Source of the DNA: a virus
Strand: one strand, 5' to 3'
IMG/VR virus record: IMGVR_UViG_3300046534_001281
Location: 7,814-71,813 of that record
Length of the DNA: 64,000 nucleotides
Part shown: piece by piece, positions 1 through 64,000 of the stretch
Layout of the letters: the number at the start of each line of letters is the position of its first letter
Numbering within the stretch: the first letter of the stretch is position 1
Program-made: the position numbers and the translations under genes
The notes under the pieces: generated by a model
Databases searched by the model: none
Seen by the model: only the letters and a program-made list of their open reading frames with translations
Told to the model about the DNA's origin: nothing

Positions 1-375
1 GACACCATTGAGAATAGGTTTCTTGAGTTGTTGTAAAGCTCCGTTTGCGATAGAGTCACTTCTATCACTTAAAGCTAGCAACCTAGTTAAATTGGATTCG
101 TTATTAGGCCCTACCAATTCTTCGTAAAATTTACTAAACATTTCATTCTTTTTGTAAATGTTTAAAATGATTTTTTCCATCTCATCACTTTCGTCAAAAC
201 CTAAATCTTCGATTTCAAAATCCGAGGGGGTTGAATCTGGGTCCAGCGAATCTTCAAACCCTTCACCACTACCCATATCCTCTGGAGGACCGCCCCTTTC
301 GCGGTCCTTAAAAACACTATCATCTCTCTCGCTGAGAAGATGTTGGGAAAAAAGACTCTTTACCTTGTTACTCAT
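1..375 (-). CDS. acidic late protein, partial (runs off window); possible prohead core/internal protein
   Basis: Open minus frame MSNKVKSLFSQHLLSERDD...; preceded by TATAAATA-GTAAT-ATG (381-388); not in the ORF track. Confidence 0.6.
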   Translation of the reverse strand, partial: MSNKVKSLFSQHLLSERDDSVFKDRERGGPPEDMGSGEGFEDSLDPDSTPSDFEIEDLGFDESDEMEKIILNIYKKNEMFSKFYEELVGPNNESNLTRLLALSDRSDSIANGALQQLKKPILNGV

Positions 376-430
376 ATTACTATTTATACTAAAATACTTG
401 CAAAACCGGATTTCTTTGCTAATATAAATT

Positions 431-1345
431 ATGTCTACACAACCTATAGTTGACGAAACCAGCGTTCAAATCGAAAAGATTGCAAAAGCAATCAATAAAC
501 GGTGCAAACAACTGGATAATCAAGATAACCTTAAGCTGGAGGGTCAGGAGCAAGATTTCCTTAATATCGTCGAAAAAAGAACCGTCGAATCGGCTACAAA
601 ATACGACAAGCCAGTTGTATTAGTAGTTGTGACGAACTCATCCGAAGCAAAATATAAAGAAACTTCGGAATACAAAACAATCGAAAACCAGATCTATCTG
701 AATAGTGTTTATACTGGTGGCTCGGTAAAGACACCACTCACATTGGAGATTGTTGCGGATAACACCATGGGTTATTCTGCTGCATATAATAAGTTCTTTA
801 CTGAAAAGTATGAAGATCATTATGTGTGTTTCATTAAAGACGATGTTAGACTTACCGATATTAACTTCTTCCAGAAGCTACAAGAGGCTCATAGACGCTC
901 TGAAGTCGTTGGTGTCGCGGGGGCTACCCGAGTCCAGATCCCATTCACTGTTAAGAGTCCCACACTATGGACTGCTTTATCAGAGTTCCCCGACCCAAAA
1001 ACAGGAAAGCCCAGCAAACATCAATCGGGGTCGTATACCACATTTCTCGGAGGTAAAAGTATTGCTGTAAACTACGGGGCTTCTCCGGCAATTTGTAGAT
1101 TCATTGATGGTGTTTTGATGAGCTTTGATGTTTCCAAAAGTATTGGTTATGGCTTTAGTTTTGACGAAAGATTCCCTCTTGATCACCACGATCTTGCGGC
1201 TTGTCTTATTGCGGCTAAGAGTGGATTGAATATTTCGACTTGGCCTATTTCCATCGAGAAAACTACTTTCCCGAAAGATGTTGACACTACATGGAAGCAG
1301 AGCCATACTAAGTTTGTTCAGGTATACAAAGATTTCAAAATGTAA
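431..1345 (+). CDS. glycosyltransferase-like (GT-A/family 2-like) protein
   Basis: YNKFF..VCFIKDDVRL, VVGVAG, FIDGVLM, FDERF..HHDL motifs. Confidence 0.55.
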   Translation: MSTQPIVDETSVQIEKIAKAINKRCKQLDNQDNLKLEGQEQDFLNIVEKRTVESATKYDKPVVLVVVTNSSEAKYKETSEYKTIENQIYLNSVYTGGSVKTPLTLEIVADNTMGYSAAYNKFFTEKYEDHYVCFIKDDVRLTDINFFQKLQEAHRRSEVVGVAGATRVQIPFTVKSPTLWTALSEFPDPKTGKPSKHQSGSYTTFLGGKSIAVNYGASPAICRFIDGVLMSFDVSKSIGYGFSFDERFPLDHHDLAACLIAAKSGLNISTWPISIEKTTFPKDVDTTWKQSHTKFVQVYKDFKM

Positions 1346-1346
1346 T

Positions 1347-1520
1347 ATGAGTGCTGGTAAAGGATCAAAAGATACCCGCTCACCCGATTATGCGAAACGG
1401 GTGAGCGGGTGGGACCGAATTTTTGGTATGAATAAAAAAGATGCAGTTGAATCTATCGCCAAAAAGCCCACATTAGTAGAGCCACATATTAATGATATTA
1501 AAAAAAATGACACTGACTGA
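1347..1520 (+). CDS. small hypothetical protein
   Basis: MSAGKGSK..WDRIFG; starts just after the upstream stop. Confidence 0.45.
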   Translation: MSAGKGSKDTRSPDYAKRVSGWDRIFGMNKKDAVESIAKKPTLVEPHINDIKKNDTD

Positions 1521-1902
1521 CCATTTAAAAAACGTTGCAGAGCACAGAAAAGAGCCTGTTTATCATGGGGAGAAATTCCCCTTGTTTCTGGTAAACAGGT
1601 TTTTCTCTTTTGTTTCTGATCCTCATTGTAGGATTTTAAACCAGATGATTAATTATCCGCATTGGACAAATGTGGATGAAGAAACTAAACTGAAATTGCT
1701 ACAGTCGGTTCTACCCAAAGTTAAATACAATTATTATAGCCTGTTTAGTGGTTACGTCAAAAAACCCAAGATCGAAAGAAAAATTAAATCTGTTGACAAC
1801 ATCGAAAGACTGTGTAAGATGTTTGAAATATCCAAAAAAGAGGCAGAAGCTTATTTGGAAGATGAAAATGTCGAAGAGTTAATTAAGAATTATGAAAAGT
1901 AA
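1507..1902 (+). CDS. gp62: clamp loader small subunit (gp62-like)
   Basis: FPLFLVNRFFS..MINY..YVKK..FEISKKEAEAYL pattern and ~130 aa size like short T4-like gp62. Confidence 0.6.
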   Translation: MTLTDHLKNVAEHRKEPVYHGEKFPLFLVNRFFSFVSDPHCRILNQMINYPHWTNVDEETKLKLLQSVLPKVKYNYYSLFSGYVKKPKIERKIKSVDNIERLCKMFEISKKEAEAYLEDENVEELIKNYEK

Positions 1903-2125
1903 AGTAGATAAAAGTAAATGGGTAGTATCCAATATTTGCGGTATCAAGCCTTTTGAGACATACCCCGTGTGTTATATGGTAGAAGCTGGGTCCGAGATAG
2001 AAGCTAAGAAGGAATGTTTTAAATTACATTACGGCTATACCGATGATTCGAAGTTTGGTGCGGCAGATCGTAAAGAATTTAAAGCCGTAAAGATAGATGA
2101 TTTGGAAGTTGGGGAAATTTTTTAA
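1892..2125 (+). CDS. hypothetical protein
   Basis: ORF overlapping the upstream stop. Confidence 0.5.
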   Translation: MKSKVDKSKWVVSNICGIKPFETYPVCYMVEAGSEIEAKKECFKLHYGYTDDSKFGAADRKEFKAVKIDDLEVGEIF

Positions 2126-2260
2126 TCATGGAAGAAAAAAAAGACCAATGCAAACATATCACAGAAGACGGTAAATGTAAATTCGCCCCATACTGTAGGC
2201 CTGAACTCAAAACCGAGGAAGACTTTTGTAAAGAAAAAGATTGCTTCGTAACAAATTTTT

Positions 2261-2503
2261 ATGGCGACAAAAAAGGAAACCGCTAATATATGCGACCATT
2301 GCGGTAAAGAGCAAAGATTCCCTACAGAGCAAACAATGATTGGTGGACATCCTTTAAGTGGATGGGTATCGGTGAAGGAACACGGTGGAGGCACGGCATT
2401 GTCTCGGTTGAAACGAAAGAAAGAATTCGATTTTTGTGGATATGGTTGTCTGCGAGATGGTTTAGAGGATATTATAGATAGTAAAGAAGAAAATTGGTAT
2501 TGA
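2261..2503 (+). CDS. small Cys-pair (Zn-binding) hypothetical protein
   Basis: CDHC ... FCGYGC motifs. Confidence 0.55.
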   Translation: MATKKETANICDHCGKEQRFPTEQTMIGGHPLSGWVSVKEHGGGTALSRLKRKKEFDFCGYGCLRDGLEDIIDSKEENWY

Positions 2504-2672
2504 TAATTTATGAGGAAAGCCTAAAGTAGATATAGGGCGGGAGAAATGGCATAGGGTTCGTCACCGACTACTCATTTCTAAAAAACAGCGATCTACGTAT
2601 TCATTGTGGTGTGTCACACACTTTAAATAACACGATGGTAAGAACTGACTCCCTACTCATATAATTATTGAT

Positions 2673-3065
2673 ATGGCTATTAATAGAGATTTCTTTGAAA
2701 ATATCACTAAAAACAATGTAGTTGAGATGCGCTGGGTCCGTAGGCTCCCCGAAAGAGGTAACACCCTAACTCGAAGAGCTTTAGCTACAAACAGCTACAA
2801 TTTATTAAATTCTGAATTTGGTTTAAAGATTTTACGGTTCAGACCACCAACTCAGAAAAATCCAATCGATCAAAGGGTGCATAATCTCACCACATACTGG
2901 GATTGTTTTCGCAATTCTTATCGAAACGCCGCTTGTGAATCATTACATATGGTTAAAATTTGGCCAGTTACTAACGAAAAACAAATCAATGATTGGTGGA
3001 TCTATTTTAGGGATTATATCAGAGATATGACACCGCAAGAGAAAATCGCATTCATGGATAAATAG
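2673..3065 (+). CDS. conserved late hypothetical protein (SH3/WYL-like beta fold suspected)
   Basis: TAATTA-N5-ATG start; VVEMRWVRR..RRALATN motif. Confidence 0.55.
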   Translation: MAINRDFFENITKNNVVEMRWVRRLPERGNTLTRRALATNSYNLLNSEFGLKILRFRPPTQKNPIDQRVHNLTTYWDCFRNSYRNAACESLHMVKIWPVTNEKQINDWWIYFRDYIRDMTPQEKIAFMDK

Positions 3066-3070
3066 TCACG

Positions 3071-3101
3071 AAAAAGCCAACTTATAACAAGTTGGCTTTT
3101 T
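3071..3101. terminator. bidirectional intrinsic terminator
   Basis: AAAAAGCCAACTT-ataac-AAGTTGGCTTTTT between convergent genes. Confidence 0.85.
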
Positions 3102-3127
3102 CTTTGAATTTTAATTAAATATAATTT

Positions 3128-3808
3128 TTATTTAGCAGGTTGCTCGCCGACTTTAAGTCCATTTTGGCGACCAGATCCCTTAACGATAAGATGGCTGAGG
3201 ATATTAATCAGCTTCTGCGGAGTTCCGCTCTTGTCTTTACCGTTACCACCACCACTGCCAGTTTTACCAATTCCTCGGGTTCCTAGCTTATCATTTTGAA
3301 CAGTCTTACCTTTTACGACAAGATCGCCCAGTTTGTTGCTGAGAGCAGAAGGCGTTCCGTCGTTGCTCTCTTCAAGCTCAAGATCAAGCTCAACGTCAAG
3401 ATTCTCAACATCAGATCCATCCTCAGATCCCATAGAATCCTCAAGATATGCGTAAAGCTCTCTGATAACAGATGAAGGCACTTGGATCATATCATCCTCA
3501 CCACCTTCGTAGTCGATAGATGCTTCGTCCTCATACTCTCCTTCACCACCCATACCAAGGGATAGCTCGTCGTTTTCGGAGACCAAAGTATCACCATAAC
3601 ACGCATTGTAGATTTCGTTAAATTTAGAACCTACAGCCTTGCTTTGTGTATTTTCTTTGATAGTCTCGGTTTTAGGAGACACTTCGTTATTCTCAACAAT
3701 AACTTTTTTCTCAACAGGCTTAACCTTCTCTTCCACAAGAGTAGGGTTAATCATATTTTGAAACTTAGATTGAAGAGACTCATGGTTTTCGTCGTTGAAT
3801 ACGCTCAT
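3128..3808 (-). CDS. acidic late protein, probable prohead core/internal protein
   Basis: TAATTA-N5-ATG start; many L/I/V-x-E motifs; acidic middle; duplicated GTP..L.N.L..L.VKG motif at C-terminus. Confidence 0.55.
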   Translation of the reverse strand: MSVFNDENHESLQSKFQNMINPTLVEEKVKPVEKKVIVENNEVSPKTETIKENTQSKAVGSKFNEIYNACYGDTLVSENDELSLGMGGEGEYEDEASIDYEGGEDDMIQVPSSVIRELYAYLEDSMGSEDGSDVENLDVELDLELEESNDGTPSALSNKLGDLVVKGKTVQNDKLGTRGIGKTGSGGGNGKDKSGTPQKLINILSHLIVKGSGRQNGLKVGEQPAK

Positions 3809-3881
3809 GTCATTAATTATGCTTCGAAGTAATAAAATTTTATTTTTAACGTCAACTACTTGAAAACAACCAATATATAAT

Positions 3882-5357
3882 ATGGAACCCTCATCGGAAC
3901 TCAGAAAACCAAAAAAGCCAGATCAAAGTATTTTGATAGGCCAGCAAAATGATGCCTTCAACAGCCTTTTAAACTTTTTAGACAGCGGGGAAAGTATGTT
4001 CTGTCTGGAGGGATTTGCTGGCACAGGAAAAAGCTTTTTGACCAATATGCTCCTAGAACACAATATAGCCAAACACGGTAGCTTTATTTGTATGTCAGCA
4101 CCCACAAATAAAGCGGTTTCGGTTATCAAGAGAATGGCCGAATTTAGTTCTGATAATTTATCATACAATACCATCCATTCTTTACTAGGTTTGAGACCAT
4201 TTATCACCGACCACGGAACTGAAATGTTTGTCAAAGATACACAGTCCAAAAATAAAGTTGGCGAATTCGATCTTATCGTTGTTGATGAAGCTTCACAATT
4301 AGATGACCAACTATTCGTTTATCTGATGGAGGAATTAGATAATCATCCGCATTTGAAACTCATATTCGTGGGGGACGGTAAGCAACTACCTCCGGTGAAC
4401 CACTCTAGCTCTATACCTATGTGTCCCGAGAAGCGCAAAGCGTATAAGATCGGTTATACTAATCTCACCGAAATTGTTCGACAGAAAGAAGGAAATCCTA
4501 TCATCGAACTTTCGAAGCAATTTAGGGACAAGGTATATAATCCCAAAATGGATCTGAACGCTGAAAGGGAGGGTATTGTCGTGGTGACTACTAAAAATAG
4601 AAAAGCGGTTCTTAAAAAATTGTTTTGTTCCGAAGCATATGAGAAGGACGGTGACTTCTGTAGGGCCACTGCTTGGAGAAATGATACTGTGAATTTCTAC
4701 AATGAAGAAATTCGCAAAATGATCTATAAAGAAAGAATTCGCAAGAAGGTTAAAGGATATCGCGATGAGGGCTTAACTAATGATGCAATGATTCCACTCC
4801 TAACTAAGGAATTTCCTTTTTGGAAAAATGGTAAAATGAATCTACCGAAATACCTCGTTGGCGATAAGTTGATTGTCGATAAGCCTATTTTTGATGTTGA
4901 TACTAATCAGATCACATTCCAGACAAATGAAGAATTGATTATTGAAGATTATACAATCGAGAATAGGATGGGTAAGGAGAAAATGTATAAGTGTTATATT
5001 GCAGATGTTAAGAACATTTTTTCGGGTAAGAAGGAGCTTCTTGAAATGGTCCACGAAGACGATGATGCGAAGTATGAGCAACATAAGAACAAGCTGCGAC
5101 AGATGGCTCTTAATAACAAAAAAGGATCGAAACCTGCGAGAGCTGCTTGGGTCCATTATTATGATCTTGACAAAAGATTCGCTAGGCTCAAATATGCACC
5201 TTGTCTGACAACCTATAAGTCACAAGGGAGCACGTATGAGAATGTAATTCTCATAACTCCAGACATTCTCAGCCACCCAAAGGAGCAAGAAATGTTCCAA
5301 CACCTTTATGTTGGCGTGACACGGGCTAGAAAGAGAGCATTTCTTTTTGTTCATTAA
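3882..5357 (+). CDS. dda: Dda-like SF1B DNA helicase
   Basis: GFAGTGKS, APTNKAV, VVDEAS, GDGKQLPPV, YKSQGSTY, YVGVTRA. Confidence 0.92.
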   Translation: MEPSSELRKPKKPDQSILIGQQNDAFNSLLNFLDSGESMFCLEGFAGTGKSFLTNMLLEHNIAKHGSFICMSAPTNKAVSVIKRMAEFSSDNLSYNTIHSLLGLRPFITDHGTEMFVKDTQSKNKVGEFDLIVVDEASQLDDQLFVYLMEELDNHPHLKLIFVGDGKQLPPVNHSSSIPMCPEKRKAYKIGYTNLTEIVRQKEGNPIIELSKQFRDKVYNPKMDLNAEREGIVVVTTKNRKAVLKKLFCSEAYEKDGDFCRATAWRNDTVNFYNEEIRKMIYKERIRKKVKGYRDEGLTNDAMIPLLTKEFPFWKNGKMNLPKYLVGDKLIVDKPIFDVDTNQITFQTNEELIIEDYTIENRMGKEKMYKCYIADVKNIFSGKKELLEMVHEDDDAKYEQHKNKLRQMALNNKKGSKPARAAWVHYYDLDKRFARLKYAPCLTTYKSQGSTYENVILITPDILSHPKEQEMFQHLYVGVTRARKRAFLFVH

Positions 5358-5397
5358 AATCCTTGACAAAATAAGTGCTGTAGAGTATCATGCCGGT

Positions 5398-5511
5398 ATG
5401 AATAATAATTATGTTTCCGCCATTTGTGTGATCTGTTCTTGTGTATTACTAACACAAGGAATTTATATTGGTTTGTGTTTTTTGGTCGCCGCTGTTTGTC
5501 TCGCGGAATAA
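5398..5511 (+). CDS. 37-aa Cys-rich hydrophobic membrane peptide
   Basis: MNNNYVSAICVICSCVLLTQGIYIGLCFLVAAVCLAE directly behind a TTGACA..TATCAT promoter. Confidence 0.4.
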   Translation: MNNNYVSAICVICSCVLLTQGIYIGLCFLVAAVCLAE

Positions 5512-5569
5512 TCCTTGACAAAAGGTATTTTTTATTGTAAAAAGTGGTCTGGTAAAAAGAAATAAAATA

Positions 5570-6151
5570 ATGAGCGCATTAAGAGCATTTAAAAAAGCAG
5601 AAACAGACTTTGACAAGAAAGGCTGGGATACCATTTATCTCCTCCTAGATGTCCACGGAACGGTCTTGGTCCCAAATTGGGATGGGTTATCGACAGAGTT
5701 CTACCCACACTCTAAGGACGTTCTACAGCACCTAAGCAAGGATTCTCGTTATAGGATCATCATGTGGACTTGCTCCAAAAAGGAAGATCGTCTTGCATAC
5801 AAGAAATATTTTGAGGATCACGGAATTCGGATTGATTATATTAATGAGAATCCAGAGATGGAGGCTCGGCTCGATTGGGGGGATTATAGTGATAAACTTT
5901 ATTGCTCGATTTTACTTGATGATAAAGCGGGTTTTTGTGCTAATACCGAATGGTTGGAGCTTAAAGAATATTTGGGTCTTGGGCCGAAGCATTTTTGGTC
6001 CATTGATGATGGTGATAAATACACCTGCGAGCATCCAAATAATCAGGGATTGTATAAATGCGAAGGGGCTTATATTTTTACCAGTTTGGAATATATGTTG
6101 GAGAACCCTGATAAATTTACTTCGGCTGAACCTATCCCAGATATACTTTAA
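5570..6151 (+). CDS. HAD-superfamily hydrolase-like protein
   Basis: LLDVHGTV, IMWT, INENPE, LLDDKA motifs. Confidence 0.7.
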   Translation: MSALRAFKKAETDFDKKGWDTIYLLLDVHGTVLVPNWDGLSTEFYPHSKDVLQHLSKDSRYRIIMWTCSKKEDRLAYKKYFEDHGIRIDYINENPEMEARLDWGDYSDKLYCSILLDDKAGFCANTEWLELKEYLGLGPKHFWSIDDGDKYTCEHPNNQGLYKCEGAYIFTSLEYMLENPDKFTSAEPIPDIL

Positions 6152-6160
6152 TAAAATAAG

Positions 6161-7096
6161 ATGAATTTTGAAAACTTGTGCCCCTTCTACGAAGAAAAAA
6201 TAGAAAGTAATTCCTATAAATTTAGACTTCACAAAAAAAGTCCTTGGTTTATTTTTGACAAGGAGTATGTAGAAATTCTCTATAAGTTAGATATGATTTA
6301 TGTCCCTTATGAGGGGTTGATCGTCAGAGATAATGGATTCCGATTATCGGATGCTGTCCTAGAAATAACTAACATCTACGAAAGGGCTATCCACCTTAAG
6401 AACAATTTTATAGATTATAGAAAGGTAAATTTACTCAAAAAGCCGACACCTTTTGTTGAAAAGTATGCGGGTCATAAAGACCCTTTAGATCATTTTAGAG
6501 GTAATGACCGGTCAAATACACTTGCAACTATAAAGAGTAAACAAAAAAAGATCAGGCAGATTAGATCGAAAAATGATTACCACTTTAATAAAACAAATCC
6601 AAGATACTATAAGGAAAATTCTATTATAAGAAATTGGCGAGATCCAAATTTTAGAAAACATACCTTCAAAACACACCAATACTTTATTTTCGATAAAGAT
6701 TTGAGTGGCCGTTTTGAGGGTGTCCATAGAGTTAGACAAAAAAACAGAAGAGGTAATATGAGTGATATGTTTATCACTAGTATTTCTATTGAAAATAAAA
6801 GAATGCCGACTAGGTGTGCGTTTGGTCTTAAGTTCACAGAAAAGCAAGCCCTAATAAAAGCAATTCGGTGGAGGTTAAGTAAAATGAAAAATTTCGGATT
6901 AGAATTTACAACACCAACTCTAAAATGGCCCGAAATTATGAAGATGTGCGACGAACATCTTTCGGAGTTCCTATCAAAAGCTAAAGAATACGAATTTAGA
7001 AATAACCCATCATTCGAAGAAAAGGTGGGCATTTTCGAAGATCCGCTAAAAATACCATATCCTTTGAAAAATAAGTCTTTTCAAAGTGAAAATTGA
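6161..7096 (+). CDS. HNH/AP2-type homing endonuclease-like protein
   Basis: LDHFRGNDRSN HNH-like segment then GVHRV..KQALIKAIRWR AP2-like segment; basic. Confidence 0.45.
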   Translation: MNFENLCPFYEEKIESNSYKFRLHKKSPWFIFDKEYVEILYKLDMIYVPYEGLIVRDNGFRLSDAVLEITNIYERAIHLKNNFIDYRKVNLLKKPTPFVEKYAGHKDPLDHFRGNDRSNTLATIKSKQKKIRQIRSKNDYHFNKTNPRYYKENSIIRNWRDPNFRKHTFKTHQYFIFDKDLSGRFEGVHRVRQKNRRGNMSDMFITSISIENKRMPTRCAFGLKFTEKQALIKAIRWRLSKMKNFGLEFTTPTLKWPEIMKMCDEHLSEFLSKAKEYEFRNNPSFEEKVGIFEDPLKIPYPLKNKSFQSEN

Positions 7097-7415
7097 TACT
7101 ACAATGGAAAATATGAAAACTCCGATTAGGAAAATTGCCATCAAATATATTCAGGATTTCATTCCAGATCCAGATTATCCAGATGATGAAATTAGTGATG
7201 ACGATGCATACGTTTGTATTAACGAGTGTCATGGACAAGATCACCTCGACGATGACAACCTCATCGAATTCAGAAATATTGAAAATTCTGAAGAAATCAC
7301 TTGCCAACCCATCGAAAATATCTTAAAAGAACTCAAGCAAACGTTCGACTACACAACTGAAGAACTCGACGTTATTAGAACAACAATTATTAAAGAACTA
7401 TTTACAAACAATTAA
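7086..7415 (+). CDS. acidic hypothetical protein
   Basis: ORF in operon. Confidence 0.5.
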   Translation: MKIDTTMENMKTPIRKIAIKYIQDFIPDPDYPDDEISDDDAYVCINECHGQDHLDDDNLIEFRNIENSEEITCQPIENILKELKQTFDYTTEELDVIRTTIIKELFTNN

Positions 7416-7416
7416 A

Positions 7417-7794
7417 ATGAAAATATTTGAAGGAGGAAAATGGGGCGACAAGGTAAACTTTGTCGATGTGAACAATGTGTTCGTGGGGTATGATATGGGT
7501 CAGGATTGTTGCGAATACGCAGATTGGTTTATCTCGAACAACATCGAAAAGCAGACCGAACCAGTTGGGGTAGACTCGCCTGATGAGGATTATAGTGAAT
7601 GGGTATTTGACAGAGATTTTTTTCTAGAGCCTGAAGACTTCCAAGGACTTGACGATGGCGGGGTTGTTGTGTTTAGGTTGGTGAATGGTGATTCCGAAAA
7701 GTTCCTACATCTTTTTAACTCACACAACGGATATTACGGGCATGGGTTTGAATTTGGAATCGATGGCAAAGTTTTAAATGGCGATACCCTATAA
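7417..7794 (+). CDS. conserved phage hypothetical protein
   Basis: QDCCE ... HNGYYGH motifs. Confidence 0.6.
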   Translation: MKIFEGGKWGDKVNFVDVNNVFVGYDMGQDCCEYADWFISNNIEKQTEPVGVDSPDEDYSEWVFDRDFFLEPEDFQGLDDGGVVVFRLVNGDSEKFLHLFNSHNGYYGHGFEFGIDGKVLNGDTL

Positions 7795-7839
7795 AACTAT
7801 CTTGACAAAAATTAAAACACAAACTACAATTACAACGTA

Positions 7840-9282
7840 ATGAACAATATAATTTTACAGACCGACTCCTATAAACTAGGTGGACATTGGAACATGCTCA
7901 TCGAAGGGACCACTAAAGCTTATGGTTACGGGGAATGTCGTTTGGGTTCTAAATATCCATTTTCAATTTTTTTCGGACTCCAAGCCATTATACAAGAACA
8001 TCTTGCTGGTGTGGTAGTCGAACAATGGATGTTGGAAGAAGCTAAAGAAATTTCTCTGCATCATTTAGGGAGAGAAGAAGCTCTCAATATTAAAGGATGG
8101 CAACGAATTATCGATGTTCATGGAGGCAAACTACCTATCAAAATTAAAGCAGTTGCGGAAGGAATGAAAGTTCCTGTAGGAAATGCTCTTTTTGTTATCG
8201 AATCAACTGATGACGAATTGCCTTGGATTGGTCAATATGTCGAAGGACTTATTATGAAATTCTGGTATCCAACTACTGTTTGCACCCAGAGTTACCTCAC
8301 GGTAGAAATTGCCAAAAAGTATCAAGACCTCACATCGGATTTGGTTGACTTCCACAAGTTTATGATTCATGACTTCGGCTATCGTTCCGCAACATGCGAG
8401 AATGCTGCTGAGATTGGCGGAGGGGCGCATTTGGTTAATTCTTTAGGGACTGACACTGTTCCAGCTCTAAAGTGGCTCAAAACTCACTACAAGGCCGAAT
8501 ATAATGAAATTGGCTTTTCGGTTCCAGCCACGGAACATTTCATTGCAACTTCGTTTGGTGATGGGGGAGGTGAAACTGATTATGTCAAGTCGATGTTAGA
8601 TAAGTATCCTGACGGAATTTTATCTTTGGTATCTGATAGTTATGGAATCGAGAATTTTGTGACAAATGTGATTGGTGGTCTTAAATATGAAATCAGCAAG
8701 AGGCGGGAGGATAGTGACAATGAAATGACAGCATTAGTTATTCGACCAGACTCGCCTAGATTTGAAGGGGATACACACGAAGATCAGGTTTTGTGGATCA
8801 TTAAAGAACTTGGTAAAATCTTCGGATACGAAACTAACTCTAAGGGTTATAGATGCCTACCCCCATTTATCAAATGTCTTGATGGAGACGGGATTGCTTT
8901 TGAGGAGGTGGAAAATATCTACAAAATGTTAGCCGACAATGGTTGGTCTAGCCAAAACTGTTTACTTGGCCAAGGCTCTGGGCTACTCAACGACTGTGTA
9001 AGGGATACTCAAAGAGTTGCTATTAAATGTTCTGCTCAAATTCGCAATGGAGAACTACTTAATATTCAAAAGAATCCGTCAGACAAAACTAAAGCTAGCA
9101 AGACCGGATTGCTGAAGTTGGTTAAAATGACCGATGATGAGGGTGTTATGGGGTATCACACCATCAACCAGCTTCACCCATTATACCACGACCTTCGAGA
9201 TGAAATGTTACCCATTTTTGTAAACGGAGAACTGGTCAAGGAATATACTCTCCAAGAAGTTAGAAATAATACTAATTTGTAA
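7840..9282 (+). CDS. nadV: nicotinamide phosphoribosyltransferase (NAMPT)
   Basis: TDSYK, HDFGYR, GTDT, SVPATEH, VSDSY, IRPDS, GDGI, KASKTG. Confidence 0.92.
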   Translation: MNNIILQTDSYKLGGHWNMLIEGTTKAYGYGECRLGSKYPFSIFFGLQAIIQEHLAGVVVEQWMLEEAKEISLHHLGREEALNIKGWQRIIDVHGGKLPIKIKAVAEGMKVPVGNALFVIESTDDELPWIGQYVEGLIMKFWYPTTVCTQSYLTVEIAKKYQDLTSDLVDFHKFMIHDFGYRSATCENAAEIGGGAHLVNSLGTDTVPALKWLKTHYKAEYNEIGFSVPATEHFIATSFGDGGGETDYVKSMLDKYPDGILSLVSDSYGIENFVTNVIGGLKYEISKRREDSDNEMTALVIRPDSPRFEGDTHEDQVLWIIKELGKIFGYETNSKGYRCLPPFIKCLDGDGIAFEEVENIYKMLADNGWSSQNCLLGQGSGLLNDCVRDTQRVAIKCSAQIRNGELLNIQKNPSDKTKASKTGLLKLVKMTDDEGVMGYHTINQLHPLYHDLRDEMLPIFVNGELVKEYTLQEVRNNTNL

Positions 9283-10473
9283 TTAAAATTTAACATATTC
9301 GGAAATATTAATATCGAATAATTCTGTAGACCATCGACGATAAATCCTATGCTCTTTAAATTCCTCTAGAAGTTCTTGCTCTTTCGTGTAGCAATTAAAT
9401 AAGGTATTAGGTAATTCCTTTATGATTCGTATAGTTTTTATTTGACCTTTGGACTTGCTTCTAAGTTCGCATAAACGTTCATGAGCGGATTTAGTGGTTA
9501 TACCTACTTTATAGTAGTGCCCCTCGTTAATTTCTAATAAATATAAAAATGATTCTATATCGTGTTTATCTGGATATTGCTCAAAAAATAATTCATTATA
9601 CCCACCACAGTAAGAACCCGATCTATTCTTTTCCACTAAGCTGCATTTTGGACATATTTGTGTTAGGTGTTTCTCCGCAGATTTTGTATACAAACCATGT
9701 TCAGGGCATTTAACATCTATTTTGGAATCACAATTTTTATAATATAGATTATTGTAATCAGGAAAATTGTAATCGCGATCTTTATGTATAGACTCTAATT
9801 CAGATTTTAAAGTTGTCCAAGGTTTTCTAAATTTGCGAGATACAAACTCTTTAGAACATTCACCACACCCAGTTTTAGATGTTAAGTGATTTCGGGCTAT
9901 TTGTAGTGAAGAGCCATGCTCAGGGCATATAACTTCAACACTACTATCTACCTGATCGTTGAAGTGTAATATGTTATAACTAAATACATTTTTAAACTTT
10001 TTCTTAGCTTTCTCTAAAAACACATTTTTAGTAATCCTAACTCTAGGTTTCTTTTTTATTTTAGGTTTTGTAGAACACTTCCGACCGCATTGGGTGCATC
10101 CAAAAGCGTTCGGGGATAAATGTTTGTCAGGTGTTTGTTCAAACCAACCATGAATAGGGCAGTTAATTTTTATTTTAGTTTTATGGTTGAAAAAACTTTC
10201 GATATCATATTCATACTTCGTATCATATTTATTTCTGGCTTTTCGTAAGAACTTTTCCTTTCTAACATTCCTATATTTTTCCTTCACACACTCACCACAA
10301 CCAGTTTTCTCCAACAAATAACCAGTTACCGTATCGAAGCTCCCGTGAGTTTTACATAGTGCTGATGTTTTTTGGTTGCGATCAATATATTGGAAATCAC
10401 TCTCAAGACTAATAGAATCGCCAAACGTCTCGGTTATCCTTTGTAGGAACCACGGTGTGTCGAACTGCTTCAT
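9283..10473 (-). CDS. homing endonuclease with repeated CPxHG/CxxC Zn modules and C-terminal GIY-YIG-like domain
   Basis: Repeats INCPIHGWFEQ, ICPEHG, KCPEHG; C-term LYLL..YKVGIT..R..E. Confidence 0.75.
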   Translation of the reverse strand: MKQFDTPWFLQRITETFGDSISLESDFQYIDRNQKTSALCKTHGSFDTVTGYLLEKTGCGECVKEKYRNVRKEKFLRKARNKYDTKYEYDIESFFNHKTKIKINCPIHGWFEQTPDKHLSPNAFGCTQCGRKCSTKPKIKKKPRVRITKNVFLEKAKKKFKNVFSYNILHFNDQVDSSVEVICPEHGSSLQIARNHLTSKTGCGECSKEFVSRKFRKPWTTLKSELESIHKDRDYNFPDYNNLYYKNCDSKIDVKCPEHGLYTKSAEKHLTQICPKCSLVEKNRSGSYCGGYNELFFEQYPDKHDIESFLYLLEINEGHYYKVGITTKSAHERLCELRSKSKGQIKTIRIIKELPNTLFNCYTKEQELLEEFKEHRIYRRWSTELFDINISEYVKF

Positions 10474-10545
10474 TATAATAGTAGTTAGTGACGGATAACC
10501 GTTTAACTTAAAACATCGGTCTCTGGTAAAACTTTAAGAAACAGG

Positions 10546-10574
10546 TTGACATACCCCGTCAAATAGGGTATGTT
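10546..10574 (+). promoter_or_regulatory. sigma70-type promoter with internal inverted repeat
   Basis: TTGACA-N17-TATGTT; ACATACCC/GGGTATGT arms. Confidence 0.65.
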
Positions 10575-10590
10575 GACCTTAACAAAAAAT

Positions 10591-10836
10591 GCGGTGTTCG
10601 CAAGTAGCGAGCCTCAACTGTCTCACATTTTGTTCTCTGGATCTAGAGTAACAATTGGGGAGATCTCTCACGGAACTTTGTGGAGCTAATGAAAAAGCAG
10701 ATGCAAAAGGAAATGAGATGGGTTAGGAGTTAATGATTAGAGAATCTGGATGTTAAAATTTCAACACACCAGATTGGAATGATTGTCAGTAAATAACCAC
10801 CTTGGTCGGATGAACTAAAAACATCCCATCGCGCCA
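10591..10836 (+). ncRNA. putative structured ncRNA with tRNA-like paired termini and 3' CCA
   Basis: 5' GCGGTG pairs with 3' CATCGC-G-CCA; adjacent GGATG/CATCC stem; several internal hairpins; no ORF; own promoter. Confidence 0.5.
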
Positions 10837-10848
10837 ATTTCAAATAAC

Positions 10849-11184
10849 ATGAATGAATTTCAAAAGCGGTATACCGTCCTTAGAAAAAACCTTGAAACAG
10901 GTATAGTCGAAGGACATCTAGGAAAGCCGTATTATACATGGTCTCAACATCATTTGTATTTCCATACAAAAAAGTCAATTAACTACTCATCCAAAAACAT
11001 GGGGCAGTTCCTACGGTCTGACATTTATTGGTATGAGCAAAAAGAAAAAGCCGAACAAGGAAAATTGACACACAAATATTTCGCTGTTCGATTGAACTCT
11101 AAAAATTGTCCGATCAAAACGACCGCAAATATTGGTCAAAATAGAGATCCATATAATAAGATGCTCCGATTTGAACTAAAATGA
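10849..11184 (+). CDS. hypothetical protein
   Basis: ORF 111 aa. Confidence 0.55.
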   Translation: MNEFQKRYTVLRKNLETGIVEGHLGKPYYTWSQHHLYFHTKKSINYSSKNMGQFLRSDIYWYEQKEKAEQGKLTHKYFAVRLNSKNCPIKTTANIGQNRDPYNKMLRFELK

Positions 11185-11273
11185 AAAATTTCATCAAAGA
11201 AGTCATCCTAGCTGGATGTGGGGTATCTAGTCACCTATGTTGATAAACAATTCTGTTTCAGAAAAACTATAAT

Positions 11274-12245
11274 ATGAAAAACATAATTCCTGAAGGAAAG
11301 AAAGTCCGAGTTGTTGCACTCGGTTGTGGTTCTAAAATCCCAGAACTGCTTATGGGTGAAGGTTCCAGTGCATGGCTTCATTCTATTGAAATCTTGTATG
11401 ATTATGATTCGATTGCAGATTTTATACCCAATTTTAATTCCAAAGCAGAATTGGACGGGTTTGTTGATGAAACAGGTTTCAAAATTGTTAGTTCCGAATT
11501 TGCGTCTTATACTATGGAGGCTAAAAACTTCGATAAGGACGAAGATGTCATAACTTTTGTATTCACTGCTGCTCTAGGTTATAAAGGACAAAGAGATGGG
11601 CGGGTTAATCAGTTTTGCGTCAGCACCAGCGAAGGCATTGAAGAGGAAGTTATTTTGGATTCGAGTTTGTCAAGAGATAAACAAGAACAAGAAGTGGCCA
11701 ACTATATATTGAACTACTTCCTGATAGAGAAAACTAAAGTCATTTTTGCTGGCAGTTTCAATCCTTGGCACGAGGGTCACCAGACTATTCTAGATTCCCT
11801 CGGTAGTGACTCTAAGGCTTCCAATAGTCCCGTTGTAATTGATATCTCGGGAGAACACCCAGAAAAGGGTGTAATCGACCAGAAAGAGATTCAGGAAAGA
11901 ATTAATATTATCGAATCGGTTGAAACTGATACCGAATTTATGATTGTCCAAAGTGATGCTCCAAAATTTATTGACAAGTATCATTTCCACCAACCGCCAG
12001 AGGAATTTGGGTTTAAAGTGTTGATCGTATTTGTAATTGGATATGATGTCTGGGAAAAATACAGAAAGTCTTTCGAGAAAGAATTTGAAGGAATTGATGG
12101 CGCAAGCTTCTTGGTCTTCAATCGTTACACCAACTCCAGAAAGATCGCACCTTCCCCTATCCTCCACCCTGCCAGCTTTAAGAAGCAATTCTCTGAAGAG
12201 TTGTTGAACATTAGCTCAACTCAAATCCGAGATAAAAATGAATAG
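11274..12245 (+). CDS. NMN adenylyltransferase (HxGH nucleotidyltransferase) with N-terminal CinA-like region
   Basis: FAGSFNPWHEGH, FVIGYD, ISSTQIR; N-term LGCGS..GSSAWL. Confidence 0.75.
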   Translation: MKNIIPEGKKVRVVALGCGSKIPELLMGEGSSAWLHSIEILYDYDSIADFIPNFNSKAELDGFVDETGFKIVSSEFASYTMEAKNFDKDEDVITFVFTAALGYKGQRDGRVNQFCVSTSEGIEEEVILDSSLSRDKQEQEVANYILNYFLIEKTKVIFAGSFNPWHEGHQTILDSLGSDSKASNSPVVIDISGEHPEKGVIDQKEIQERINIIESVETDTEFMIVQSDAPKFIDKYHFHQPPEEFGFKVLIVFVIGYDVWEKYRKSFEKEFEGIDGASFLVFNRYTNSRKIAPSPILHPASFKKQFSEELLNISSTQIRDKNE

Positions 12246-12537
12246 TAACAAAGAATGGAAACCTGATTACACTATCACACCTAGAAGAATTGTATGCGCG
12301 GCGATGTCCAAAGAGGGACGTATCGTAACAGGAGCAAGACACTTTGATAAGGTTATGCGGAATCAAATGGAGGCTTCGGAAGGAGTCAAGTGGTGGAAAG
12401 ATTGCGAACAAGGCTTTATCGACCAGTTTGGTGACTTTTTAAATCGAGATGAAGCTTGGATTGTTGCCGAAGAACAGGAACAAATTAGGCGAGATGTAGG
12501 CACTACCGGACATCTCTATAGCGAAAACTTATATTAG
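12238..12537 (+). CDS. conserved phage hypothetical protein
   Basis: RIVCAA..GARH..QGFIDQ..LYSENLY. Confidence 0.65.
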   Translation: MNSNKEWKPDYTITPRRIVCAAMSKEGRIVTGARHFDKVMRNQMEASEGVKWWKDCEQGFIDQFGDFLNRDEAWIVAEEQEQIRRDVGTTGHLYSENLY

Positions 12538-12564
12538 AAAGATTAACAAAAGACGAAAAAATAT

Positions 12565-13092
12565 ATGACAAAACCAAAATTTAATAATACAGAAAACCCT
12601 TGCTTCACCTCCAAAGAAACTGGGAAAAAATTCTGGCACTCCCGCTCAATGGCGGTTTGTATCAGATTCCGAATCAAAACCAAAGAAGGTGTGTTCAAGC
12701 ACCTTGTTACTAAAAGAGGAGACGGCGTTAGCAATACCGGTAAGTTCTGTTTCCCGTGTGGTTATTTGGATTTCTCGGAAACTCTATTACAAGCCGCCCA
12801 ACGAGAACTCTTTGAAGAGGCTGGAATTTTTATTGACGACCCTTCAAATTTGAAGCTATATGAAGTTATGGATACACCTAAAAGAGATGAACTACAAAAC
12901 GTAACATTTCATTACGATGTTCTTGTTTCGGATAAAGGTGGTGTATTGTTGGATACGTATAGCCAATTTGTGGAACAACATATTAAAGCACATCAAAGCG
13001 AAGGAGAAGTCACCAAAGCTATGTTTGTCGAAAGTCCTGATGGCTTGGATATGGCATTTAACCACCAAGACAGATTCAAAACTACCCAATAA
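12565..13092 (+). CDS. Nudix hydrolase (ADP-ribose pyrophosphatase-like)
   Basis: Nudix box PCGYLDFSETLLQAAQRELFEEAGI; C-term AFNH. Confidence 0.88.
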   Translation: MTKPKFNNTENPCFTSKETGKKFWHSRSMAVCIRFRIKTKEGVFKHLVTKRGDGVSNTGKFCFPCGYLDFSETLLQAAQRELFEEAGIFIDDPSNLKLYEVMDTPKRDELQNVTFHYDVLVSDKGGVLLDTYSQFVEQHIKAHQSEGEVTKAMFVESPDGLDMAFNHQDRFKTTQ

Positions 13093-13093
13093 A

Positions 13094-13297
13094 ATGTTTA
13101 TTTATATAAAAACCATATTCTTCTTTATATTGTTCCTCATAGCTCTCCCTTGGATCACTACGCGGGACATTATAACAGGGGATATAAAAATAAACTTGGA
13201 AAATAACAACACAGGAGCAAATAGTCTATATCTGACTTGTGTTTTTAGTTTAGTTATTCAGATTATTGTTATTGGTTTCTTAATTCGGTTATACTAG
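13094..13297 (+). CDS. small two-TM membrane protein
   Basis: Two hydrophobic stretches; start follows the Nudix stop. Confidence 0.45.
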   Translation: MFIYIKTIFFFILFLIALPWITTRDIITGDIKINLENNNTGANSLYLTCVFSLVIQIIVIGFLIRLY

Positions 13298-15357
13298 ATT
13301 TCTTCTTCCTCTCCCTCGGGTGTTGGAGGAGCGGGTTCAGGCTCCAATCCTTCAGGCGGAACATCTTCAACAGGCTCTTCACCGAGATCATCTAAAGCAC
13401 CACCCGCATCTCCGAATTCGCCGACATCACCACCCCCACCGACACCCGAAGGTAAAGCAGAGCCACCACCCCCGACAGAACCCCCATCAGCAGGGATACC
13501 CGCTTCTGCTTGAGCATCTGCTCTGAAGTTTGGACCACCTTCTTCGATATTGGTAAGTTCCCATAATTGAGCCGCTTCAATCTTTTTCCACTCATGGTTG
13601 GCTCTGATTTCGTTATCAGTCCAGCCAAGTTCTCTTTTGGCTAAGAACCAGAATGAGAATTGGGGATTTGAAATCAAAGCATTGAAGTTTTCTTGTTTAA
13701 TACTTCTGAGTTGTTGCTCACGAAGTGCAAGAAAATTCGTAGGTAGGCTGAAACGAACTTTGATATCATTTTCTTTTAACTCAAATTGGCTCCAATAACT
13801 CATACCAAGAATCTTTTGGATATCGTCATCCGACTCTCCCGATTCTCTCAACTTCGGGGCATAAACTTGGTAGTGATAATTGCTCTCCACAAGTTTAATA
13901 TGCTCTTCAAATAATTTGGCGGGATCTTCCAAATTAGGTTGACTCAATACCTCTCCTTTTTGGTTTGCCTCCATTATTAGGCTGTTTTGACAAGACTCGT
14001 TGTGTAGCTTTAAACCCTTAAGTTTTAAATGGGTTATCAAACTTTTTTTAATAGCATATGCAAACTTTTTCTGGACAGACTCAATTCTTTCGGCAAACGC
14101 CAATTCCTGCATCGTAATAGTTGTCCCGTCACTTTGTGCTGCATCGGGATTTAGTCTGGTAATAGGGACATGCATCGATGAATAAACTTTTTGGTGGAAG
14201 TGATCTAACATACCGTTAAACCCCGAACCGAAAGCAGTAGAACCCGCTAAACGAGTAACAGAAGCTGCATTCCCATCCGATTTAGTGGGTATGTAAATAT
14301 CCTCGGTAATACCCATTGGGTTGGTTTTCTCTGTAATAACACCAGTTGCATCAACACCCTTATTTTTTTTGTGGGCGTTCATAATATTCTGCATGTAACG
14401 CTCTTCCGAGGGTCCGTCCATGTCTCCTGTAGGGATATTCCATAGAAGCCTCTCAGGGGCATTTACGAGAGCATTAATAACGATTGCATCTTCGATCAAG
14501 GAAAGTTTTCTTTGTGCTTTCTGGCCTTTAAGGATATAAGGTATAACAAATTGACCATCTACATCCCATTCACCAGAGTTACAATAGGTAACCTGACTAC
14601 GTGCCATAGGGATACTATCAAAAGAAGTAGTGGCTTGTTGCTTTCTCCTTTGATTACCTACCATATCATTGGCCGCATGTAAATCCGCATTGTTAGGCTT
14701 CCTTAACCAGAAAGCCTCGATTTCTTGGTTGTAGAAGTTTCTAAAAATTGGATCGACATTTTCTTGCGGAATTGCTTTGAAATCTAAAATACCCAACTCA
14801 GGTTTCTGGATAGAAAAAACGTTTTCAAAAGCCAATTCACCAGTGGTCACAAATTCAGTAAAATACTGCTGACCTTTCATATCAAGTTCGAAGAAGTCAA
14901 CAATCTTTTGTAATTCTTTATTAATAATGTCCACAACCTTATCGTCGTAATCACCCTCAAGCTCAACAACGATAGGTTTTTCTTCATGGGAAGATGCCAA
15001 ACAAGAAATCGCAATTTCATGAACACAGCCTTCAATTTCTTGTTCTTTACCGAGTTCTCTATAATCGGTAATTCTTTGTTGTTTTTGATTATTGAGGTTG
15101 AAACTCATCATCTGGCGAAATGACTTATCAGTCCAAATTGCCATAGTTGTTTTGTTACCGTCCTTACCTTTTAAGAATTCGGGGGTAACGGTGGAAACTG
15201 CCAGCTTATCAGTCTTGCGCGATCTACTGTCACCAACTGCATCAATTATAGAAGCCTTTCTAATTGCCTTATCTAATTCGGCAGTTTTGGAAGGATCATT
15301 CGACTCGTTGTGTTCTGTTTTTTCACCACCGGAGTGTAAATTAAAGAAGTTGGGCAT
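13294..15357 (-). CDS. gp20: portal vertex protein
   Basis: YREL..EIEGCVHEI, KLSLIEDAIVI..APER, MGITEDIYIP, VPITRL, ELAFA; late promoter 15363-15368. Confidence 0.9.
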   Translation of the reverse strand: MPNFFNLHSGGEKTEHNESNDPSKTAELDKAIRKASIIDAVGDSRSRKTDKLAVSTVTPEFLKGKDGNKTTMAIWTDKSFRQMMSFNLNNQKQQRITDYRELGKEQEIEGCVHEIAISCLASSHEEKPIVVELEGDYDDKVVDIINKELQKIVDFFELDMKGQQYFTEFVTTGELAFENVFSIQKPELGILDFKAIPQENVDPIFRNFYNQEIEAFWLRKPNNADLHAANDMVGNQRRKQQATTSFDSIPMARSQVTYCNSGEWDVDGQFVIPYILKGQKAQRKLSLIEDAIVINALVNAPERLLWNIPTGDMDGPSEERYMQNIMNAHKKNKGVDATGVITEKTNPMGITEDIYIPTKSDGNAASVTRLAGSTAFGSGFNGMLDHFHQKVYSSMHVPITRLNPDAAQSDGTTITMQELAFAERIESVQKKFAYAIKKSLITHLKLKGLKLHNESCQNSLIMEANQKGEVLSQPNLEDPAKLFEEHIKLVESNYHYQVYAPKLRESGESDDDIQKILGMSYWSQFELKENDIKVRFSLPTNFLALREQQLRSIKQENFNALISNPQFSFWFLAKRELGWTDNEIRANHEWKKIEAAQLWELTNIEEGGPNFRADAQAEAGIPADGGSVGGGGSALPSGVGGGGDVGEFGDAGGALDDLGEEPVEDVPPEGLEPEPAPPTPEGEEEEI

Positions 15358-15412
15358 ATTGGTAATTATAAGGTTTTTGTGGTTTTTCTACTAATATTGC
15401 ATAATTAACTAT

Positions 15413-16087
15413 ATGGCTGATGCTTATAGATTGCTAATTGACACTCATTCTAATTCTTTTGTTGAACCTATTATGGAACAGGCGAATAAAGATGAACCTA
15501 AAAAAATGTATCTAGAGGGGGTTTTTGCGGAAAGTGGTGTGAAAAATAAAAATGGACGTATTTACGATATCGAAGAGATGCGTAAAGATGTTGAAAGATT
15601 TAATGTAGAGAAAGTTAAACAAGGTCGTTCGTGTAATGAAATGGAACATCCCAGCAATCCGTCGATTAATTATGAAAGAGTTTGTGACAGGACGGTTGAG
15701 CTTAGAATGGAAAGCGACGGAACAGTATACGGTAAAGCTTTAATTTTAGATACGCCTATGGGTCGTTTAGAGAGAAGTTTGGTTGACGGCGGGGTTCGTG
15801 TGGGTAAATCATCTAGAGCATTAGGCCAATTGACGGAGAAAGCTGACGGCAATCACGTAACAGGTATGCATATTGTTTGCCATGATTCTGTAGAAGATCC
15901 TAGCTGCATTAAAGCATTAGTAGATCCTCTAATGGAGAATAGAGAATGGATCATCGGTAGTGACGGAAATTATATGCCAATGGCTTTTGATAAATTGACT
16001 CAAGAACTTTCCACACTACCTAAACACAACAGGGAAGAATATTTCCTAGAATGTTTCCAAAATTTGATGAAGACCATCAAAGGTTAA
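15413..16087 (+). CDS. gp21: prohead core protease
   Basis: YLEGVF..KNKNGRIY, EMEHP, GKA.ILDTPMG, G.SSRALG, D.VEDPS. Confidence 0.93.
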   Translation: MADAYRLLIDTHSNSFVEPIMEQANKDEPKKMYLEGVFAESGVKNKNGRIYDIEEMRKDVERFNVEKVKQGRSCNEMEHPSNPSINYERVCDRTVELRMESDGTVYGKALILDTPMGRLERSLVDGGVRVGKSSRALGQLTEKADGNHVTGMHIVCHDSVEDPSCIKALVDPLMENREWIIGSDGNYMPMAFDKLTQELSTLPKHNREEYFLECFQNLMKTIKG

Positions 16088-16112
16088 AATGGCGCGATAA
16101 CCAATTTTTTAT

Positions 16113-16151
16113 AAAATCCCGCCATAATCGCGCCATTATGACGGGATTTTT
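16113..16151. terminator. bidirectional intrinsic terminator
   Basis: AAAATCCCGCCATAAT...ATTATGACGGGATTTTT between convergent gp21 and gp15. Confidence 0.75.
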
Positions 16152-16158
16152 GGCGCGA

Positions 16159-17238
16159 TTAAAAGACCTTCAAGAATGGTTGGTGGCACTCACTATCAAC
16201 TTCAGTTGCAGTTGATAGTTTAGAACAACCACCGTGTCTGTTGATAACAAGGAAGTCGATATCATTTCCTTCGAACTCTTCCGGTATTTGAACTGCAATG
16301 GTGTTGGTGTTTAATACATCAAACGTTTCAAACATATACCCATCAAACGCAGGACAGTCTTCTGCGAATTTCTCCGAGGCAAAGAACGGGTCATAATTTT
16401 GAGTTACCAGACCATTACCATTCACCTGTAAAGCAAAGATTGCAGTGATATCACTCAGGTTATTACCATATAAAGTTACGTATTTTCCGGCCTTTATACA
16501 GTCGGGAACGATTTCTTGAATTTCTGGTTTAGCGGTAAGTGTGAACGTATCATCTACTTGTTCTGCCACGAAGACGCCACCCTGTTCGCTAATTGTGTTG
16601 ATATTAAATTCAATACAATTCAAAGGACTTACTTCGTTTTGTTCATCGCGAAAAACCCAACCTTCTAATGTTAGATTCATGGTTCCGATATTTCTAGCTT
16701 TCTGAGTAGAAGGTAGATCGGTCGGGAAATCGATATTAACATTACCATCCCACAAAACTTTACTAACAATCTTGTCATTCTCGAAGGGGTGTTTCCAAGA
16801 AACCATAATATCAGGATTGAATGCTGTTGTGTAGTGCGAGATTATTTGATCGAAGTCTGATTTCTTCGTGGTGACAATTTTAACAGTATAAGAAATTTTA
16901 ACAGGTGTTGGGTATTTATATGTTTTATAATTATCTGTCCCGTCCCAACCACCAACAGTTCTTTCTCTATTCTTAGCCGAGTTTTTGTCGAGATCTAAAT
17001 TGAAACCATTCATAAAAACAGAAACAATAGGCAGTTTAACATGGCCTTTAATGTTAATAGTTTCTTCTAGCTGTCTGGTTTTACCTCCAAACTTGATAGG
17101 AACCTTAATTTTCTTTATAATATCGCCCCGACTTCCGTTGGTATTGTAGTCATAGCGATTAATGACAACCCCGTTGAGAGCCGCCATCAAATGTAAAGTT
17201 AGATTAGTGATTTCATCATTAGATGCTTGATGTTCCAT
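16159..17238 (-). CDS. gp15: tail sheath stabilizer/terminator with C-terminal Ig-like extension
   Basis: IKVPIKFG, LPIVS, PTPVKISYTVKI..DFDQIISH..FNP, LTLEGWVF; start re-assigned to ATG 17238. Confidence 0.8.
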   Translation of the reverse strand: MEHQASNDEITNLTLHLMAALNGVVINRYDYNTNGSRGDIIKKIKVPIKFGGKTRQLEETINIKGHVKLPIVSVFMNGFNLDLDKNSAKNRERTVGGWDGTDNYKTYKYPTPVKISYTVKIVTTKKSDFDQIISHYTTAFNPDIMVSWKHPFENDKIVSKVLWDGNVNIDFPTDLPSTQKARNIGTMNLTLEGWVFRDEQNEVSPLNCIEFNINTISEQGGVFVAEQVDDTFTLTAKPEIQEIVPDCIKAGKYVTLYGNNLSDITAIFALQVNGNGLVTQNYDPFFASEKFAEDCPAFDGYMFETFDVLNTNTIAVQIPEEFEGNDIDFLVINRHGGCSKLSTATEVDSECHQPFLKVF

Positions 17239-17243
17239 AACAC

Positions 17244-17249
17244 TAATTA
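17244..17249. promoter_or_regulatory. palindromic late promoter TAATTA shared by divergent gp15 and gp14
   Basis: Exactly 5 nt to a start codon on each strand. Confidence 0.7.
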
Positions 17250-17254
17250 TATTT

Positions 17255-18022
17255 GTGTCAGCATTTAATCCATCAAGAGACAATATCATTACATTCGATC
17301 CGAACGTATTTGATAATAACCAACATATTGCTACGAGCGGTTTGGTTGGTTGTGATGCTAACAACCGAACTCAAGAACTATTTAGAGACTTGGCTAAAGA
17401 AGCCACAAATCTACACGGTCTTTCAGTTATTTATCATAGACAAGATTTTGACCCGAAAAAGGCCCATCCGATTTATGGAGAATCCAATGCTAAATTTTTA
17501 AAGGGCGAGGAAATGCGTGCTTTGGTTGACATCACGGTTGACTCAACAATGTTATCAGCAATTGGTATTGAGGCTTCTAACGAATTAACATTAGAAATTT
17601 CGTTTGAATCATTTGCAAACGCTTTTGGTGTAGGTATTTCACCACAAGCGGGAGACAAATTTGAAATTAAAGATCTTCTTTGTAATAGGCCATCAGGGTT
17701 TACCAAAATCATTTTTCAGGTTGAATCACAGGGTGATTCTGATTTGTTTGAGGTATATAAGCGTTGGCAGATTTTCGGAACCAGAAGTGATTTCTCATAT
17801 ATTGAAGGCGAACCTCAAGAAATTAGCTCAAATGATGTTATCGACTCCTCTTATGCTGGTCCGGTTGATCTTGTTACACACGAACCACTCGTAGATGATC
17901 CACAAGGGCAGTTTAACGCCCAAGAGCGGGATCTTGAGGAGTTAGCTAAGGATCAGTATAAAGAGGAAGACAGCGATGCTTATGGCGGCTATTATGATGA
18001 CGGAATTTATTTTGAAGAGTAA
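17255..18022 (+). CDS. gp14: neck protein
   Basis: EATNLHGLSVIY, IYGE..AKF, GIEASNELTL.IS..SF, PQAGD. Confidence 0.75.
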   Translation: MSAFNPSRDNIITFDPNVFDNNQHIATSGLVGCDANNRTQELFRDLAKEATNLHGLSVIYHRQDFDPKKAHPIYGESNAKFLKGEEMRALVDITVDSTMLSAIGIEASNELTLEISFESFANAFGVGISPQAGDKFEIKDLLCNRPSGFTKIIFQVESQGDSDLFEVYKRWQIFGTRSDFSYIEGEPQEISSNDVIDSSYAGPVDLVTHEPLVDDPQGQFNAQERDLEELAKDQYKEEDSDAYGGYYDDGIYFEE

Positions 18023-18024
18023 AT

Positions 18025-18453
18025 TCATAAATGCTTCGTGTTAATAATTTTAAATAGTTCTTCTTTTAATTCACCATCGATAGGATCATTCTCGATATCC
18101 ATAACACTCTTAGGTATTTCAAAAAACCTCTTATGGATATACTTCTTGTGGTTACTCAAGGCTGAGATGAAAATATTAACCACTGTATCCCACGGTATAT
18201 CTTCGTCATAGAAGTGGTGCCATTTAGTATCATTAACAATGATACTATCTTTGAACTGCCCTATAATATGTTCTGCCGTTATCCTAGCAAAAGCATTTAG
18301 TTGTCGTTTGGCGACATTAAGGACATCGTTTTCGATAAAATTATTATCAACCAAGAACTTTCTTAAAGATCTAGAAAAGATCTTATAGACCTTACTTGAA
18401 CCGACTAGAACAATCATTGATGTGATTGTCACACACAGTTGACCTAGAGTCAA
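18025..18453 (-). CDS. hypothetical protein
   Basis: ORF coupled to the upstream gene. Confidence 0.5.
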   Translation of the reverse strand: MTLGQLCVTITSMIVLVGSSKVYKIFSRSLRKFLVDNNFIENDVLNVAKRQLNAFARITAEHIIGQFKDSIIVNDTKWHHFYDEDIPWDTVVNIFISALSNHKKYIHKRFFEIPKSVMDIENDPIDGELKEELFKIINTKHL

Positions 18454-18938
18454 CCAATAAAACCTGCGGCTAGCTCTTTTATTCTGTCAGGCAGAGTAAA
18501 ATCAATCGAACCCTCTTCGAATTTCTTCTGAAGAGCCTTAGGTGGTTTGTTCTGTCTGAACCCAGCAAATCCATTTAAGAAATCATCACGGAATACAGAA
18601 TGAGAATTCATAATATATAAATTCTCGAAATAGTTCAATTCCCATTGACTCTCAACAATTCTCAATATTTCTCTCTCAACGGGAATACCCAATTCCAACC
18701 ACTTATTAAGTGATTCAGACGAAGAGGTATAATCCCTCCATTTACTATCAACGTAACAGATACGTTTTCTTTTGAAACCTTTGAGTGGTGCTCTCTTAAT
18801 TCTCTTTCGAAACTTCTTAATCCCGATGTAGTAGTTGAGTTTTTCTGTATCGGGATTTTTGATAGTCATCAAATACACAAACCCATGATCGTTTTCACTA
18901 GGTTCAAAATCTTCAGGTATACCTGTCCATGCGTTCAT
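18450..18938 (-). CDS. GIY-YIG family nuclease-like protein
   Basis: GFVYLMT..YYIGIK, WRDYTSSS, REIL, E..N. Confidence 0.75.
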   Translation of the reverse strand: MNAWTGIPEDFEPSENDHGFVYLMTIKNPDTEKLNYYIGIKKFRKRIKRAPLKGFKRKRICYVDSKWRDYTSSSESLNKWLELGIPVEREILRIVESQWELNYFENLYIMNSHSVFRDDFLNGFAGFRQNKPPKALQKKFEEGSIDFTLPDRIKELAAGFIG

Positions 18939-18946
18939 AGATGTAG

Positions 18947-19189
18947 TTAAGATTTCTTTTTCTTTTTACAACCACATGGCTTCTTACATTTACATTTCAC
19001 CTTTTTAGCTCCTGCGGGGATTCTAGCATCACCAGTAGCATAGAAATCATTATTAGTAGGGTCTACCGAATTACCGAACTCACCATTAACGGGTTGTTGC
19101 TCAACTCCGGTGACTTCGGCAGTGAAAACTCCAGAAGATGTCATCTCTTCCAAATTGGCAATAAGTTGCTCGAATTTAGTATTTTCCAT
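18947..19189 (-). CDS. 80-aa late protein mimicking the major capsid N-arm
   Basis: 21/27 aa identical to gp23 residues 98-124; TAATTA-N5-ATG; Lys/Cys tail. Confidence 0.75.
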   Translation of the reverse strand: MENTKFEQLIANLEEMTSSGVFTAEVTGVEQQPVNGEFGNSVDPTNNDFYATGDARIPAGAKKVKCKCKKPCGCKKKKKS

Positions 19190-19240
19190 AAAGTTAATTA
19201 GTAAATTAAAAAGTTAGGTGCGTAGAACATAATTAATAGC

Positions 19241-20131
19241 ATGGAAAAATTATTCGAGAGCCTATTCAGCGACCAAGAGGGTGTGTTTTCTGAATCTACC
19301 CAAAAATCTATTATGGAGGCATTCGATGCCAAAGTATTAGTAGTAGCCGAAGAAAGATCCATTCTCGCAACCGAAGCTATGGATAAGAGCCATACTATCA
19401 TGTTACAGCAACTTGTAGAAAGTCACAATACAAAGCTTAAGACTGAATTGAAATCTCTTGAAGAGTCAATTGATACCGAGCATACAGAAAAGGTTGAAAA
19501 CCTTTTTGTTAAGCTTGATGAAGATCGTGCCCACAAATTACAAGGGGTTAAAGATTACTACGAAGGTCTGCTTAATGAGTCTGTTAAGACCGAGAGTGAT
19601 GTTCTGGTCGAAGCTGTTGATAAGTTTCTTGATACATGGTTGGAAGAAAAAGTTCCTACTGAGTTTCTAGAGGAAGCGGCTAAGAAAGATTATAGCCAAG
19701 ACCTTCTTAAGAAGATTTCAAACCTAGTTGGTATTAATGAGTCGGTTGATTCTGATATCAGAGAAGGTCTTACGGATGCCCGCAATCTTATTGATCGCCA
19801 AAGCAAGATTATCGACGATCTTAAAAAGGATAACTTCCTTCGTGAATCTACTAACAAACTTCCAGTGCTTGAAAAACAGCAAATTATGGAAAGCTTCGAA
19901 GGACACGACTTTGAATTTACTAAAAGGAATTTTAGTTTTCAACAAAAACAAATCTCTAAAGACAAAGAAGCTTCTGATCGTGTAGTTCAGGAACAAACTT
20001 CTAGTCAAAATGTTGATCAATCCCGAGTGCTTAATGAGCAAGTAGGGGTGGATAAAGAAGAGGAACCTAAATCTGTGTTGGCGGGTTGGGCAGAAATGTT
20101 AAATAGCGGTTACGGTGTTTACGGACGTTAA
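19241..20131 (+). CDS. gp22: prohead scaffold protein
   Basis: Helical, acidic; VDKFLDTWLEE; many LxE|S sites; immediately upstream of gp23. Confidence 0.8.
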   Translation: MEKLFESLFSDQEGVFSESTQKSIMEAFDAKVLVVAEERSILATEAMDKSHTIMLQQLVESHNTKLKTELKSLEESIDTEHTEKVENLFVKLDEDRAHKLQGVKDYYEGLLNESVKTESDVLVEAVDKFLDTWLEEKVPTEFLEEAAKKDYSQDLLKKISNLVGINESVDSDIREGLTDARNLIDRQSKIIDDLKKDNFLRESTNKLPVLEKQQIMESFEGHDFEFTKRNFSFQQKQISKDKEASDRVVQEQTSSQNVDQSRVLNEQVGVDKEEEPKSVLAGWAEMLNSGYGVYGR

Positions 20132-20172
20132 TATTTCTTAAAAAATAAACAAACACTACAAAATATAATAAT

Positions 20173-21720
20173 ATGAATGCATATGATATCGACCTCACCT
20201 CGAAGCAACGCGAGGAAAGAGTCCTAAAGACATGGCAACCTCTTCTTGAATCCACAGATACAACTCTTCGTGGTTTCAAGAATACCAAACAGGCTGTCCA
20301 AACCGCTGTTCTCTTAGAGAATCAGTACCGCCACATGGCACAGAACCCAGATACTTATGGTGCTCTCCCTACCCTTAATCAGGTTATCGGAGAATCCCTT
20401 AATACTCAAGGAACTTTCCATGCGTATGGTAATGGTGATGCTGCTTTTGGAGCAACACTTAATCAGCCAGTAAATGGCCAGTATGGTAATACTGTTTCCC
20501 CTACCAATAATGACTTCTATGCAAGAGGTGATGCTCGTCTTCCGAACGTGGTTATGCCAATGATTCGCAGAACGTTCCCAGAACTACTTGCTAATGAGAT
20601 TGTTGGAGTTCAGCCTATGTCTTCCCCCGTTGGAATGGCGTTTGCTCTTCGCTTCCAATATGATTCTGAGTCACTTGCTGATTTCTCTCCTGACGGCGGG
20701 AACACTGCTAACAGTGCCCCTCCTGCTTATAGAACTGCTAGTAATGGTGTTGAAGCATCACACAACCATCTTAACACTGCGTTCACCGGAACATTGAATG
20801 CCGATCTCGACGGTATCGAAGCTGGTGTATCTCAAGCTAACGGTGTTGATACTGATACTGCTGACTTTGCATACCCTGCACAAGATCAAGGTGTCGCTCG
20901 TCTACTCGCAGATGTTGAACTTACTACTGATATTCCTCAGATGAGTCTCACCATCGAAAAGACCGCAGTTGAAGCCGGTTCTCGTAAACTTGCTGTTAAG
21001 TTCTCTTTGGAACTTGAGCAAGATCTTCAGAACATGCACTCAATCTCGGTTGATGATGAAATGACTAACATGATGTCTTATGAATTGCAAGCTGAAATTG
21101 ATCGCGAGCTTCTTATGAGAATTATCAAGTCCACTCTTTCGGCTGGACCAGAACGTGGTTACACAATCTGGAATCCTGCTAATGCAGATGGTCGTTGGTC
21201 CGCAGAACGTTCGGTTAACTTGTGGCAAGCAATTCGTGTTCAATCACGTTTGGTTGGTCTTCGTAACAGACGTGGAGCTGCCAACTTCGCAGTTGTAACT
21301 CCTTATGTTGCGGCTATCCTTGAAACTCTTCCTAACTTCAAAGCTTTCGAGATTGATGCAAACGTTGAGCAAGTATTCGGTAACTCTCGCGCAGGAACTC
21401 TTGGAGCACTTAAGGTGTTCGTTGATACCCGCTCTGAGTCTCAGTATCAGTCCGCTATCCGTGATACCCGTGTTGACTATATCCTTCTTGGTTATAAAGG
21501 CGCAGATACAGGTGATTGTGGTTTGGTTTATCTCCCTTACATCCCAGTTCAGGTGCAACGCACTATGGCTGCGAATGATTTCGGACAGAGAATCGGCCTA
21601 TCCACTAGATATGCTATCGCCGCAAATTTGAACGGGTCTAGCAATTATTACCATATGATAATAATGAAAGGGCTTACTGACGGTATCGATGGAACCGAAA
21701 CTAAGCAATTTGCTTGGTAA
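20173..21720 (+). CDS. gp23: major capsid protein
   Basis: LLENQ, RRTFPELLANEIVGVQPM, SRKL..ELEQDL, EIDRE, LGYKG, YLPYIP, TRY. Confidence 0.97.
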   Translation: MNAYDIDLTSKQREERVLKTWQPLLESTDTTLRGFKNTKQAVQTAVLLENQYRHMAQNPDTYGALPTLNQVIGESLNTQGTFHAYGNGDAAFGATLNQPVNGQYGNTVSPTNNDFYARGDARLPNVVMPMIRRTFPELLANEIVGVQPMSSPVGMAFALRFQYDSESLADFSPDGGNTANSAPPAYRTASNGVEASHNHLNTAFTGTLNADLDGIEAGVSQANGVDTDTADFAYPAQDQGVARLLADVELTTDIPQMSLTIEKTAVEAGSRKLAVKFSLELEQDLQNMHSISVDDEMTNMMSYELQAEIDRELLMRIIKSTLSAGPERGYTIWNPANADGRWSAERSVNLWQAIRVQSRLVGLRNRRGAANFAVVTPYVAAILETLPNFKAFEIDANVEQVFGNSRAGTLGALKVFVDTRSESQYQSAIRDTRVDYILLGYKGADTGDCGLVYLPYIPVQVQRTMAANDFGQRIGLSTRYAIAANLNGSSNYYHMIIMKGLTDGIDGTETKQFAW

Positions 21721-21741
21721 GTTTTAATACCTAAAAATTCC

Positions 21742-21775
21742 AAAGAGCGTAACTTAAATGTTACGCTCTTTTTTT
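21742..21775 (+). terminator. intrinsic terminator after gp23
   Basis: AAAGAGCGTAAC-ttaaat-GTTACGCTCTTTTTTT. Confidence 0.9.
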
Positions 21776-21810
21776 GTTGACAAAGGTAGCAATTTGGTTA
21801 TATTTGTCTT

Positions 21811-22122
21811 GTGAAAAAAGGTGGTAATGAAACATTCATTAAAAAATCAAAACAAAAATTTGGCGATAGATACACCTATGGAGAAACAGTTTACAGTGGC
21901 TCAAAAACCCCTCTAAGCTTTCGTTGTAAGGAACATCAAACTCTGATTACATTAACACCAGAATCCCATTATAGGAGTAAGAACGGTGGTTGTAAAAAAT
22001 GTTTTACTGCTTCTTATAGAAAAGACTCGTCTTATTTCATCGAAAAGTCTAAAAAGCAATTTCCCGATAAATTTGAATATGCAAGGTCACGGGTTCAACC
22101 GAATCTGGGATTGCGGAAATAA
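21811..22122 (+). pseudogene. truncated homing-endonuclease fragment
   Basis: FIKKSKQKFGDRYTY..CKEH..GCKKC module like those at 9283 and 62040, ending with no nuclease domain. Confidence 0.6.
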
Positions 22123-22184
22123 TGTTTGGATTTGGGAAGATAAATCTTGACGTAACTCAGGAATAGTGGTAATATACCTACGTT

Positions 22185-22670
22185 GTGAGAGATTACCAGA
22201 TGAATAACGTGTATGAAGCAGAAGACTTGGCCTTTGAAGGCGAGGGATTTATCAACGAACTCACCAAAGAAGAAACAGAGAAAAAAGTCTGGGATATCCT
22301 TAATTCGGAATTCGTATTCGAATTAATCGAAGAATATAGTTTTGTAAACGAGGTGGACGCAGATTTCACAATAACCCTAAACGATAAACGACACAAATAC
22401 CCTAAAGCAGACGAGACGGGTGTGGTTTTTGCGGAGAACTCAAGATCCAACATTATTGTTTTACATGAACTGGCACACTCGCTGACTATGCATTCGTATT
22501 GTGAATCAACCACCCCTGAAGGTGTAAAATTCACGCCACATGGACCGCATTTTGCTTTCGTTTACCTCAAGCTTGTAGAAGAATTCTTAGAAGAAGAGTA
22601 TCTAAACCTGCTAGCTGCATTCATTTCAACAGATGTAGATTCAACTCCAGAAGAAATCAAAACTAAATAA
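22185..22670 (+). CDS. HEXXH zincin metallopeptidase-like (SprT-like) protein
   Basis: VLHELAH ... HGPHF. Confidence 0.7.
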   Translation: MRDYQMNNVYEAEDLAFEGEGFINELTKEETEKKVWDILNSEFVFELIEEYSFVNEVDADFTITLNDKRHKYPKADETGVVFAENSRSNIIVLHELAHSLTMHSYCESTTPEGVKFTPHGPHFAFVYLKLVEEFLEEEYLNLLAAFISTDVDSTPEEIKTK

Positions 22671-22673
22671 ACT

Positions 22674-22997
22674 ATGACTAAAAAAGAAGCAGACGTAATA
22701 ATCGAAAAGCTGTCAGAATCGGATAATCCGGATTACCCCGCAGCAAAGACCGAAGAACACGAAGATGGCGGATTTAACTTATTCGAATCTTTACCTGTAG
22801 AGTATCGGCTGAAAGCCGTCCTCACAAAGGATATTGTAATGGGTGAAGGAATCGTCGCTTATCGATATGAGAGAAATGACACACTTGAGGATGGATGGTT
22901 CCGGTCTTCTGCGGTCACTAAGATTGAAGAGGGGGACTCAGATGAAACACTAGTCTCTACGAGAAACAGCATCTACAAAATCACACCTAACAAATAA
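22674..22997 (+). CDS. hypothetical protein
   Basis: WFRSSAVTKI..TRNSIY motif. Confidence 0.55.
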   Translation: MTKKEADVIIEKLSESDNPDYPAAKTEEHEDGGFNLFESLPVEYRLKAVLTKDIVMGEGIVAYRYERNDTLEDGWFRSSAVTKIEEGDSDETLVSTRNSIYKITPNK

Positions 22998-23302
22998 TGA
23001 AATATTTTATACTACCACTATTGCTCATTAGCCTGTCTTCTTGTGTTCCGCATTCGTATGTTCAAACTACGGAATATTCGGCGACAGGTGAGGTTGTTTC
23101 AAATTCTAAAGAGACCACCCCAACCGCGTCAGAACCCGTAAGACGAGTCGTGGTAAGGCGACAATACACCCCACCAGTATATTACACACGTTCTCCTTGG
23201 TGTTCCCAAACATCCTATGTTGACCCTTACCCTTGGTTGTCTAATAGAAGTTGCTATAGGTTCCCGACATATAGAGTATGGCACGGTGGGGGAATTCGCT
23301 AG
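22997..23302 (+). CDS. putative lipoprotein
   Basis: MKYFILPLLLISLSS|C lipobox-like signal. Confidence 0.55.
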   Translation: MKYFILPLLLISLSSCVPHSYVQTTEYSATGEVVSNSKETTPTASEPVRRVVVRRQYTPPVYYTRSPWCSQTSYVDPYPWLSNRSCYRFPTYRVWHGGGIR

Positions 23303-23811
23303 TCGATATCAATAACCTTTGGTTCATCCTCTGACTTTTCGATCTTATCAAGACCCTTAAGGCAGTCGGTGATCCCGCCATAAAAATGGTTATTGTTTTG
23401 GGTATTAGTTACTATTTTTTTAGTGTCGCCTCTCTTTTCTAATTCGATTAGTTTGTGTTCTAACTTAATATCAGCCATTGCCTTATCGTGGGCCATCTTT
23501 TCTTTCCTTGCTTCTCTGGCATCTAGCTTTCCTGCTGTGTTGTTAGCGTGTCCTATTAGGGCAGCAAGACCTTGGAGAGTTGATTCGTAGGTGTCGCCAG
23601 CTTCGACTTTATCGATTAATTCATTAGTAGCCCTTTTTAACTTATCAGCGACATCACTTAATGTTGAATAGAATGTGTCAACGACATTATCCTCATTAAT
23701 TCTTTCTGCTTCTTTTTGGATTCTGGGGGTTTTCTCTGGCAATTGATCCAATTCCAAGGTATCATCCTCTAATTCTGCCAAAAGATCGTCTAAGTCATCT
23801 GATTCGCTCAT
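23299..23811 (-). CDS. gp16: terminase small subunit
   Basis: Helical core and C-term TQNNNHFYGGITDCLK resembling T4-like gp16; TAATTA-N5-ATG. Confidence 0.6.
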   Translation of the reverse strand: MSESDDLDDLLAELEDDTLELDQLPEKTPRIQKEAERINEDNVVDTFYSTLSDVADKLKRATNELIDKVEAGDTYESTLQGLAALIGHANNTAGKLDAREARKEKMAHDKAMADIKLEHKLIELEKRGDTKKIVTNTQNNNHFYGGITDCLKGLDKIEKSEDEPKVIDID

Positions 23812-23867
23812 AAAAATAATTAGGTATTTTACTTGTCAAAACCAACTTTTACTTATATACTAAACAA

Positions 23868-24629
23868 ATGACCGAAGACATGGAACCAAAAAACAAAGAC
23901 AGACCCGTAATTTTGGCGGGTGACACCCACGGGGATTTTACCGCATTACATCGTTATCTGAAACAAGGGGTGTTGGATGATTCTTTGCTTATTCAGGTCG
24001 GTGATTTTATGGGGTTTGATGCTAAAGTTTGGGACGGGGATAAGAGTAAGTCTAAAATGTTTCGAAGTTTGGAAATTTTAAACAAATCGCTCCAAGCGCA
24101 TAATTGTTTTCTGGAAGCTATTCGCGGGAATCACGAAAATCCCGACTGGTGGTCCGACTCTAAAATGAATCAAGATTTTAATCAAACTTTTAGTAATATT
24201 ACACTCTTACCAGATTACTATAGTAAAACTATTAATGGTAAAAAAATTCTATTCCTAGGCGGTGGCGTATCGGTTGATCGCCATGTAAGAGTTCCAAATG
24301 TATCTTATTGGAAAGAAGAGGAAGTTAGCGAGCCAAGATTTACCCTAACTGAACACGATATTCTTATTTCACACACTTGTCCTAGTTATTTTAACTTTGG
24401 ACCTAAAAATAAAGAAAGTCTTTTGATGCGCTGGGCGCATGCGAATGATCCCGAACTTGAGGATGATTTGGTGCGAGAACGAGAGATTATGGATCACGTT
24501 GTTCAAGTCACTCAAGTAAAAAATATTTACGGAGGACATTTCCACCACACTTCCAAAGAAGAGAAAAATGGCGTCAAATACCAATGTCTGGATATTGATG
24601 AACTACAAGAATTAACATTTGATGAATAG
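23868..24629 (+). CDS. calcineurin-like metallophosphoesterase
   Basis: GDTHG, VGDF, RGNHE, SHTCP, GHFH. Confidence 0.9.
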   Translation: MTEDMEPKNKDRPVILAGDTHGDFTALHRYLKQGVLDDSLLIQVGDFMGFDAKVWDGDKSKSKMFRSLEILNKSLQAHNCFLEAIRGNHENPDWWSDSKMNQDFNQTFSNITLLPDYYSKTINGKKILFLGGGVSVDRHVRVPNVSYWKEEEVSEPRFTLTEHDILISHTCPSYFNFGPKNKESLLMRWAHANDPELEDDLVREREIMDHVVQVTQVKNIYGGHFHHTSKEEKNGVKYQCLDIDELQELTFDE

Positions 24630-25227
24630 GAAAATTTATATTGACTTGGATGAGACCTTGATCAACTCACATGGAGTGTGGGAATCCAACATAGACATCA
24701 ACACAGACTTTAACTACTGGGAATGGCAATGTGTGGATGGTGTTGGATATTCCATGCATGTAGAGCGTTTCGTAACATATCTTAGACCGTTTGCCTTAGA
24801 GTTCGTGAAGGAACTACAGGACGAATATGGTTTAGATAACGTATTTATTCTAACTGCTGCCTCTGATGATTATGCAATTGCTATTATCGATCACTTCAAT
24901 TTTGATATTCCTAGAGGGCAGATCCTAGCAAGACAACATTACACTGGATCTAACCCTATTCTAAATAAACGAGATCCGGTAGATAATCCAGTATTGATCG
25001 ACAACCAATACCACAGCGAACCTAATGCAAAAAAGAAAATTAAATTTCTGGGAGGTTCTAAGGCCGTTAAATACCACAACATCGAACCGTTTTACGTTAG
25101 TTTGAACTCAACACCAGAACATAGCGACCATAAACAAGTATTTAAACAGATTTCTGATGCCGTTCGGGATGTTAATAGAGGCGTTATTATGCACGTTTCT
25201 AGACACAAAGGAAAAGAATACCTCTAA
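24619..25227 (+). CDS. HAD/FCP1(NIF)-like phosphatase
   Basis: IDLDETLI, LRPFA, ILTAA, LIDN. Confidence 0.8.
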   Translation: MMNRKIYIDLDETLINSHGVWESNIDINTDFNYWEWQCVDGVGYSMHVERFVTYLRPFALEFVKELQDEYGLDNVFILTAASDDYAIAIIDHFNFDIPRGQILARQHYTGSNPILNKRDPVDNPVLIDNQYHSEPNAKKKIKFLGGSKAVKYHNIEPFYVSLNSTPEHSDHKQVFKQISDAVRDVNRGVIMHVSRHKGKEYL

Positions 25228-25361
25228 GTCGTTGAAAATCAGTGAAAAGCAATTTTTATTTAAAATAGAATAGTTTTTACTGGACAAAATCTCATTTTAG
25301 GTTAAGTTGTTGGTGTTGGAGGGGAACAAACCTCCACAACAACCCTAAACTACCTAATAAC

Positions 25362-26447
25362 ATGTCCCACTGTATTGAAGCTAATGATAAGATCCTCGTC
25401 CCAGCCGTAACCGGATACTCCGCATGGCACGGACTTGAAACCCCAATCCTCGGCGGGATCACTCTTGAGAGTGTCCAAGAAGAAGGTCTCCACTTCCCAC
25501 TCTGCATTCACGAATGTCTCTCGTTGGATAAGGACGGCAATACCCACCAAGTGGACGGTCGCCAAATTGTCTGCGCTGACGTTTCAGAACGTCCCGACAT
25601 TCCCCGCGACTTTATCCATCTCAACGTTCCCACTAAGCGGTATACGCTTATTGAGAATGAGCGGGTCTGGGAAGCAATGGCATCTTCGCTCGAAGGAGTT
25701 ACTGACTACAAGGTTTCTTGTGTCGGAACACTCGGAGGTCTTAAGCGTTACTTCATCTCAGTTGAGCTTGGTGACGATTCTCGGACCACCATCAACGGGG
25801 ATGAGTTCCACTCTCACCTGAACTTCATCACATCCCACGATGGATCTATGGCTTTTGAAGCTCATGACTCTAACGTTCGGATCGTTTGCCAAAACACTCT
25901 CAATTGGAGCATGGCGGCAAAGCACAATCTCGGTCTCAGTGTCCACCACAATGCCAAGAATACCGATCTTCGTCTCAAAGGAGTTGAGCAAATGATCCAA
26001 GATGTCATGGCTGGTCGTGCAACATTCGCTGATGTCATGGTCAACTTCGCAGCAATCGAAGCTGATGCTGAGTTGGCACGGGGAATCGTTAGCGGTTACT
26101 ACTCCAACCTCCCAGCCTTTAACAAAACCAAAGGGTTCTCAACCAAGGCTCGTAACCATATCGACAACATCGTTGAGTTGTCCTCAACTGGGCGGGGCAA
26201 CCACGGTAAGAGTGTTTACGACATTGTCAACGGGGCAACTGAGTTCTACACTTCAGGACTCGGAGTAGGTAATGATCGGGGAGACAATCGCGGAAAGCAA
26301 GTCTTCTCTTCACAGTTTGGAACAGCTTCCCGCCACAAGGCAAACTTTGTAAGCCTTGTTCGTGAGAATGTAGGTAACGGTAACCTGAAAGAGTTCGCTG
26401 ATGCTGGCAACAGGGCTTACGAAATCGAGGTCGCAGCAGCTAACTAA
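25362..26447 (+). CDS. DUF932/DUF945-like phage/plasmid protein
   Basis: AWHGL, RYTLIEN, SHDGS, VRIVCQNTL, NGATEF. Confidence 0.8.
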   Translation: MSHCIEANDKILVPAVTGYSAWHGLETPILGGITLESVQEEGLHFPLCIHECLSLDKDGNTHQVDGRQIVCADVSERPDIPRDFIHLNVPTKRYTLIENERVWEAMASSLEGVTDYKVSCVGTLGGLKRYFISVELGDDSRTTINGDEFHSHLNFITSHDGSMAFEAHDSNVRIVCQNTLNWSMAAKHNLGLSVHHNAKNTDLRLKGVEQMIQDVMAGRATFADVMVNFAAIEADAELARGIVSGYYSNLPAFNKTKGFSTKARNHIDNIVELSSTGRGNHGKSVYDIVNGATEFYTSGLGVGNDRGDNRGKQVFSSQFGTASRHKANFVSLVRENVGNGNLKEFADAGNRAYEIEVAAAN

Positions 26448-26469
26448 AGTTAACAACTTTTCATAACAC

Positions 26470-26502
26470 AATCTCTCACCTCGAAAGGGGTGAGAGATTT
26501 TT
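26470..26502 (+). terminator. intrinsic terminator
   Basis: AATCTCTCACCTC-GAAA-GGGGTGAGAGATTTTT. Confidence 0.9.
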
Positions 26503-26539
26503 CATTGACACCATAAACTTTAACTGGTAATATATAGCC

Positions 26540-27088
26540 ATGTTAACCATAGAAGAAACCAAAGAATGGGCCAAGGAACAACATGATGCTATCGGACAGA
26601 AGCGAGCAGACGGGGCTCCTTATTGGACTCATGTCTTCCGTGTAGCCAAAACTGTATCGGATTATTATAAAGACGAACCAGATCACGATATCGTTGTTAA
26701 GGCTGCCTTATGCCACGACATCATTGAAGACACGCCAGTAAACTTCGAAGAGTTGGTGCAGAAAATTGGAATAATAGCTTCATCGATTGTAATTGAAGTC
26801 ACGAATCAATACACTAAAGAGGATTATCCTAAATGGGATCGAAAAAAGCGTAAGGAGGGTGAGGCGAAAAAGCTCGGACTCGCTTCCTTTAATGCCAAGG
26901 TGGTCAAGCTTGCCGATATTATTGACAACCTTTCTGATGTAGATGAAAAGCGACCAAAAATGGCCAGTAAATATAAAAAGGAAAAGGGTTGGGTTTTGGA
27001 CCGGATGGTGGAAGACATGCCATTCATTGTCAATACTGATATCTTCAAACGAGCAAGGTGGCTTCAAACGAGCAAGGTGGTTGGCTAA
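26540..27088 (+). CDS. HD-domain (p)ppGpp-hydrolase-like protein (SpoT-HD/Mesh1-like)
   Basis: H..QKR.DG.PYWTH..RVA, AALCHDIIEDT, VKLADIIDN. Confidence 0.85.
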   Translation: MLTIEETKEWAKEQHDAIGQKRADGAPYWTHVFRVAKTVSDYYKDEPDHDIVVKAALCHDIIEDTPVNFEELVQKIGIIASSIVIEVTNQYTKEDYPKWDRKKRKEGEAKKLGLASFNAKVVKLADIIDNLSDVDEKRPKMASKYKKEKGWVLDRMVEDMPFIVNTDIFKRARWLQTSKVVG

Positions 27089-27096
27089 TTAGAGAC

Positions 27097-27603
27097 ATGT
27101 CAATGTTTAATTGGGAATTATTTACAGAGGAAACAAACGTAAAGCTGCAAGGTTTATTGGACAAATATGATATTGAATATTATGTCGATCATACCACCGA
27201 GTCTAAATATTATTACAAAGAAATCGCCACCTACCAAAGTGAATTTGGCGGCGAACCATTTTTAAGAGTAAAGTGGGGCCAAGATAGGCATTCAACCATA
27301 GACATCCTTGATAGGTCTGAAGGCACTGTTACCGAGTCTCTAGTTTTCGGAGAACCCGACTCCAAGTTAGAAGATTTTGAAGTCTTTAGCGGTATTGATA
27401 ATGTAGAAGATTTTGTCCCAGACACAGAAGACTTTTCGTCCGTATACCACTTAAAAAATGGGGATTTTGATGATCCTGTTAAACGGAACGATATGTTCCC
27501 CGATTCCGAGGTTGAGGCTTACAGGACGAAATTCTTCGAAAACCAGATTGACGCAGTCACCGATCTTTTGATCGAGATTAAAGAAGAATATGAAGAGATG
27601 TGA
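27097..27603 (+). CDS. acidic hypothetical protein
   Basis: ORF; start re-assigned downstream of the HD stop. Confidence 0.55.
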   Translation: MSMFNWELFTEETNVKLQGLLDKYDIEYYVDHTTESKYYYKEIATYQSEFGGEPFLRVKWGQDRHSTIDILDRSEGTVTESLVFGEPDSKLEDFEVFSGIDNVEDFVPDTEDFSSVYHLKNGDFDDPVKRNDMFPDSEVEAYRTKFFENQIDAVTDLLIEIKEEYEEM

Positions 27604-27641
27604 GCGGAAGAAGAGGAGGACGAAAATGAATAATTAAAGAT

Positions 27642-28367
27642 ATGCCCAAGTTTAAAGAATTCTACCAAAGCTTTATCAAAGAGACTCCCGACTCTACCAT
27701 AGACTCTGCCGGAAATATAGTAGATTATGATGACGTAGGGGAGACATATACCTTCCTTATAGATAAGAAAACGGGCGAAAGTATTTGGGCCAAAACTATA
27801 CAAGATGGTCTATCGGTGACTCATAACAATTTGTATTCATGGGTTAGTTTTTCCAACACCCACGAAGATTATGAAGAATTTGGTATAGAGGTAATTAGCC
27901 ATTTAGGTAAAGATTCCACCGAACGGCTTAAGATGAATGGTGCGGGTTCCAGCAGAACTGCCGATGGGACTTTTATAGGTGGTAGGATTTTTAAAAGTTC
28001 CAACGTCATCTCGTTTTGGAATACAGAGGTTACCGTTAAAGAGCACTCAAAAATAATTAAAGATTTCATCGAAAATGACATGAAAATGAATTCCGATGAA
28101 ATTAACTACGATCTAATCGATATTGGTGGTAATAAAACTGCATCTACCTTATTCGGGACACAGGATGTTGATGAAGACAGGCTATCGCCAGAAGAGATCA
28201 AGAGATTGATGGAAATTCAACACATAGACCCATTAGCCAAGAAAAAGCTTAGACAGAATGCTGTGTTGGATGACGAAGGCACACCTAGAATGAGAGATTG
28301 GCGACACAACCTCATGAGGAGGTTGAGTGATAGTGTTGAGCATAATACAACAACTAAATTGGTATAA
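27642..28367 (+). CDS. putative internal head protein (CTS-like N-terminus), paralog A
   Basis: TAATTA-N5-ATG; MPKFKEFYQSFIKE; GRIF..ISFWNT. Confidence 0.65.
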   Translation: MPKFKEFYQSFIKETPDSTIDSAGNIVDYDDVGETYTFLIDKKTGESIWAKTIQDGLSVTHNNLYSWVSFSNTHEDYEEFGIEVISHLGKDSTERLKMNGAGSSRTADGTFIGGRIFKSSNVISFWNTEVTVKEHSKIIKDFIENDMKMNSDEINYDLIDIGGNKTASTLFGTQDVDEDRLSPEEIKRLMEIQHIDPLAKKKLRQNAVLDDEGTPRMRDWRHNLMRRLSDSVEHNTTTKLV

Positions 28368-28375
28368 TTAAAGAT

Positions 28376-29044
28376 ATGCCCAAGTTTAAAGAATTCTATA
28401 ATACCTTCCTCAAAGAATCTCCAGACACCTTCAAACATCAAGGTGAATCTATTCATTGGAAACAGGCAGGTAATGGTATAACTTTTACTCTATGGAATGA
28501 CCACGGGGTTTATGGTAATACCTCTGATGGAATTTTCCACGGACATACTACGGAGATTTTCACAGGAGAATTACCACACTCCAATTACCCCGATGCGAAA
28601 TGGTGGAACGGTGAGCCTACAAAGGACGTTAAGGAGGCTTTGAGGCAAATCAGTCACGGCTCTAAGGATGGCCTTTCGATCCACCGTGCGATGGATGGTA
28701 AGGTTCTAGCGGGTAGGGTATTTCCTAAATATAAAACTATTAGTTTTTGGAATACTGCGGAAGAAGGTTTGAGAGATGTCAAGATGTTGGAAAGTTTCTT
28801 GAAAGATATTGGTGTCGAAATGACAGATTATGCATATGATTTTATCAACAAGAAAGACCCGATCCAATTTGGACAAAACGGAGCAGCAACGAATGATGGT
28901 GATTTGTCAAAGGAAGAGATCGATGAGCTTATGCAGGTTCAACACTTTGACCCGATAGCAAAGAAAAAGCTTAGACAGAATGCTGGATACATAAAGTCTA
29001 AGCTCCCCCTTGGTTATAGCGTATTCAGTAGAAATTCAGATTAA
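28376..29044 (+). CDS. putative internal head protein (CTS-like N-terminus), paralog B
   Basis: TAATTA-N5-ATG; MPKFKEFYNTFLKE; GRVF..ISFWNT. Confidence 0.65.
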   Translation: MPKFKEFYNTFLKESPDTFKHQGESIHWKQAGNGITFTLWNDHGVYGNTSDGIFHGHTTEIFTGELPHSNYPDAKWWNGEPTKDVKEALRQISHGSKDGLSIHRAMDGKVLAGRVFPKYKTISFWNTAEEGLRDVKMLESFLKDIGVEMTDYAYDFINKKDPIQFGQNGAATNDGDLSKEEIDELMQVQHFDPIAKKKLRQNAGYIKSKLPLGYSVFSRNSD

Positions 29045-29130
29045 TGAACAATTTCTAAATTTAATTTTCTCCTAAAAAGAGTGAAAATAAACCTTGCAAA
29101 ATAAGAAAAACCATTATACTATAACGACTC

Positions 29131-29643
29131 ATGAATAAAACACTGAAAGACCTACTACAGGAGAAAGAAGAAAATGAATTTTCTATCGCGGAAGCAAAAA
29201 AACAAATCGAAAAAGAAGCTGCGGCTTTTTATGAACAATACCTTAAAGGTCGATTTAATAAGTTCCCTGAAGGAAAAGGGGCCAATATGGTGGTCACCTA
29301 TGAAGAAAATGGACACCAGTTTTGGGCTGTAAATGATATTGTATTAGAAGATGGGTATTGTATCTTTTTTGAATCAACCGCTTCGGGTATACAATATCCG
29401 GCTAATATGTTGAACCTAAGGCCAGAACTGGGCAACGGTTATCTAGGAGATGCAGAGGATTCCGAAACAGGGCCTTTTGATATCGCCAATCTTTTGGCAA
29501 GTTTGGAGAGGATTGTAGAAGAGGGATTTGCGGTCCCCGAAAACTCCAACCTAACGGCTACTGGATTTGCGGTCCCCGAAAACTCCAACCTAACGGCTAC
29601 TAATCTGGAAAAGCTTTATACCGTGTTGCATCCAAAAGGGTAA
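29131..29643 (+). CDS. hypothetical protein with 13-aa tandem duplication
   Basis: Early promoter; GFAVPENSNLTAT x2. Confidence 0.6.
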   Translation: MNKTLKDLLQEKEENEFSIAEAKKQIEKEAAAFYEQYLKGRFNKFPEGKGANMVVTYEENGHQFWAVNDIVLEDGYCIFFESTASGIQYPANMLNLRPELGNGYLGDAEDSETGPFDIANLLASLERIVEEGFAVPENSNLTATGFAVPENSNLTATNLEKLYTVLHPKG

Positions 29644-30126
29644 GCCTATTGGCAATTATATATGTTGGAATCACACAACAAGATGTGTAAAGTAATTCTG
29701 ATAGTTGTTACCCTTCTGACTCCTTCTTGTGTTAGTAGTCATATAAGGAAAGCAGAGGGTTCTGAAAATATCAGGAACCTACCGATTATTCGCAATTTGC
29801 ATTGACCGTATCAATCGCTTTGGGCATCCAATTTAATTTAATATAATGATCCTTTTTACTTGGTTTGTATCCCTTTTCGTTAAAGATAAAATATGTCAGT
29901 GGTCGGATATCAACAGTGTTGGGGTTGGCCCAATCACCAGCCGCATCTGTAAATACGGCAGAGAGAAAGCATATCTCTTCCAACATAATGATGGTAGATA
30001 TTTTCCTAGTTTTATGGACAACACACCAGAACATCCTAATTTTTCTTTTGAAGATCTGGATGAAGCAAAAGAATTTGTCGAAGACTACTTGACACAATCC
30101 AAATAACCTGCTAACATACCATAGTA

Positions 30127-31581
30127 ATGAGCCTACTAACAATCCTAAACCAAATCTCCAGCGTAAGCGGAACCAACGACAAGTTGGATATTCTCCGCGA
30201 CAACAAAGACAATGCCTTTTTGAAGGAGGTATTTTATTACGCACTCAACCCACATATTAACTTCTACCTTCAAGAGAAATCTATTCCTGAAATTGGAGTC
30301 CCTTTTGAAGATATTATTTTAGATGAGCAATCACTTGATTCATACCTTAGTCCTTTCTACAACAGAGAAGTTACGGGGAATGCAGCCAAAGAATTGCTGG
30401 CTACGCATTTCAATTATTTGTCTAATGACAATGCCGAAGTTTTGAAGCGAATCATTCTCAAAGATTTGAAATGTGGTATTTCGGGGAAGGGTGCTAATAA
30501 AGTTTGGAAAGGTCTGATTCCAGAATTTGGTTACATGCGTTGCTCCGGTCCTAATAAGGAAGGTAATATCAAATACCCCGCTATTGTGCAGACCAAAGCT
30601 GATGGTGCGTTTTGTAACGTCATCATCCGTAACGGAGTGGTTGAGTTTTTGACTCGGAATGGAAGTCCTTTTTTGTTACCAACTCTTGCAGATGTATTTC
30701 TTACACTAGGTGCGGACAACATGGTCTTTACCGGAGAGCTAACAGTTCTTGACGGTGAAGGGAAAGTTCTAAATCGTAAAACGGGGAACGGTATGGTTAA
30801 TAAGCTAATCAAAAGAGACCAAACCACAGAAAGCCACGAAGAAAAACTCAGAAATGCCAATCCAAAACAGCGGGTAAGGCTTAATGAAAAATTTGAGAAA
30901 CATGTTGGGGATCTTGAGATGATCGAGGATCACACCATTATCGACTTATGGGACGCAATTCCCCTTGATCTGTGGGAAGGTGGTTTGGATAAGACACCTT
31001 ACGTTAAAAGGATGGAGAATCTAATTTTTCATATGTTCACAAATGATCGCAAGAAGATCAATATCATCGAAACCAAAAGAGTTAATAACAAGATTCAAGC
31101 ACAAGATTTTTACGGACGAATGATTGCCGAAGGTAAGGAAGGAGCAGTTCTTAAAAACACCGACATGCCTTGGAAGGATGGCACATCCACACAACAGGTA
31201 AAACTTAAACAAGTTTTGGATTGTGATCTAGAAATCGTCGGTTGGTATAAGGGGAAGCAAGAATCGGAATTCAAGCACGGCATCGGAGGATTCAATCTAA
31301 GAAGCTCTTGTGGTCTTCTGGAGGTGAATGTCGGATCGGGTCTAACAAGAGCCGAGAGAGGCTTAGAGCTTGCCAATCCAGACAATGTGGCTGAAGGACT
31401 CCAACCCATTGCAGGATTTGACTTTGATCAATACACCGGTAAGATTGCCGCTATCCAATTCAACGAATGCGGTCAAGCCAAAGGAAAAGAAATTTGGAGT
31501 TTGTTCCTTCCAATCCTTGTAGAAGTTCGGGAAGATAAGACCGAAGCTGATGATCTGGTAAAAATCCAAAGTCAGAAATAA
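30127..31581 (+). CDS. gp30: ATP-dependent DNA ligase
   Basis: QTKADG, FTGEL, EGAVLK, VKLK, VNVGSG, SLFLP..VREDK. Confidence 0.95.
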   Translation: MSLLTILNQISSVSGTNDKLDILRDNKDNAFLKEVFYYALNPHINFYLQEKSIPEIGVPFEDIILDEQSLDSYLSPFYNREVTGNAAKELLATHFNYLSNDNAEVLKRIILKDLKCGISGKGANKVWKGLIPEFGYMRCSGPNKEGNIKYPAIVQTKADGAFCNVIIRNGVVEFLTRNGSPFLLPTLADVFLTLGADNMVFTGELTVLDGEGKVLNRKTGNGMVNKLIKRDQTTESHEEKLRNANPKQRVRLNEKFEKHVGDLEMIEDHTIIDLWDAIPLDLWEGGLDKTPYVKRMENLIFHMFTNDRKKINIIETKRVNNKIQAQDFYGRMIAEGKEGAVLKNTDMPWKDGTSTQQVKLKQVLDCDLEIVGWYKGKQESEFKHGIGGFNLRSSCGLLEVNVGSGLTRAERGLELANPDNVAEGLQPIAGFDFDQYTGKIAAIQFNECGQAKGKEIWSLFLPILVEVREDKTEADDLVKIQSQK

Positions 31582-31620
31582 CTTGACTCAAGCAGTAAAG
31601 TGTGTTTAAGTAACCCTGTT

Positions 31621-32031
31621 ATGAAAAATAAATACGGATATATTTCGCTAGAATCCCACCCCTTCTCGGAAGCGGAGGATATTTTAACCAAGGCATGCGA
31701 GGTTAGTAGATTTCATGGAAGGAAATTGATGTGGCTGAGGTTGATAAGACACGGTGGCTCGAAATTAGTATGTCCATACACAAGTAAAACCCCACACACC
31801 ATTAGACACGACCTAAGAAATCAAAAACGTGGTGGTTATACTTTTCACTGGAATATTTATTCTGAAGACGGGTCGCTACTGACCATTGACCACATCATTC
31901 CACAATCAAAAGAAGGAAGTAAAACTCACATCTCCAACCTCCAAGTTATGGAGTCTGCCGCAAATCGCGAAAAAGGCGATTTGGATGTTGATTCTAATTG
32001 GAAGGCTATTAATAATGGAACAGGCAAATAA
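31621..32031 (+). CDS. HNH endonuclease
   Basis: LTIDHIIPQSKEG..NLQVM..AN..KG; start at GTT-ATG 31621. Confidence 0.8.
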   Translation: MKNKYGYISLESHPFSEAEDILTKACEVSRFHGRKLMWLRLIRHGGSKLVCPYTSKTPHTIRHDLRNQKRGGYTFHWNIYSEDGSLLTIDHIIPQSKEGSKTHISNLQVMESAANREKGDLDVDSNWKAINNGTGK

Positions 32032-32195
32032 AAAACTCATCCTATGTTCGTATCAACTTCCTCGGGAGTCGGGTGAATATGACATTAAAAATAATTCAGG
32101 ATGCAATAACGGCGAAGGTCGAATGTATTTTGATCCTAAAACTGGCTGGGATATCCCCGACATGATTAAATCATTTTATAAAGTAATTGGTTGGT

Positions 32196-32672
32196 ATGAA
32201 AAAGAAACAATTTTTAGTTGAGATCGAAATTCCTGATGGAACAGGTGATCTGTGCTGGGACCAAGACGAAACAGGCTTGCAAGCATTTCATGATTGTGTT
32301 GCCAGTGTTTTGTGTCAAGTTAGTTTTCAACAGCTTATATCAGCACTAGCCGAAAGACAAGAGTATCAAGACTTTATCAAAAGACAAAATGATGTCAGAG
32401 ATTCATTTAAAGTAATCGAACCAATCGCAGATTCTTGTAGAACCAAATTCACCACAGAAGAAATCCGAGAATACATTAAGGGATTCACATGGGCTGATGG
32501 TGATGGCGAGGTTACTGGTGCTGATTTGCATAACGCATACCTAATGCTTGAAGACCACCAAGATGGTATTGAAGGCTACTTCGAAAGACAAGACTATTAC
32601 AAACAACAATCTGAAGAGCGTATCGCAATCCAAGAAATGGAAAGGGAGGAGCTTGAGGATGACTATATTTAA
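32196..32672 (+). CDS. hypothetical protein
   Basis: ORF in operon. Confidence 0.55.
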   Translation: MKKKQFLVEIEIPDGTGDLCWDQDETGLQAFHDCVASVLCQVSFQQLISALAERQEYQDFIKRQNDVRDSFKVIEPIADSCRTKFTTEEIREYIKGFTWADGDGEVTGADLHNAYLMLEDHQDGIEGYFERQDYYKQQSEERIAIQEMEREELEDDYI

Positions 32673-32687
32673 AACAAAAATACAAAA

Positions 32688-33092
32688 ATGAACTACAACA
32701 AAGCAATTATTGCCGGAAATCTCACAGCAGACCCTAATATTCGAGAAACAAAAAAAGGAACGATTGTAGCACAATTCTCTTTGGCTCTTAACCATAGGCG
32801 AAAGGATGGTTCAGAAGAGACTTCCTTTATTGATGTAACTTTCTTCGGAAAGAATGCAGAAACAATTAGGGATCACGTCACTAAAGGTCGGAACATCCTC
32901 GTTGAAGGTCGTTTGAAGCAGGAAACTTGGGATGCTCACGATGGAACCAAACGTTCAAAGGTCGTTGTGATCGGTGAAACTTTTAAGTTCATTGAAACTT
33001 TTAAGTTCATTGATTCCCTAAAAAAGCAAGACGTTGTAAAACCAGCCCAAAAATCTGGTGCAAAATATGACGTTGAAGATATTCCTTTTTAG
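32688..33092 (+). CDS. ssb: bacterial-type single-stranded DNA-binding protein
   Basis: NKAIIAGNLTADP, KGRNILVEGRL, C-term DIPF. Confidence 0.95.
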   Translation: MNYNKAIIAGNLTADPNIRETKKGTIVAQFSLALNHRRKDGSEETSFIDVTFFGKNAETIRDHVTKGRNILVEGRLKQETWDAHDGTKRSKVVVIGETFKFIETFKFIDSLKKQDVVKPAQKSGAKYDVEDIPF

Positions 33093-33125
33093 GATACTTC
33101 ATTATTGAAATAGATAATTAACATT

Positions 33126-33914
33126 ATGAACACAAATAATTTTGACAAAAAAATAAAGAGCATTTTCGAAAATGCTATAGCAACAAGGGACCATACCATC
33201 GAATTGTTTAAAGACACTAGAAGTGGGCGTAAGCTTTCTAAGAAAAAGGCTCAAGAGATTTTTAGTAATACCATTTTAGCTGAATCTGTTTTTAACGTCC
33301 AACTATATGAGGCGGCAGAAACTAGTGATATCCAATTCGAAATCTCAGAACCCGAAAACCCAAATATAGAGTTGTTGGAGTTCTTTGCTGAATCTCTAAG
33401 AACAACTTACCGAGCATTTACACTAGAACAATACACTGTCGAAGAGATGAAGGCTTTTAGAGTATTTGTTGTTTCGGTTGGCGGCGAAATTAAAGAAGCT
33501 GGTTTTGCTTTGAAACCTTATAACGGGGGTGCTCATAGTGAAGTTGTTGCGGTTCATAAAAACCCGTTGTCAGGAAATATTGGTAAAGTTGCCGATGTAT
33601 TCATGAAGGAATCCAAGAGGGAAGGTGGTAAATTTTTAGACCATTTTGATGGGCCACTTTCGAACATTTATGATTTGAATGGATTTAGTGTCTATAAAAT
33701 ATACGAATGGGATGACCAGTATATGCCCGATGGTTGGAACAAGTCAGAAGAAGCAATTAATATTCGTGAACAAAAAACCATTTATAGTCCCTTTGTAGGT
33801 ATTGAAGATGCGGATATTAAGATTGACTACTATAGTTTCAAAGGGTTTTCCTTCGAAAGGAAGTTCGCCCAATACAGAACTGGTGCGGTTGACGTTGTAG
33901 CCCGAAAGATCTAA
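33126..33914 (+). CDS. late GNAT-like protein, putative internal head protein
   Basis: TAATTA-N5-ATG; N-term FDKKIKSIFE; GGKFLDHFDG.LSNIY..NGF..WDDQYMPDGW. Confidence 0.5.
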   Translation: MNTNNFDKKIKSIFENAIATRDHTIELFKDTRSGRKLSKKKAQEIFSNTILAESVFNVQLYEAAETSDIQFEISEPENPNIELLEFFAESLRTTYRAFTLEQYTVEEMKAFRVFVVSVGGEIKEAGFALKPYNGGAHSEVVAVHKNPLSGNIGKVADVFMKESKREGGKFLDHFDGPLSNIYDLNGFSVYKIYEWDDQYMPDGWNKSEEAINIREQKTIYSPFVGIEDADIKIDYYSFKGFSFERKFAQYRTGAVDVVARKI

Positions 33915-33933
33915 AATAAATTACTTTTAACTG

Positions 33934-33963
33934 GACAAGGTAACCTTAATCGGTTACCTTGTC
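33934..33963 (+). promoter_or_regulatory. palindromic early promoter cassette
   Basis: GACAAGGTAACC-ttaatc-GGTTACCTTGTC; -35 TGGACA, -10 TACCTT. Confidence 0.8.
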
Positions 33964-34028
33964 TTCGTTATGAAAAAAGGAACCATTAAACATCTCCGAG
34001 CCACATGCCCAAGAATAAGTCTAAAACA

Positions 34029-34295
34029 ATGACTCGTAGAAAATATATACAGGACTTAATCCATGAGCGGTTGTGTGTATCGGTTAAGTATTCTCCTCTT
34101 ACGGATGATGAGAAAAAACGTTTGAGGGAATTGCGCGGTATCTTAGAAAAGGTAAACGTGTCTCCCAGAATTGTAAATTGGGGTCTTTGGAAGGTTCACG
34201 TTTATCGCTATCCTCGTAGCTGGATTGCTACAATCGGACGGAGACAAATAGGCGGAACAAATCTAAAAGAATTGTTGACTTATCCCAAAAAATAG
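34029..34295 (+). CDS. hypothetical protein
   Basis: Start overlaps (ATGA) the stop of a 20-aa ORF at 33970. Confidence 0.5.
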   Translation: MTRRKYIQDLIHERLCVSVKYSPLTDDEKKRLRELRGILEKVNVSPRIVNWGLWKVHVYRYPRSWIATIGRRQIGGTNLKELLTYPKK

Positions 34296-34312
34296 AGTAA
34301 CTTAAAGTTGTT

Positions 34313-34777
34313 ATGAATGAAAAAGATTTAGATTTAAACCTTGATGGATTCAAGGTTGGGGCGCAACTTGCTGTTGTCAAGATTAAAGGGGGTATCCTAG
34401 AGTATTGCGGTCTACGGAAAATATACTTATGGGATAAACTTATGGGATTTTGGAGAACCGAGGGGAATATGAAAATTCCTGTTGACGGTAAAGGTTATTA
34501 TGCCATGTCTCCAAACAAGAACAAGCCTCATTTTTATTATAGTGCAAATCCTGAGCATATCCTTGCTGCGAAAGATTCTGCTACAAAAGCAAAGGCTATT
34601 CGTATCAAAAAAGATGCGGTAGAATTGGCTCGTTTTAATGAGTTTGAGGGTAAGCTGAATGCTCTTTTGAAGGAGTATGGTGCTGAAATTGGAGCAGAGC
34701 AACTTAGCGGTGATGACCAAGGCGTTGAAGTTGGCTGGTATATTTCTTTAGGAAAAAATAATAAAGAAATGATTTAA
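34313..34777 (+). CDS. early hypothetical protein
   Basis: TTGACT..TAACTT..GTT-ATG. Confidence 0.65.
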   Translation: MNEKDLDLNLDGFKVGAQLAVVKIKGGILEYCGLRKIYLWDKLMGFWRTEGNMKIPVDGKGYYAMSPNKNKPHFYYSANPEHILAAKDSATKAKAIRIKKDAVELARFNEFEGKLNALLKEYGAEIGAEQLSGDDQGVEVGWYISLGKNNKEMI

Positions 34778-34819
34778 ACCATTTTAATCTAGACAAGGTA
34801 GCAATAACGTGTCTTCGTT

Positions 34820-35311
34820 ATGAACGATAAAACACCACAACGTCTCCCGATCTCAGCCGCAAACCGACCAGTGGAGGTCATTAGCTATTGGAAATCCACT
34901 GGGGGATTACTGTTAAACCCCCCTTATCAAAGAGGGGATGTTTGGGGTAAAATTCGCCAAAGAAATTTGATAAGGTCCGTTATTATAGGCATTCCGATTC
35001 CAGCAATTATTATTAATGACCGAGCGAGGGCTGGGTGGGACGAACTAATTGATTGTGCGGTAATCGACGGAAAGCAACGCATGACCGCGATTTTGGATTT
35101 CTTAGAAAGTAAATTGGAAGTGCCCGCTTGTTGGTTCGGTCTTGGGGATGGTAACATGCTGTTTAAAGACCTCCCTATTGGTCGTCAGCGATGTTTTAGG
35201 AGCATACCAATACCCTTTGCCGAAGGTCAATTAGAGAGCTTAGAGGCGGAACAAGAAGTGTTTGAGCTTGTTAATTTCGGAGGAGTGCCGCAAGGGGAGA
35301 GTGATTTTTAA
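34820..35311 (+). CDS. stand-alone DUF262 (ParB/Srx-like) domain protein
   Basis: PPYQRGDVW, IPIPAI, VIDGKQR, FELVN. Confidence 0.85.
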   Translation: MNDKTPQRLPISAANRPVEVISYWKSTGGLLLNPPYQRGDVWGKIRQRNLIRSVIIGIPIPAIIINDRARAGWDELIDCAVIDGKQRMTAILDFLESKLEVPACWFGLGDGNMLFKDLPIGRQRCFRSIPIPFAEGQLESLEAEQEVFELVNFGGVPQGESDF

Positions 35312-35369
35312 ATAAACTCATTTTAATCTGGACAAGGTAGCTTTAATAGGCTACCTTGTCTTCGTTATG
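35309..35369 (+). repeat. stop-promoter-start cassette, copy near-identical to 36564-36625
   Basis: TAA-ATAAACTCATTTTAATCTG-GACAAGGTAGC-tttaatag-GCTACCTTGTC-TTCGTT-ATG. Confidence 0.9.
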
Positions 35370-36566
35370 AACAACGTCACCATCCCAACCAGCCGACTTG
35401 CAGAGTTCAACAAGAACATCCTCAAGCTTAATAAGAAAGCTGCCCGTCTCAACTTTCCTGTAGTCGAGGTTGAAATTGGAGTTCCTCGCTTTGAAACTCA
35501 AATCATCCGTTCTGTATTTGATAAGGATGGAACTGAACATACCGTTGAAGTTGTTGACATCGCTTTCAGTGACGTGTCCCTTGGTTTTGAGGTCTACAAG
35601 CTCATCGGTTTGACTGAAAATGTTGAAGGTATCGATATCCTCCACAACTTCACCGAAGGTCTTGTAGACCTCTCAGAGGAGCGCGGAACATGTGCTTGTG
35701 ATCACTGTAACATCAATCGTCGTCGCAACAAAGTGTTCTTCGTTTCCAAGAAAGGTGAAGATGGTTTCAAGCGTGTTGGTTCGTCTTGTGTCAAGGATTT
35801 CTTCCCATTTGAATCTGGTAATATTCTTCAGCGATTCAACTTCATCGAAGACATCTTCCAATTCTTCAACGATAGCAGAGGCTGGGATTGTTTCGGTGAT
35901 AACACACCAAGAGCATATCGGGTTGACGACATCTTGGCCTTGACATGCCGTTTGGCGCGGGAGGCTGGATACACTTCAGGCAGAAAAGCTGAAGAATACG
36001 GATACCAATCAACCAAGGCACAGGTTTTGGATGTTTTCTTTGACAAGAAGAAAAGCATGGATCTCACCGATGCCGATATCACGAAAGCAGAGCGGATTCT
36101 GGAGTGGTTTAATTCTAATGATGAGGAATCCTCATATTTCGAGAACTGCCGCCAGATCGTCGCTAAGGGCTACTGTGCATCAAAACTGATCGGCTACATC
36201 GTCGGTCTATATGGTGCTTGGAATTACTTCACACAAAAGAAGGAAGCAGCTAAAGCAAATACTTCAAAACATATCGAGAAGACAGGGAAACGTCAGAATT
36301 TCCAAGGTGTTATTGAGTCTGTGAAAACCTTCGAATCTGCGTATGGCGTTGGTTATATCACCAGAGTAAATTGTGACGGCAATGTTGTGATTTACTTCAA
36401 CCAACTCAATATCAAAGATTTCTCTTATTCTGATTTGGAAGACTTCGTAGGACTGGTAGTTAATTTCGATGCCGCTGTCAAGGAACACTCGGAGTTCAAC
36501 GAGGTGAAGCAAACCCAAATCTCAAGAGCTACCAAGGTGAAGTTGCTCGAAGAGGCAACGGTGTAA
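35367..36566 (+). CDS. conserved early phage protein (CDHC Zn motif, C-terminal OB-like domain)
   Basis: CDHCNINRRRN, VGSSCVKDF, VKEHSEFNEVKQTQISR. Confidence 0.7.
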   Translation: MNNVTIPTSRLAEFNKNILKLNKKAARLNFPVVEVEIGVPRFETQIIRSVFDKDGTEHTVEVVDIAFSDVSLGFEVYKLIGLTENVEGIDILHNFTEGLVDLSEERGTCACDHCNINRRRNKVFFVSKKGEDGFKRVGSSCVKDFFPFESGNILQRFNFIEDIFQFFNDSRGWDCFGDNTPRAYRVDDILALTCRLAREAGYTSGRKAEEYGYQSTKAQVLDVFFDKKKSMDLTDADITKAERILEWFNSNDEESSYFENCRQIVAKGYCASKLIGYIVGLYGAWNYFTQKKEAAKANTSKHIEKTGKRQNFQGVIESVKTFESAYGVGYITRVNCDGNVVIYFNQLNIKDFSYSDLEDFVGLVVNFDAAVKEHSEFNEVKQTQISRATKVKLLEEATV

Positions 36567-36625
36567 AATAAACTCATTTTAATCTGGACAAGGTAGCTTT
36601 AATAGGCTACCTTGTCTTCGTTATG
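36564..36625 (+). repeat. stop-promoter-start cassette
   Basis: Direct repeat of 35309-35369. Confidence 0.9.
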
Positions 36626-36829
36626 GAGATCGATTTTTTATACCAGTTGGCGCACCGCCATTTAATGCATATGGATGACCCTTGGCGATGTGATTTTTGT
36701 GATTCGGGGTGTAACTGTGATCAAATAAATCTCGAAGGTTTAGCCGAGGATAACACCAGTCTCTTTCCAGATAAAACCTTACCTGAGGTTATATTATTGA
36801 TTCAAGACAAGTATTTCGATATTTCTTAA
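36623..36829 (+). CDS. small Cys-rich early protein
   Basis: Starts at the cassette ATG. Confidence 0.6.
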   Translation: MEIDFLYQLAHRHLMHMDDPWRCDFCDSGCNCDQINLEGLAEDNTSLFPDKTLPEVILLIQDKYFDIS

Positions 36830-36885
36830 AATATCCCATCTTAATTCTTGACAAATAACGAAAAATAGAATAAGTTCTAATCGTT

Positions 36886-37227
36886 ATGAGAAACAACCTA
36901 CTAGCCAAAGATCGCAAGAGAATCAACAACATCCTTGCCAAGAATGATTTCACTTCAGGTCGTAACCGCTCAAAGTCCGTCTGTGGCGTTATTTCGGTCC
37001 TTACAGAGCTTTTGTCTGATAATGGTATCAGCTTAGACATGATCACTGGAGACCAGCTACTAGCCTCTACGGGGACTCTACGGGCTAGTTTTCGCCCAAC
37101 CCATACGGAACCATTCGAGGAACATCCTCAGTTTGAAAATAGCATCGTTTCTTTCTCTTGGCACACTGATCCTAGAGATGGTCTGGTTGACCTTTCCAAG
37201 GCTGAAGTTGTCGCATACCTTTCCTAA
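36886..37227 (+). CDS. early hypothetical protein
   Basis: Early promoter GTT-ATG; C-term EVVAYLS. Confidence 0.65.
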   Translation: MRNNLLAKDRKRINNILAKNDFTSGRNRSKSVCGVISVLTELLSDNGISLDMITGDQLLASTGTLRASFRPTHTEPFEEHPQFENSIVSFSWHTDPRDGLVDLSKAEVVAYLS

Positions 37228-37260
37228 AATTAAATTTAAATTTAAACTTAAAATATTGTT

Positions 37261-37743
37261 ATGACTACTAAAGAAGAAATGAAGCAAATTCTTTCAGATA
37301 TGCAGACCGATCCAGCCAAATTTGTGGAGCATTTGGCTTCTCTAGTCACTCTATGTGAGGATATCTGTAAAGACCCCGAGCCACCAAAACCTGTTGTGGC
37401 AGAGCGATACGCAATCAGGGTTGCAGATCGCTCCAATAGAACTCACTATTATCTTAGAGGAGCTTTCGCGGGACAAGAGTATTGGACCAAGGATGCGACA
37501 GATCCCTTTATTCTCGTCAGTTCTAAGGAAGGTGCGGAAGCAGCTATTGTGGAACTCGATTCACTAAATCGGGCAGAAATGGTCAAACGAGACTTGGTAA
37601 TTCGCCCAACAAATTATTCAGAATTCATCCCTGCATCTGGAAGTTTTTATATAGAACTGACCAATCCAAAAGAAAGCAACCAAAAGCAACCACCAGAACC
37701 CGATTGTAAGTTCTGTGATGGTGGCCATACTTACGCTGGTTAA
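37261..37743 (+). CDS. early hypothetical protein
   Basis: GTT-ATG start. Confidence 0.6.
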   Translation: MTTKEEMKQILSDMQTDPAKFVEHLASLVTLCEDICKDPEPPKPVVAERYAIRVADRSNRTHYYLRGAFAGQEYWTKDATDPFILVSSKEGAEAAIVELDSLNRAEMVKRDLVIRPTNYSEFIPASGSFYIELTNPKESNQKQPPEPDCKFCDGGHTYAG

Positions 37744-37799
37744 AATAAACTCATTTTAATCTGGACAAACGTTCAAAAATAAGTTAACTTATCTTCGTT

Positions 37800-38318
37800 A
37801 TGAGAATTAAATTTGCAGCAGAGAGTTCACCAAGATTTACTAACCACGGGTGTATTGGTGATGGGTGGGGCGTAGATCTTATCAAGATGGTAAAAGAAGG
37901 TTTGAAGCAAATCACCCACACCCACTCGAAACTTCTAGTCAAAAGCGCACTTCGGAAAGCGATTTCAACTAAAGATCCACACTCTTTCTGGAACGCTCTC
38001 AGTAAGAAGGAAGCTAACCATATTCGCATCGCAGCAAAGCGCATGGTGTCGGGTAGGTATAGCCCAACTCAACTTCTTAATTGGAGGGAAGCTCAATCAG
38101 GGTGTCTCAAAGATTCTCTGGATCATATTTTGGAAATCTTGGCTTACAAATTTGACCACGATTCGTATCTTGCGGATTATGTTCGGGGCTACCGTTTCTA
38201 CGGTATGTCAAATGAGGATGCAACTCTCCGTTTTGAAAAATACCATCAAGGGCTTTTAGATATAGAATACGTTAAAAACGTATACGATGGTGTTAAATAT
38301 TGGGGAAATAAAAAGTAG
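37800..38318 (+). CDS. early hypothetical protein
   Basis: Preceded by a cassette-type promoter 37741-37799. Confidence 0.65.
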   Translation: MRIKFAAESSPRFTNHGCIGDGWGVDLIKMVKEGLKQITHTHSKLLVKSALRKAISTKDPHSFWNALSKKEANHIRIAAKRMVSGRYSPTQLLNWREAQSGCLKDSLDHILEILAYKFDHDSYLADYVRGYRFYGMSNEDATLRFEKYHQGLLDIEYVKNVYDGVKYWGNKK

Positions 38319-38571
38319 GATTAATTATTATGAAAAAACATCAGATTAACGTATGTTTCGAAGACGGGTATATTGTTTTTAGGAATATATACGGAGAGTT
38401 GTTGTGGTCGGAATTTTCCGATGACCTTACGGATTTTCCTGTAGCGGTAGATCTTACTGAAGTAATAGACCGTAAAGACAAATCGGTAGATAGAGTGAAG
38501 AAGTCTGGAAAGTTTGAGATTCAAGCGACTTATAAATGTGGACAAAGAACAAATTAATTTATTTTAATGTG

Positions 38572-38601
38572 GACAAGGTAACCTTAATCGGTTACCTTGT
38601 C
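38572..38601 (+). promoter_or_regulatory. palindromic early promoter cassette
   Basis: Same palindrome as 33934-33963. Confidence 0.8.
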
Positions 38602-38607
38602 TACGTT

Positions 38608-38991
38608 ATGAACAACGTCACCATCCCAACCAGCCGACATAAAATCACTCAAGTCCTTGCTTACATCGATGATGTTTGGGCTTACAACAATCCAGAGATG
38701 TGCGATATGGATAATCCAACTGGTGATATTTATCATCGTCGTTGTTTGATTGTCGCGACTACTGAAGGTGGTCGCCGTTTCATCCTCCAAGATTTTAATA
38801 AAGATCCCGAAGATATTGATAAGGCTGAGTCTTTCGCAAAGCGCATTCTCGCAGTTGGTTCAATTGATTTGGCACGTTGGAACGAGACTTACGAGGTTTA
38901 TGGTTCTTCTGATTGGCAGTTTGCCGACCAGCAACGACAGTTTGCTCATGAGAGCAACCCACACACCAAAGGGACCGTTCGGGATTATTAA
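38608..38991 (+). CDS. early hypothetical protein with N-terminus identical to the 35367 gene
   Basis: Start re-assigned to the cassette ATG; MNNVTIPTSR shared. Confidence 0.65.
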   Translation: MNNVTIPTSRHKITQVLAYIDDVWAYNNPEMCDMDNPTGDIYHRRCLIVATTEGGRRFILQDFNKDPEDIDKAESFAKRILAVGSIDLARWNETYEVYGSSDWQFADQQRQFAHESNPHTKGTVRDY

Positions 38992-39011
38992 AATAAAATA
39001 ACTTTTATCTA

Positions 39012-39041
39012 GACAAGGTAACATTAACGTGTTACCTTGTC
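39012..39041 (+). promoter_or_regulatory. palindromic early promoter cassette
   Basis: GACAAGGTAACA-ttaacg-TGTTACCTTGTC. Confidence 0.8.
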
Positions 39042-39047
39042 TTCGTT

Positions 39048-39503
39048 ATGCAATCAGACAAATACAAAAACTCCAAAGGAGAACAAATCGAATTCGCCAT
39101 GCTTGTGTCCACTCGCCCGAACTTACGGGGTGGGAGACATAGTATGATGTCGCACGTAGGTCTAGGAGCATTGGAGACGATGTTTGACAAGTGTGAGGTT
39201 GACGAAAGTGTAACAAGCCTGAATCTTTTTTACCCCGAACGGTGGACTAACATTTTGGAGCAGAGAGCAATCCCTCTAAAAATGCTAGCGTGCTTCCCGA
39301 ATTTAACCAAAGTTGATATTGAAACCCATTCGGTTTATATTATCCAATCCGTCCATTCTGAGCACATCGGAATCACTGATATGGATTTACAGGAAACCTA
39401 TACCGAAACCTCAAAGATTGAGGTAGAAACTCGATATTGCGAATCCGACAAAGGCGGAAATAACGGGCTGATGGTGTTTGGTGGGTCGATTAGGGGAAAA
39501 TAA
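39048..39503 (+). CDS. early hypothetical protein (degenerate ABC/AAA C-terminal-like motifs)
   Basis: FYPER ... IETHSVYIIQ. Confidence 0.55.
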   Translation: MQSDKYKNSKGEQIEFAMLVSTRPNLRGGRHSMMSHVGLGALETMFDKCEVDESVTSLNLFYPERWTNILEQRAIPLKMLACFPNLTKVDIETHSVYIIQSVHSEHIGITDMDLQETYTETSKIEVETRYCESDKGGNNGLMVFGGSIRGK

Positions 39504-39708
39504 TATGCCATTCATGAGGATTTATAAAGCCGAGGATTTATGGCACAGACATGGTTGTGTTGCTTTAGATACGGCAAAGGAACTAGAGCAACGTATTATG
39601 GGATCTATTGGACCTCCAGATCCACCAAGACATACGATGTGTCCAATTTGTTTTCTTTTCAAAAATAAACTTGACTCTAAATCAAAAATGAGTTAAGTTC
39701 TAATCGTT

Positions 39709-40059
39709 ATGAGAAACAATATCACCACATTAAACCGCTCCGAACTAGTTGGCCTTATCGCTTCCGCTAAAAAGGAAGAAGTTCGCAGATGTGATGCCGA
39801 TTATGCCTCAAGTTTCGAAGGAATTTTGGCTCTTGATGAAAGTGGCGAGCGAGCAGTGGTAGAGCATGTTTACTGGGCTAAGGATGGGCAAGCTTGTCCT
39901 CCAATTAAACTTCTGAAGAAACTCTTCGAAGATTACCCAAAAGCCCACACCTTGTCTATTGAAGGCACTGTAAGATTTCTAGGCGGATATGGTAACATCG
40001 CTACTCAAAGAGAAGAATCTGAGAATGCTGGATATTGGAGCGTTGAAATTAATCGATAA
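39709..40059 (+). CDS. early hypothetical protein
   Basis: TTGACT..TAAGTT..GTT-ATG. Confidence 0.65.
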   Translation: MRNNITTLNRSELVGLIASAKKEEVRRCDADYASSFEGILALDESGERAVVEHVYWAKDGQACPPIKLLKKLFEDYPKAHTLSIEGTVRFLGGYGNIATQREESENAGYWSVEINR

Positions 40060-40113
40060 TAAAGGCAGAAAGTTCTGGACAAATAACCAAAAATAGATTA
40101 ACTTCTAATCGTT

Positions 40114-40305
40114 ATGAGAAACCCAGTTAAACTTACCAAGACCGAAAACGGATACACCGCAACTTTCTTCAAACTATCCCTCGGTCGTGAATACACATAC
40201 AGTATCGTTAAATGCCATGGAAAGGGATACCAGCTTGATGAATTGTATTACGAGACTCTTACCGAAATCAAAACCGACATTTTGTTTTATTCCAAAAGTG
40301 CCTAA
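40114..40305 (+). CDS. small early hypothetical protein
   Basis: TGGACA..TAACTT..GTT-ATG. Confidence 0.6.
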   Translation: MRNPVKLTKTENGYTATFFKLSLGREYTYSIVKCHGKGYQLDELYYETLTEIKTDILFYSKSA

Positions 40306-40350
40306 TAAAATATTGACATTTCGTTAAAAATGAGTTAACTTATCTTCGTT

Positions 40351-40689
40351 ATGAAAAACGAAGTGATTAAACGCAAAGACATCGACGGAGATGATGAACT
40401 AGTCATATTCGTCGAGGATTATTCAGTGACCGCATACCTAGATGTGGGATACAACCACTCGTCCATATCCTTCGGACTGACTTCGGAAATGGATGCTGAC
40501 GTGTCGTGGATGGACACTTTAACAGGACGCGGAGCATTCCGAACAATAGCTCTTTTAAAATCTGCGATCTCCGATTTGATCAGAGAGATTGAGAAAATGG
40601 GTTTTGAATGGAACGTGTCTTGTTGCGAACGTAGGGCAAAACTCTATTCAAGATACCTTCCAGAAGACAAAATTAGAATCGTAAACTAA
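40351..40689 (+). CDS. early hypothetical protein
   Basis: TTGACA..TAACTT..GTT-ATG; RRAKLYSRYL. Confidence 0.65.
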   Translation: MKNEVIKRKDIDGDDELVIFVEDYSVTAYLDVGYNHSSISFGLTSEMDADVSWMDTLTGRGAFRTIALLKSAISDLIREIEKMGFEWNVSCCERRAKLYSRYLPEDKIRIVN

Positions 40690-40730
40690 AGTTTGACAAA
40701 CGTCCGAAGATAAGTTAACCTATCCCTGTT

Positions 40731-41033
40731 ATGAAAAAGATTACTGAACTCAAGTTTGAAGTCGTTGCTGAAATTTTCCACAAAGCATTCGCTGCGTATG
40801 GCCATGGTAGTGTCTGGGATATTAGCTTCACTAGTTGTGGTGAGATCTACATCCACCTTGGAGGCAACGAAAAGGTATTTAAATATACCGATAATCCCGT
40901 CGTTAAAATCCACGAAGGTTTTGTTCGGTTAACCAGCACCGAAGGAGAGGAATTTCGTCTATTGGTTCTAACACCAACCGAATTTGTTTCCAACAATCCA
41001 ATCATCAAAAGAGCAATTGAAGCTCAAAAATAA
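40731..41033 (+). CDS. early hypothetical protein
   Basis: TTGACA..TAACCT..GTT-ATG. Confidence 0.65.
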   Translation: MKKITELKFEVVAEIFHKAFAAYGHGSVWDISFTSCGEIYIHLGGNEKVFKYTDNPVVKIHEGFVRLTSTEGEEFRLLVLTPTEFVSNNPIIKRAIEAQK

Positions 41034-41317
41034 AGATATGGTTAAAGATATTAAAAAAATAGGAGGGGTAATTTCTCTCAAAGAATTAGTAGCCCCTAAT
41101 TATTTTCAAATAGAGGGCGAGGAAGATAAATTATACGTTGTATATCATGATGACAAAACCAACCATCATAAAATCGATGAGTTGGATTTAGACACCTATA
41201 TTAAGAAATCTCTTTTCAGAATTAACTTCAACCCCTCGGAAAAAGTTCAATTAGTTGAAGTTACTTTTGAAGTATAAACGTTGACAAACACAAACCCTCT
41301 GTTAATCTAAAGAAGTT

Positions 41318-41521
41318 ATGAGCCTCGAATATACTATACAAGATCGCAAATCGGAACTCAAAGGTCAGTGGAAAGCTGAATACAATAGAACCAACGATGA
41401 TTTCTATCCCGATAACGAAGACTCTAAAGTTTTATTCGAGATGAATGTCCGATTGGCTGAAGAACTCGACAGACTTAAAGAAGAACTTTCCGAATTAAAA
41501 TCGAAATTAGTCCTTGACTAA
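41318..41521 (+). CDS. small coiled-coil early protein
   Basis: TTGACA..TAATCT..GTT-ATG. Confidence 0.6.
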   Translation: MSLEYTIQDRKSELKGQWKAEYNRTNDDFYPDNEDSKVLFEMNVRLAEELDRLKEELSELKSKLVLD

Positions 41522-41551
41522 TCCAACCAAATATATTAAAGTAAAAACACA

Positions 41552-42301
41552 ATGAATCCAAAACTACACGAACTCCTAGCCGTTGAAGGCAAACTCGAAG
41601 GTCAATCCAAAAAAGTCGTTGGCGACTTGACTCAGACCTTTCATAAGAAGCGACATCACTTTGAAGAAAAGACAGTCGTATTCACGCCGAACGCAGAAGG
41701 TGAGCGAACAGTCACCGAAGCACAGTCGGACATTCAAACCACTGTTGATAAGGAACTTAAGTGGGTTACTGATCACCTCACCAATTCCCTTGATGCTTCG
41801 TATCAAGTGGCTGAGACCAACACACAAGCAAGAGCAGATATCATCTTGACTGATGGAACAATCGTTGCTAAAAACGTCCCCGCTACAGCACTCCTTGAGC
41901 TTGAGAAGCGTGTTTCTGAAATCGCTGATCTCCTTAAGAACATCCCAACTCTTGATCCTGCTAAAGGATTCAGTCCAGACACTGCCCGTGGTGATGGTTA
42001 CTTCCAAGCAAGGGAAGTAACTAAAGGACGAACCAAAAAGGTTAACAAGCCAATTGTTCTTTATGATGCAACCGAAAACCATCCTGCACAGACTCAGATC
42101 GTGACAGAAGATGTTGAAGTCGGTAAGATTCAAGAGCAAGAATGGTCAAGCCTGTTCACTCCTGCTAAGAAGTCAGCCTTGATCAACAAAGCCGAGGTTT
42201 TGGAGCGAGCAGTTCGCCAAGCACGTTCAAGAGCCAACGAGCAACCAGTAGATCAAACCAAGACAATCGCCAAGCAAATCTTGAGCGCAATCTTTGACTA
42301 A
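41552..42301 (+). CDS. conserved helical protein of unknown function, directly upstream of a tRNA-like ncRNA
   Basis: KLHELLAVE, NTQARADI, VPATALLELEK, IPTLDP, LYDATENHPAQ, AR.RAN; codon usage like highly expressed genes. Confidence 0.8.
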   Translation: MNPKLHELLAVEGKLEGQSKKVVGDLTQTFHKKRHHFEEKTVVFTPNAEGERTVTEAQSDIQTTVDKELKWVTDHLTNSLDASYQVAETNTQARADIILTDGTIVAKNVPATALLELEKRVSEIADLLKNIPTLDPAKGFSPDTARGDGYFQAREVTKGRTKKVNKPIVLYDATENHPAQTQIVTEDVEVGKIQEQEWSSLFTPAKKSALINKAEVLERAVRQARSRANEQPVDQTKTIAKQILSAIFD

Positions 42302-42306
42302 ACAAA

Positions 42307-42596
42307 TTTCGGGCGGAAGTGGTGGTCACTCGTAAAAATAAGCCACCACTTCTTAAACCTAAGCTAAAGGTAATATTCAAGTTTAAACTCAATTTAAAGT
42401 TATTACCCGAAGGCTAAACCCAGAGAACATGAAAAGCAAATGAAATAATCGATAAAACACCTGTGTGCGTTGATTCGAATTCAACCACGGACTCCAGCTA
42501 AATAATACAAGTCCGTGTAGCTCAGTGGTAGAGCAGCAGTTTCAAGTTTACATATTGGTTCGATTTCCTTGCGAAGTTCATCCATGTTCAACATAA
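42307..42596 (+). ncRNA. circularly permuted tRNA-like (YrlA/Y-RNA-like) structured RNA
   Basis: T arm 42469-42485, acceptor 3' strand+TCCA 42486-42496, acceptor 5' strand 42511-42517, D arm 42520-42534, long closing stem 42425-42464/42536-42589. Confidence 0.8.
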
Positions 42597-42632
42597 GAAA
42601 GGTCGCAATAGGATATGTGCGGCCTTTCGTTT
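42597..42632 (+). terminator. intrinsic terminator
   Basis: GAAAGGTCGCA...TGCGGCCTTTC-GTTT. Confidence 0.7.
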
Positions 42633-42691
42633 GCCCTGATACCAAAATAAACCTTGACTTCAGGCTAAAAATAGATTAAAGTCTCCTTGTT

Positions 42692-42916
42692 ATGAAAAAC
42701 CTACCGAAACGAGTCACCACAGTCACCAAAAAGCTTAAAACCTCCAACCCGTGGGGGTTAGGTGATCGAATTTCAGAAGCTTTTGAAGCCAACTGGGATA
42801 CCGCCGAAAGAGACATTTCCAAACTGTATAAAGAACAGTGGGTTATTGATTTTTGTGAAAAAGTGAATCTGTCGCCTCGTTTCTTTATCAAAAATCTGGT
42901 TGGAATCGCCCTATAA
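42692..42916 (+). CDS. small early hypothetical protein
   Basis: TTGACT-N17-TAAAGT-N6-GTT-ATG. Confidence 0.6.
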   Translation: MKNLPKRVTTVTKKLKTSNPWGLGDRISEAFEANWDTAERDISKLYKEQWVIDFCEKVNLSPRFFIKNLVGIAL

Positions 42917-42934
42917 TATAATTTAAAAAAAATC

Positions 42935-43168
42935 ATGATCACAAAATCAAAAGACATTAACGGAAACTCAATTGCCAAATTCACCAAGAAAGGTGAGCGA
43001 GGGTTTTCTGTCCAAACTTGTGGAAATATGCCAGTCGCACACCGACACTCAAAGGAAAGCTGGAAAGCTGAATTTATGCAACGGAATATTATGGTTGAGT
43101 TGCAGGACTATATTTCACAATTCGGAACAGAACGTCAAAAAAGACTGCTTGGTGTAAAAAGTTCTTGA
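42935..43168 (+). CDS. small hypothetical protein
   Basis: ORF in operon. Confidence 0.55.
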   Translation: MITKSKDINGNSIAKFTKKGERGFSVQTCGNMPVAHRHSKESWKAEFMQRNIMVELQDYISQFGTERQKRLLGVKSS

Positions 43169-43202
43169 CTCTGACCTAAAAATAGATTAAATTATCCCTG
43201 TT

Positions 43203-43433
43203 ATGAAACATTACTACGCAATGAGTTGGAGTCACGGAAGAGCAGCCTGTGCCAATACCGGAAATCGGTATGGTGTTGAATACTACGCATTTTCCCGAAA
43301 AGAAAGGGATGAATGGTGTGAAGATGGTGGAGATTTTACCAGTTCTCCCAATTGGAGAGAGGCAGTCAAGTCAAATGATCCCGAACTTCGTAGGGCTATT
43401 AAAAGCGACGAAGTCCAGTATACCAATAGCTAA
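43203..43433 (+). CDS. small early hypothetical protein
   Basis: Early promoter GTT-ATG. Confidence 0.6.
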   Translation: MKHYYAMSWSHGRAACANTGNRYGVEYYAFSRKERDEWCEDGGDFTSSPNWREAVKSNDPELRRAIKSDEVQYTNS

Positions 43434-43477
43434 TAAACCTTGTCTCTGAATCAAAAATAGGTTAAATTATCCCTGTT

Positions 43478-44143
43478 ATGAAAACAAAAGCAATCCACGC
43501 ATTAGTCGCATCAACAACTCTCATCATGGGGTTGGTTGTATATACAGAAACCACAACCCCAACGGTTAAAGATGTTCCAATTTTGGTTAAGCCGAATATT
43601 AAACCTACCGATATCCCTATTTTGGTTAAACCCAATAGACTCCCTACCGATATCCCTATTTTGGTTAAACCTAATATTAAACATACCAAAATCGACTATC
43701 ATGAAGAAATGATTAAGGGTGTTAAATATTTCGAGGGCTTCCGCTCAAAACCTTACTTTTGCAGCGGAAAAGTGAAAACTATTGGCTATGGCTGCACCGA
43801 TCCTGCAATTACTCGAAAGGGTTATATTTCAGAAAAGGGGGCGGATAAACTTCTACGAAAAACACTCCATAAAATTAGGGTTAGGGTTTTGAAGAGTGTC
43901 GATGTTGATTTGACTGAATGGCAGCTCGCTGCGCTTACCAGCTTCGCCTTCAATGCAGGGATGGGTAGTCTGGAAACATTAATTGGCCAAAAGGATCGCC
44001 TAAATGACGGGAATTATGGTAGCGTTGTTATTGTCATGCCTCTTTATCGAAACGCAGGTGGAAAAATTCGGAAAGGATTGGTCCTCCGTAGAGCTTGGGA
44101 AGTCGAACTTTATGAGGGAAAAATCATTACCGAAAGATCTTGA
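43478..44143 (+). CDS. GH24 lysozyme with N-terminal membrane anchor and 12-aa repeat linker
   Basis: FEGFRSKPYFCSGKVKTIGYG, ALTSFAFNAG, GLVLRR.WE; D[VI]PILVKPN x3. Confidence 0.9.
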   Translation: MKTKAIHALVASTTLIMGLVVYTETTTPTVKDVPILVKPNIKPTDIPILVKPNRLPTDIPILVKPNIKHTKIDYHEEMIKGVKYFEGFRSKPYFCSGKVKTIGYGCTDPAITRKGYISEKGADKLLRKTLHKIRVRVLKSVDVDLTEWQLAALTSFAFNAGMGSLETLIGQKDRLNDGNYGSVVIVMPLYRNAGGKIRKGLVLRRAWEVELYEGKIITERS

Positions 44144-44177
44144 CTCTAGTTCAAAAATAGATTAAAGTCTCTTTGTT

Positions 44178-44498
44178 ATGAAAAACCTCACACCACAAAA
44201 CGAGCAGGACATTTTGACCCTAGTTAAAACTCACATGGACGACACCGTAGGGTTGGAGAATCTTAGCGTGTTACTGGCTCATGGACAGTCCATCAGGGTT
44301 CGCTCCACCCGCAAAATGCCGCCTAAGGATAAAGTGGGTATGTTCGGGTTCTCCTCGGTCGAACAGTGGAAAGCGGAGTGTATTCAGGAGTGGCAGTATG
44401 ACGTGGACGATTTGATCGACAAATTGGACCAAGAACTGGGTATTGATTTTGAACTCGATAGCGTTGGCCCTTCGGGATTCGCTTTAATTACTGTATAA
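44178..44498 (+). CDS. early hypothetical protein
   Basis: Early promoter GTT-ATG. Confidence 0.6.
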   Translation: MKNLTPQNEQDILTLVKTHMDDTVGLENLSVLLAHGQSIRVRSTRKMPPKDKVGMFGFSSVEQWKAECIQEWQYDVDDLIDKLDQELGIDFELDSVGPSGFALITV

Positions 44499-44552
44499 TA
44501 ATCCTTGACTTCGAATCGAAAAAGACTTACATTTGCTTACATTACATTTGTT

Positions 44553-44895
44553 ATGAAAACACTTAGCTACATTATTGAAGACGGAAAACGAATCAAAGCA
44601 CCTGATTCCTTAGAGCATTATTACCACAAAACCGTATGGATTTCGGTTTGAATATCAACGTTACAAATCAATAATGGTTGAACAATATTATAAAGAGAAC
44701 CCAGACCATGAAGCATGGATGGGAATTGACTACGACTGTGGCTATCAGAGCTTTAGCGTGATTGATGCGGCTATTTCTGACGAATTCCCAGACTCATGGA
44801 ACCAGAGAGTCGCTAACACTTGGCCTGATGAAGGCACTTGGGTTATGGTTAAGCGAGGTAAATGGATTCTTCTTTGTAACTTCACTTGGGATTAA
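44553..44895 (+). pseudogene. probable frameshifted early gene
   Basis: Promoter ATG frame stops at 44651; the +1 frame is open from ~44614 into ORF 44674-44895 across an A run near 44628. Confidence 0.4.
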
Positions 44896-44950
44896 AATTT
44901 ATCCGGACAAACCATTAAAAACAATCTAACTTATCTAACTTATCTACGTT

Positions 44951-45442
44951 ATGAAAAATAAAAGAGCCGCAGAAATTCAAGAACGAGTCATTCGATTCAA
45001 AAACAATCAAGATTATATTGTCAGCTTCATGTCAGGGTATGACGTGAATACCACTCAGGATCGTTGGGATAATCGCATACATACATTTACAAAGGAGGTG
45101 TTCGCAACCATTTACAAAACGGTTCCTTACAAAAATACTTTCGGGGTTATTAAAACCAAGAGAGTTTTGGTATCGTCATTTTCAGTTAAGGTTCCTTGTG
45201 ATGAATGTCAATATGAAATCAAGGCTAAACTCATCGACGATTCCGATGAATTCTACGACACCTTGAATAAACGTTTCTGGTCTTTATCTAAAGTTCTTGA
45301 AATTTCATGGATCGATGAGAAGATTAGGGAAAATTTAGATACAGAACTCAATATCCACCACAAAGCAGAAAATCAAAAAATCCACTATGCTATTGGCTGT
45401 GGCGTTGCAGCAGAGCATTTGGAAGAAATCGAAGAATTTTAA
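44951..45442 (+). CDS. early hypothetical protein
   Basis: Early promoter GTT-ATG. Confidence 0.65.
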   Translation: MKNKRAAEIQERVIRFKNNQDYIVSFMSGYDVNTTQDRWDNRIHTFTKEVFATIYKTVPYKNTFGVIKTKRVLVSSFSVKVPCDECQYEIKAKLIDDSDEFYDTLNKRFWSLSKVLEISWIDEKIRENLDTELNIHHKAENQKIHYAIGCGVAAEHLEEIEEF

Positions 45443-45738
45443 AATAAACTCATTTTAATCTGGACAAACCATTAAAAACAATCTAACTTATGAAAAACAC
45501 AAAAACTATTTGGATCGAAAACCTACAACTCTGGCTTGACTGTTGTATCCTACCACAAGATGCAACACAGCCCTCGGTCAATATTATGAATCCTTATAGG
45601 GACGGTGACGGTGATTGGATGGTTATCGTATCAACTAACCACGATTTCCAAACATTATGCTACGAAAGATCACGTAAGCAAAAATAAATTCGTTTTAATC
45701 TGGACAAGGTAACCGAAATAGATTACCTTGTTCTTGTT

Positions 45739-46407
45739 ATGAAAAATCAAAACTTCGCTTCCGTTTCGTCCCTCGCAAATACATACGGAGAAACCAACGA
45801 CTGTGTTGTCAAGGCGGTTAGCCTAATCACAGAGCATCCTTACGAGAGGGCACACAATCACTGCCGTCTTAACGGTAGAGATAGCCATGAAGGTTGTGAA
45901 GCCTTTAAAATGCTCGAAGAGGCTGGTGTTAAGCTTGCTTTAATCTTCCAAAAGACTCGCTATAACAATTGTCCATACGGTAAGACCGTAATGAACCTCA
46001 GTGGTTTCAATCGCAATAAGAAATATATTGCGATTACTTCCGGTCATGCTCTTGCTATTATTAATGGCAAAGTTGAGGATTGGACTGCTACGCGGCAACA
46101 CCGCGTCTTGTGGATTTATGAGTGTGATACCGACAATCTGTCCAATAGCTTCCTCAACACCGAGGAGAGTGTCATAATCAACAAAAAGAAGCGCAAGCCT
46201 AGAGCCTCTCAAATCAGATGGGAGCTTGTTTATGAAAATACCGATGAGCATGGCGATATCATCGAAACTGAAGTTGTTGCTTCTTATAAGCGCAAGCCTA
46301 CGAGAGTTTGGCGTAACATTAAACACACCTTTATAAAGGGTAGGGAGGAGACTTTAGGCAAACTTTGCATCCGCAATCTTGAGGATAATACTTACCATTA
46401 CGGGTAG
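45739..46407 (+). CDS. putative papain-like Cys-His-Asp enzyme
   Basis: NDCVVKAVS ... GHALAIINGKVEDW; preceded by imperfect palindromic cassette 45703-45732. Confidence 0.55.
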   Translation: MKNQNFASVSSLANTYGETNDCVVKAVSLITEHPYERAHNHCRLNGRDSHEGCEAFKMLEEAGVKLALIFQKTRYNNCPYGKTVMNLSGFNRNKKYIAITSGHALAIINGKVEDWTATRQHRVLWIYECDTDNLSNSFLNTEESVIINKKKRKPRASQIRWELVYENTDEHGDIIETEVVASYKRKPTRVWRNIKHTFIKGREETLGKLCIRNLEDNTYHYG

Positions 46408-46448
46408 AAAGTTCTTGACAAAAGAAAAATTTCAATTATGATAAAGAT

Positions 46449-46621
46449 ACGTTCCACCTTATCAGTGGATAGTGGGAGGCGGAAAAACCCACGAAGAAGT
46501 CTGGTGATTTAGACAAACACGCTGTAGGTAATCCTCGCGATAGTAGTAGCGTAAGTGGGCAACGACATTAGTTTAATTACAGTGATATGTATCGTATTCC
46601 TTTTCGAAGGTGTCCACCTAC
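46449..46621 (+). ncRNA. structured 5' leader / small RNA candidate
   Basis: Five consecutive hairpins plus a CCTT-TTCG-AAGG stem-loop, downstream of TTGACA..TATGAT. Confidence 0.45.
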
Positions 46622-46641
46622 TAAATTTTCCCCTAACCAAA

Positions 46642-46851
46642 ATGAAAACACCACAAGTTAGTTGGAGTGAAGTTGAAGCTCCCAAAATCACAGGCAAACG
46701 ACCTACAAGACTCTCCAAAGAGAGGGCTACCGAAATGGCCGAAGAAAACAACCAAAATGACGATGACGGGTGGGTTTATGTCGTTGAACCACTCAATCAA
46801 CATTACGTTGTAACAGTATTTGAATACGAAACATTAATAGGAACACTTTAG
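46642..46851 (+). CDS. small hypothetical protein
   Basis: Start re-assigned after the structured leader. Confidence 0.55.
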   Translation: MKTPQVSWSEVEAPKITGKRPTRLSKERATEMAEENNQNDDDGWVYVVEPLNQHYVVTVFEYETLIGTL

Positions 46852-46855
46852 AATT

Positions 46856-47044
46856 ATGATACAGAAAACTATCAAAGAAACAATCATGGAACGAGATCAG
46901 ATCTCTTCAACCGAAGCTGATGAATTGATCCAAGATGCGGTCGAAGATTTCAGGGAAAATCCTGATGATCCAGAAGAGACTCTACAGGAGTGGTTTGGGC
47001 TGGAACCTGACTGGGTTATTGAGTTCCTTTACCTCACCACTTAA
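46856..47044 (+). CDS. small acidic phage protein
   Basis: IMERDQIS..EA..DPEE.L.EWFGLEPDW; acidic, possible DNA mimic. Confidence 0.6.
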   Translation: MIQKTIKETIMERDQISSTEADELIQDAVEDFRENPDDPEETLQEWFGLEPDWVIEFLYLTT

Positions 47045-47079
47045 ACACAAAGAAATCCGAGCTATAATAAGATCCTCTT

Positions 47080-47628
47080 ATGAAAGAACTAATAAGAAAA
47101 TTAATGGATCGCTCATTCAAAAAGGGGTCAAAATTCGACACATCCTATATTGAGTATAGACTTGAAGAAAGTTTTATAACAAACAATTCTATTAAATTTA
47201 CTTTTGTTGATAAAAATGTTTTTGAAGATGTCGGGTTAGGTAAAACTGTGTGTTTAGGGGTAAGGTCTTTATGTGTCGATAAATTGGATGATCCTGTGGC
47301 AGAGATTGAGTGTGAATTTAAATTGCGAATTATTCAAATGTGTCTTAACCATGAAAGGTTTACCACAACGGACAATTTACCTGAAGCCAAACCCAATCAA
47401 TGGGTGATTAACGGAATTACGGGGGATGTTAAATACAGAATAATTGGCACATCTCCAGCTTTAAAAATATATTGCGGGGATTTCATTTATATGGATAACG
47501 TCAATGTTTATAGGAGTAGATATGCGCATGAACCCCTTACTGGCGACTCGTTTTTATACATTTTAAAAAATAATGGAGATGGTGTGATAAATACACCAAA
47601 GCAAAATAATACGAAAATGCTTGTATAA
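47080..47628 (+). CDS. hypothetical protein
   Basis: ORF 182 aa. Confidence 0.55.
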   Translation: MKELIRKLMDRSFKKGSKFDTSYIEYRLEESFITNNSIKFTFVDKNVFEDVGLGKTVCLGVRSLCVDKLDDPVAEIECEFKLRIIQMCLNHERFTTTDNLPEAKPNQWVINGITGDVKYRIIGTSPALKIYCGDFIYMDNVNVYRSRYAHEPLTGDSFLYILKNNGDGVINTPKQNNTKMLV

Positions 47629-47691
47629 ACAGCCCTCGAATTACAGAAAGTCCTTGACGTAAATCCAAAACCCTGTTAATTTCTCCTCGTT

Positions 47692-47976
47692 ATGATAAAC
47701 CTCACATTCTCTCAAACCAAAGCATTCATCACAATCTGCAAGGCAGAACTTAGCGTTATCGATACGGAGGATAGTTTGTATCCTGACGAGTATTGTGTCA
47801 AGGTGGACAATCCTGAAGATTTCAAGGCTCTCATTGATTCGGGTTTGGTTGGCTCTTGGAAGAATGGAGTTTGTGGTAAAACTACCACCGAAGGCTGGTT
47901 GGCTATGGCCACTAGAAAGGGTATGGAAAAATATCTTGGGGAGGAGTCTTTCCGCGACATTTACAACTGCATCTAA
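47692..47976 (+). CDS. early hypothetical protein (wHTH-like size)
   Basis: Early promoter GTT-ATG. Confidence 0.6.
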   Translation: MINLTFSQTKAFITICKAELSVIDTEDSLYPDEYCVKVDNPEDFKALIDSGLVGSWKNGVCGKTTTEGWLAMATRKGMEKYLGEESFRDIYNCI

Positions 47977-48038
47977 ATTCAGTTTAATACACCTTTTATC
48001 TTGACCCAAACCCAAAATCGTGCTAATCTTTCCTCGTT

Positions 48039-49232
48039 ATGAAAAACCTCCTCTCACAAGAAGATGCCCAAGCAATCGTTTCCAAGGCTAGCAACATCTA
48101 CGGTAGCCGTTTTGGATCAACCCTAGCCAACGTCATTAACGTTCCGCCAGTCTATGTTTCAAAGGTGAAAAAGTTCGCATCATCTGGAGACGTTACAGAC
48201 CTCCCTTCGAAGAATTGCTTCGCCAAGTTCCTCGCTTTCCTCGGCTCTTCTAATAAAGAAGCTCCGATCAAGCCAGCCAACAACCCTAGTAATTCGGCGG
48301 AATATGGTCTCGTAGTTACTCTCAAAAACAAAAAGACCAACCGGTTTGAATCTGGTGTCTCGGTTTCCGATGCGGATCTTAAAGAGCATTACAATGGTGA
48401 TCTTGGCTCGGATTCAGCTTTGACTGATGCGGAGATTTTGAATGAGATTCAAACCAACTTCAATATCGTTCGTCGCTCAGTTTCGTCAATGTTCTCCGAG
48501 AATGGTTGCGTATCTGGCCTCGTAGTGTCCGGTCCCGCTGGTTGCGGTAAGTCCTTTAACATCGAACAGCAGATTAAAGAGGAAGCAGTAAAGGCTGATA
48601 TAGACTTCAAGGTGACCCATCTCAAGGGGGCTAACATGTCCTATACTGGACTGTATTCTCTCCTCTTCAAACATCGCAACGGTGGAGTCATCGTATTTGA
48701 TGACTCCGACAAGCTTTGGGAAGACTCCGACATGCTTAACACCTTCAAGGCTGCAATGGATACGTCCTCAAAGCGTTTCCTTTCTAATGCTAGTGGTGGT
48801 CGCTGGGTTCAAGATTTGGCAGACTCCGAAGGTGTTGAACTTGAGGATGTTCGTGAGTTTGAATTCAAAGCCAAGATCATCTTCATCACCAACAAAGATA
48901 TCGGTGTTCACGTAGAAGCTAAGAAGAAGAACCATGAGCACTTCGCAGCCATCATCGACCGTTCACTCTATATTGACCTTGAGATGTTCTCACTTCGCGC
49001 CAAGTATCTCTGGTGTGAGTATGTCTTCATGGACTTTATCGCACCGCAGTTGGGATTCTCCGATGACCTTACATTGGAAGTGATGGAGTATGTTTCGGAC
49101 AATCGCTACAACCTCCGTGACGTTAGTGTTCGCGGAATTGAAATGATTGCCAAGTTCGCTGCTGATCCTGAGTTCAAAGATGGAGCTTGGAAGACTTTGA
49201 TTCGTAAGACCAAGTTCAAGAAGAACCGCTAA
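48039..49232 (+). CDS. AAA+ ATPase with N-terminal HTH-like region
   Basis: Walker A GPAGCGKS, Walker B IVFDDSD, IFITN, arginine finger IDRS. Confidence 0.85.
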   Translation: MKNLLSQEDAQAIVSKASNIYGSRFGSTLANVINVPPVYVSKVKKFASSGDVTDLPSKNCFAKFLAFLGSSNKEAPIKPANNPSNSAEYGLVVTLKNKKTNRFESGVSVSDADLKEHYNGDLGSDSALTDAEILNEIQTNFNIVRRSVSSMFSENGCVSGLVVSGPAGCGKSFNIEQQIKEEAVKADIDFKVTHLKGANMSYTGLYSLLFKHRNGGVIVFDDSDKLWEDSDMLNTFKAAMDTSSKRFLSNASGGRWVQDLADSEGVELEDVREFEFKAKIIFITNKDIGVHVEAKKKNHEHFAAIIDRSLYIDLEMFSLRAKYLWCEYVFMDFIAPQLGFSDDLTLEVMEYVSDNRYNLRDVSVRGIEMIAKFAADPEFKDGAWKTLIRKTKFKKNR

Positions 49233-49250
49233 ATTTTATCATAACACCGA

Positions 49251-49287
49251 GAATTCCCTTCAGGCTGAGTGGTCTGGAGGGAATTTT
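49251..49287. terminator. intrinsic terminator
   Basis: GAATTCCCTTCAGGC...GTCTGGAGGGAATTTT between convergent genes. Confidence 0.7.
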
Positions 49288-49313
49288 CATTTACTCGAAG
49301 GATCGAAATCGAC

Positions 49314-49973
49314 TTAATTGAGCGGATCGAAAATAACTAAACCTCCGGCGCTGTCAAAACCAAAATTTTCTTCATGGATGTCGTTTTGAGCCACCCCTTT
49401 AATCCCCATTATGGTCTGTCCAAACTCCACCACTTGGGCATATGTCCTACCATACTCCCGAAACAACGCATCTAACTCTTCAATTAAACCCCTATCTTCC
49501 GCAAAACTATCCCCTCTCATGATGTCATGAACAATTTCCTGTAAGTCCATAACTTTAGTGATAGATAATAATTCCCTACCAAATTCATAGTTACGGTCCT
49601 CATCCACCACTAGACGCTCCATAACATATAGTTCAACCTCCTCATCAAGAGAAAGACTTGCGTGTTTTAATATACGAGGGAATAAAGGATTTGATAAACT
49701 CTGCTCCTTGGAAGCAAATGTTTTGAATAGCGGATCATCAAAAGCTAGCTTAACAACATAACCGCCAGATGAACCACTATACACATCAGCAAAACTACCT
49801 CCACCGATCCATTTACCGCCAAGCTTCGTTATATATTCCGAAGCCTTATCCTTCCACTCTGAAGCACTATCAGAACTAAAACGACTCATATCAGTTAAAT
49901 CCTTAATGATCTTATTGGCCAGTGAAAGTCGCTCCTCAATCACAGTTTCGTAATAATCTTTGAATTCACCCAT
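49314..49973 (-). CDS. T7 gp0.7-like protein kinase 1 with CTS-like N-terminus
   Basis: GGGSFADVY, YVVK, YVMERL, DIHEEN, IFDP; TAAATA-N5-ATG at 49973. Confidence 0.8.
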   Translation of the reverse strand: MGEFKDYYETVIEERLSLANKIIKDLTDMSRFSSDSASEWKDKASEYITKLGGKWIGGGSFADVYSGSSGGYVVKLAFDDPLFKTFASKEQSLSNPLFPRILKHASLSLDEEVELYVMERLVVDEDRNYEFGRELLSITKVMDLQEIVHDIMRGDSFAEDRGLIEELDALFREYGRTYAQVVEFGQTIMGIKGVAQNDIHEENFGFDSAGGLVIFDPLN

Positions 49974-50175
49974 ATAACTATTTACCCCAAACAAACACCC
50001 AGATCGAAAAGCGTCAAATCCAGATATATTACAAAGAATCTCCGAAAATGACCCTAGCTGAGATTCACCAAGATTTAAACCACTTCAAGCAAGATGAAGA
50101 AAAAACTGGATTTATGGGATTTAGTTAAAGAAAGATCTTGATTTAAAACCAAAATGGGGTTAAGATCGCCTCGTT

Positions 50176-50724
50176 ATGAAAAACTCCATCACCGCAAACG
50201 AAGAGATCCAAAACTTCATCAAAGATCTTCGCGAAAAGACTGCACTTATTAGCAACATCCACATTTGCCCTGTTTCTAGCTCCGCATCATTTAGCGGTGG
50301 TTACACCCGTATCAATATTGAATTTTACCGCAAGGGTCAACGTTCAAAAGATTTCCGATCATGGGTTTCGGTTGACAAAGACGGGAAGTGGCAAGCTAAA
50401 CTCGAAGCTAAACTCGAATTAGCTAAAATTGAGCTTGACAAAGAGTTTGAACTTCGTGCTGCCCGTGAAAAGGCTATAAATGACAAAAAGGCTAAAATTG
50501 TTACCCTTGTAACCAAATATGGCACACGTTTGGTTGAGTTGGGTGTGTGGTCTTCCATTGAAGCTAGGGGGCCTTCTCGGCACCACAAGTCTAAGATTGA
50601 GGTGCAGGAGTTGTCTTCTGGTGGTCATATTTTAGTATTTCTTGGAAAGAAATTTCCAATCGACAAGTTGGAAGAATTGGCACAGGCAGAGGCAACCGTC
50701 AATGATATTCTTGAAAAGATTTAA
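50176..50724 (+). CDS. early hypothetical protein
   Basis: Early promoter GTT-ATG. Confidence 0.65.
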   Translation: MKNSITANEEIQNFIKDLREKTALISNIHICPVSSSASFSGGYTRINIEFYRKGQRSKDFRSWVSVDKDGKWQAKLEAKLELAKIELDKEFELRAAREKAINDKKAKIVTLVTKYGTRLVELGVWSSIEARGPSRHHKSKIEVQELSSGGHILVFLGKKFPIDKLEELAQAEATVNDILEKI

Positions 50725-50748
50725 AGGAAAATATATCCCCTTTACTTT

Positions 50749-50778
50749 GACAAGGTAACTAAAATGGGTTACCTTGTC
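50749..50778 (+). promoter_or_regulatory. palindromic early promoter cassette
   Basis: GACAAGGTAACT-aaaatg-GGTTACCTTGTC followed by TTCGTT-ATG (31-aa ORF 50785-50880). Confidence 0.75.
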
Positions 50779-50936
50779 TTCGTTATGAAAAACAAAGAAG
50801 CAATCGCAGTCATCATCGCAGAAGGGCGGAAGTCATTCACCGACCCTAAATTAGCTTCAGAAGCGGAACCATCATACTGATGCTGCCAGTCTTCGTGCAA
50901 TGCTTTAAACTTGCACGAGTTAGATTAAATAATACT

Positions 50937-51242
50937 ATGGACAGCACAAAAGCCAAAAAACTAATCAAAGATAATGGTGGCTCTGTATTTAAGACAGAAG
51001 ATGGATGGAGTGCAAGGCTCGCCACTTCAGATGAGTATGAACTTTTCACAGACCGCGAATTGATCAAGGTTGCTAGAGATTACTATACTTCGGAAAACAT
51101 CCGAAGCTATAAAAAATACGTTAAACAATTCGGAAGAAGGAAAAACCGCAGAGCCACTAGGGATGCTATCGCCCACGAAAACTTCGAGTCTATTCCCCCA
51201 AATAAACGGACCAAAGATGAGGATGTCTGGGGCTGGGATTAA
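50937..51242 (+). CDS. basic late hypothetical protein
   Basis: TAAATA-N5-ATG at 50937. Confidence 0.55.
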   Translation: MDSTKAKKLIKDNGGSVFKTEDGWSARLATSDEYELFTDRELIKVARDYYTSENIRSYKKYVKQFGRRKNRRATRDAIAHENFESIPPNKRTKDEDVWGWD

Positions 51243-51880
51243 GAAATCGGGTCGAATATAACCAGACCACCTTCGTTATCAAATCCGAAGTTTCCGCCAT
51301 GTGCATCATTTCTGGTGTTTCCGACTATCTTACTCAGATGCATTGCAAAGTCTCTCAAATCATCATAGCTCCGGTTCACCTGTTTTAAAACAGCATCAAC
51401 CTTATCGATTTGATCTCGGTAAAGATGTCCACCTTCAGCCAAACGAGATATGATGCCCTTTAAATCCATACCAATCTCTTCTTTAAGAGTGTCGATCAAT
51501 TTATAATTGAAGTCACGGTCAACCTTCAACCTCTGGATAATATAAACACCGATTGTTGTTGTGTCGATTTTGTATTGTTTTCCGTGTAGGATTTTAGGGA
51601 AGATTGGGTTAGCTATACCGCCAATACCTTCAAAGAATTGGTGGTAACGTCTATCGTCTTCAGATATCCTAACAACATAACCACCTGTCTTGCCGCCATA
51701 GACATCAGCAAAAATTCCACTGTCAATGTGTTCACCTTTACTAGACAGCAATCCCTCCATTTGTTTTATAAATTCTGCCACATTAGATTGGTCTAGATTG
51801 TCAATCTCTTCTACAATATGGCTTGCTATGTCAAGCCTTTCCTCTACTAGATTTTGATAATATGTCTTGAAAGAACCCAT
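51239..51880 (-). CDS. T7 gp0.7-like protein kinase 2 (Lys-to-Arg variant) with CTS-like N-terminus
   Basis: SGIFADVY, YVVR, DAHGGN, IFDP; TAATTA-N6-ATG. Confidence 0.75.
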   Translation of the reverse strand: MGSFKTYYQNLVEERLDIASHIVEEIDNLDQSNVAEFIKQMEGLLSSKGEHIDSGIFADVYGGKTGGYVVRISEDDRRYHQFFEGIGGIANPIFPKILHGKQYKIDTTTIGVYIIQRLKVDRDFNYKLIDTLKEEIGMDLKGIISRLAEGGHLYRDQIDKVDAVLKQVNRSYDDLRDFAMHLSKIVGNTRNDAHGGNFGFDNEGGLVIFDPIS

Positions 51881-52094
51881 AGTAAGTAATTACTTGAATT
51901 TTGTTTCAAATTCCCTTGACTAGTGACACAACCCAGAATACTATAAGAATATACCTTACCCCAGTAAGCGGAAAATTTAGTCAAAATAATGTAGGTAGTC
52001 TTTTATACAAAGAAACCTGATTATTTTAACAAAAAGAGACAAATAAAATACCCGTAATACTAGGGGGTGGTTACATCAGGCCAAAACAAATAAA

Positions 52095-52355
52095 ATGAAT
52101 AATACAGTGAACTATAACCCGAAGAAAACGAATGCATACACCCATCATTGTGGTGACTTGTTTGAGGATCGCAGAGATGGAGAAATCTACATATTGATTA
52201 ACTATTTCTTTGAGGCTAAACGCTTATACGGATTGTTCTGTCTTGAAGATGGCACAGTTTACGATGATGGACTGGAGCTAGTAAATGGACTACTCCCCTC
52301 CGAGGCTGTGGAAGATCTAAACCACCTTGGAAAAAGACATATCGAAATATCCTGA
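52095..52355 (+). CDS. small hypothetical protein
   Basis: ORF after a long leader. Confidence 0.55.
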   Translation: MNNTVNYNPKKTNAYTHHCGDLFEDRRDGEIYILINYFFEAKRLYGLFCLEDGTVYDDGLELVNGLLPSEAVEDLNHLGKRHIEIS

Positions 52356-52437
52356 CATTCCCTTAAATCTACACTAGAATAACTTCGATATGATTACAGT
52401 AACACCCAAAGAATTAAGAACTGTAGTGGTTTAAAGT

Positions 52438-53097
52438 ATGAGTATATTAATACCTTGGAGTGGCGGATTGGATTCGACCAAGCTGCTCATTGATGCATTG
52501 GCTGCTGGCCATACCGTCTATCCAGTCTATTTTGAATGTAAAAACAACGTTGCCAAAACCAAGAAGGAAAAGTCGGCAATCAAAAAGATCCACAAGTCTT
52601 TGATGAAACGTTATAAAGATACGCTCACGGATATCAAGTTCCCCGTAACTATATTTCTGAACGTATGCACGGAAGAGGTAACCTTGAAGCAACCTCCACT
52701 CTGGGTGTTGGGCATCATCTACTCAATCACTAAAGATATAGATGAAGTTCATATCGGTTATGTTCAGAACGACTGCGCCGTCTCTTGGATACAGGAAATC
52801 AAAAAGCTTTACCAATCTTACAAGCCGTTCACTTCCCTCAAGAAACTACCGAAACTAAAGTTTCCCCTTATTAAAGAATACAAGAATAGTATCTGGAAAT
52901 CATTAGAACATTATGACTTCGAGAGGCAGAACACTCATTTCTGTGAATATGGCGCGGATTGCGGGGAATGCGAACCTTGTAAGAGATACAAATATGATGG
53001 GTTGTTTGAAGTTTATAATAGGAACAAACCCTTAGCCTCAGCCATTAATTCAGTAGATCATTTAAACCCGATAGAAGAAACAATACAAATACCTTGA
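52438..53097 (+). CDS. queC: QueC-like PP-loop ATPase (7-cyano-7-deazaguanine synthase family)
   Basis: WSGGLDST; C-term FCE..CGECEPC Zn motif. Confidence 0.7.
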   Translation: MSILIPWSGGLDSTKLLIDALAAGHTVYPVYFECKNNVAKTKKEKSAIKKIHKSLMKRYKDTLTDIKFPVTIFLNVCTEEVTLKQPPLWVLGIIYSITKDIDEVHIGYVQNDCAVSWIQEIKKLYQSYKPFTSLKKLPKLKFPLIKEYKNSIWKSLEHYDFERQNTHFCEYGADCGECEPCKRYKYDGLFEVYNRNKPLASAINSVDHLNPIEETIQIP

Positions 53098-53351
53098 AAA
53101 ACCAAATAACAATTCAATTCCCAACAGAAGAACACGCCAAACGATTCGCTAGTTGGCTATGTAATGCAGGTGAACAAGATTACTATGAAGATATGTATGA
53201 ACAAAACCACAGACAACCTATCGAAGAAGTCAACCTATGTTATCATGGGGTAGAAGATACTGAGCTTGCCTTAAATGATGCCAAGCGTTATGGTAAATTC
53301 ATGGAAGATGGTATCGTCCGCGCCATCGGTAGAGAAAATCCCGTCTGGTAG
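53094..53351 (+). CDS. small conserved phage protein
   Basis: F.SWLCNAGEQDY. Confidence 0.6.
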   Translation: MKNQITIQFPTEEHAKRFASWLCNAGEQDYYEDMYEQNHRQPIEEVNLCYHGVEDTELALNDAKRYGKFMEDGIVRAIGRENPVW

Positions 53352-53365
53352 AAATAATTGAGCCG

Positions 53366-54106
53366 TTAACCTAATTTGGTTTGCCACTCATTCATTATAT
53401 CGTGAAACTCTTGTGTTGTCTTTGTGGTCCTGTAAGGAATGCTATCAACCTTTAGGCGACTTGTTATCTGTGAAAACTTACGTTCCGACTCAACATATTG
53501 CCAATTCACAATAGCCTCAACAACCTCATAGTTATCAACGACAACCTCATTGTATCCATATGCGGAGTCAATGAAAATGTCATGAGATGAGTAGAACTTG
53601 GATATGTTGTTCAAGAACCATGCCTCTAATGCTTTGATGTATTGATTCACATCCTTGGAACCGTCCACTATACTTTTCAAGTCGGTCTTATCTTCGATAT
53701 CCAGCCTACTATTCTTAAGAATGGTGGTAATAGGTATCCATCGCAAACCACCATTATCGGGTAGTGAACCCATATCACTCCTTCTACCAAAGAGTGCTCG
53801 CCCTTTCAAGATTAAAGCATTGCCCATACTCTGAACACCAAGAAAATTCTTTTCAAAGCTTGTGGTTGTGGATAGTTGTCTCCTTCTGGTGTTCTGACTA
53901 TCCAACACATTTATAAGACCATCCGAATCTGTGAAGTGCGCAACCAACATTGGATGGAACCAACCCAAGGCTTTTGACACAGTAGGGGTAAGCGGTAAAT
54001 TTATAGATTCCTCTTTTGAGAGATCAACAGCAGATCTTTGCCATTTAGCACTAATCTTACTTTTCTCCAAAATAAGGTCATCGTAATACTGCTTAAAGCT
54101 GGTCAT
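53366..54106 (-). CDS. putative internal head protein, ADP-ribosyltransferase-like
   Basis: TATAAATA-N5-ATG; MTSFKQYYDDLILE; AHFT, LSTT, YNEVVV. Confidence 0.5.
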   Translation of the reverse strand: MTSFKQYYDDLILEKSKISAKWQRSAVDLSKEESINLPLTPTVSKALGWFHPMLVAHFTDSDGLINVLDSQNTRRRQLSTTTSFEKNFLGVQSMGNALILKGRALFGRRSDMGSLPDNGGLRWIPITTILKNSRLDIEDKTDLKSIVDGSKDVNQYIKALEAWFLNNISKFYSSHDIFIDSAYGYNEVVVDNYEVVEAIVNWQYVESERKFSQITSRLKVDSIPYRTTKTTQEFHDIMNEWQTKLG

Positions 54107-54201
54107 ATCTTTATTTATACTAAACTCATTGACTACTAGGTTCTCGTTGTTTTAATAACTTAGTTGTATTGTTGTATTGTTTCTGTTAGCATAACGGGAC
54201 A

Positions 54202-54804
54202 ATGAACCCATTCAGAATTACCCTATTCGATGTTGAAACCACAGGATTTCTTAATAAAGACAATCGACTTGTTCAATTCGCAGCACACTCTTTGATGTTG
54301 CACCCTACCAACTTCCAAGCTTTCACGGTGCAGGAATTCTCATCTCTTGTGAAATGTGATATTCCCGTTCCAGACAGAGCCAGATCGATTCATGGAATAT
54401 CACAAGCAATGACTAGATTTGGTGTAGATGAAAAATCAATCTGCCGATGGTTCAATAATGCTTGTAATACTTCAGATTATATGGTGGCTCACAACTATAG
54501 TTTTGACCACAATTTCATGGAGGAAGTCTTCACAAGAAACAAACTCATCTTTCCAGACATTAAGAACAAGATCTGCACAATGAGAGAATCCGCCGAGTTC
54601 TGTCAGATACCCAAGAACAACAACATAACAGGTTACAAACACCCAAAGCTAATTGAACTACACCAACATCTGTTTAATGAAGGATTTGATGGAGCACACG
54701 ATGCCCTTGTAGATGTCAAGGCCACTAAGAGATGTTTGGTTGAGTTAATCGCCCAAGGCGTTATAAAACTCAACCATACCGAAGACTTACTCAGTAACAT
54801 CTAG
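54202..54804 (+). CDS. DEDDh 3'-5' exonuclease (DnaQ-like)
   Basis: FDVETTG, VAHNYSFD, AHDALVDV. Confidence 0.92.
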   Translation: MNPFRITLFDVETTGFLNKDNRLVQFAAHSLMLHPTNFQAFTVQEFSSLVKCDIPVPDRARSIHGISQAMTRFGVDEKSICRWFNNACNTSDYMVAHNYSFDHNFMEEVFTRNKLIFPDIKNKICTMRESAEFCQIPKNNNITGYKHPKLIELHQHLFNEGFDGAHDALVDVKATKRCLVELIAQGVIKLNHTEDLLSNI

Positions 54805-54835
54805 TCAGAATTAAAGCAATCAAATCTTTGTGAAG

Positions 54836-55498
54836 TTAAGAGATCGGATCGAAAAACACCAATCCACCAGAAGAGTCCAAACCAAAGTTTTCATGATGCA
54901 GGTCATTCTCATGATGACCGGTGATCTTGAAAAATAATCTGGCGAAATCATAGAATTCATCAAAAGTTCTATTATACTTCTCAAAGAATGCATCGATCTG
55001 ATCCTGTTTACCAAGAGACAGGTAATAGTATTGTTTCTTCAGTATATTCTCTATAAAATCTTCGAACCCATACTGTGATCCGGTTATATCCTCAAGCTCT
55101 CCAAGAATTGCCAAGTTTCGATTTTCGCTAACAACAAGACGCTCCAGAACATAGATGTCCATCATACGCTCCAACTGAATAGAGCGATGTTCCACTATCT
55201 TTGGAAGGAATGGATTATCATCGCCTTGAATCCCTTTATAGAATTTTCTAAATGCGGTATCGTTATTGGCAATCTTCACAACATAACCACCAGATTCACC
55301 ACCATAGACAGAAGAGAAGAAACCTTTACCTAAAAACTTACCACCCGCCTCCTTCAATATTGCTTCGGCTTGATCCATGAATTCATATTCGTGGTCTGTT
55401 TGTATATTGGATAGTTCATCGGCAATAGCAGTTGCAATGGATCGCTTTTCTAGTAAGGTGGAAAGTTGTTGATCTACAAATGATTCGAATTTACTCAT
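54836..55498 (-). CDS. T7 gp0.7-like protein kinase 3 with CTS-like N-terminus
   Basis: GKGFFSSVY, YVVK, YVLERL, DLHHEN, FFDP; TAATTA-N5-ATG at 55498. Confidence 0.8.
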   Translation of the reverse strand: MSKFESFVDQQLSTLLEKRSIATAIADELSNIQTDHEYEFMDQAEAILKEAGGKFLGKGFFSSVYGGESGGYVVKIANNDTAFRKFYKGIQGDDNPFLPKIVEHRSIQLERMMDIYVLERLVVSENRNLAILGELEDITGSQYGFEDFIENILKKQYYYLSLGKQDQIDAFFEKYNRTFDEFYDFARLFFKITGHHENDLHHENFGLDSSGGLVFFDPIS

Positions 55499-55609
55499 AA
55501 TATTAATTATCCAATCGAGGCAATGGTTCAAGGATGGTAGACTTAAACTAATTTCAGATTTAATGCAGAAAGATCTTGACGTTAATCCAAATCTAGGCTA
55601 GTATTCGGC

Positions 55610-55771
55610 ATGTCCAACCTCACCGACACAATCGCATCAGAGTCATCACCAATGGATGCAGAATACGCAATAGGTATTCTGGCCCAAAATGGAATTGAGG
55701 CATTTAAAGAATGTCTGGAAACTTTTGCGGCACCCTCCGTTGTATGTGCAATCCTAAAACTTGTAAAATGA
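55610..55771 (+). CDS. 53-aa early protein
   Basis: Leaderless ATG after TTGACG..TAGTAT; ATGA-coupled to the Nudix gene. Confidence 0.5.
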   Translation: MSNLTDTIASESSPMDAEYAIGILAQNGIEAFKECLETFAAPSVVCAILKLVK

Positions 55772-56145
55772 AGACTTTTGCAGTATTCGTAGTAGCTCTA
55801 ACCGAGAGCGGAAACTGGGCAGCAACAACCCGACCTAATGGCGGTATTGGTCTTGCTGGCGGAAAACTCGACGATGGAGAAACCCCACAAGAAGCTGCTA
55901 TTCGAGAAGCATACGAGGAGGGTTGGGTAATTTGTCCCGATAGCCTAATACTCATCCATGAGCAAGAAGTAGACGGAAAACCTGTGGAATATTATGTCTC
56001 AACCAAAACTGCCGTGATGCTGAAGGTTTGGAAGGAACAGGACAGACTGATGCCTGTTGCTGTTGATTACTACCAATTGTTGAATAGCGGGTTCGGTAAT
56101 GAGAATGCAATGCCGAAAGCAAAACTCAAACTTGAAGAATTATGA
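55768..56145 (+). CDS. Nudix hydrolase
   Basis: GGKLDDGETPQEAAIREAYEEG. Confidence 0.88.
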   Translation: MKTFAVFVVALTESGNWAATTRPNGGIGLAGGKLDDGETPQEAAIREAYEEGWVICPDSLILIHEQEVDGKPVEYYVSTKTAVMLKVWKEQDRLMPVAVDYYQLLNSGFGNENAMPKAKLKLEEL

Positions 56146-56378
56146 TTTACACTAAACAAGGCAAGGAGATTCGCCCTAGACACGGATTAACGTTGGAAGC
56201 TGGGTGTATGGTTTTTCGGGATAATAAGTGGGAAACCCTCAAAAGCGACCACATTGTCGTTATTACAACTCGTCGAGATGGATTATGCCAGTCGGTAGAG
56301 CGGGAAATCGAAATAAAAATGAAATAGATGCAGAAAGATCTTGACCCAAACTCAGTTTCGGGTTAAGGTCTTCTCGTT

Positions 56379-57089
56379 ATGAAAAATAAAGCGACCCACA
56401 ACGGAACCTGCCAGTGCTGCGGAAACTCACAAGCTGTTTCACCATTACTTAGTAACCACGGTTACACTGTAGATTTCGGTTACTTCAACGGAACCTGCCG
56501 TGGAGCCAATGCACAGCCACTGGAGGAGAGTAGAGACCTTAGCGACAAACTTGTCCTTGAACTCCGCAACGAAGCCAAAAGGCTTGCAGCGTTGACCAGC
56601 GAGAACATCAAGTCAATCACAATCAAGGTTAGCAACAACCGCTTCCGCCATGCTCGCATCGAAGCGACCGAAACGGTAAGCTCACAAGAAGAGATCAACC
56701 TTCTCTGCGAAACCCACGAACATTCCGAACTGTTCGAAGCCAATTACGGGGAAAACAGCTACCATGCGAAATATAGCGGGAACAACTTCGCAGATAAATC
56801 CAAGGCTCAACTAGAACTGTTTCACCGCCAATCTGGGTTGATGAAAGAACATGCCGAAACAATGTATGAAAGAGCAAACCTCACCACCGGCAAGAAAGCT
56901 CTTGAGCCAAGAGCAAAATCAAAGGACAAGGTTCGATTCAACATCCCTAACCGCAGGAGGCATCCAATCGACGCAAAAGCGGGTTGGGATCGTGTTGAAG
57001 CAATGAAAGAGTCTGGTGAATTCCTTCGTGTTACCACTCGTCGCGAGCGATACAACAACTCTTACAACGCTGTTGCAACTCCAAAGTAA
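56379..57089 (+). CDS. early Zn-finger-like phage protein
   Basis: GTCQCCG..HGY..GTCRG; early promoter GTT-ATG. Confidence 0.65.
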   Translation: MKNKATHNGTCQCCGNSQAVSPLLSNHGYTVDFGYFNGTCRGANAQPLEESRDLSDKLVLELRNEAKRLAALTSENIKSITIKVSNNRFRHARIEATETVSSQEEINLLCETHEHSELFEANYGENSYHAKYSGNNFADKSKAQLELFHRQSGLMKEHAETMYERANLTTGKKALEPRAKSKDKVRFNIPNRRRHPIDAKAGWDRVEAMKESGEFLRVTTRRERYNNSYNAVATPK

Positions 57090-57101
57090 AACTTAAACAA
57101 T

Positions 57102-57137
57102 AAAGAACCCCCTAATCATAAATTAGGGGGTTCTTTT
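57102..57137. terminator. bidirectional intrinsic terminator
   Basis: AAAGAACCCCCTAAT-cataa-ATTAGGGGGTTCTTTT. Confidence 0.9.
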
Positions 57138-57165
57138 GTTGACACCGTTAGTATAACTCAAGTCG

Positions 57166-57858
57166 TTAGAAGGATATCGGATCAAAGATAATCAAATGAC
57201 CATCCTTGTTAAAACCAAAGTTTGCACTGTGGACATCAAGGCTATCGGACTTGGTGGTTTTCCGTAATATCTCAACAAATTCCATGAGCTGTTCCAAGGT
57301 TCTGCCGTGCTGTCTCAGAACATTGTCAAAATTGCTCAATTGCTCCTCCGATAATATGTCTCTTAGGACAGCATCAATGATATCAATCAAAGTGAAATCA
57401 TCACTACGCATTTCTTTTCCCCACACCGATTGAGACGCCTTTCGTAGGAACTGCATATTAGATGATGCAGTGCTTTTAAAGTCAACCTTTAAACGTTCTA
57501 AAACATAGATGTCAATCATTAAATATTCGCTGTGCTCCAAAACAATATGTTTCTCTATCTTAGGAAACAGAGGATTGTCATATTTACCCATGTTCAAAAA
57601 GAACTGACGACCCGTGCGATCATTAACAGCAACCTTAACAACATAACCACCGCTGTCACTACCATACACATTAGCAAAATTACCCTTACCCAAATTCTCA
57701 CCACCGTGATCTTCCATTATATCGCTAACAACGGCATCAACATCATCTTTGGTTAACTCCTTGTCTGATTGCAAACTATCGCGAATCTCCGTAGCAATAG
57801 CGCCAGCAATAGATCTGCGTTCTTCTAATATTTGTTGGTAGTAATCTTTAAACCTCAT
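57166..57858 (-). CDS. T7 gp0.7-like protein kinase 4 with CTS-like N-terminus
   Basis: GKGNFANVY, YVVK, YVLERL, DVHSAN, IFDPISF; TAAATA-N5-ATG. Confidence 0.8.
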   Translation of the reverse strand: MRFKDYYQQILEERRSIAGAIATEIRDSLQSDKELTKDDVDAVVSDIMEDHGGENLGKGNFANVYGSDSGGYVVKVAVNDRTGRQFFLNMGKYDNPLFPKIEKHIVLEHSEYLMIDIYVLERLKVDFKSTASSNMQFLRKASQSVWGKEMRSDDFTLIDIIDAVLRDILSEEQLSNFDNVLRQHGRTLEQLMEFVEILRKTTKSDSLDVHSANFGFNKDGHLIIFDPISF

Positions 57859-57881
57859 TATTCTATTTAATAATTACCTTC

Positions 57882-58385
57882 ATGAAGTTACAAGCCTTGC
57901 TAGATAAAATTCTAAAAGAAGCATTCGATTCCTCAGTTGTTTATAGGCGAGATGATTGGGGAACTGAAGACGAAGAAACTGGAGAGTATATACCACACCC
58001 AAATGAGATAGCCTATTTCACCGTTGAGGGTGTGGATTACATGTGGGTGGCCAAAGAGAACCGATATAGCGACACTGTGTTCGAGATAGTGTTTGGAGTC
58101 GATAAGAAGGAGACGAACAACAGGGGAGCATCTATGATCGATATAGGCATGACCCAAACAGGCAACGCAATGTCTGTATTCTCCACAGTATTAGAAATCA
58201 CCAACGATTTCGTAGAACGCTTTGAAACCGTAATGTCAATCACTTTCACATCAAAGGAAGAGGAAGAGTCTAGAACCAGATTGTATGATACACTCACAAA
58301 AGGGGATTATATAGAAAACTTCGAATTATCAGATAAACATCTGATACACGGAGAATGGAGTTATACTATGAATAGAGTAAGATAA
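57882..58385 (+). CDS. putative internal head protein
   Basis: TAATTA-N5-ATG; N-term LLDKILKE; TGNAMSVFSTV..RTRLY. Confidence 0.6.
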   Translation: MKLQALLDKILKEAFDSSVVYRRDDWGTEDEETGEYIPHPNEIAYFTVEGVDYMWVAKENRYSDTVFEIVFGVDKKETNNRGASMIDIGMTQTGNAMSVFSTVLEITNDFVERFETVMSITFTSKEEEESRTRLYDTLTKGDYIENFELSDKHLIHGEWSYTMNRVR

Positions 58386-58393
58386 ATAGAATC

Positions 58394-58987
58394 ATGGGTA
58401 AATTCAAAGAGTTCTTCAAGGAACAATATCAGACAACAACAGTTCAAGATATCATAGATAACCTGAAGGAGGAACAAGATGACGAATGGTTCGACGAAGA
58501 TAATGGTATAGAAGAGTTTATACAAAATGTAAGCGAATCTGAATTGGAAGAAGCATTCCCAAATATCTATTCTGATTACTTCGGTGATCCATCAAAATAC
58601 AAAGGAACGGTGTATCATCACACAACAGAGGATAACAAACAGTCTATATTAACACAGGGTATACAACCATCCGATATAACCAGAGGTATATCCAATCGTT
58701 CCACAGGATCAGCAACATTCACATCAGCCGAGATTGATGAAAGCGAATCTTATGGTAATGTCATATTTGAAATAGATCTAGAAAAGGCAATAGAAATCAA
58801 CCCCGATATAACCACAGGACTGGAACCACCTATTGAAGATTCAATCAGAAGGAAGAATCTTGCTAACATATTAGAAGTGGAAGATCAAGGACAATTTGAA
58901 CCAGACTCATCAGATGGATTAAGGGAAGATACATTGGTTGTATATGGGCATATACCAAGAGAGGCAATAGAGTTGCTTGAGTTTTAA
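58394..58987 (+). CDS. putative internal head protein, ART-fold (Tpt1/DarT-like H-type)
   Basis: MGKFKEFFKE; VYHHT..ILTQGIQP, FTS, YG..FEID, GHIPREAI. Confidence 0.6.
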   Translation: MGKFKEFFKEQYQTTTVQDIIDNLKEEQDDEWFDEDNGIEEFIQNVSESELEEAFPNIYSDYFGDPSKYKGTVYHHTTEDNKQSILTQGIQPSDITRGISNRSTGSATFTSAEIDESESYGNVIFEIDLEKAIEINPDITTGLEPPIEDSIRRKNLANILEVEDQGQFEPDSSDGLREDTLVVYGHIPREAIELLEF

Positions 58988-59042
58988 CATAAGGAGAACA
59001 GCCCAATAGACCTTGGGTTATCATTAAGTATAAAATAAGAAC

Positions 59043-59528
59043 ATGAAACAATTCGATACATTTATTAAATCTATATTACAGGAGTGGGTATTACCTAGTG
59101 GTGAGATGAAAACTTTGAAACAACTGCGTGAAACTTCCGGTTCATTATACACCCGAACAGTAACGGGGGAGAACACTGTGGAACATTGGAACAAAGAACT
59201 ACCCGCATTCATAGAGAAGATGTATGAAGAGCGAGGTATTCGAGTCACAGAGGAGGAGAACGGTGTTCGCATCCATGATGGATTTAATCGCTTTGTTCGA
59301 AAACCTTTATTTGACGAGACCCCCATAGACCTCGAAGTCTATTTTGATCGTGACGGCACATTCAAAACCGTGATCGATGATAAAATATTTCATGGCCCTA
59401 AGATTACAAGGGGTGATCTAACTGGTGACGGGTTTAGTGTCAGAGGTAATGGTAATACTTTGGTGTATAAACTGAAGAACTTAGAACCCAAACCTGAGCC
59501 TGTAAAAAAAGGTGAGTGGTGGGAATAA
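59043..59528 (+). CDS. putative internal head protein
   Basis: MKQFDTFIKSILQE; AAAATA-N5-ATG. Confidence 0.55.
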   Translation: MKQFDTFIKSILQEWVLPSGEMKTLKQLRETSGSLYTRTVTGENTVEHWNKELPAFIEKMYEERGIRVTEEENGVRIHDGFNRFVRKPLFDETPIDLEVYFDRDGTFKTVIDDKIFHGPKITRGDLTGDGFSVRGNGNTLVYKLKNLEPKPEPVKKGEWWE

Positions 59529-59616
59529 AGGATATATTACAACAATATTTATAGGGATGCCATATGAGGCAATAGAGTTGCTTGAGTTTTAACATAAGGG
59601 AACAATAAATAATAAT

Positions 59617-60111
59617 ATGGCTGAGGAAAACGATTGGATTAATATAGTTAGTGACGAGTTTAGAACTTGGTTTAACGAAACCTATAAGGATAAGCTCAAC
59701 TATAAAGAGGTTCAGTTGAAGAACGAACCTTTCGTCGGTTTCGAGTTCACAGATGCATCCACTGCACCATGGAGTGTGCAATCCACCAGTGCAATAACTG
59801 GCTATGACACTGAGCGAAAACTAGAATTTGATTCTGCGTTCCCAAACGACGACGATTCATATAATCTAGCAACGGTTATGGTTAGAAAGAAATGGGAACC
59901 GCATCCATTGGGAGACTTCAAGTCGTTCGAACCTATTGAACCCAACTTGATGGAAGGTCAGGCAAAACCAAAACTGAAAGCATTCATAGCACAGTTGATA
60001 TATGACAACAGAGAAACTATGTTGGAATATGGTAGAGATGCCCTTGAACTGTTCAAAGAGAGGCTTTCTCCAAACATAGACGAATATATAAGAACAAACA
60101 CCACGGACTAG
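59617..60111 (+). CDS. late hypothetical protein
   Basis: TAAATA-N5-ATG. Confidence 0.6.
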   Translation: MAEENDWINIVSDEFRTWFNETYKDKLNYKEVQLKNEPFVGFEFTDASTAPWSVQSTSAITGYDTERKLEFDSAFPNDDDSYNLATVMVRKKWEPHPLGDFKSFEPIEPNLMEGQAKPKLKAFIAQLIYDNRETMLEYGRDALELFKERLSPNIDEYIRTNTTD

Positions 60112-60159
60112 TTTAAAGATATACTCTAATATAAGATCACTTTAAAGTTAAATAATAAC

Positions 60160-60522
60160 ATGGGCAAATTCAAAACATTCCTAGAAGACTATAGACCAAG
60201 ACGTAGTAAGTATGCCAAGTGGACTGATATCAATGGTAAGCCTCTACCTATGAATAGGCATAAGCTTAACGATTACCTAACCCAAGATTCCTATATCAGG
60301 AGAACAAAGGACGGTGAGGAATATCACACACCATTCATACCTACCGATGGTTTATTAACCAAGGCTGATTTACAAAACATCGGAGACGAGGTTTTCTACA
60401 AGTATCTCAACGATGAACAGATAGAGCAGGTTAACCAGCACTGGTTGGAAAATTATGGAGTGACATATGAAGTAGACTATCCACCATCATCCCTTGGTTA
60501 TGAATTAGAGGATAGAATTTAA
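60160..60522 (+). CDS. putative internal head protein
   Basis: MGKFKTFLE; TAAATA-N5-ATG. Confidence 0.6.
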   Translation: MGKFKTFLEDYRPRRSKYAKWTDINGKPLPMNRHKLNDYLTQDSYIRRTKDGEEYHTPFIPTDGLLTKADLQNIGDEVFYKYLNDEQIEQVNQHWLENYGVTYEVDYPPSSLGYELEDRI

Positions 60523-60535
60523 GGTAAATAGAATC

Positions 60536-61159
60536 ATGGGCAAATTCAAAGAGTTCTTCAATGAACAACGACAGACATCTTATAAGATTATAGATGCAAG
60601 CGGCTCATATACTAATAGAGCAAGCCAACTGCTAAAAAATAAGGTAATGTTAGGTGCAGAAGGTAATGATCAATTCGGATATGCTCTAACATTAACACTA
60701 CCCAACCAAGAACTCAAAGATTACTTCGAAACTAATACTATTATATTGAGGAGGTATGATAAGTTCGAAGAAACAACAGAACCTAATAACAACAAACAAT
60801 ATCACCAACAATCATTAACCGATTCAACAGAGGTTGATTCTCTTGTAGCTGAATGGGTGGCATTCGCTAAACCCGATGATAAACAAAGAGCAATCCATAT
60901 TATCAACAGACAACCACAACTACAAGAGGATAACTTAGAAGAACATAAGGAACATTATGGTAATAGCGAGTATGTCAATATATATCGTGGTGGTGAACTC
61001 AACAAGGAAACAGCAGAGATCCTATCATTTACACTAGACCCCGATAAAACTACCATCTTCGGATCTAATAATAAGTTCACGGTAAAAAGAGAGGATATCT
61101 TCTGGACACTGTTTTCAATAGAGGATGAGGTTTGGGTTGACGTTAAATTCACTAAATAA
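60536..61159 (+). CDS. putative internal head protein, R-S-E type ADP-ribosyltransferase-like
   Basis: MGKFKEFFNE; IYRG, LSFT, EDEV. Confidence 0.6.
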   Translation: MGKFKEFFNEQRQTSYKIIDASGSYTNRASQLLKNKVMLGAEGNDQFGYALTLTLPNQELKDYFETNTIILRRYDKFEETTEPNNNKQYHQQSLTDSTEVDSLVAEWVAFAKPDDKQRAIHIINRQPQLQEDNLEEHKEHYGNSEYVNIYRGGELNKETAEILSFTLDPDKTTIFGSNNKFTVKREDIFWTLFSIEDEVWVDVKFTK

Positions 61160-61208
61160 GGTCTTGACTTGGGAATTTATTAATAAACGTGTAAGGGTAA
61201 ATAAGAAC

Positions 61209-61571
61209 ATGACCAAGTTTGATACACTGCTACTAGAAATAACCAAAAAACAAATGAATGCAATTGATGCTAAATGGAGGAAGGGTAAACAGGAACTCGC
61301 AGACACCATTGCTAAACATGAAAGAGGCGAGTATGAACATTCCGCAGAGTATATCAACAAGTATGGTATTAAGAGGGATTGGCTCATTGCTTATAAGCTT
61401 ACCAATATAACCCCTGACGACGATGGTCCTAATAGATATAACTGGGATGCATACTCTAAAGACCAGAAGCATGGTAATGATAGAGTGTTGAAAGATGCAA
61501 CAACAGAAGAAGCCAAAGCATTTGCAAAAGAGAATGGACTTGAGGTTAAGCCATCAAGCATTCTGTTTTAA
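61209..61571 (+). CDS. putative internal head protein
   Basis: MTKFDTLLLE; TAAATA-N5-ATG at 61209. Confidence 0.6.
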   Translation: MTKFDTLLLEITKKQMNAIDAKWRKGKQELADTIAKHERGEYEHSAEYINKYGIKRDWLIAYKLTNITPDDDGPNRYNWDAYSKDQKHGNDRVLKDATTEEAKAFAKENGLEVKPSSILF

Positions 61572-61588
61572 CAAGTATAAATAGAATC

Positions 61589-61996
61589 ATGGGCAAATTC
61601 AAGGAGTTCTTCAATGAACAACAAGCAAGAGTCGGTGTTCATATTAATGATAAGGTTGTTCCTTGGACAGATTGGATATTAGATGGAACCAAAACTATAG
61701 AGACTCGCAATACCAATTCCCTTAAGAGTTTAATAGGACATAGAGTTGGTATTATAAGAACTGGTGTTAAAGGCGGGGCAGCATTGGTGGGATATGTTAC
61801 AATAGGAGAACCCTTGATATATAGAACCATTGAAGATTTCAATGAGGATATAGAGAAGCATAGAGTTGATACAAACTATAAAGGATTCGAGTTTAGAGAT
61901 ATGAAGTTCGGTTATCCTATGTTAAAACCAGAAAGAATCGAACCAGTCTATGGTATACCATTCAAAGGTAATATGGTGACTCGACCTTTGATGTAA
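61589..61996 (+). CDS. ASCH-domain protein with CTS-like N-terminus
   Basis: PWTDWILDGTKTIETR, LVGYVTIG; TATAAATA-N5-ATG. Confidence 0.75.
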   Translation: MGKFKEFFNEQQARVGVHINDKVVPWTDWILDGTKTIETRNTNSLKSLIGHRVGIIRTGVKGGAALVGYVTIGEPLIYRTIEDFNEDIEKHRVDTNYKGFEFRDMKFGYPMLKPERIEPVYGIPFKGNMVTRPLM

Positions 61997-62039
61997 TAAA
62001 GACCTTGTGTTGGTTTTCTTTTCTGGTTATTGTTTGTGT

Positions 62040-63128
62040 ATGGCTATAAGAAAACAGTTTTCTATTGAACATCATTTCCCTCATCTCAAAGATAGATTTG
62101 AATTGTTGACAGGATATACCAATGACCAATACAAATTAGAACTGGTTGATAATAATGGGTTGGTCCACATAGAAGTAGCATGTTCATTACAGCGTAAAAC
62201 ATGGAAACCTATTATTCGAACTGCTAAAGACAAGACTGCATTTTGGATAGGTAAAGCTAAAGAGGTGCATGGCGACACTTATGATTATAGTAAGACCGTG
62301 TATAACGGAGTCGGTAAACATCTTACTATTACATGTCCTATCCACGATAAAGACTTTATACAACGTGAACAAGTGCATCTCAAAAAGTGTGGTTGTCCTA
62401 CTTGTAAGGTTGAGAAGGTAACTAAATTCAACAAAAGGAAGTATAATATCGATATGTTTACGTCTTTCGTAAAACTATATAAGGATCGCTATGAATTGGT
62501 ATCCCCCTATACAGTCAAAAACAGGTTAACTATAGCAGATTTAGAGAATGGCGGTGAACTCCACCATATGGTTGTTAACTCTTTTAGAAATGGATGTTCC
62601 CCTTCTTTCAAAAGTGTGATAGACAAAGATACCTATCAACTTAAAAGATACAATGAACTTCATGGTCAATTCTCCTATCCTGATTTCAAATACAAAAATG
62701 CTTATAGTAATATACAAATAATATGTCCTAAGCATGGGTTGTTTGAATGCTCATCTTCTAACCATCTTAGCGGTGCGGGATGTCCTTTGTGTAGAGTTTC
62801 GAGAGGAGAAAGAATTATTACCAACTATCTAACTAAACATGACATATCATTCATATCACAGAAGAAGTTCGAAACGTGTAAGAACATCAACCACCTACCT
62901 TTTGATTTCCATATAACTGATACCAACATTCTAATTGAGTTTGACGGGAAACAACACTACAAGCCTGTTCCACATTGGGGTGGTGTAGAGAACCTAAAGA
63001 AGATACAGAAGAATGACCAAATCAAAACCAAATGGGCGGAACAGAATGAATACAGGTTAATACGCATCAAATACACCAAGTTAAAGAAGATTGATTCCAT
63101 TTTGGATGAGGTCTGTTTGTCCTTATAA
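62040..63128 (+). CDS. homing endonuclease with Zn modules and C-terminal PD-(D/E)xK (Vsr/DUF559-like) nuclease
   Basis: VHGDTYDYSK..TCPIH, CPKHG; SRGE..LPFDF..IEFDGKQH..D..K..LIRI. Confidence 0.8.
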   Translation: MAIRKQFSIEHHFPHLKDRFELLTGYTNDQYKLELVDNNGLVHIEVACSLQRKTWKPIIRTAKDKTAFWIGKAKEVHGDTYDYSKTVYNGVGKHLTITCPIHDKDFIQREQVHLKKCGCPTCKVEKVTKFNKRKYNIDMFTSFVKLYKDRYELVSPYTVKNRLTIADLENGGELHHMVVNSFRNGCSPSFKSVIDKDTYQLKRYNELHGQFSYPDFKYKNAYSNIQIICPKHGLFECSSSNHLSGAGCPLCRVSRGERIITNYLTKHDISFISQKKFETCKNINHLPFDFHITDTNILIEFDGKQHYKPVPHWGGVENLKKIQKNDQIKTKWAEQNEYRLIRIKYTKLKKIDSILDEVCLSL

Positions 63129-63150
63129 AAGTATCAAAGCTTGTAGTGGG

Positions 63151-63213
63151 TCAAGCGAAGCATTGAATTGAATCAAGAATTAAAGATAAATTAAGCTGGG
63201 GGTATTAAAGTAT
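63151..63213. repeat. isolated copy of the 80-bp repeat unit
   Basis: TCAAGCGAAGC.TTGAATTGAA.CAAGAATT..GATAAATTAAGCTGGGGGTATTAAAGTAT. Confidence 0.85.
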
Positions 63214-63251
63214 ATTGGATTAAAGGTTATATAGAAAGAATAAATAGTATT

Positions 63252-63677
63252 ATGTTCAGTAAGGGAGAAATACACCAGATCATCAAAGATGTGTTAAAAA
63301 ACAATACTATAGATTATGATCGTTTTGTTGTTTCAGATATTAAGAACGAAGAAAGACGGAAAAGTTATTTCGATATACAATTACACGATGAACATTACCC
63401 CTATGATCTGAAGAAGATTGCCTTCGTTTCAATTGAGTTTCTGGAAGGCAACAAATCACTGAAGATCTTAGAAATAACCGACTGGGCCAAAAATTACAGA
63501 AGTTTCATCATCAAACCCAAAAGAGTTGGTGATTTCAAAGCTTTCTCTAAATTGGAGGATTTCAATATGTATGAATACAACAGAACCACATTTGATACAA
63601 TAACCATTGAAAGCAAAGAAAGAGGTGAAGAGATGATTCGGGATTATATCAGTAAAATCTTGAGCCATCTGAAATAA
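63252..63677 (+). CDS. late hypothetical protein
   Basis: TAAATA-N5-ATG. Confidence 0.6.
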   Translation: MFSKGEIHQIIKDVLKNNTIDYDRFVVSDIKNEERRKSYFDIQLHDEHYPYDLKKIAFVSIEFLEGNKSLKILEITDWAKNYRSFIIKPKRVGDFKAFSKLEDFNMYEYNRTTFDTITIESKERGEEMIRDYISKILSHLK

Positions 63678-63710
63678 ATCTTGACACCTACTACAGTTAA
63701 AAGTCAATTT

Positions 63711-63913
63711 GAGGATGAATTAAGCTGGGGGGTATTAAAGTATTAAAACTTGGGTTAGATCAAGCGAAGCCTTGAATTGAAGCAAGAATTGAGGATAAAT
63801 TAAGCTTGGGGGTATTAAAGTATTAAAACTTGGGTTAGATCAAGCGAAGCCTTGAATTGAAGCAAGAATTGAGGATAAATTAAAGATAAATTAAGCTTGG
63901 GGGTATTAAAGTA
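63711..63913. repeat. 80-bp tandem repeat (~2.5 copies)
   Basis: Units start at 63711, 63791, 63871; third copy has an 11-nt internal duplication. Confidence 0.9.
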
Positions 63914-64000
63914 GCCCCTTCTATCAAATTGATATCAAATTCTTCTATCATAACATACCTTAAGCAAAAAGTCAAGCCCCAATACTCAAACCAAATTGAT

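What the first reader, a model, noticed from the sequence alone, without database searches (positions are those of the whole stretch)
41552..42420. Unknown helical protein followed by a 6-nt-periodic RNA tract: candidate ribonucleoprotein partner
Seen: right after the stop (42301) come TTCGGG/CCCGAA (42308/42406), a 10-bp hairpin GAAGTGGTGG/CCACCACTTC (42316-42352), and the hexamer run CTTAAA CCTAAG CTAAAG GTAATA TTCAAG TTTAAA CTCAAT TTAAAG. This leads into the tRNA-like domain; one promoter (~41514) and one terminator (42597) bracket gene plus RNA. The tract also reads as an ATG-less open frame 42298-42417 (..LKPKLKVIFKFKLNLKLLPEG*). Inference: either repeated binding sites for an oligomer of the upstream protein, or a tmRNA-like resume reading frame.
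Basis: partly seen in the sequence, partly recalled or inferred. Interest (0 to 1): 0.7.

Follow-up and report, generated by a model that had tools for sequence, protein, structure and literature searches.

The report
Phage tRNA-mimic RNA with hexamer array
Right after an uncharacterised phage gene lies a conserved non-coding RNA of about 300 bases, made of a run of six-base repeats plus a rearranged tRNA look-alike, and gene and RNA travel together in many large phages, which suggests an undescribed protein-RNA particle.

Summary
The ORF 41552-42301 is a Pfam DUF7873 protein. The 42302-42640 spacer is a conserved structured RNA, not a reading frame.

It has two parts.
- A 5' domain (42306-42425): a closing helix, a capped hairpin, and tandem YUNARR hexamers with an invariant U-N-A core.
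- A circularly permuted tRNA-like domain (42461-42539): T arm, 7-bp acceptor stem with encoded TCCA, then D arm. It sits on a long stem.

This is the topology of bacterial YrlA Y RNAs, and the Rfam YrlA model matches below threshold.

In 38 of 40 distinct DUF7873 loci a permuted tRNA-like domain follows the gene. Covariation supports the helices. No other neighbouring gene is conserved. The hexamer domain occurs once per genome, always beside DUF7873.

The Ro60-binding motif is absent from the window. A Ro60 gene is missing from its partial record and from 15 of 17 near-complete relatives. tmRNA identity (G3:U70) is absent in 0 of 36, and the tract is not a conserved frame.

Best reading: a Y-RNA-like tRNA mimic, probably split by RNase P, whose hexamer array is the likely platform for dimeric DUF7873. 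Binding and function remain untested. I rate it a new variant of a known kind.

The parts
41513..41542 (+). promoter-like site CTTGACT-N16-TTAAAGT in front of the DUF7873 gene
   Evidence: 9 of 12 match; the same motif occurs 9 times on the + strand against 0.87 expected.
41552..42301 (+). DUF7873 gene (249 aa), predicted intertwined homodimer, no known fold
   Evidence: PF25283, E 3.8e-63, 213.9 bits (cut-off 27); 1341 homologues; pLDDT 91.8; dimer score 0.78 against 0.00 for controls.
42308..42313 (+). P1 helix, 5' strand (TTCGGG), 7 nt after the stop codon
   Evidence: helix 1, 8 pairs, 6 with changes on both sides, 86.8% of cells paired.
42316..42352 (+). P1a capped hairpin (10-bp stem)
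   Evidence: a hairpin of at least 4 bp at this place in 22 of 22 aligned relatives.
42352..42399 (+). tandem array of eight YUNARR hexamers (U at position 2 in 7 of 8, A at position 4 in 8 of 8)
   Evidence: invariant T..A columns with a 6-nt period.
42406..42411 (+). P1 helix, 3' strand (CCCGAA), followed by the conserved AAGGCUAAACC linker
42306..42425 (+). whole 5' hexamer domain as matched by covariance model R2
   Evidence: 54.2 bits, E 9.6e-11, the only hit in the window.
42425..42460 (+). 5' strand of the long imperfect stem that carries the tRNA-like domain
   Evidence: MFE and centroid structures; the Rfam YrlA alignment pairs AAUCGA with UCGAUU.
42461..42539 (+). Permuted tRNA-like domain. 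Anticodon-type stem 42461-64 with 42536-39; variable loop 42465-68; T arm 42469-85; acceptor 3' strand 42486-92; TCCA 42493-96; linker 42497-510; acceptor 5' strand 42511-17; D arm 42520-34.
   Evidence: YrlA, 33 bits, full length.; covariation. R1, 82.6 bits, the only hit in the window.
42540..42592 (+). hexamer-like bulge (UUUCAAGUUU) directly after the tRNA-like domain, then the 3' strand of the long stem
   Evidence: the GAU-YAR-RCU motif is conserved after the stem in 36 aligned loci.
42597..42630 (+). terminal hairpin (terminator-like) ahead of the next promoter at 42653
   Evidence: folded; not called by the scan. Similar hairpins end the unit in relatives (by eye).

Best explanation
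The spacer after the DUF7873 gene encodes a stable non-coding RNA of about 290-330 nt that belongs with that gene.

Its 3' half is a Y-RNA-type tRNA mimic of the YrlA kind. A T arm, a 7-bp acceptor stem and a D arm are arranged in permuted order on a long stem. The acceptor 3' strand is followed by an encoded N-CCA. The acceptor 5' strand starts with G and is preceded by U. This is the layout that lets RNase P cut Mycobacterium smegmatis YrlA into two halves that stay together. I therefore infer that the RNA is cut between 42510 and 42511 and trimmed to a CCA end.

Its 5' half is new. It is a loop closed by helix P1 that presents 5-10 tandem hexamers with an invariant U-N-A core. One or two more copies of the motif bulge out next to the tRNA-like domain.

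I infer that this array is the docking platform for DUF7873, a predicted symmetric dimer. On that view the pair forms a Ro60-independent ribonucleoprotein that presents a tRNA decoy to host or phage tRNA- or RNA-handling enzymes.

Shown here: the RNA's conservation, structure, permuted topology and exclusive linkage to DUF7873.
Inferred: RNase P cleavage, protein binding and cellular role.
For: Linkage
- A single permuted tRNA-like domain lies within 900 nt downstream of the DUF7873 stop in 43 of 45 sequences. That is 38 of 40 after removing five near-identical loci; the misses are L010 and L013.
- It is also present in Rhizobium phage RHph_Y65, Ralstonia phage phiRSL1 (two copies) and Gordonia phage Keelan.
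- DUF7873 is the only ORF cluster shared by all 41 loci. The next real cluster is in 6.

Structure
- On 24 sequences, 95.7% of cells pair. Covariation score is 0.729 against 0.214 for shuffles, with 0 of 500 shuffles as high. Slid controls score at most 0.154. 25 of 28 pairs change on both sides.

YrlA likeness
- The Rfam YrlA model matches the window over its full length (33 bits, E 2.3e-5).
- It matches the DUF7873-adjacent RNA in 5 of 7 other loci at 32-37 bits.

Processing signals
- N-CCA in 30 of 36.
- C74 in 36 of 36.
- G+1 in 31 of 36.
- U-1 in 24 of 36.

Precedent
- M. smegmatis YrlA is cut by RNase P and gains CCA in vivo (PMC4201824, passages read).

Hexamers
- 169 motif hits against 76 +/- 8 in shuffles. 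Spacing of 6 occurs 41 times against 1.1.
- T..A columns are invariant with a 6-nt period.

Exclusivity
- The 5'-domain model R2 hits once in the window.
- It hits 9 main-clade loci that were left out of its seed.
- It hits exactly once, beside DUF7873, in each of 5 of 5 whole phage records of 134-238 kb.
- Other permuted tRNA-like RNAs in those genomes, such as G001 at 42.5 kb, lack this domain.

Protein
- Two copies of DUF7873 scored 0.78 against a best of 3 controls of 0.00.
- That mark was reached by 20 of 30 proteins solved as pairs of one chain, and by 1 of 23 solved as single chains.
- The runs agree in at least 96% of contacts, and the partner's pLDDT is at least 90.
- My own alignment was used, so these counts hold only roughly.

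RNA library
- One 169-nt contig of a seawater metatranscriptome run is identical to 42324-42492. Its last base is the last base of the acceptor 3' strand.
- Contigs cannot prove an RNA end, and DNA can be present in such a library.
Against:
- DUF7873 is not basic overall (pI 6.1; only the C-terminal 50 residues are basic, pI 10.2).
- DUF7873 has no recognisable RNA-binding fold.
- The Rfam YrlA score is far below the gathering score (33 against 69).
- The Ro60-binding motif GNCGAAN0-1G is absent from the window and present in only 2 of 38 loci.
- Six of 36 relatives lack CCA and close the acceptor stem with a hairpin. A free CCA end therefore cannot be essential in all of them.
- A Ro60 (TROVE) gene lies on the same strand in 7 of 46 related records, within about 6 kb of DUF7873 in 5 of the 6 distinct ones (distances computed). 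Ro60 could therefore be the true partner in those phages.
- The long stem is supported only by single-sequence folding. My duplex test gave z < -2 in 15 of 34.
- Tight linkage would also fit a purely cis role for the upstream mRNA or for the tRNA operon.
Confidence: 0.55

Rival explanations
1. It is an ordinary Ro60/Rsr-bound Y RNA (YrlA). Its partner is a Ro60 protein of the phage, encoded outside the held fragment, or of the host. DUF7873 is then an unrelated or accessory neighbour.
For: - YrlA topology, and sub-threshold Rfam YrlA matches.
- The window's record is only 32% complete.
- TROVE genes occur in 7 of 46 related records, on the same strand as DUF7873 in all and within about 6 kb of it in 5 of the 6 distinct ones.
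- Phage Ro60 with phage Y RNAs is documented: PMC4201824, and PMC12135203 (passages read).
Against: - GNCGAAN0-1G is absent from the window and present in only 2 of 38 loci.
- TROVE is absent from 15 of 17 related records judged at least 90% complete. These include G001, the closest IMG/VR relative, which is 100% complete with terminal repeats.
- In RHph_Y65 and G003, separate permuted tRNA-like RNAs lie next to the TROVE gene, apart from the DUF7873-linked one.
- This reading does not explain the hexamer domain or its exclusive linkage to DUF7873.
Confidence: 0.2
2. It is a cis-acting or processing element with no dedicated protein partner. It would be a structured 3' end that stabilises the DUF7873 mRNA, or an RNase P/RNase E entry platform that heads the phage tRNA operon.
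For: - The RNA begins 2-12 nt after the stop in most loci, and P1 overlaps the stop codon in L046.
- In many loci tRNA genes follow or precede the unit.
- One promoter motif precedes the gene and the next one follows the RNA.
Against: - The window has no tRNA gene at all, yet keeps the full RNA.
- About 300 nt with an invariant hexamer core and a full tRNA-like core is far more than a stabilising hairpin needs.
- In some loci 80-400 nt or a tRNA separate the ORF from the RNA, which argues against a strict coupling to translation termination.
Confidence: 0.15
3. It is a tmRNA-like, two-piece molecule whose hexamer tract is a resume reading frame.
For: - Permuted order with an encoded CCA, as in two-piece tmRNA genes.
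- In the CUN-ARR frame the tract reads (Leu-Arg/Lys)n, and that frame is open across the tract in 17 of 34 loci.
Against: - G3:U70 is present in 0 of 36, and the discriminator base varies (C 20, U 11, G 5).
- ARAGORN finds no tmRNA in the window or in 44 loci. Rfam finds none at gathering threshold.
- At least one in-frame stop lies inside the tract in 17 of 34 loci, and one shared codon phase holds in only 4 of 34.
- TAG, CAG, AAG and GAG alternate at the same hexamer position.
- L041 and L042 use YUCAUR.
- The tract lies in the piece that carries the 3' acceptor strand, unlike known two-piece tmRNAs (recalled, not tested).
Confidence: 0.03

Closest known systems
YrlA, the bacterial and mycobacteriophage Y RNA with a tRNA-like module (Rfam RF02553; Chen et al. 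2014, PMC4201824)
   Same: - Same order of elements: stem, T arm, acceptor-like stem, D arm, stem.
- Canonical T and D loops.
- Like the M. smegmatis member, a 7-bp acceptor stem and a CCA. There the CCA is added after RNase P cleavage; here it is encoded.
- Found in phages.
- The Rfam model aligns over its full length.
   Different: - It scores 33 bits against a gathering score of 69.
- It lacks the GNCGAAN0-1G Ro60-binding motif.
- There is no Ro60 gene in the record or in most complete relatives.
- It carries an extra 120-nt 5' domain with tandem hexamers.
- It is linked to DUF7873 instead of rsr.
Two-piece (circularly permuted) tmRNA
   Same: Permuted gene order, with the T arm, the 3' acceptor strand and CCA upstream of the 5' acceptor strand. 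A long stem replaces the anticodon arm.
   Different: - No G3:U70.
- A full D arm.
- No conserved tag frame or pseudoknots detected.
- Not called by ARAGORN or Rfam.
TRAP-type recognition of spaced triplets (trp RNA-binding attenuation protein binding GAG/UAG repeats; recalled, not tested)
   Same: A single-stranded run of a short conserved core (U-N-A / NAG) at regular spacing, next to a gene for a self-associating protein.
   Different: - DUF7873 has no detectable likeness to TRAP.
- It is predicted as a symmetric dimer, not an 11-mer ring.
- The period is 6, not 5-6 with variable spacers.
- Binding is untested.
Thermus phage phiLo Ro60 with its Yrl1/Yrl2 RNAs (PMC12135203, passages read)
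   Same: Phage-encoded Y-RNA-like molecules proposed to engage host RNA enzymes.
   Different: That system is built on a Ro60 homologue; this one has none in view and has a different candidate protein.

Membership tests
YrlA / bacterial Y RNA (RF02553) | tRNA-like module in the order T arm, acceptor-like stem, D arm, carried on a stem formed by the flanks | tested here: met
   (full-length alignment 1-114); covariation in all four helices; the acceptor is 100% paired with 7 of 7 pairs changed on both sides.
YrlA / bacterial Y RNA (RF02553) | Reaches the Rfam gathering score (69 bits) | tested here: not met
   Window 33 bits. Relatives 32-37 bits in 5 of 7 loci and no hit in 2. L002 gave no hit at E <= 1. 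The RNAs next to the TROVE gene of RHph_Y65 also score only 34-37 bits.
YrlA / bacterial Y RNA (RF02553) | GNCGAAN0-1G motif near the 5' end (proposed Ro60 contact; PMC4201824) | tested here: not met
   absent from the window; present in 2 of 38 loci within 100 nt upstream of the T arm. The looser NGCGAA is in 7 of 38.
YrlA / bacterial Y RNA (RF02553) | Encoded within about 4 kb of a Ro60/TROVE gene on the same strand (criterion of PMC4201824) | tested here: not met
   No TROVE match in the 71.8-kb record (the record is only 32% complete, so absence from the phage is not shown). TROVE is in 7 of 46 related records and in 2 of 17 that are at least 90% complete.
YrlA / bacterial Y RNA (RF02553) | Bound by Ro60/Rsr | not testable with these tools
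   Needs immunoprecipitation or EMSA.
tmRNA (one- or two-piece) | G3:U70 alanine identity pair in the acceptor stem | tested here: not met
   0 of 36.
tmRNA (one- or two-piece) | Conserved tag reading frame ending in a stop | tested here: not met
   stops inside the tract in 17 of 34 loci; one codon phase in 4 of 34; end points vary.
tmRNA (one- or two-piece) | Recognised by ARAGORN or the Rfam tmRNA models | tested here: not met
   The only tmRNA-family row is a 24.9-bit partial beta_tmRNA match to a T arm in phiRSL1.
tRNA (including permuted tRNA genes) | Anticodon arm with a 5-bp stem and a 7-nt loop | tested here: not met
   Only 4 pairs are conserved; column pair 249/345 is A-G or C-U and opens into an internal loop. 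ARAGORN finds no tRNA in the window.
DUF7873 (PF25283) | Passes the Pfam gathering score over the full length | tested here: met
   E 3.8e-63, 213.9 bits against a cut-off of 27; residues 3-248 on profile positions 2-242 of 244.

The most novel reading that the evidence does not exclude
DUF7873 and this RNA form a Ro60-independent Y-RNA-like particle. DUF7873 dimers would read a tandem array of U-N-A hexamers. Each hexamer has the Y-U-N-N-N-R pattern of an anticodon loop, and the motif changes in step with the loop beside the tRNA-like domain: NAG/NAA in the main clade, NAU in L041 and L042. The particle would display a CCA-ended, RNase-P-split tRNA body. Large phages would use it as a multivalent tRNA decoy, to soak up host anticodon-directed nucleases or to capture tRNA-processing enzymes for the phage's own tRNA set.
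Probability: 0.15. Interest if true: 0.85.

Novelty: new variant of a known kind. Interest (0 to 1): 0.65.

Why it matters
Y RNAs are defined by their partner Ro60, and what their tRNA-like module does remains unresolved. Here the same permuted tRNA-like module is joined to a different, strictly co-inherited protein and to an unprecedented hexamer array.

The protein is DUF7873. It has more than 1,300 homologues and is present in 75 sequenced phages of Vibrio, Rhizobium, Gordonia, Klebsiella, Serratia, Arthrobacter, Ralstonia and cyanobacteria.

If the pair is a ribonucleoprotein, three things follow.
- A large family of unknown function gets a role.
- The tRNA-mimic scaffold is shown to have been reused with different proteins.
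- Several cultivable phage-host pairs become available for testing what tRNA mimicry does during infection, for example in the contest over host tRNA cleavage.

No paper in the searchable library mentions DUF7873 or PF25283.

Tried and rejected
Protein searches that gave nothing usable for DUF7873
- PHROGs: no family.
- NCBIfam: only a 19.7-bit match to V-ATPase subunit E, far below its cut-off.
- PADLOC: 15.7 bits.
- A profile of A1 against PDB sequences: best E 0.18.
- Foldseek against PDB and BFVD: nothing at E <= 0.001.
- VIA-align wide: best Z 9.2 to a designed helical protein, within the range the tool calls common for helical models.
- ESM Atlas: best score 0.80, unnamed clusters.

DNA search
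- blastn of 41300-42900 against the phage collection: no match.

Earlier findings

RNA library run X1
- Only 42324-42492 is covered, by one contig of depth 3.5.
- The ORF, the first 22 nt of the RNA and everything 3' of 42492 have no cover. With contigs this shows nothing about absence, ends or levels.
- The run's 'seawater' label rests on an 11% word share.

Alternative pairing
- I considered pairing of an internal GGUGA with the P1 3' strand (a possible switch). The GGUGA is not conserved; for example L007 and L020 have CAGACUCA there.

Long-stem duplex test
- The boundaries of the upstream strand were set by a crude pattern and were wrong for several loci, including the window (98 nt taken, z = -0.3).
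- Median z was -1.85, and 15 of 34 were below -2. This is weak support only.

Terminator hairpin
- Its sequence is unique in the window: 1 hit at up to 3 mismatches, with 0.38 expected. It is not a general terminator motif there.

Mistyped pattern
- My first promoter pattern had the wrong spacer and found nothing. It was corrected.

Anticodon-loop idea
- I considered a true 7-nt anticodon loop with a Leu anticodon next to the tRNA-like domain. I rejected it as a loop, because the stem has only four conserved pairs and opens into an asymmetric internal loop.
Full report
WHAT IS THERE

The window is part of a 71.8-kb IMG/VR virus record that CheckV rates 32% complete. ORF 41552-42301 encodes a 249-aa protein that matches Pfam DUF7873 over its whole length (E 3.8e-63). 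PHROGs has no family for it.

- TAA stop at 42299-42301.
- TTCGGG at 42308 and CCCGAA at 42406.
- A 10-bp hairpin at 42316-42352.
- Eight hexamers at 42352-42399.
- A tRNA-like domain further on.

ARAGORN finds no tRNA or tmRNA in the 64 kb. Rfam finds nothing at gathering thresholds. With permissive thresholds the only match in 42200-42750 is YrlA, the bacterial Y RNA with a tRNA-like module. It aligns over its full length at 42446-42569 with 33 bits, against a gathering score of 69. The 339-nt spacer folds with z = -5.0.

ANATOMY OF THE tRNA-LIKE DOMAIN

The order of elements is permuted.
- A 4-bp stem: 42461-64 paired with 42536-39.
- A 4-nt variable loop.
- T arm GTTGA-TTCGAAT-TCAAC (42469-85).
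- Acceptor 3' strand CACGGAC (42486-92), followed by TCCA.
- A 14-nt linker.
- Acceptor 5' strand GTCCGTG (42511-17), then TA.
- D arm GCTC-AGTGGTA-GAGC (42520-34).

The flanks form a long imperfect stem, roughly 42425-42460 with 42556-42592.

IT IS CONSERVED AND TIED TO DUF7873

The protein has 1341 homologues at E <= 0.001 among 1970 candidates. A profile scan returned 43 viral loci, on contigs of 15-424 kb, and one MAG contig.

A pattern search for 'T arm, 7-nt strand, linker, complementary 7-nt strand' found exactly one hit within 900 nt downstream of the stop in 43 of 45 sequences. That is 38 of 40 after removing five near-identical loci.
- L010 has the domain with a degenerate T loop.
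- L013 has none by this search. It has a weak 5'-domain hit 600 nt downstream.

tblastn finds DUF7873 in 75 sequenced phages of ten host genera, all below 60% identity. In the three I inspected, the gene is followed by an unannotated gap of about 300-480 nt and lies among tRNA genes.
- RHph_Y65 has a permuted domain with CCCA.
- phiRSL1 has two closed ones.
- Keelan has one with ACCA.

Clustering all ORFs of at least 60 aa in 41 loci (+/- 4 kb) shows DUF7873 as the only protein shared by all. Apart from antisense shadow ORFs, the next cluster is in 6 loci. Gene plus RNA is therefore a self-contained two-part module in otherwise unrelated neighbourhoods.

STRUCTURE IS SUPPORTED BY COVARIATION

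RNAalifold was run on 24 full-length RNAs. It predicts P1, the 4-bp stem, the T arm, the acceptor stem and the D arm. 23 of 24 pairs are kept through changes on both sides.

For my 28-pair structure:
- 95.7% of cells pair.
- The covariation score is 0.729, against 0.214 +/- 0.017 for shuffles; 0 of 500 shuffles are as high.
- Slid controls score at most 0.154.
- The acceptor stem is 100% paired, with all seven pairs changed on both sides.

The shuffle control does not correct for relatedness. The slide control does.

A capped hairpin, mostly with GNRA- or UUCG-type loops, follows the P1 5' strand in 22 of 22 sequences, each with a different sequence.

PROCESSING SIGNALS

Among 36 aligned domains:
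- The acceptor 3' strand is followed by N-CCA in 30.
- C74 is invariant.
- The first base of the 5' strand is G in 31.
- The base before it is U in 24.
- The six exceptions extend the acceptor stem into a closed hairpin.

I dropped five duplicates from this alignment, and also L043 and L045, whose D loops differ.

Chen et al. 2014 (PMC4201824; passages read) showed three relevant things. M. smegmatis YrlA has a 7-bp acceptor stem. It is cut by RNase P in vitro and in vivo. It acquires CCA, and both halves stay with Ro60.

By analogy I infer cleavage between 42510 and 42511 and a 3' end at 42496. That U at -1 and the CCA favour bacterial RNase P is recalled knowledge, not tested here.

One contig from a metatranscriptome library is identical to 42324-42492. 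It ends at the last base of the acceptor 3' strand. This fits a separate 5' piece, but contigs cannot establish ends or transcription.

THE HEXAMER DOMAIN

In 34 main-clade loci the motif YTNAR[AGC] occurs 169 times, against 76 +/- 8 in dinucleotide shuffles. Neighbours are exactly 6 nt apart 41 times, against 1.1 +/- 1.05. The distant L041, L042, L043 and L045 and the duplicates were left out of this count.

In the alignment of 22 5' domains, the invariant columns are T and A two bases apart, recurring every six bases. The core is therefore U-N-A.

The same motif (GAU-YAR-RCU) follows the 4-bp stem on the 3' side of the tRNA-like domain in the 36 aligned loci.

In L041 and L042 (37-38% protein identity) the tract reads UUCAUA/CUCAUA, and the loop beside the tRNA-like domain reads AU-UAU / AU-AAU. 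The two sites change together. This rests on two loci only.

A covariance model of the 5' domain (R2) gave these results:
- One hit in the window.
- Hits in nine main-clade loci that were not in its seed.
- No hit in L016, L024, L029 and L035, nor in the distant L041-L045 and L051-L053.
- Exactly one hit, beside DUF7873, in each of 5 of 5 whole phage records.

Other permuted tRNA-like RNAs do exist in these genomes.
- One lies in the tRNA cluster of G001 at 42.5 kb.
- Two lie just upstream of the TROVE gene of RHph_Y65.
- One lies about 0.9 kb upstream of the TROVE gene of G003.
- The G001 copy has no hexamer domain, by eye and by R2.

The hexamer domain is thus the part specific to the DUF7873-linked RNA.

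NOT A READING FRAME, NOT A tmRNA

The following results argue against coding:
- That frame holds a stop between the first and last motif in 17 of 34 loci.
- All motifs share one codon phase in only 4 of 34.
- The end points differ.
- TAG, CAG, AAG and GAG alternate at the same hexamer position.
- G3:U70 is present in 0 of 36, and the discriminator base varies.

RELATION TO Ro60

TROVE is absent from the window's partial record. It is present in 2 of 5 and 5 of 41 related records. Among records at least 90% complete it is in 2 of 17. G001, the closest relative, is complete and has none.

Where TROVE is present it is on the same strand, and in 5 of the 6 distinct records it lies within about 6 kb. 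These distances are my arithmetic from the contig ranges:
- Directly upstream of DUF7873 in G019.
- About 1.5 kb downstream in G017.
- 4-6 kb away in G003, G037 and RHph_Y65.
- About 18 kb away in G002/G006.

The proposed Ro60-contact motif GNCGAAN0-1G is absent from the window and found in 2 of 38 loci.

The RNA therefore has the YrlA fold but fails three of the four testable membership criteria. I file it as YrlA-like, not as YrlA.

THE PROTEIN

- AlphaFold2 gives a confident model: pLDDT 91.8, with four long helices and a long beta hairpin.
- It has no convincing structural relative.
- Two copies are predicted to form an extensive symmetric interface of about 250 contacts.
- The score is 0.78 against a best of 3 controls of 0.00. 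That mark was reached by 20 of 30 proteins solved as pairs of one chain and by 1 of 23 solved as single chains.
- The runs agree in at least 96% of contacts, and the partner's pLDDT is at least 90. My own alignment was used, so the calibration holds only roughly.
- The protein is not basic overall (pI 6.1), but its last 50 residues are (pI 10.2).

MECHANISM

Most likely (0.55): a stable two-domain RNA is released from the DUF7873 transcript. That transcript is bracketed by the promoter motif at 41513, the hairpin at 42597-42630 and the next promoter at 42653. The RNA is opened by RNase P in the acceptor loop. DUF7873 dimers hold it through the U-N-A array. What the particle then does is open.

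Rivals:
- An ordinary Ro60 Y RNA (0.2).
- A cis or processing element (0.15).
- A tmRNA-like molecule (0.03).

LITERATURE

- Phage Ro60 and Y RNAs are known: PMC4201824; PMC12135203 (passages); a suggestion for a Listeria phage in PMC12282133 (passage).
- Iyer et al. note TROVE in a subset of jumbo phages (PMC7824862, passage).
- No paper in the library holds 'DUF7873' or 'PF25283'.
- Searches for tRNA-like RNAs or Y RNA in jumbo phages, and for permuted tRNA in phages, turned up nothing on this module (search listings).
- Supplementary tables could not be read.

Noticed in passing
window 31582, 39670, 41513, 42653, 43164, 43439, 44139, 44504, 56340 (+ strand): A recurrent promoter-like motif CTTGACT-N16-TTAAAGT occurs 9 times at up to 2 mismatches, with 0.87 expected. 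Between 41.5 and 44.5 kb it sits in front of almost every small gene.
   Followed up: partly
L056 260-354 (- strand) = G001:C1:42509-42603: A second permuted tRNA-like RNA (R1, 53.9 bits, acceptor stem followed by CCCA) lies inside the tRNA cluster of the closest complete relative. It has no hexamer domain and no DUF7873 gene beside it.
   Followed up: partly
L054 1-1000 = RHph_Y65 138550-139550: Upstream of the TROVE gene of Rhizobium phage RHph_Y65 lie two more permuted tRNA-like RNAs (54.1 and 39 bits, both with N-CCA). The word GTTGCGA recurs about seven times there, possibly marking several Y-RNA units.
   Followed up: no
L052 5880-6215 (Ralstonia phage phiRSL1); L043 and L045 4840-5100: Distant DUF7873 loci carry two permuted tRNA-like domains in tandem, with closed acceptor hairpins and no main-clade hexamer tract.
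   Followed up: no
3' ends of the unit in L003, L004, L008, L012, L016, L017, L019, L025, L028, L036: The terminal GC-rich hairpins share an apical motif of the type CGCGUG(N)UAGCG / CGAGGUAGCG. The window's counterpart is GCAAUAGGAUAUGUGC at 42605-42620, which is unique in the window.
   Followed up: partly
3' strand of the long stem in L003, L012, L017, L019, L025, L028, L046: A conserved bulge GAACAGAGCUAAAAAG sits after the tRNA-like domain; the window has UUGCGAAGUUCAUCC at the aligned place.
   Followed up: no
L035 and L040 5580-5652: ARAGORN calls a tRNA with anticodon UUA, which would read the UAA stop codon, just downstream of the module in two related contigs.
   Followed up: no
window 43478-44143 (+): This ORF is a phage lysozyme/endolysin (PF00959, E 1.1e-26; phrog_7). 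It has an N-terminal stretch holding three copies of a PILVKPN-type repeat.
   Followed up: no

Follow-up and report, generated by a model that had tools for sequence, protein, structure and literature searches.

The window considered here is the whole stretch of 64,000 nucleotides that was analysed, originating from an uncultured T4-like phage from ice. It harbors four related genes, referred to as K1 to K4:

49314..49973, minus strand: K1, 219 aa, minimal kinase of the T7 gp0.7 (T7K) family with complete catalytic motifs (phrog_15752, E 4.8e-5)
51239..51880, minus strand: K2, 213 aa, paralog with three near-invariant sites altered, a possible pseudokinase
54836..55498, minus strand: K3, 220 aa, paralog with complete catalytic motifs (phrog_15752, E 3.4e-7)
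57166..57858, minus strand: K4, 230 aa, paralog; the copy modelled and aligned to T7 gp0.7 (phrog_15752, E 1.6e-9)

Open reading frames and BLASTP agree with the four minus-strand paralogs of the initial annotation, since the products recognize each other with E values of 1.3e-28 to 5.2e-49 in pairwise comparisons even after trimming of the first 18 residues. Their mutual identities are 34-38% (36-38% relative to K1, with 39 invariant columns in the alignment), and a profile of the four kinases yields exactly four matches in the 71,813-base record (five candidates scored). Alternative upstream TTG starts are possible for K1 and K3, and their ATG starts are those located 5 nt after the late-type motif described below. 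Every motif previously listed was located, namely the Gly loop, GGYVV[KR], NP.[FL]P[KR]I, Y[VI]..RL, D.H..NFG and FDP, with deviations to DSG, R and Q in K2. The region before the catalytic loop, which had been called highly variable, is the most diverged part of the proteins: mean pairwise identity is 25% in this substrate-facing helical region versus 44% in the N-lobe and 55% from the catalytic loop to the DP motif.

In searches with PHROG profiles, phrog_15752 (T7 kinase) ranks first for K1, K3, and K4; for K2 it comes second (E 0.016), since phrog_3809, whose function is unknown, scores better (0.0053). A Pfam-A search of the four proteins matched no kinase family. Alignment of a 105-sequence family with T7 gp0.7 by hhalign covers 146 columns, beginning at the Gly loop and ending at DP (98.2%, E 3.9e-14), in accord with the earlier assignment as T7-gp0.7-like. 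As judged from this comparison, K1 to K4 and the kinase domain of T7 gp0.7 are homologous. Six residues are invariant in all 105 family sequences (G59, P99, D208, N213, D226, and P227) and two further ones are kept in 101 of them (K75 and E121); K1, K3, and K4 retain the complete set.

The sequences immediately upstream of the kinase genes show a common motif:

49979..49984, minus strand: late-type motif TAAATA, 5 nt before the ATG of K1
51887..51892, minus strand: late-type motif TAATTA, 6 nt before the ATG of K2
55504..55509, minus strand: late-type motif TAATTA, 5 nt before the ATG of K3
57864..57869, minus strand: late-type motif TAAATA, 5 nt before the ATG of K4

In 25 of the 118 gene calls, the motif TAA[AT]TA precedes the ATG by exactly 5 nt, compared with a genome frequency of 0.001 per position. 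The 27 late-type and 19 early-type genes do not overlap, none of the 19 carrying TAA[AT]TA, and the late-type set includes the genes for the portal, the prohead protease, and the scaffold candidate together with K1 to K4. A related sequence, (T)ATAAATA, precedes the T4 late genes 22, 24, alt, and inh. The plus-strand genes flanking the kinases (starting at 48039, 50176, and 56379) show the early-type upstream pattern. At the level of motifs, the claim that kinase genes with late promoters are placed on the minus strand among plus-strand early genes is thus borne out for all four copies, although TAA[AT]TA-N5-ATG, instead of being a promoter, could act as a signal for translation. A gp55 homolog was not found in the record, which is uninformative because the record is 32% complete. 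The relevant head genes and a possible terminator are as follows:

13294..15357, minus strand: portal protein, with the late-type motif upstream
15413..16087, plus strand: gp21-type prohead protease (phrog_207, E 5.9e-46; 30% identity to T4 gp21 over 148 aa, E 9e-15)
19241..20131, plus strand: gp22-like scaffold candidate, acidic and just upstream of the major capsid gene, proposed from position and composition only
20173..21720, plus strand: gp23-type major capsid protein (28% identity to T4 gp23, E 1e-41)
57102..57136: terminator-like hairpin with a 16-bp stem, located where the K4 gene and the plus-strand gene 56379-57089 converge

The scaffold candidate gave no family match in the profile search; its 296 aa contain 17 [ILV]xE sites, which corresponds to 5.7 per 100 aa versus a background of 2.0.

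The N-termini of the kinases and of several other late gene products share a further feature, which resembles the capsid-targeting sequence (CTS) of T4:

49932..49973, minus strand: CTS-like leader of K1, 14 aa, F4 and Y7, ending V-I-E-E, then R
51839..51880, minus strand: CTS-like leader of K2, 14 aa, F4 and Y7, ending L-V-E-E, then R
55448..55498, minus strand: CTS-like leader of K3, 17 aa, F4 and F7, ending L-L-E, then K
57820..57858, minus strand: CTS-like leader of K4, 13 aa and one residue shorter, F3 and Y6, ending I-L-E-E, then R
53366..54106, minus strand: late non-kinase gene, the fifth minus-strand one amid the kinases, with the same leader type and a weak ADP-ribosyltransferase-like lead
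27642-28367 and 28376-29044, plus strand: two adjacent late genes with the leader M-P-K-F-K-E-F-Y..[IL]-K-E, mutually related and unrelated to the kinases
58394..61996, plus strand: block with four leader-bearing late genes (58394-58987, 60160-60522, 60536-61159, and 61589-61996) starting M-G-K-F-K-

The leaders of K1 to K4 match the T4 CTS in having two aromatic residues three apart, followed by hydrophobic-x-Glu; the T4 ipI, ipII, and ipIII products start with M-K-T-[FY]-[KQ]-E-F. According to the genetic data on the T4 CTS, residues 4 and 7 are responsible for targeting, processing depends on residues 8 and 10, and gp21 is described to cleave after L/I-X-E (PMC9026906). The pattern ^M.{0,2}[FY][KQE].[FY] occurs in 11 of the 118 genes, all 11 of which are late-type (Fisher 1.4e-8), and hydrophobic-x-E ends at residues 9-17 in 11/11 of these versus 28/107 of the others (p 1.8e-6), so that N-terminal sites of this kind are common in general; both p values are post hoc, because the pattern and the spacing were derived from the same sequences. 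Without their leaders, the seven non-kinase proteins are unrelated to the kinases (all BLASTP E values above 0.2). The CTS-like leaders proposed before are therefore backed both by their T4 features and by their occurrence on seven unrelated late proteins.

A view on homologs in other phages shows that [ILVMF]xE[RKS] is present within the first 28 residues in 30 of 36 single-domain members ending in FDP, often with the Glu at residue 10, versus only 5 of 77 members of the TDP type. At three loci (L007, L009, and L010), the leader of the kinase is common to unrelated adjacent genes. Other family members contain 2-5 kinase domains per polypeptide, connected by Glu-containing linkers which could represent prohead-protease sites, and one homolog (P0067) consists of three kinase domains fused to an Acb1 anti-CBASS domain (PF23474, E 2.8e-23).

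The most serious alternative to packaging, which we nevertheless regard as unlikely, is that the kinases are expressed late and stay in the cytoplasm of the producing cell, where their targets could be, for example, phage proteins or abortive-infection systems that act late. In this case, the common N-terminus would not be a targeting signal but a helix that duplication and recombination have spread. In the AlphaFold (AF2) model of K4, the leader indeed opens a single long helix (residues 3-30), with a pLDDT of 92 over the first ten residues, and the E-R at the leader junction is conserved across the kinase homologs. Because of this confident helix and the conserved E-R, the leader segment could belong to the structure of the mature protein. 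Moreover, mature K1 to K4 are acidic (pI 4.6-5.3), unlike T4 IPII and IPIII, which are basic, and this point is counted against a role as head cargo. T7K itself is described to act inside the infected cell (PMC13645617). On the other hand, the same leader is carried by proteins otherwise dissimilar to kinases, it fits the T4 determinants at positions 4, 7, and hydrophobic-x-E, and in other phages it tracks the phage rather than the kinase family.

Packaging is further suggested by analogy with cyanophages, since virion-associated kinases have been reported by mass spectrometry for S-CRM01, S-TIM5, S-CBWM1, and S-CREM2 (PMC10665884). The S-CREM2 kinase gp14 was recovered from virions with 21 unique peptides, and that source marks or tables it as a virion protein along with gp13 and the SAM hydrolase gp6 (PMC10665884). 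The N-termini of all three follow the pattern x-K-x-[FL]-x-x-F-L-x-E, whereas the adjacent genes gp8, gp10, and gp11, which are not marked as virion genes there, do not have that leader; the S-CRM01 kinase g130 shares the leader of S-CREM2 gp14. A term search of the text of the S-CREM2 paper found no mention of a targeting leader (PMC10665884). The case for packaging of K1 to K4 is strengthened by this mass-spectrometrically verified virion kinase with the same leader type.

With packaging favored, the nature of the enzymes has to be considered. The K4 model is of high predicted quality (pLDDT 95.3, pTM 0.89) and its residues about 20-230 match kinases from the N-lobe through the DFG position, the bilobal fold, with N-lobe sheet, hinge, catalytic loop, and Mg-binding Asp, being recognizable up to there; the predicted structure is that of a protein-kinase fold ending at the DP equivalent of DFG. 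In BFVD, the model best matches uncharacterised phage proteins and "protein kinase" entries from T7-like phages (E 2e-8 to 1e-6, TM 0.45-0.53). Among the 50 VIA-align matches listed, 48 are kinases, kinase-containing complexes, or RNase L, with Mps1 as best match (Z 7.6, rmsd 4.1, 139 residues aligned). Because the top Foldseek matches in the PDB are to APH(2'')-Ia (E 6e-5), K1 to K4, whether packaged or not, may instead be envisaged as phosphotransferases of the APH/choline-kinase type that act on small molecules, an alternative that we consider improbable. It would agree with the VIA-align match to APH(2'')-IIIa (Z 5.9), with a catalytic loop containing His rather than Lys two residues past the Asp, and with the APH/ChoK-like annotation of the cyanophage virion kinases (PMC10665884). 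However, the matches to APH(2'')-Ia are poor (TM 0.30, rmsd about 17 A), VIA-align ranks protein kinases first, and the sequence homology is to T7K, a protein Ser/Thr kinase with the same DxHxxN and DP motifs. In APH, the subdomain after the DFG equivalent forms the substrate pocket. This whole subdomain is absent from K1 to K4, because the proteins end 2-4 residues past DP.

A protein kinase activity thus appears the better reading for K1, K3, and K4, whereas K2 may be catalytically inactive, as it contains DSG in place of GxG (the family has G at the first Gly-loop site in 87/105 sequences), R at the site of the beta3 Lys (K in 101/105), and Q at that of the hinge Glu (E in 101/105). That some or all copies are dead kinase-fold proteins serving as packaged binders, decoys, or structural internal head proteins would suit K2 and the homologs at loci L009 and L010, which also miss parts of the motifs, but is hardly to be expected given the intact residues of K1, K3, and K4.

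The best explanation for the whole set of features, toward which we lean by a modest degree, is that K1 to K4 are late, CTS-tagged, packaged, cleaved, and injected kinases of the T7K type with differing targets. They would represent diverged minimal T7K copies, consisting of an N-lobe, a variable helical region, the DxHxxN loop, and a terminal DP. Transcription would occur late from T4-type promoters, and because these would be so near to the ATG, the mRNAs are probably leaderless. The first 13-17 residues of each precursor would act like a T4 CTS in directing it to the scaffold core of the prohead, where the gp21-type protease may cut after hydrophobic-x-Glu at the end of the leader. The mature kinases of roughly 22-25 kDa would remain inside the head until they are delivered, together with the DNA, into the next host. 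Such a ready-made injection is probable because each kinase combines a late-gene signal with a T4-type head-loading tag at its N-terminus. Once injected, the kinases may phosphorylate host proteins before phage gene expression, with transcription and defence proteins as conceivable targets by analogy to T7K; the variable helical region would provide each copy with different targets, and K2 may be an inactive, binding-only copy. More speculatively, and with somewhat more doubt than confidence on our side, a deep-branching T4-like lineage may pre-load its capsid with diversified minimal T7K-type kinases, one perhaps a decoy pseudokinase, in an arms race over substrates. If so, only seconds would pass between injection and the phosphorylation of host proteins of defence and transcription, ahead of any phage gene expression, and the multiplicity of the kinases (four paralogs here, 2-5 domains per polypeptide and an Acb1 fusion elsewhere) would record this arms race.

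Of the known systems, T7K shares with K1 to K4 the Gly loop, the beta3 Lys, the DxHxxN catalytic loop, and the DP replacing DFG, and its kinase domain likewise stops shortly past DP. To our knowledge, T7K is not a virion protein. It is encoded by an early gene behind E. coli promoters, whereas K1 to K4 show the late-type motif in 4/4 and the early-type pattern in 0/4 cases, as far as sequence motifs tell. They also differ from T7K in occurring as four paralogs in a T4-like phage, each with a CTS-like leader, and in missing the C-terminal shut-off/DNA-binding domain, which is described as absent from jumbophage and prophage homologs of T7K as well (PMC13645617). The same source reports DPV where DFG is expected in T7K and its experimental identification as a protein Ser/Thr kinase (PMC13645617).

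The CTS cargo of T4 (IPI, IPII, IPIII, and Alt) resembles K1 to K4 in the aromatic residues three apart and the hydrophobic-x-Glu end. In both cases, unrelated cargo proteins share only the leader, and the same genome encodes a gp21-type protease and a scaffold (here a candidate). The T4 cargo comprises small restriction inhibitors and an ADP-ribosyltransferase, compared with kinases as the putative cargo here, and the kinase leaders are longer (13-17 residues versus 10 in T4), with the Glu at 13-17 versus 10 in T4 IPII and IPIII.

The initial annotation regarded an expanded, injected kinase set as not described, which is only partly right, because the S-CREM2 virion kinase and SAM hydrolase carry the same leader type. 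S-CREM2 gp14 and S-CRM01 g130 are kinase-fold enzymes of T4-like phages with M-x-x-F-x-x-F-L-x-E type leaders and leader-bearing adjacent cargo genes, as observed for K1 to K4, but they measure 755-821 aa, their full-length kinase domain belongs to another family, they occur in a single copy per phage, and they align with the K1-K4 family by hhalign only in the N-lobe (86%). A second published precedent is given by the polyvalent-protein kinase domains of Iyer et al. 2017, which are described as C-lobe-less and as retaining active-site residues; the authors predict that they reach the host together with the phage DNA and cite T7K as functional precedent (PMC5512222). By that description, they have lost the C-terminal subdomain like K1 to K4, but contain a conserved Gln in the last N-lobe strand (Glu in K1, K3, and K4, Gln in K2) and an insert in the catalytic segment, in contrast to the uninterrupted DxHxxN found here. 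They are reported mainly from huge multidomain proteins of Verrucomicrobia, Chlamydia, and Bacteroidetes (pro)phages, whereas K1 to K4 stand alone. New in the present case are the minimal T7K-type family, its four-fold expansion, and its late and tagged context.

Four minus-strand open reading frames encoding kinases of the T7 gp0.7 type (T7K) were found exactly where the initial annotation had placed them:

49314-49973, minus strand: kinase paralog K1
51239-51880, minus strand: kinase paralog K2
54836-55498, minus strand: kinase paralog K3
57166-57858, minus strand: kinase paralog K4

Their designation as paralogs holds: aligned over the full length, the proteins are 36-38% identical to K1 with 39 columns invariant, and they match one another at E-values of 1.3e-28 to 5.2e-49 after removal of their first 18 residues. 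All sequence motifs attributed to them were recovered, and the helical region preceding the catalytic loop is indeed their least conserved part (mean pairwise identity of 25%; N-lobe, 44%; catalytic loop to the end, 55%). The 71.8-kb record contains exactly four kinase genes of this family.

The proposed relationship to T7 gp0.7 is borne out at the profile level. The T7 kinase family phrog_15752 is the best PHROG match for K1, K3, and K4 and the second best for K2 (E-values of 1.6e-9 to 0.016), and the profile comparison with gp0.7 suggested in the initial annotation, performed with an alignment of 105 single-domain relatives, yielded a probability of 98.2% (E 3.9e-14, 146 columns). Residues 51-230 of K4 align to residues 68-220 of T7K, including the DxHxxN and DP motifs. 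All 105 relatives keep the Gly-loop glycine, the proline of NPxFP, both catalytic residues (Asp and Asn), and the D-P at the end, and the beta3 Lys and a hinge Glu are each present in 101 of them. An exhaustive profile search returned 690 relatives at a threshold of E<=1e-3, of which 43 reach E<=1e-10 and 10 reach E<=1e-30. A Pfam-A search with K1-K4 retrieved no kinase family, only chance matches below threshold, and K4 carries the precomputed Pfam assignment PF27024.1 in the protein database. A profile search of PDB sequences gave weak matches (best E 0.016, the matches listed being protein kinases), and a four-sequence profile reached a best E of 0.41. An AlphaFold2 model of K4 from the 105-sequence alignment (pLDDT 95.3, pTM 0.89), which replaced a mediocre one based on four sequences (pLDDT 69.2), starts with two helices, continues with an N-lobe of five strands and one helix and then four helices, and closes with the catalytic loop and a pair of short strands that stop at DP. 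Among viral models, it most resembles those of uncharacterised phage proteins and of T7-like phage entries annotated as "protein kinase". K1-K4 thus almost certainly belong to the T7K-type kinase family and fold. According to the T7K study, DPV replaces DFG in T7K, the kinase domain comprises residues 1-242, and homologs are reported from Autographiviridae, some jumbophages, and prophages (Nature 2026, PMC13645617). Neither megablast of positions 49000-58000 against the phage isolate collection nor tblastn of K4 and its homologs P0022 and P0137 against phage isolates gave any match, so that these BLAST searches revealed no homolog in a cultured phage; scans of viral contigs with the homologs P0040 and P0022 retrieved no relatives either.

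The window covers 64 kb of the 71.8-kb IMG/VR record, which is 32% complete according to CheckV. The record also encodes genes for a Dda helicase and a DNA ligase, a T4-type portal (phrog_213, E 4e-63), and a T4-type major capsid protein (phrog_138, E 2e-71). Further features are:

7840-9282: NAMPT gene
9283-10473, minus strand, and 62007-63128, plus strand: HNH/homing-endonuclease-like genes (phrog_681/559, E 4e-46 and 5e-57)
15413-16087: prohead protease of the gp21 type (phrog_207, E 5.9e-46; 30% identity to T4 gp21, E 9e-15)
19241-20131, plus strand: candidate scaffold gene

The capsid protein shares at most 31.9% identity with any of 2579 matching isolate records, the closest being T4-like cyanophages, which marks the virus, as judged from this protein, as a deep-branching T4-like phage. 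Twelve sequencing runs, all of DNA and labelled as ice metagenome, contain the window or part of it. The product of the gene that precedes the capsid gene is acidic, contains 5.7 [ILV]xE motifs per 100 residues (background 2.0), a richness expected of a gp22-like protein, and is a candidate for the scaffold. Complex prediction of this candidate with residues 1-50 of K4 scored 0.00 in a run without controls and is evidence neither way. A late gene at 18947-19189 on the minus strand encodes an 80-aa protein with a Lys/Cys-rich C-terminal tail and a stretch (..Q-P-V-N-G-E-F-G-N-S-V-D-P-T-N-N-D-F-Y-A-T-G-D-A-R-I-P..) closely resembling residues of about 98-124 of the major capsid protein (20464-20544, plus strand).

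The regions upstream of all 118 genes from a simple ORF caller were inspected, and two mutually exclusive patterns emerged, an early type (19 genes) and a late type (27 genes). The 19 early-type genes are all plus-strand and confined to the interval 31.6-56.4 kb; they show T[TGA]GA[CT] some 38 nt upstream of the ATG and GTT immediately before it; as read from the sequence, this is a sigma-70-like promoter with nearly no 5' untranslated region. The same 19 genes display a TTGAC-type -35 element, a TG-extended -10-like box, and GTT abutting the ATG (e.g., 35367, 48039, 56379). The late-type genes (e.g., 15413, 19241, 27642, 58394) carry TAA[AT]TA 5 or 6 nt before the ATG, with exactly 5 nt in 25 of 27 cases and a genome-wide background of 0.001 per position, and include those of the portal, the prohead protease, the scaffold candidate, and K1-K4. 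In T4, the late genes 22, 24, alt, and inh are preceded by (T)ATAAATA, and the late box is located about 6 nt before the transcription start; applied to this phage, the same geometry would have late transcripts begin at the start codon. TAA[AT]TA may serve as the promoter of the late-type genes, and late expression of K1-K4 appears very probable. The exact T4 late box TATAAATA was rejected as the late signal because the window contains it about as often as chance predicts (6 matches, 5.0 expected), the phage having instead the shorter TAA[AT]TA at a fixed spacing. Searching the record with T4 gp55 gave no match, which is uninformative for a 32%-complete fragment, as were generic scans of 47500-58500 for sigma-70 promoters (33 sites, 26.4 expected) and terminators (10 sites, 8.7 expected). 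Throughout the record, genes of both promoter classes have next to no 5' untranslated region and lack a Shine-Dalgarno sequence, which suggests that the mRNAs of the phage are generally leaderless or nearly so. Between K4 and the convergent gene 56379-57089, a strong hairpin with a 16-bp stem (57102-57136) is likely to act as a bidirectional terminator.

K1-K4 share an N-terminal leader with other proteins of the phage. The T4 internal protein IPI starts with M-K-T-F-K-E-F, and IPII and IPIII start with M-K-T-Y-Q-E-F-I-A-E. According to a review of Black's work (PMC9026906), a 10-residue N-terminal segment of IPIII is sufficient for packaging; in this capsid-targeting sequence (CTS), residues 4 and 7 serve targeting and residues 8 and 10 processing, and gp21 cleaves after L/I-X-E. 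A start of the form M-x(0-2)-[FY]-[KQE]-x-[FY] occurs in 11 of the 118 genes, all of the late type (Fisher 1.4e-8), and in no further six-frame ORF among 243 of at least 45 aa, and a hydrophobic-x-Glu motif ending at residue 9-17 is found in all 11 leader genes versus 28 of the 107 others, these statistics being post hoc with patterns taken from the same data. The 11 genes comprise K1-K4 and seven others, whose products are unrelated to the kinases after removal of the leader and match no Pfam family. One of these seven, at 53366-54106 on the minus strand, is interleaved with the kinase genes as a fifth late-type gene; its product belongs to no family in Pfam or PHROG and shows ESM Atlas features weakly resembling ADP-ribosyltransferases of the DarT/PARP (0.91) and Arr (0.89) types.

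Among single-domain proteins from the best 150 representatives of the 690 relatives, an FDP-type group has 36 members besides K1-K4, and 30 of these contain [ILVMF]xE[RKS] inside the first 28 residues, often with the Glu at residue 10; 14 members show the aromatic pair as well. In the TDP-type group the site is present in only 5 of 77 members. TDP-type proteins end in ..T/I-D-P and have a distinct conserved N-terminus, M-K-[IL]-x-E-L-x-x-P-K-I, which in tandem forms is repeated at the start of every domain. On three viral contigs, the N-terminus of the kinase (membership confirmed at 99.3% for loci L009 and L010) is common to unrelated neighbours and its sequence varies by phage, which fits a phage-specific address tag rather than a part of the kinase fold. 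Many relatives consist of two to five complete tandem kinase domains in one polypeptide (P0011, P0014, P0015, P0016, P0020, P0026, P0028, P0032, P0086, and others), which could be polyproteins cut to single kinases inside the head. The inter-domain linkers of P0011 (M-N-E, L-D-E, F-E-E, L-N-E) resemble the L/I-x-E sites of prohead proteases. The homolog P0067 (1769 aa) fuses three tandem kinase domains to a C-terminal Acb1 anti-CBASS domain (PF23474, E 2.8e-23), which points to an anti-defence role.

Packaging of K1-K4 is considered probable, and the best-supported explanation, towards which we lean by a modest degree, is that they are T7K-type kinases that carry a head-targeting tag and enter the host by injection. 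Alternatively, K1-K4 may be late kinases acting in the cytoplasm. They may also be small-molecule kinases: the first Foldseek rank of the K4 model is APH(2'')-Ia, but with a TM of 0.30. Protein kinases, by contrast, make up 48 of the 50 best matches in an exhaustive structural search of PDB representatives, led by Mps1 (Z 7.6, rmsd 4.1, 139 residues), with the matches always spanning the N-lobe up to DFG. As a further alternative, they may be dead binders; the catalytic set is complete in K1, K3, and K4, and K2, in which three near-invariant residues are replaced (G to D, K to R, E to Q), may be inactive. That the leader is merely part of the kinase fold is less likely, because unrelated proteins share it.

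T7K is reported to disarm many bacterial defences through pervasive phosphorylation and to require prior transcription and translation for its action (PMC13645617). If K1-K4 are injected, such ready-made kinases would act ahead of a DNA-sensing defence response, and the T4 "internal protein" strategy, built on stoichiometric inhibitors, would come to include catalytic enzymes with many targets. The leader rule, which calls for aromatics at residues 4 and 7 followed by hydrophobic-x-Glu in a gene with an upstream late promoter, is testable and, if it holds, predicts injected effectors of uncultured T4-like phages.

The initial annotation knew of no description of such kinases, which holds only in part in view of two earlier reports: mass spectrometry detected virion kinases in S-CRM01, S-TIM5, S-CBWM1, and S-CREM2 (PMC10665884, also the source for the S-CRM01 virion proteome of Dreher et al. 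2011), and Iyer et al. (2017) predicted that kinase domains without a C-lobe, located in polyvalent proteins, enter the host together with the phage DNA (PMC5512222). Virion kinases in T4-like phages are thus an already known idea. The S-CREM2 virion kinase is ORF14, identified with 21 unique peptides (PMC10665884). Leader-bearing loci are present in two of these cyanophages:

338-9347: S-CREM2 (OR473000.1)
2848-6974: S-CRM01

In the public records, the S-CREM2 kinase gp14, the SAM hydrolase gp6, and gp13, all recorded or tabled as virion proteins, start with x-K-x-[FL]-x-x-F-L-x-E, a start missing from the nearby gp8, gp10, and gp11. The S-CRM01 kinase g130, which is 32.1% identical to gp14 in agreement with the paper's statement on the virion kinase, begins in the same manner, as do the neighbouring g127 and g129. 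In both phages it resembles the T4 CTS (F/L at residue 4, F at 7, L/F at 8, E at 10). The available part of the S-CREM2 paper (PMC10665884) makes no mention of a targeting leader, the portion of the literature on capsid-targeting sequences considered here describes no CTS-tagged kinase, and nothing was found joining internal head protein, protein kinase, and bacteriophage, although the supplements of the T7K and Iyer papers may list the subfamily. The leader offers a simple explanation for the recurrence of kinases and other enzymes in cyanophage virion proteomes. The S-CREM2 and S-CRM01 kinases are large and belong to a different kinase family from K1-K4; new relative to these systems are the minimal T7K-type family in this setting, its four-fold diversified expansion with one copy likely a pseudokinase, and the explicit link between a CTS-type leader and virion kinases.
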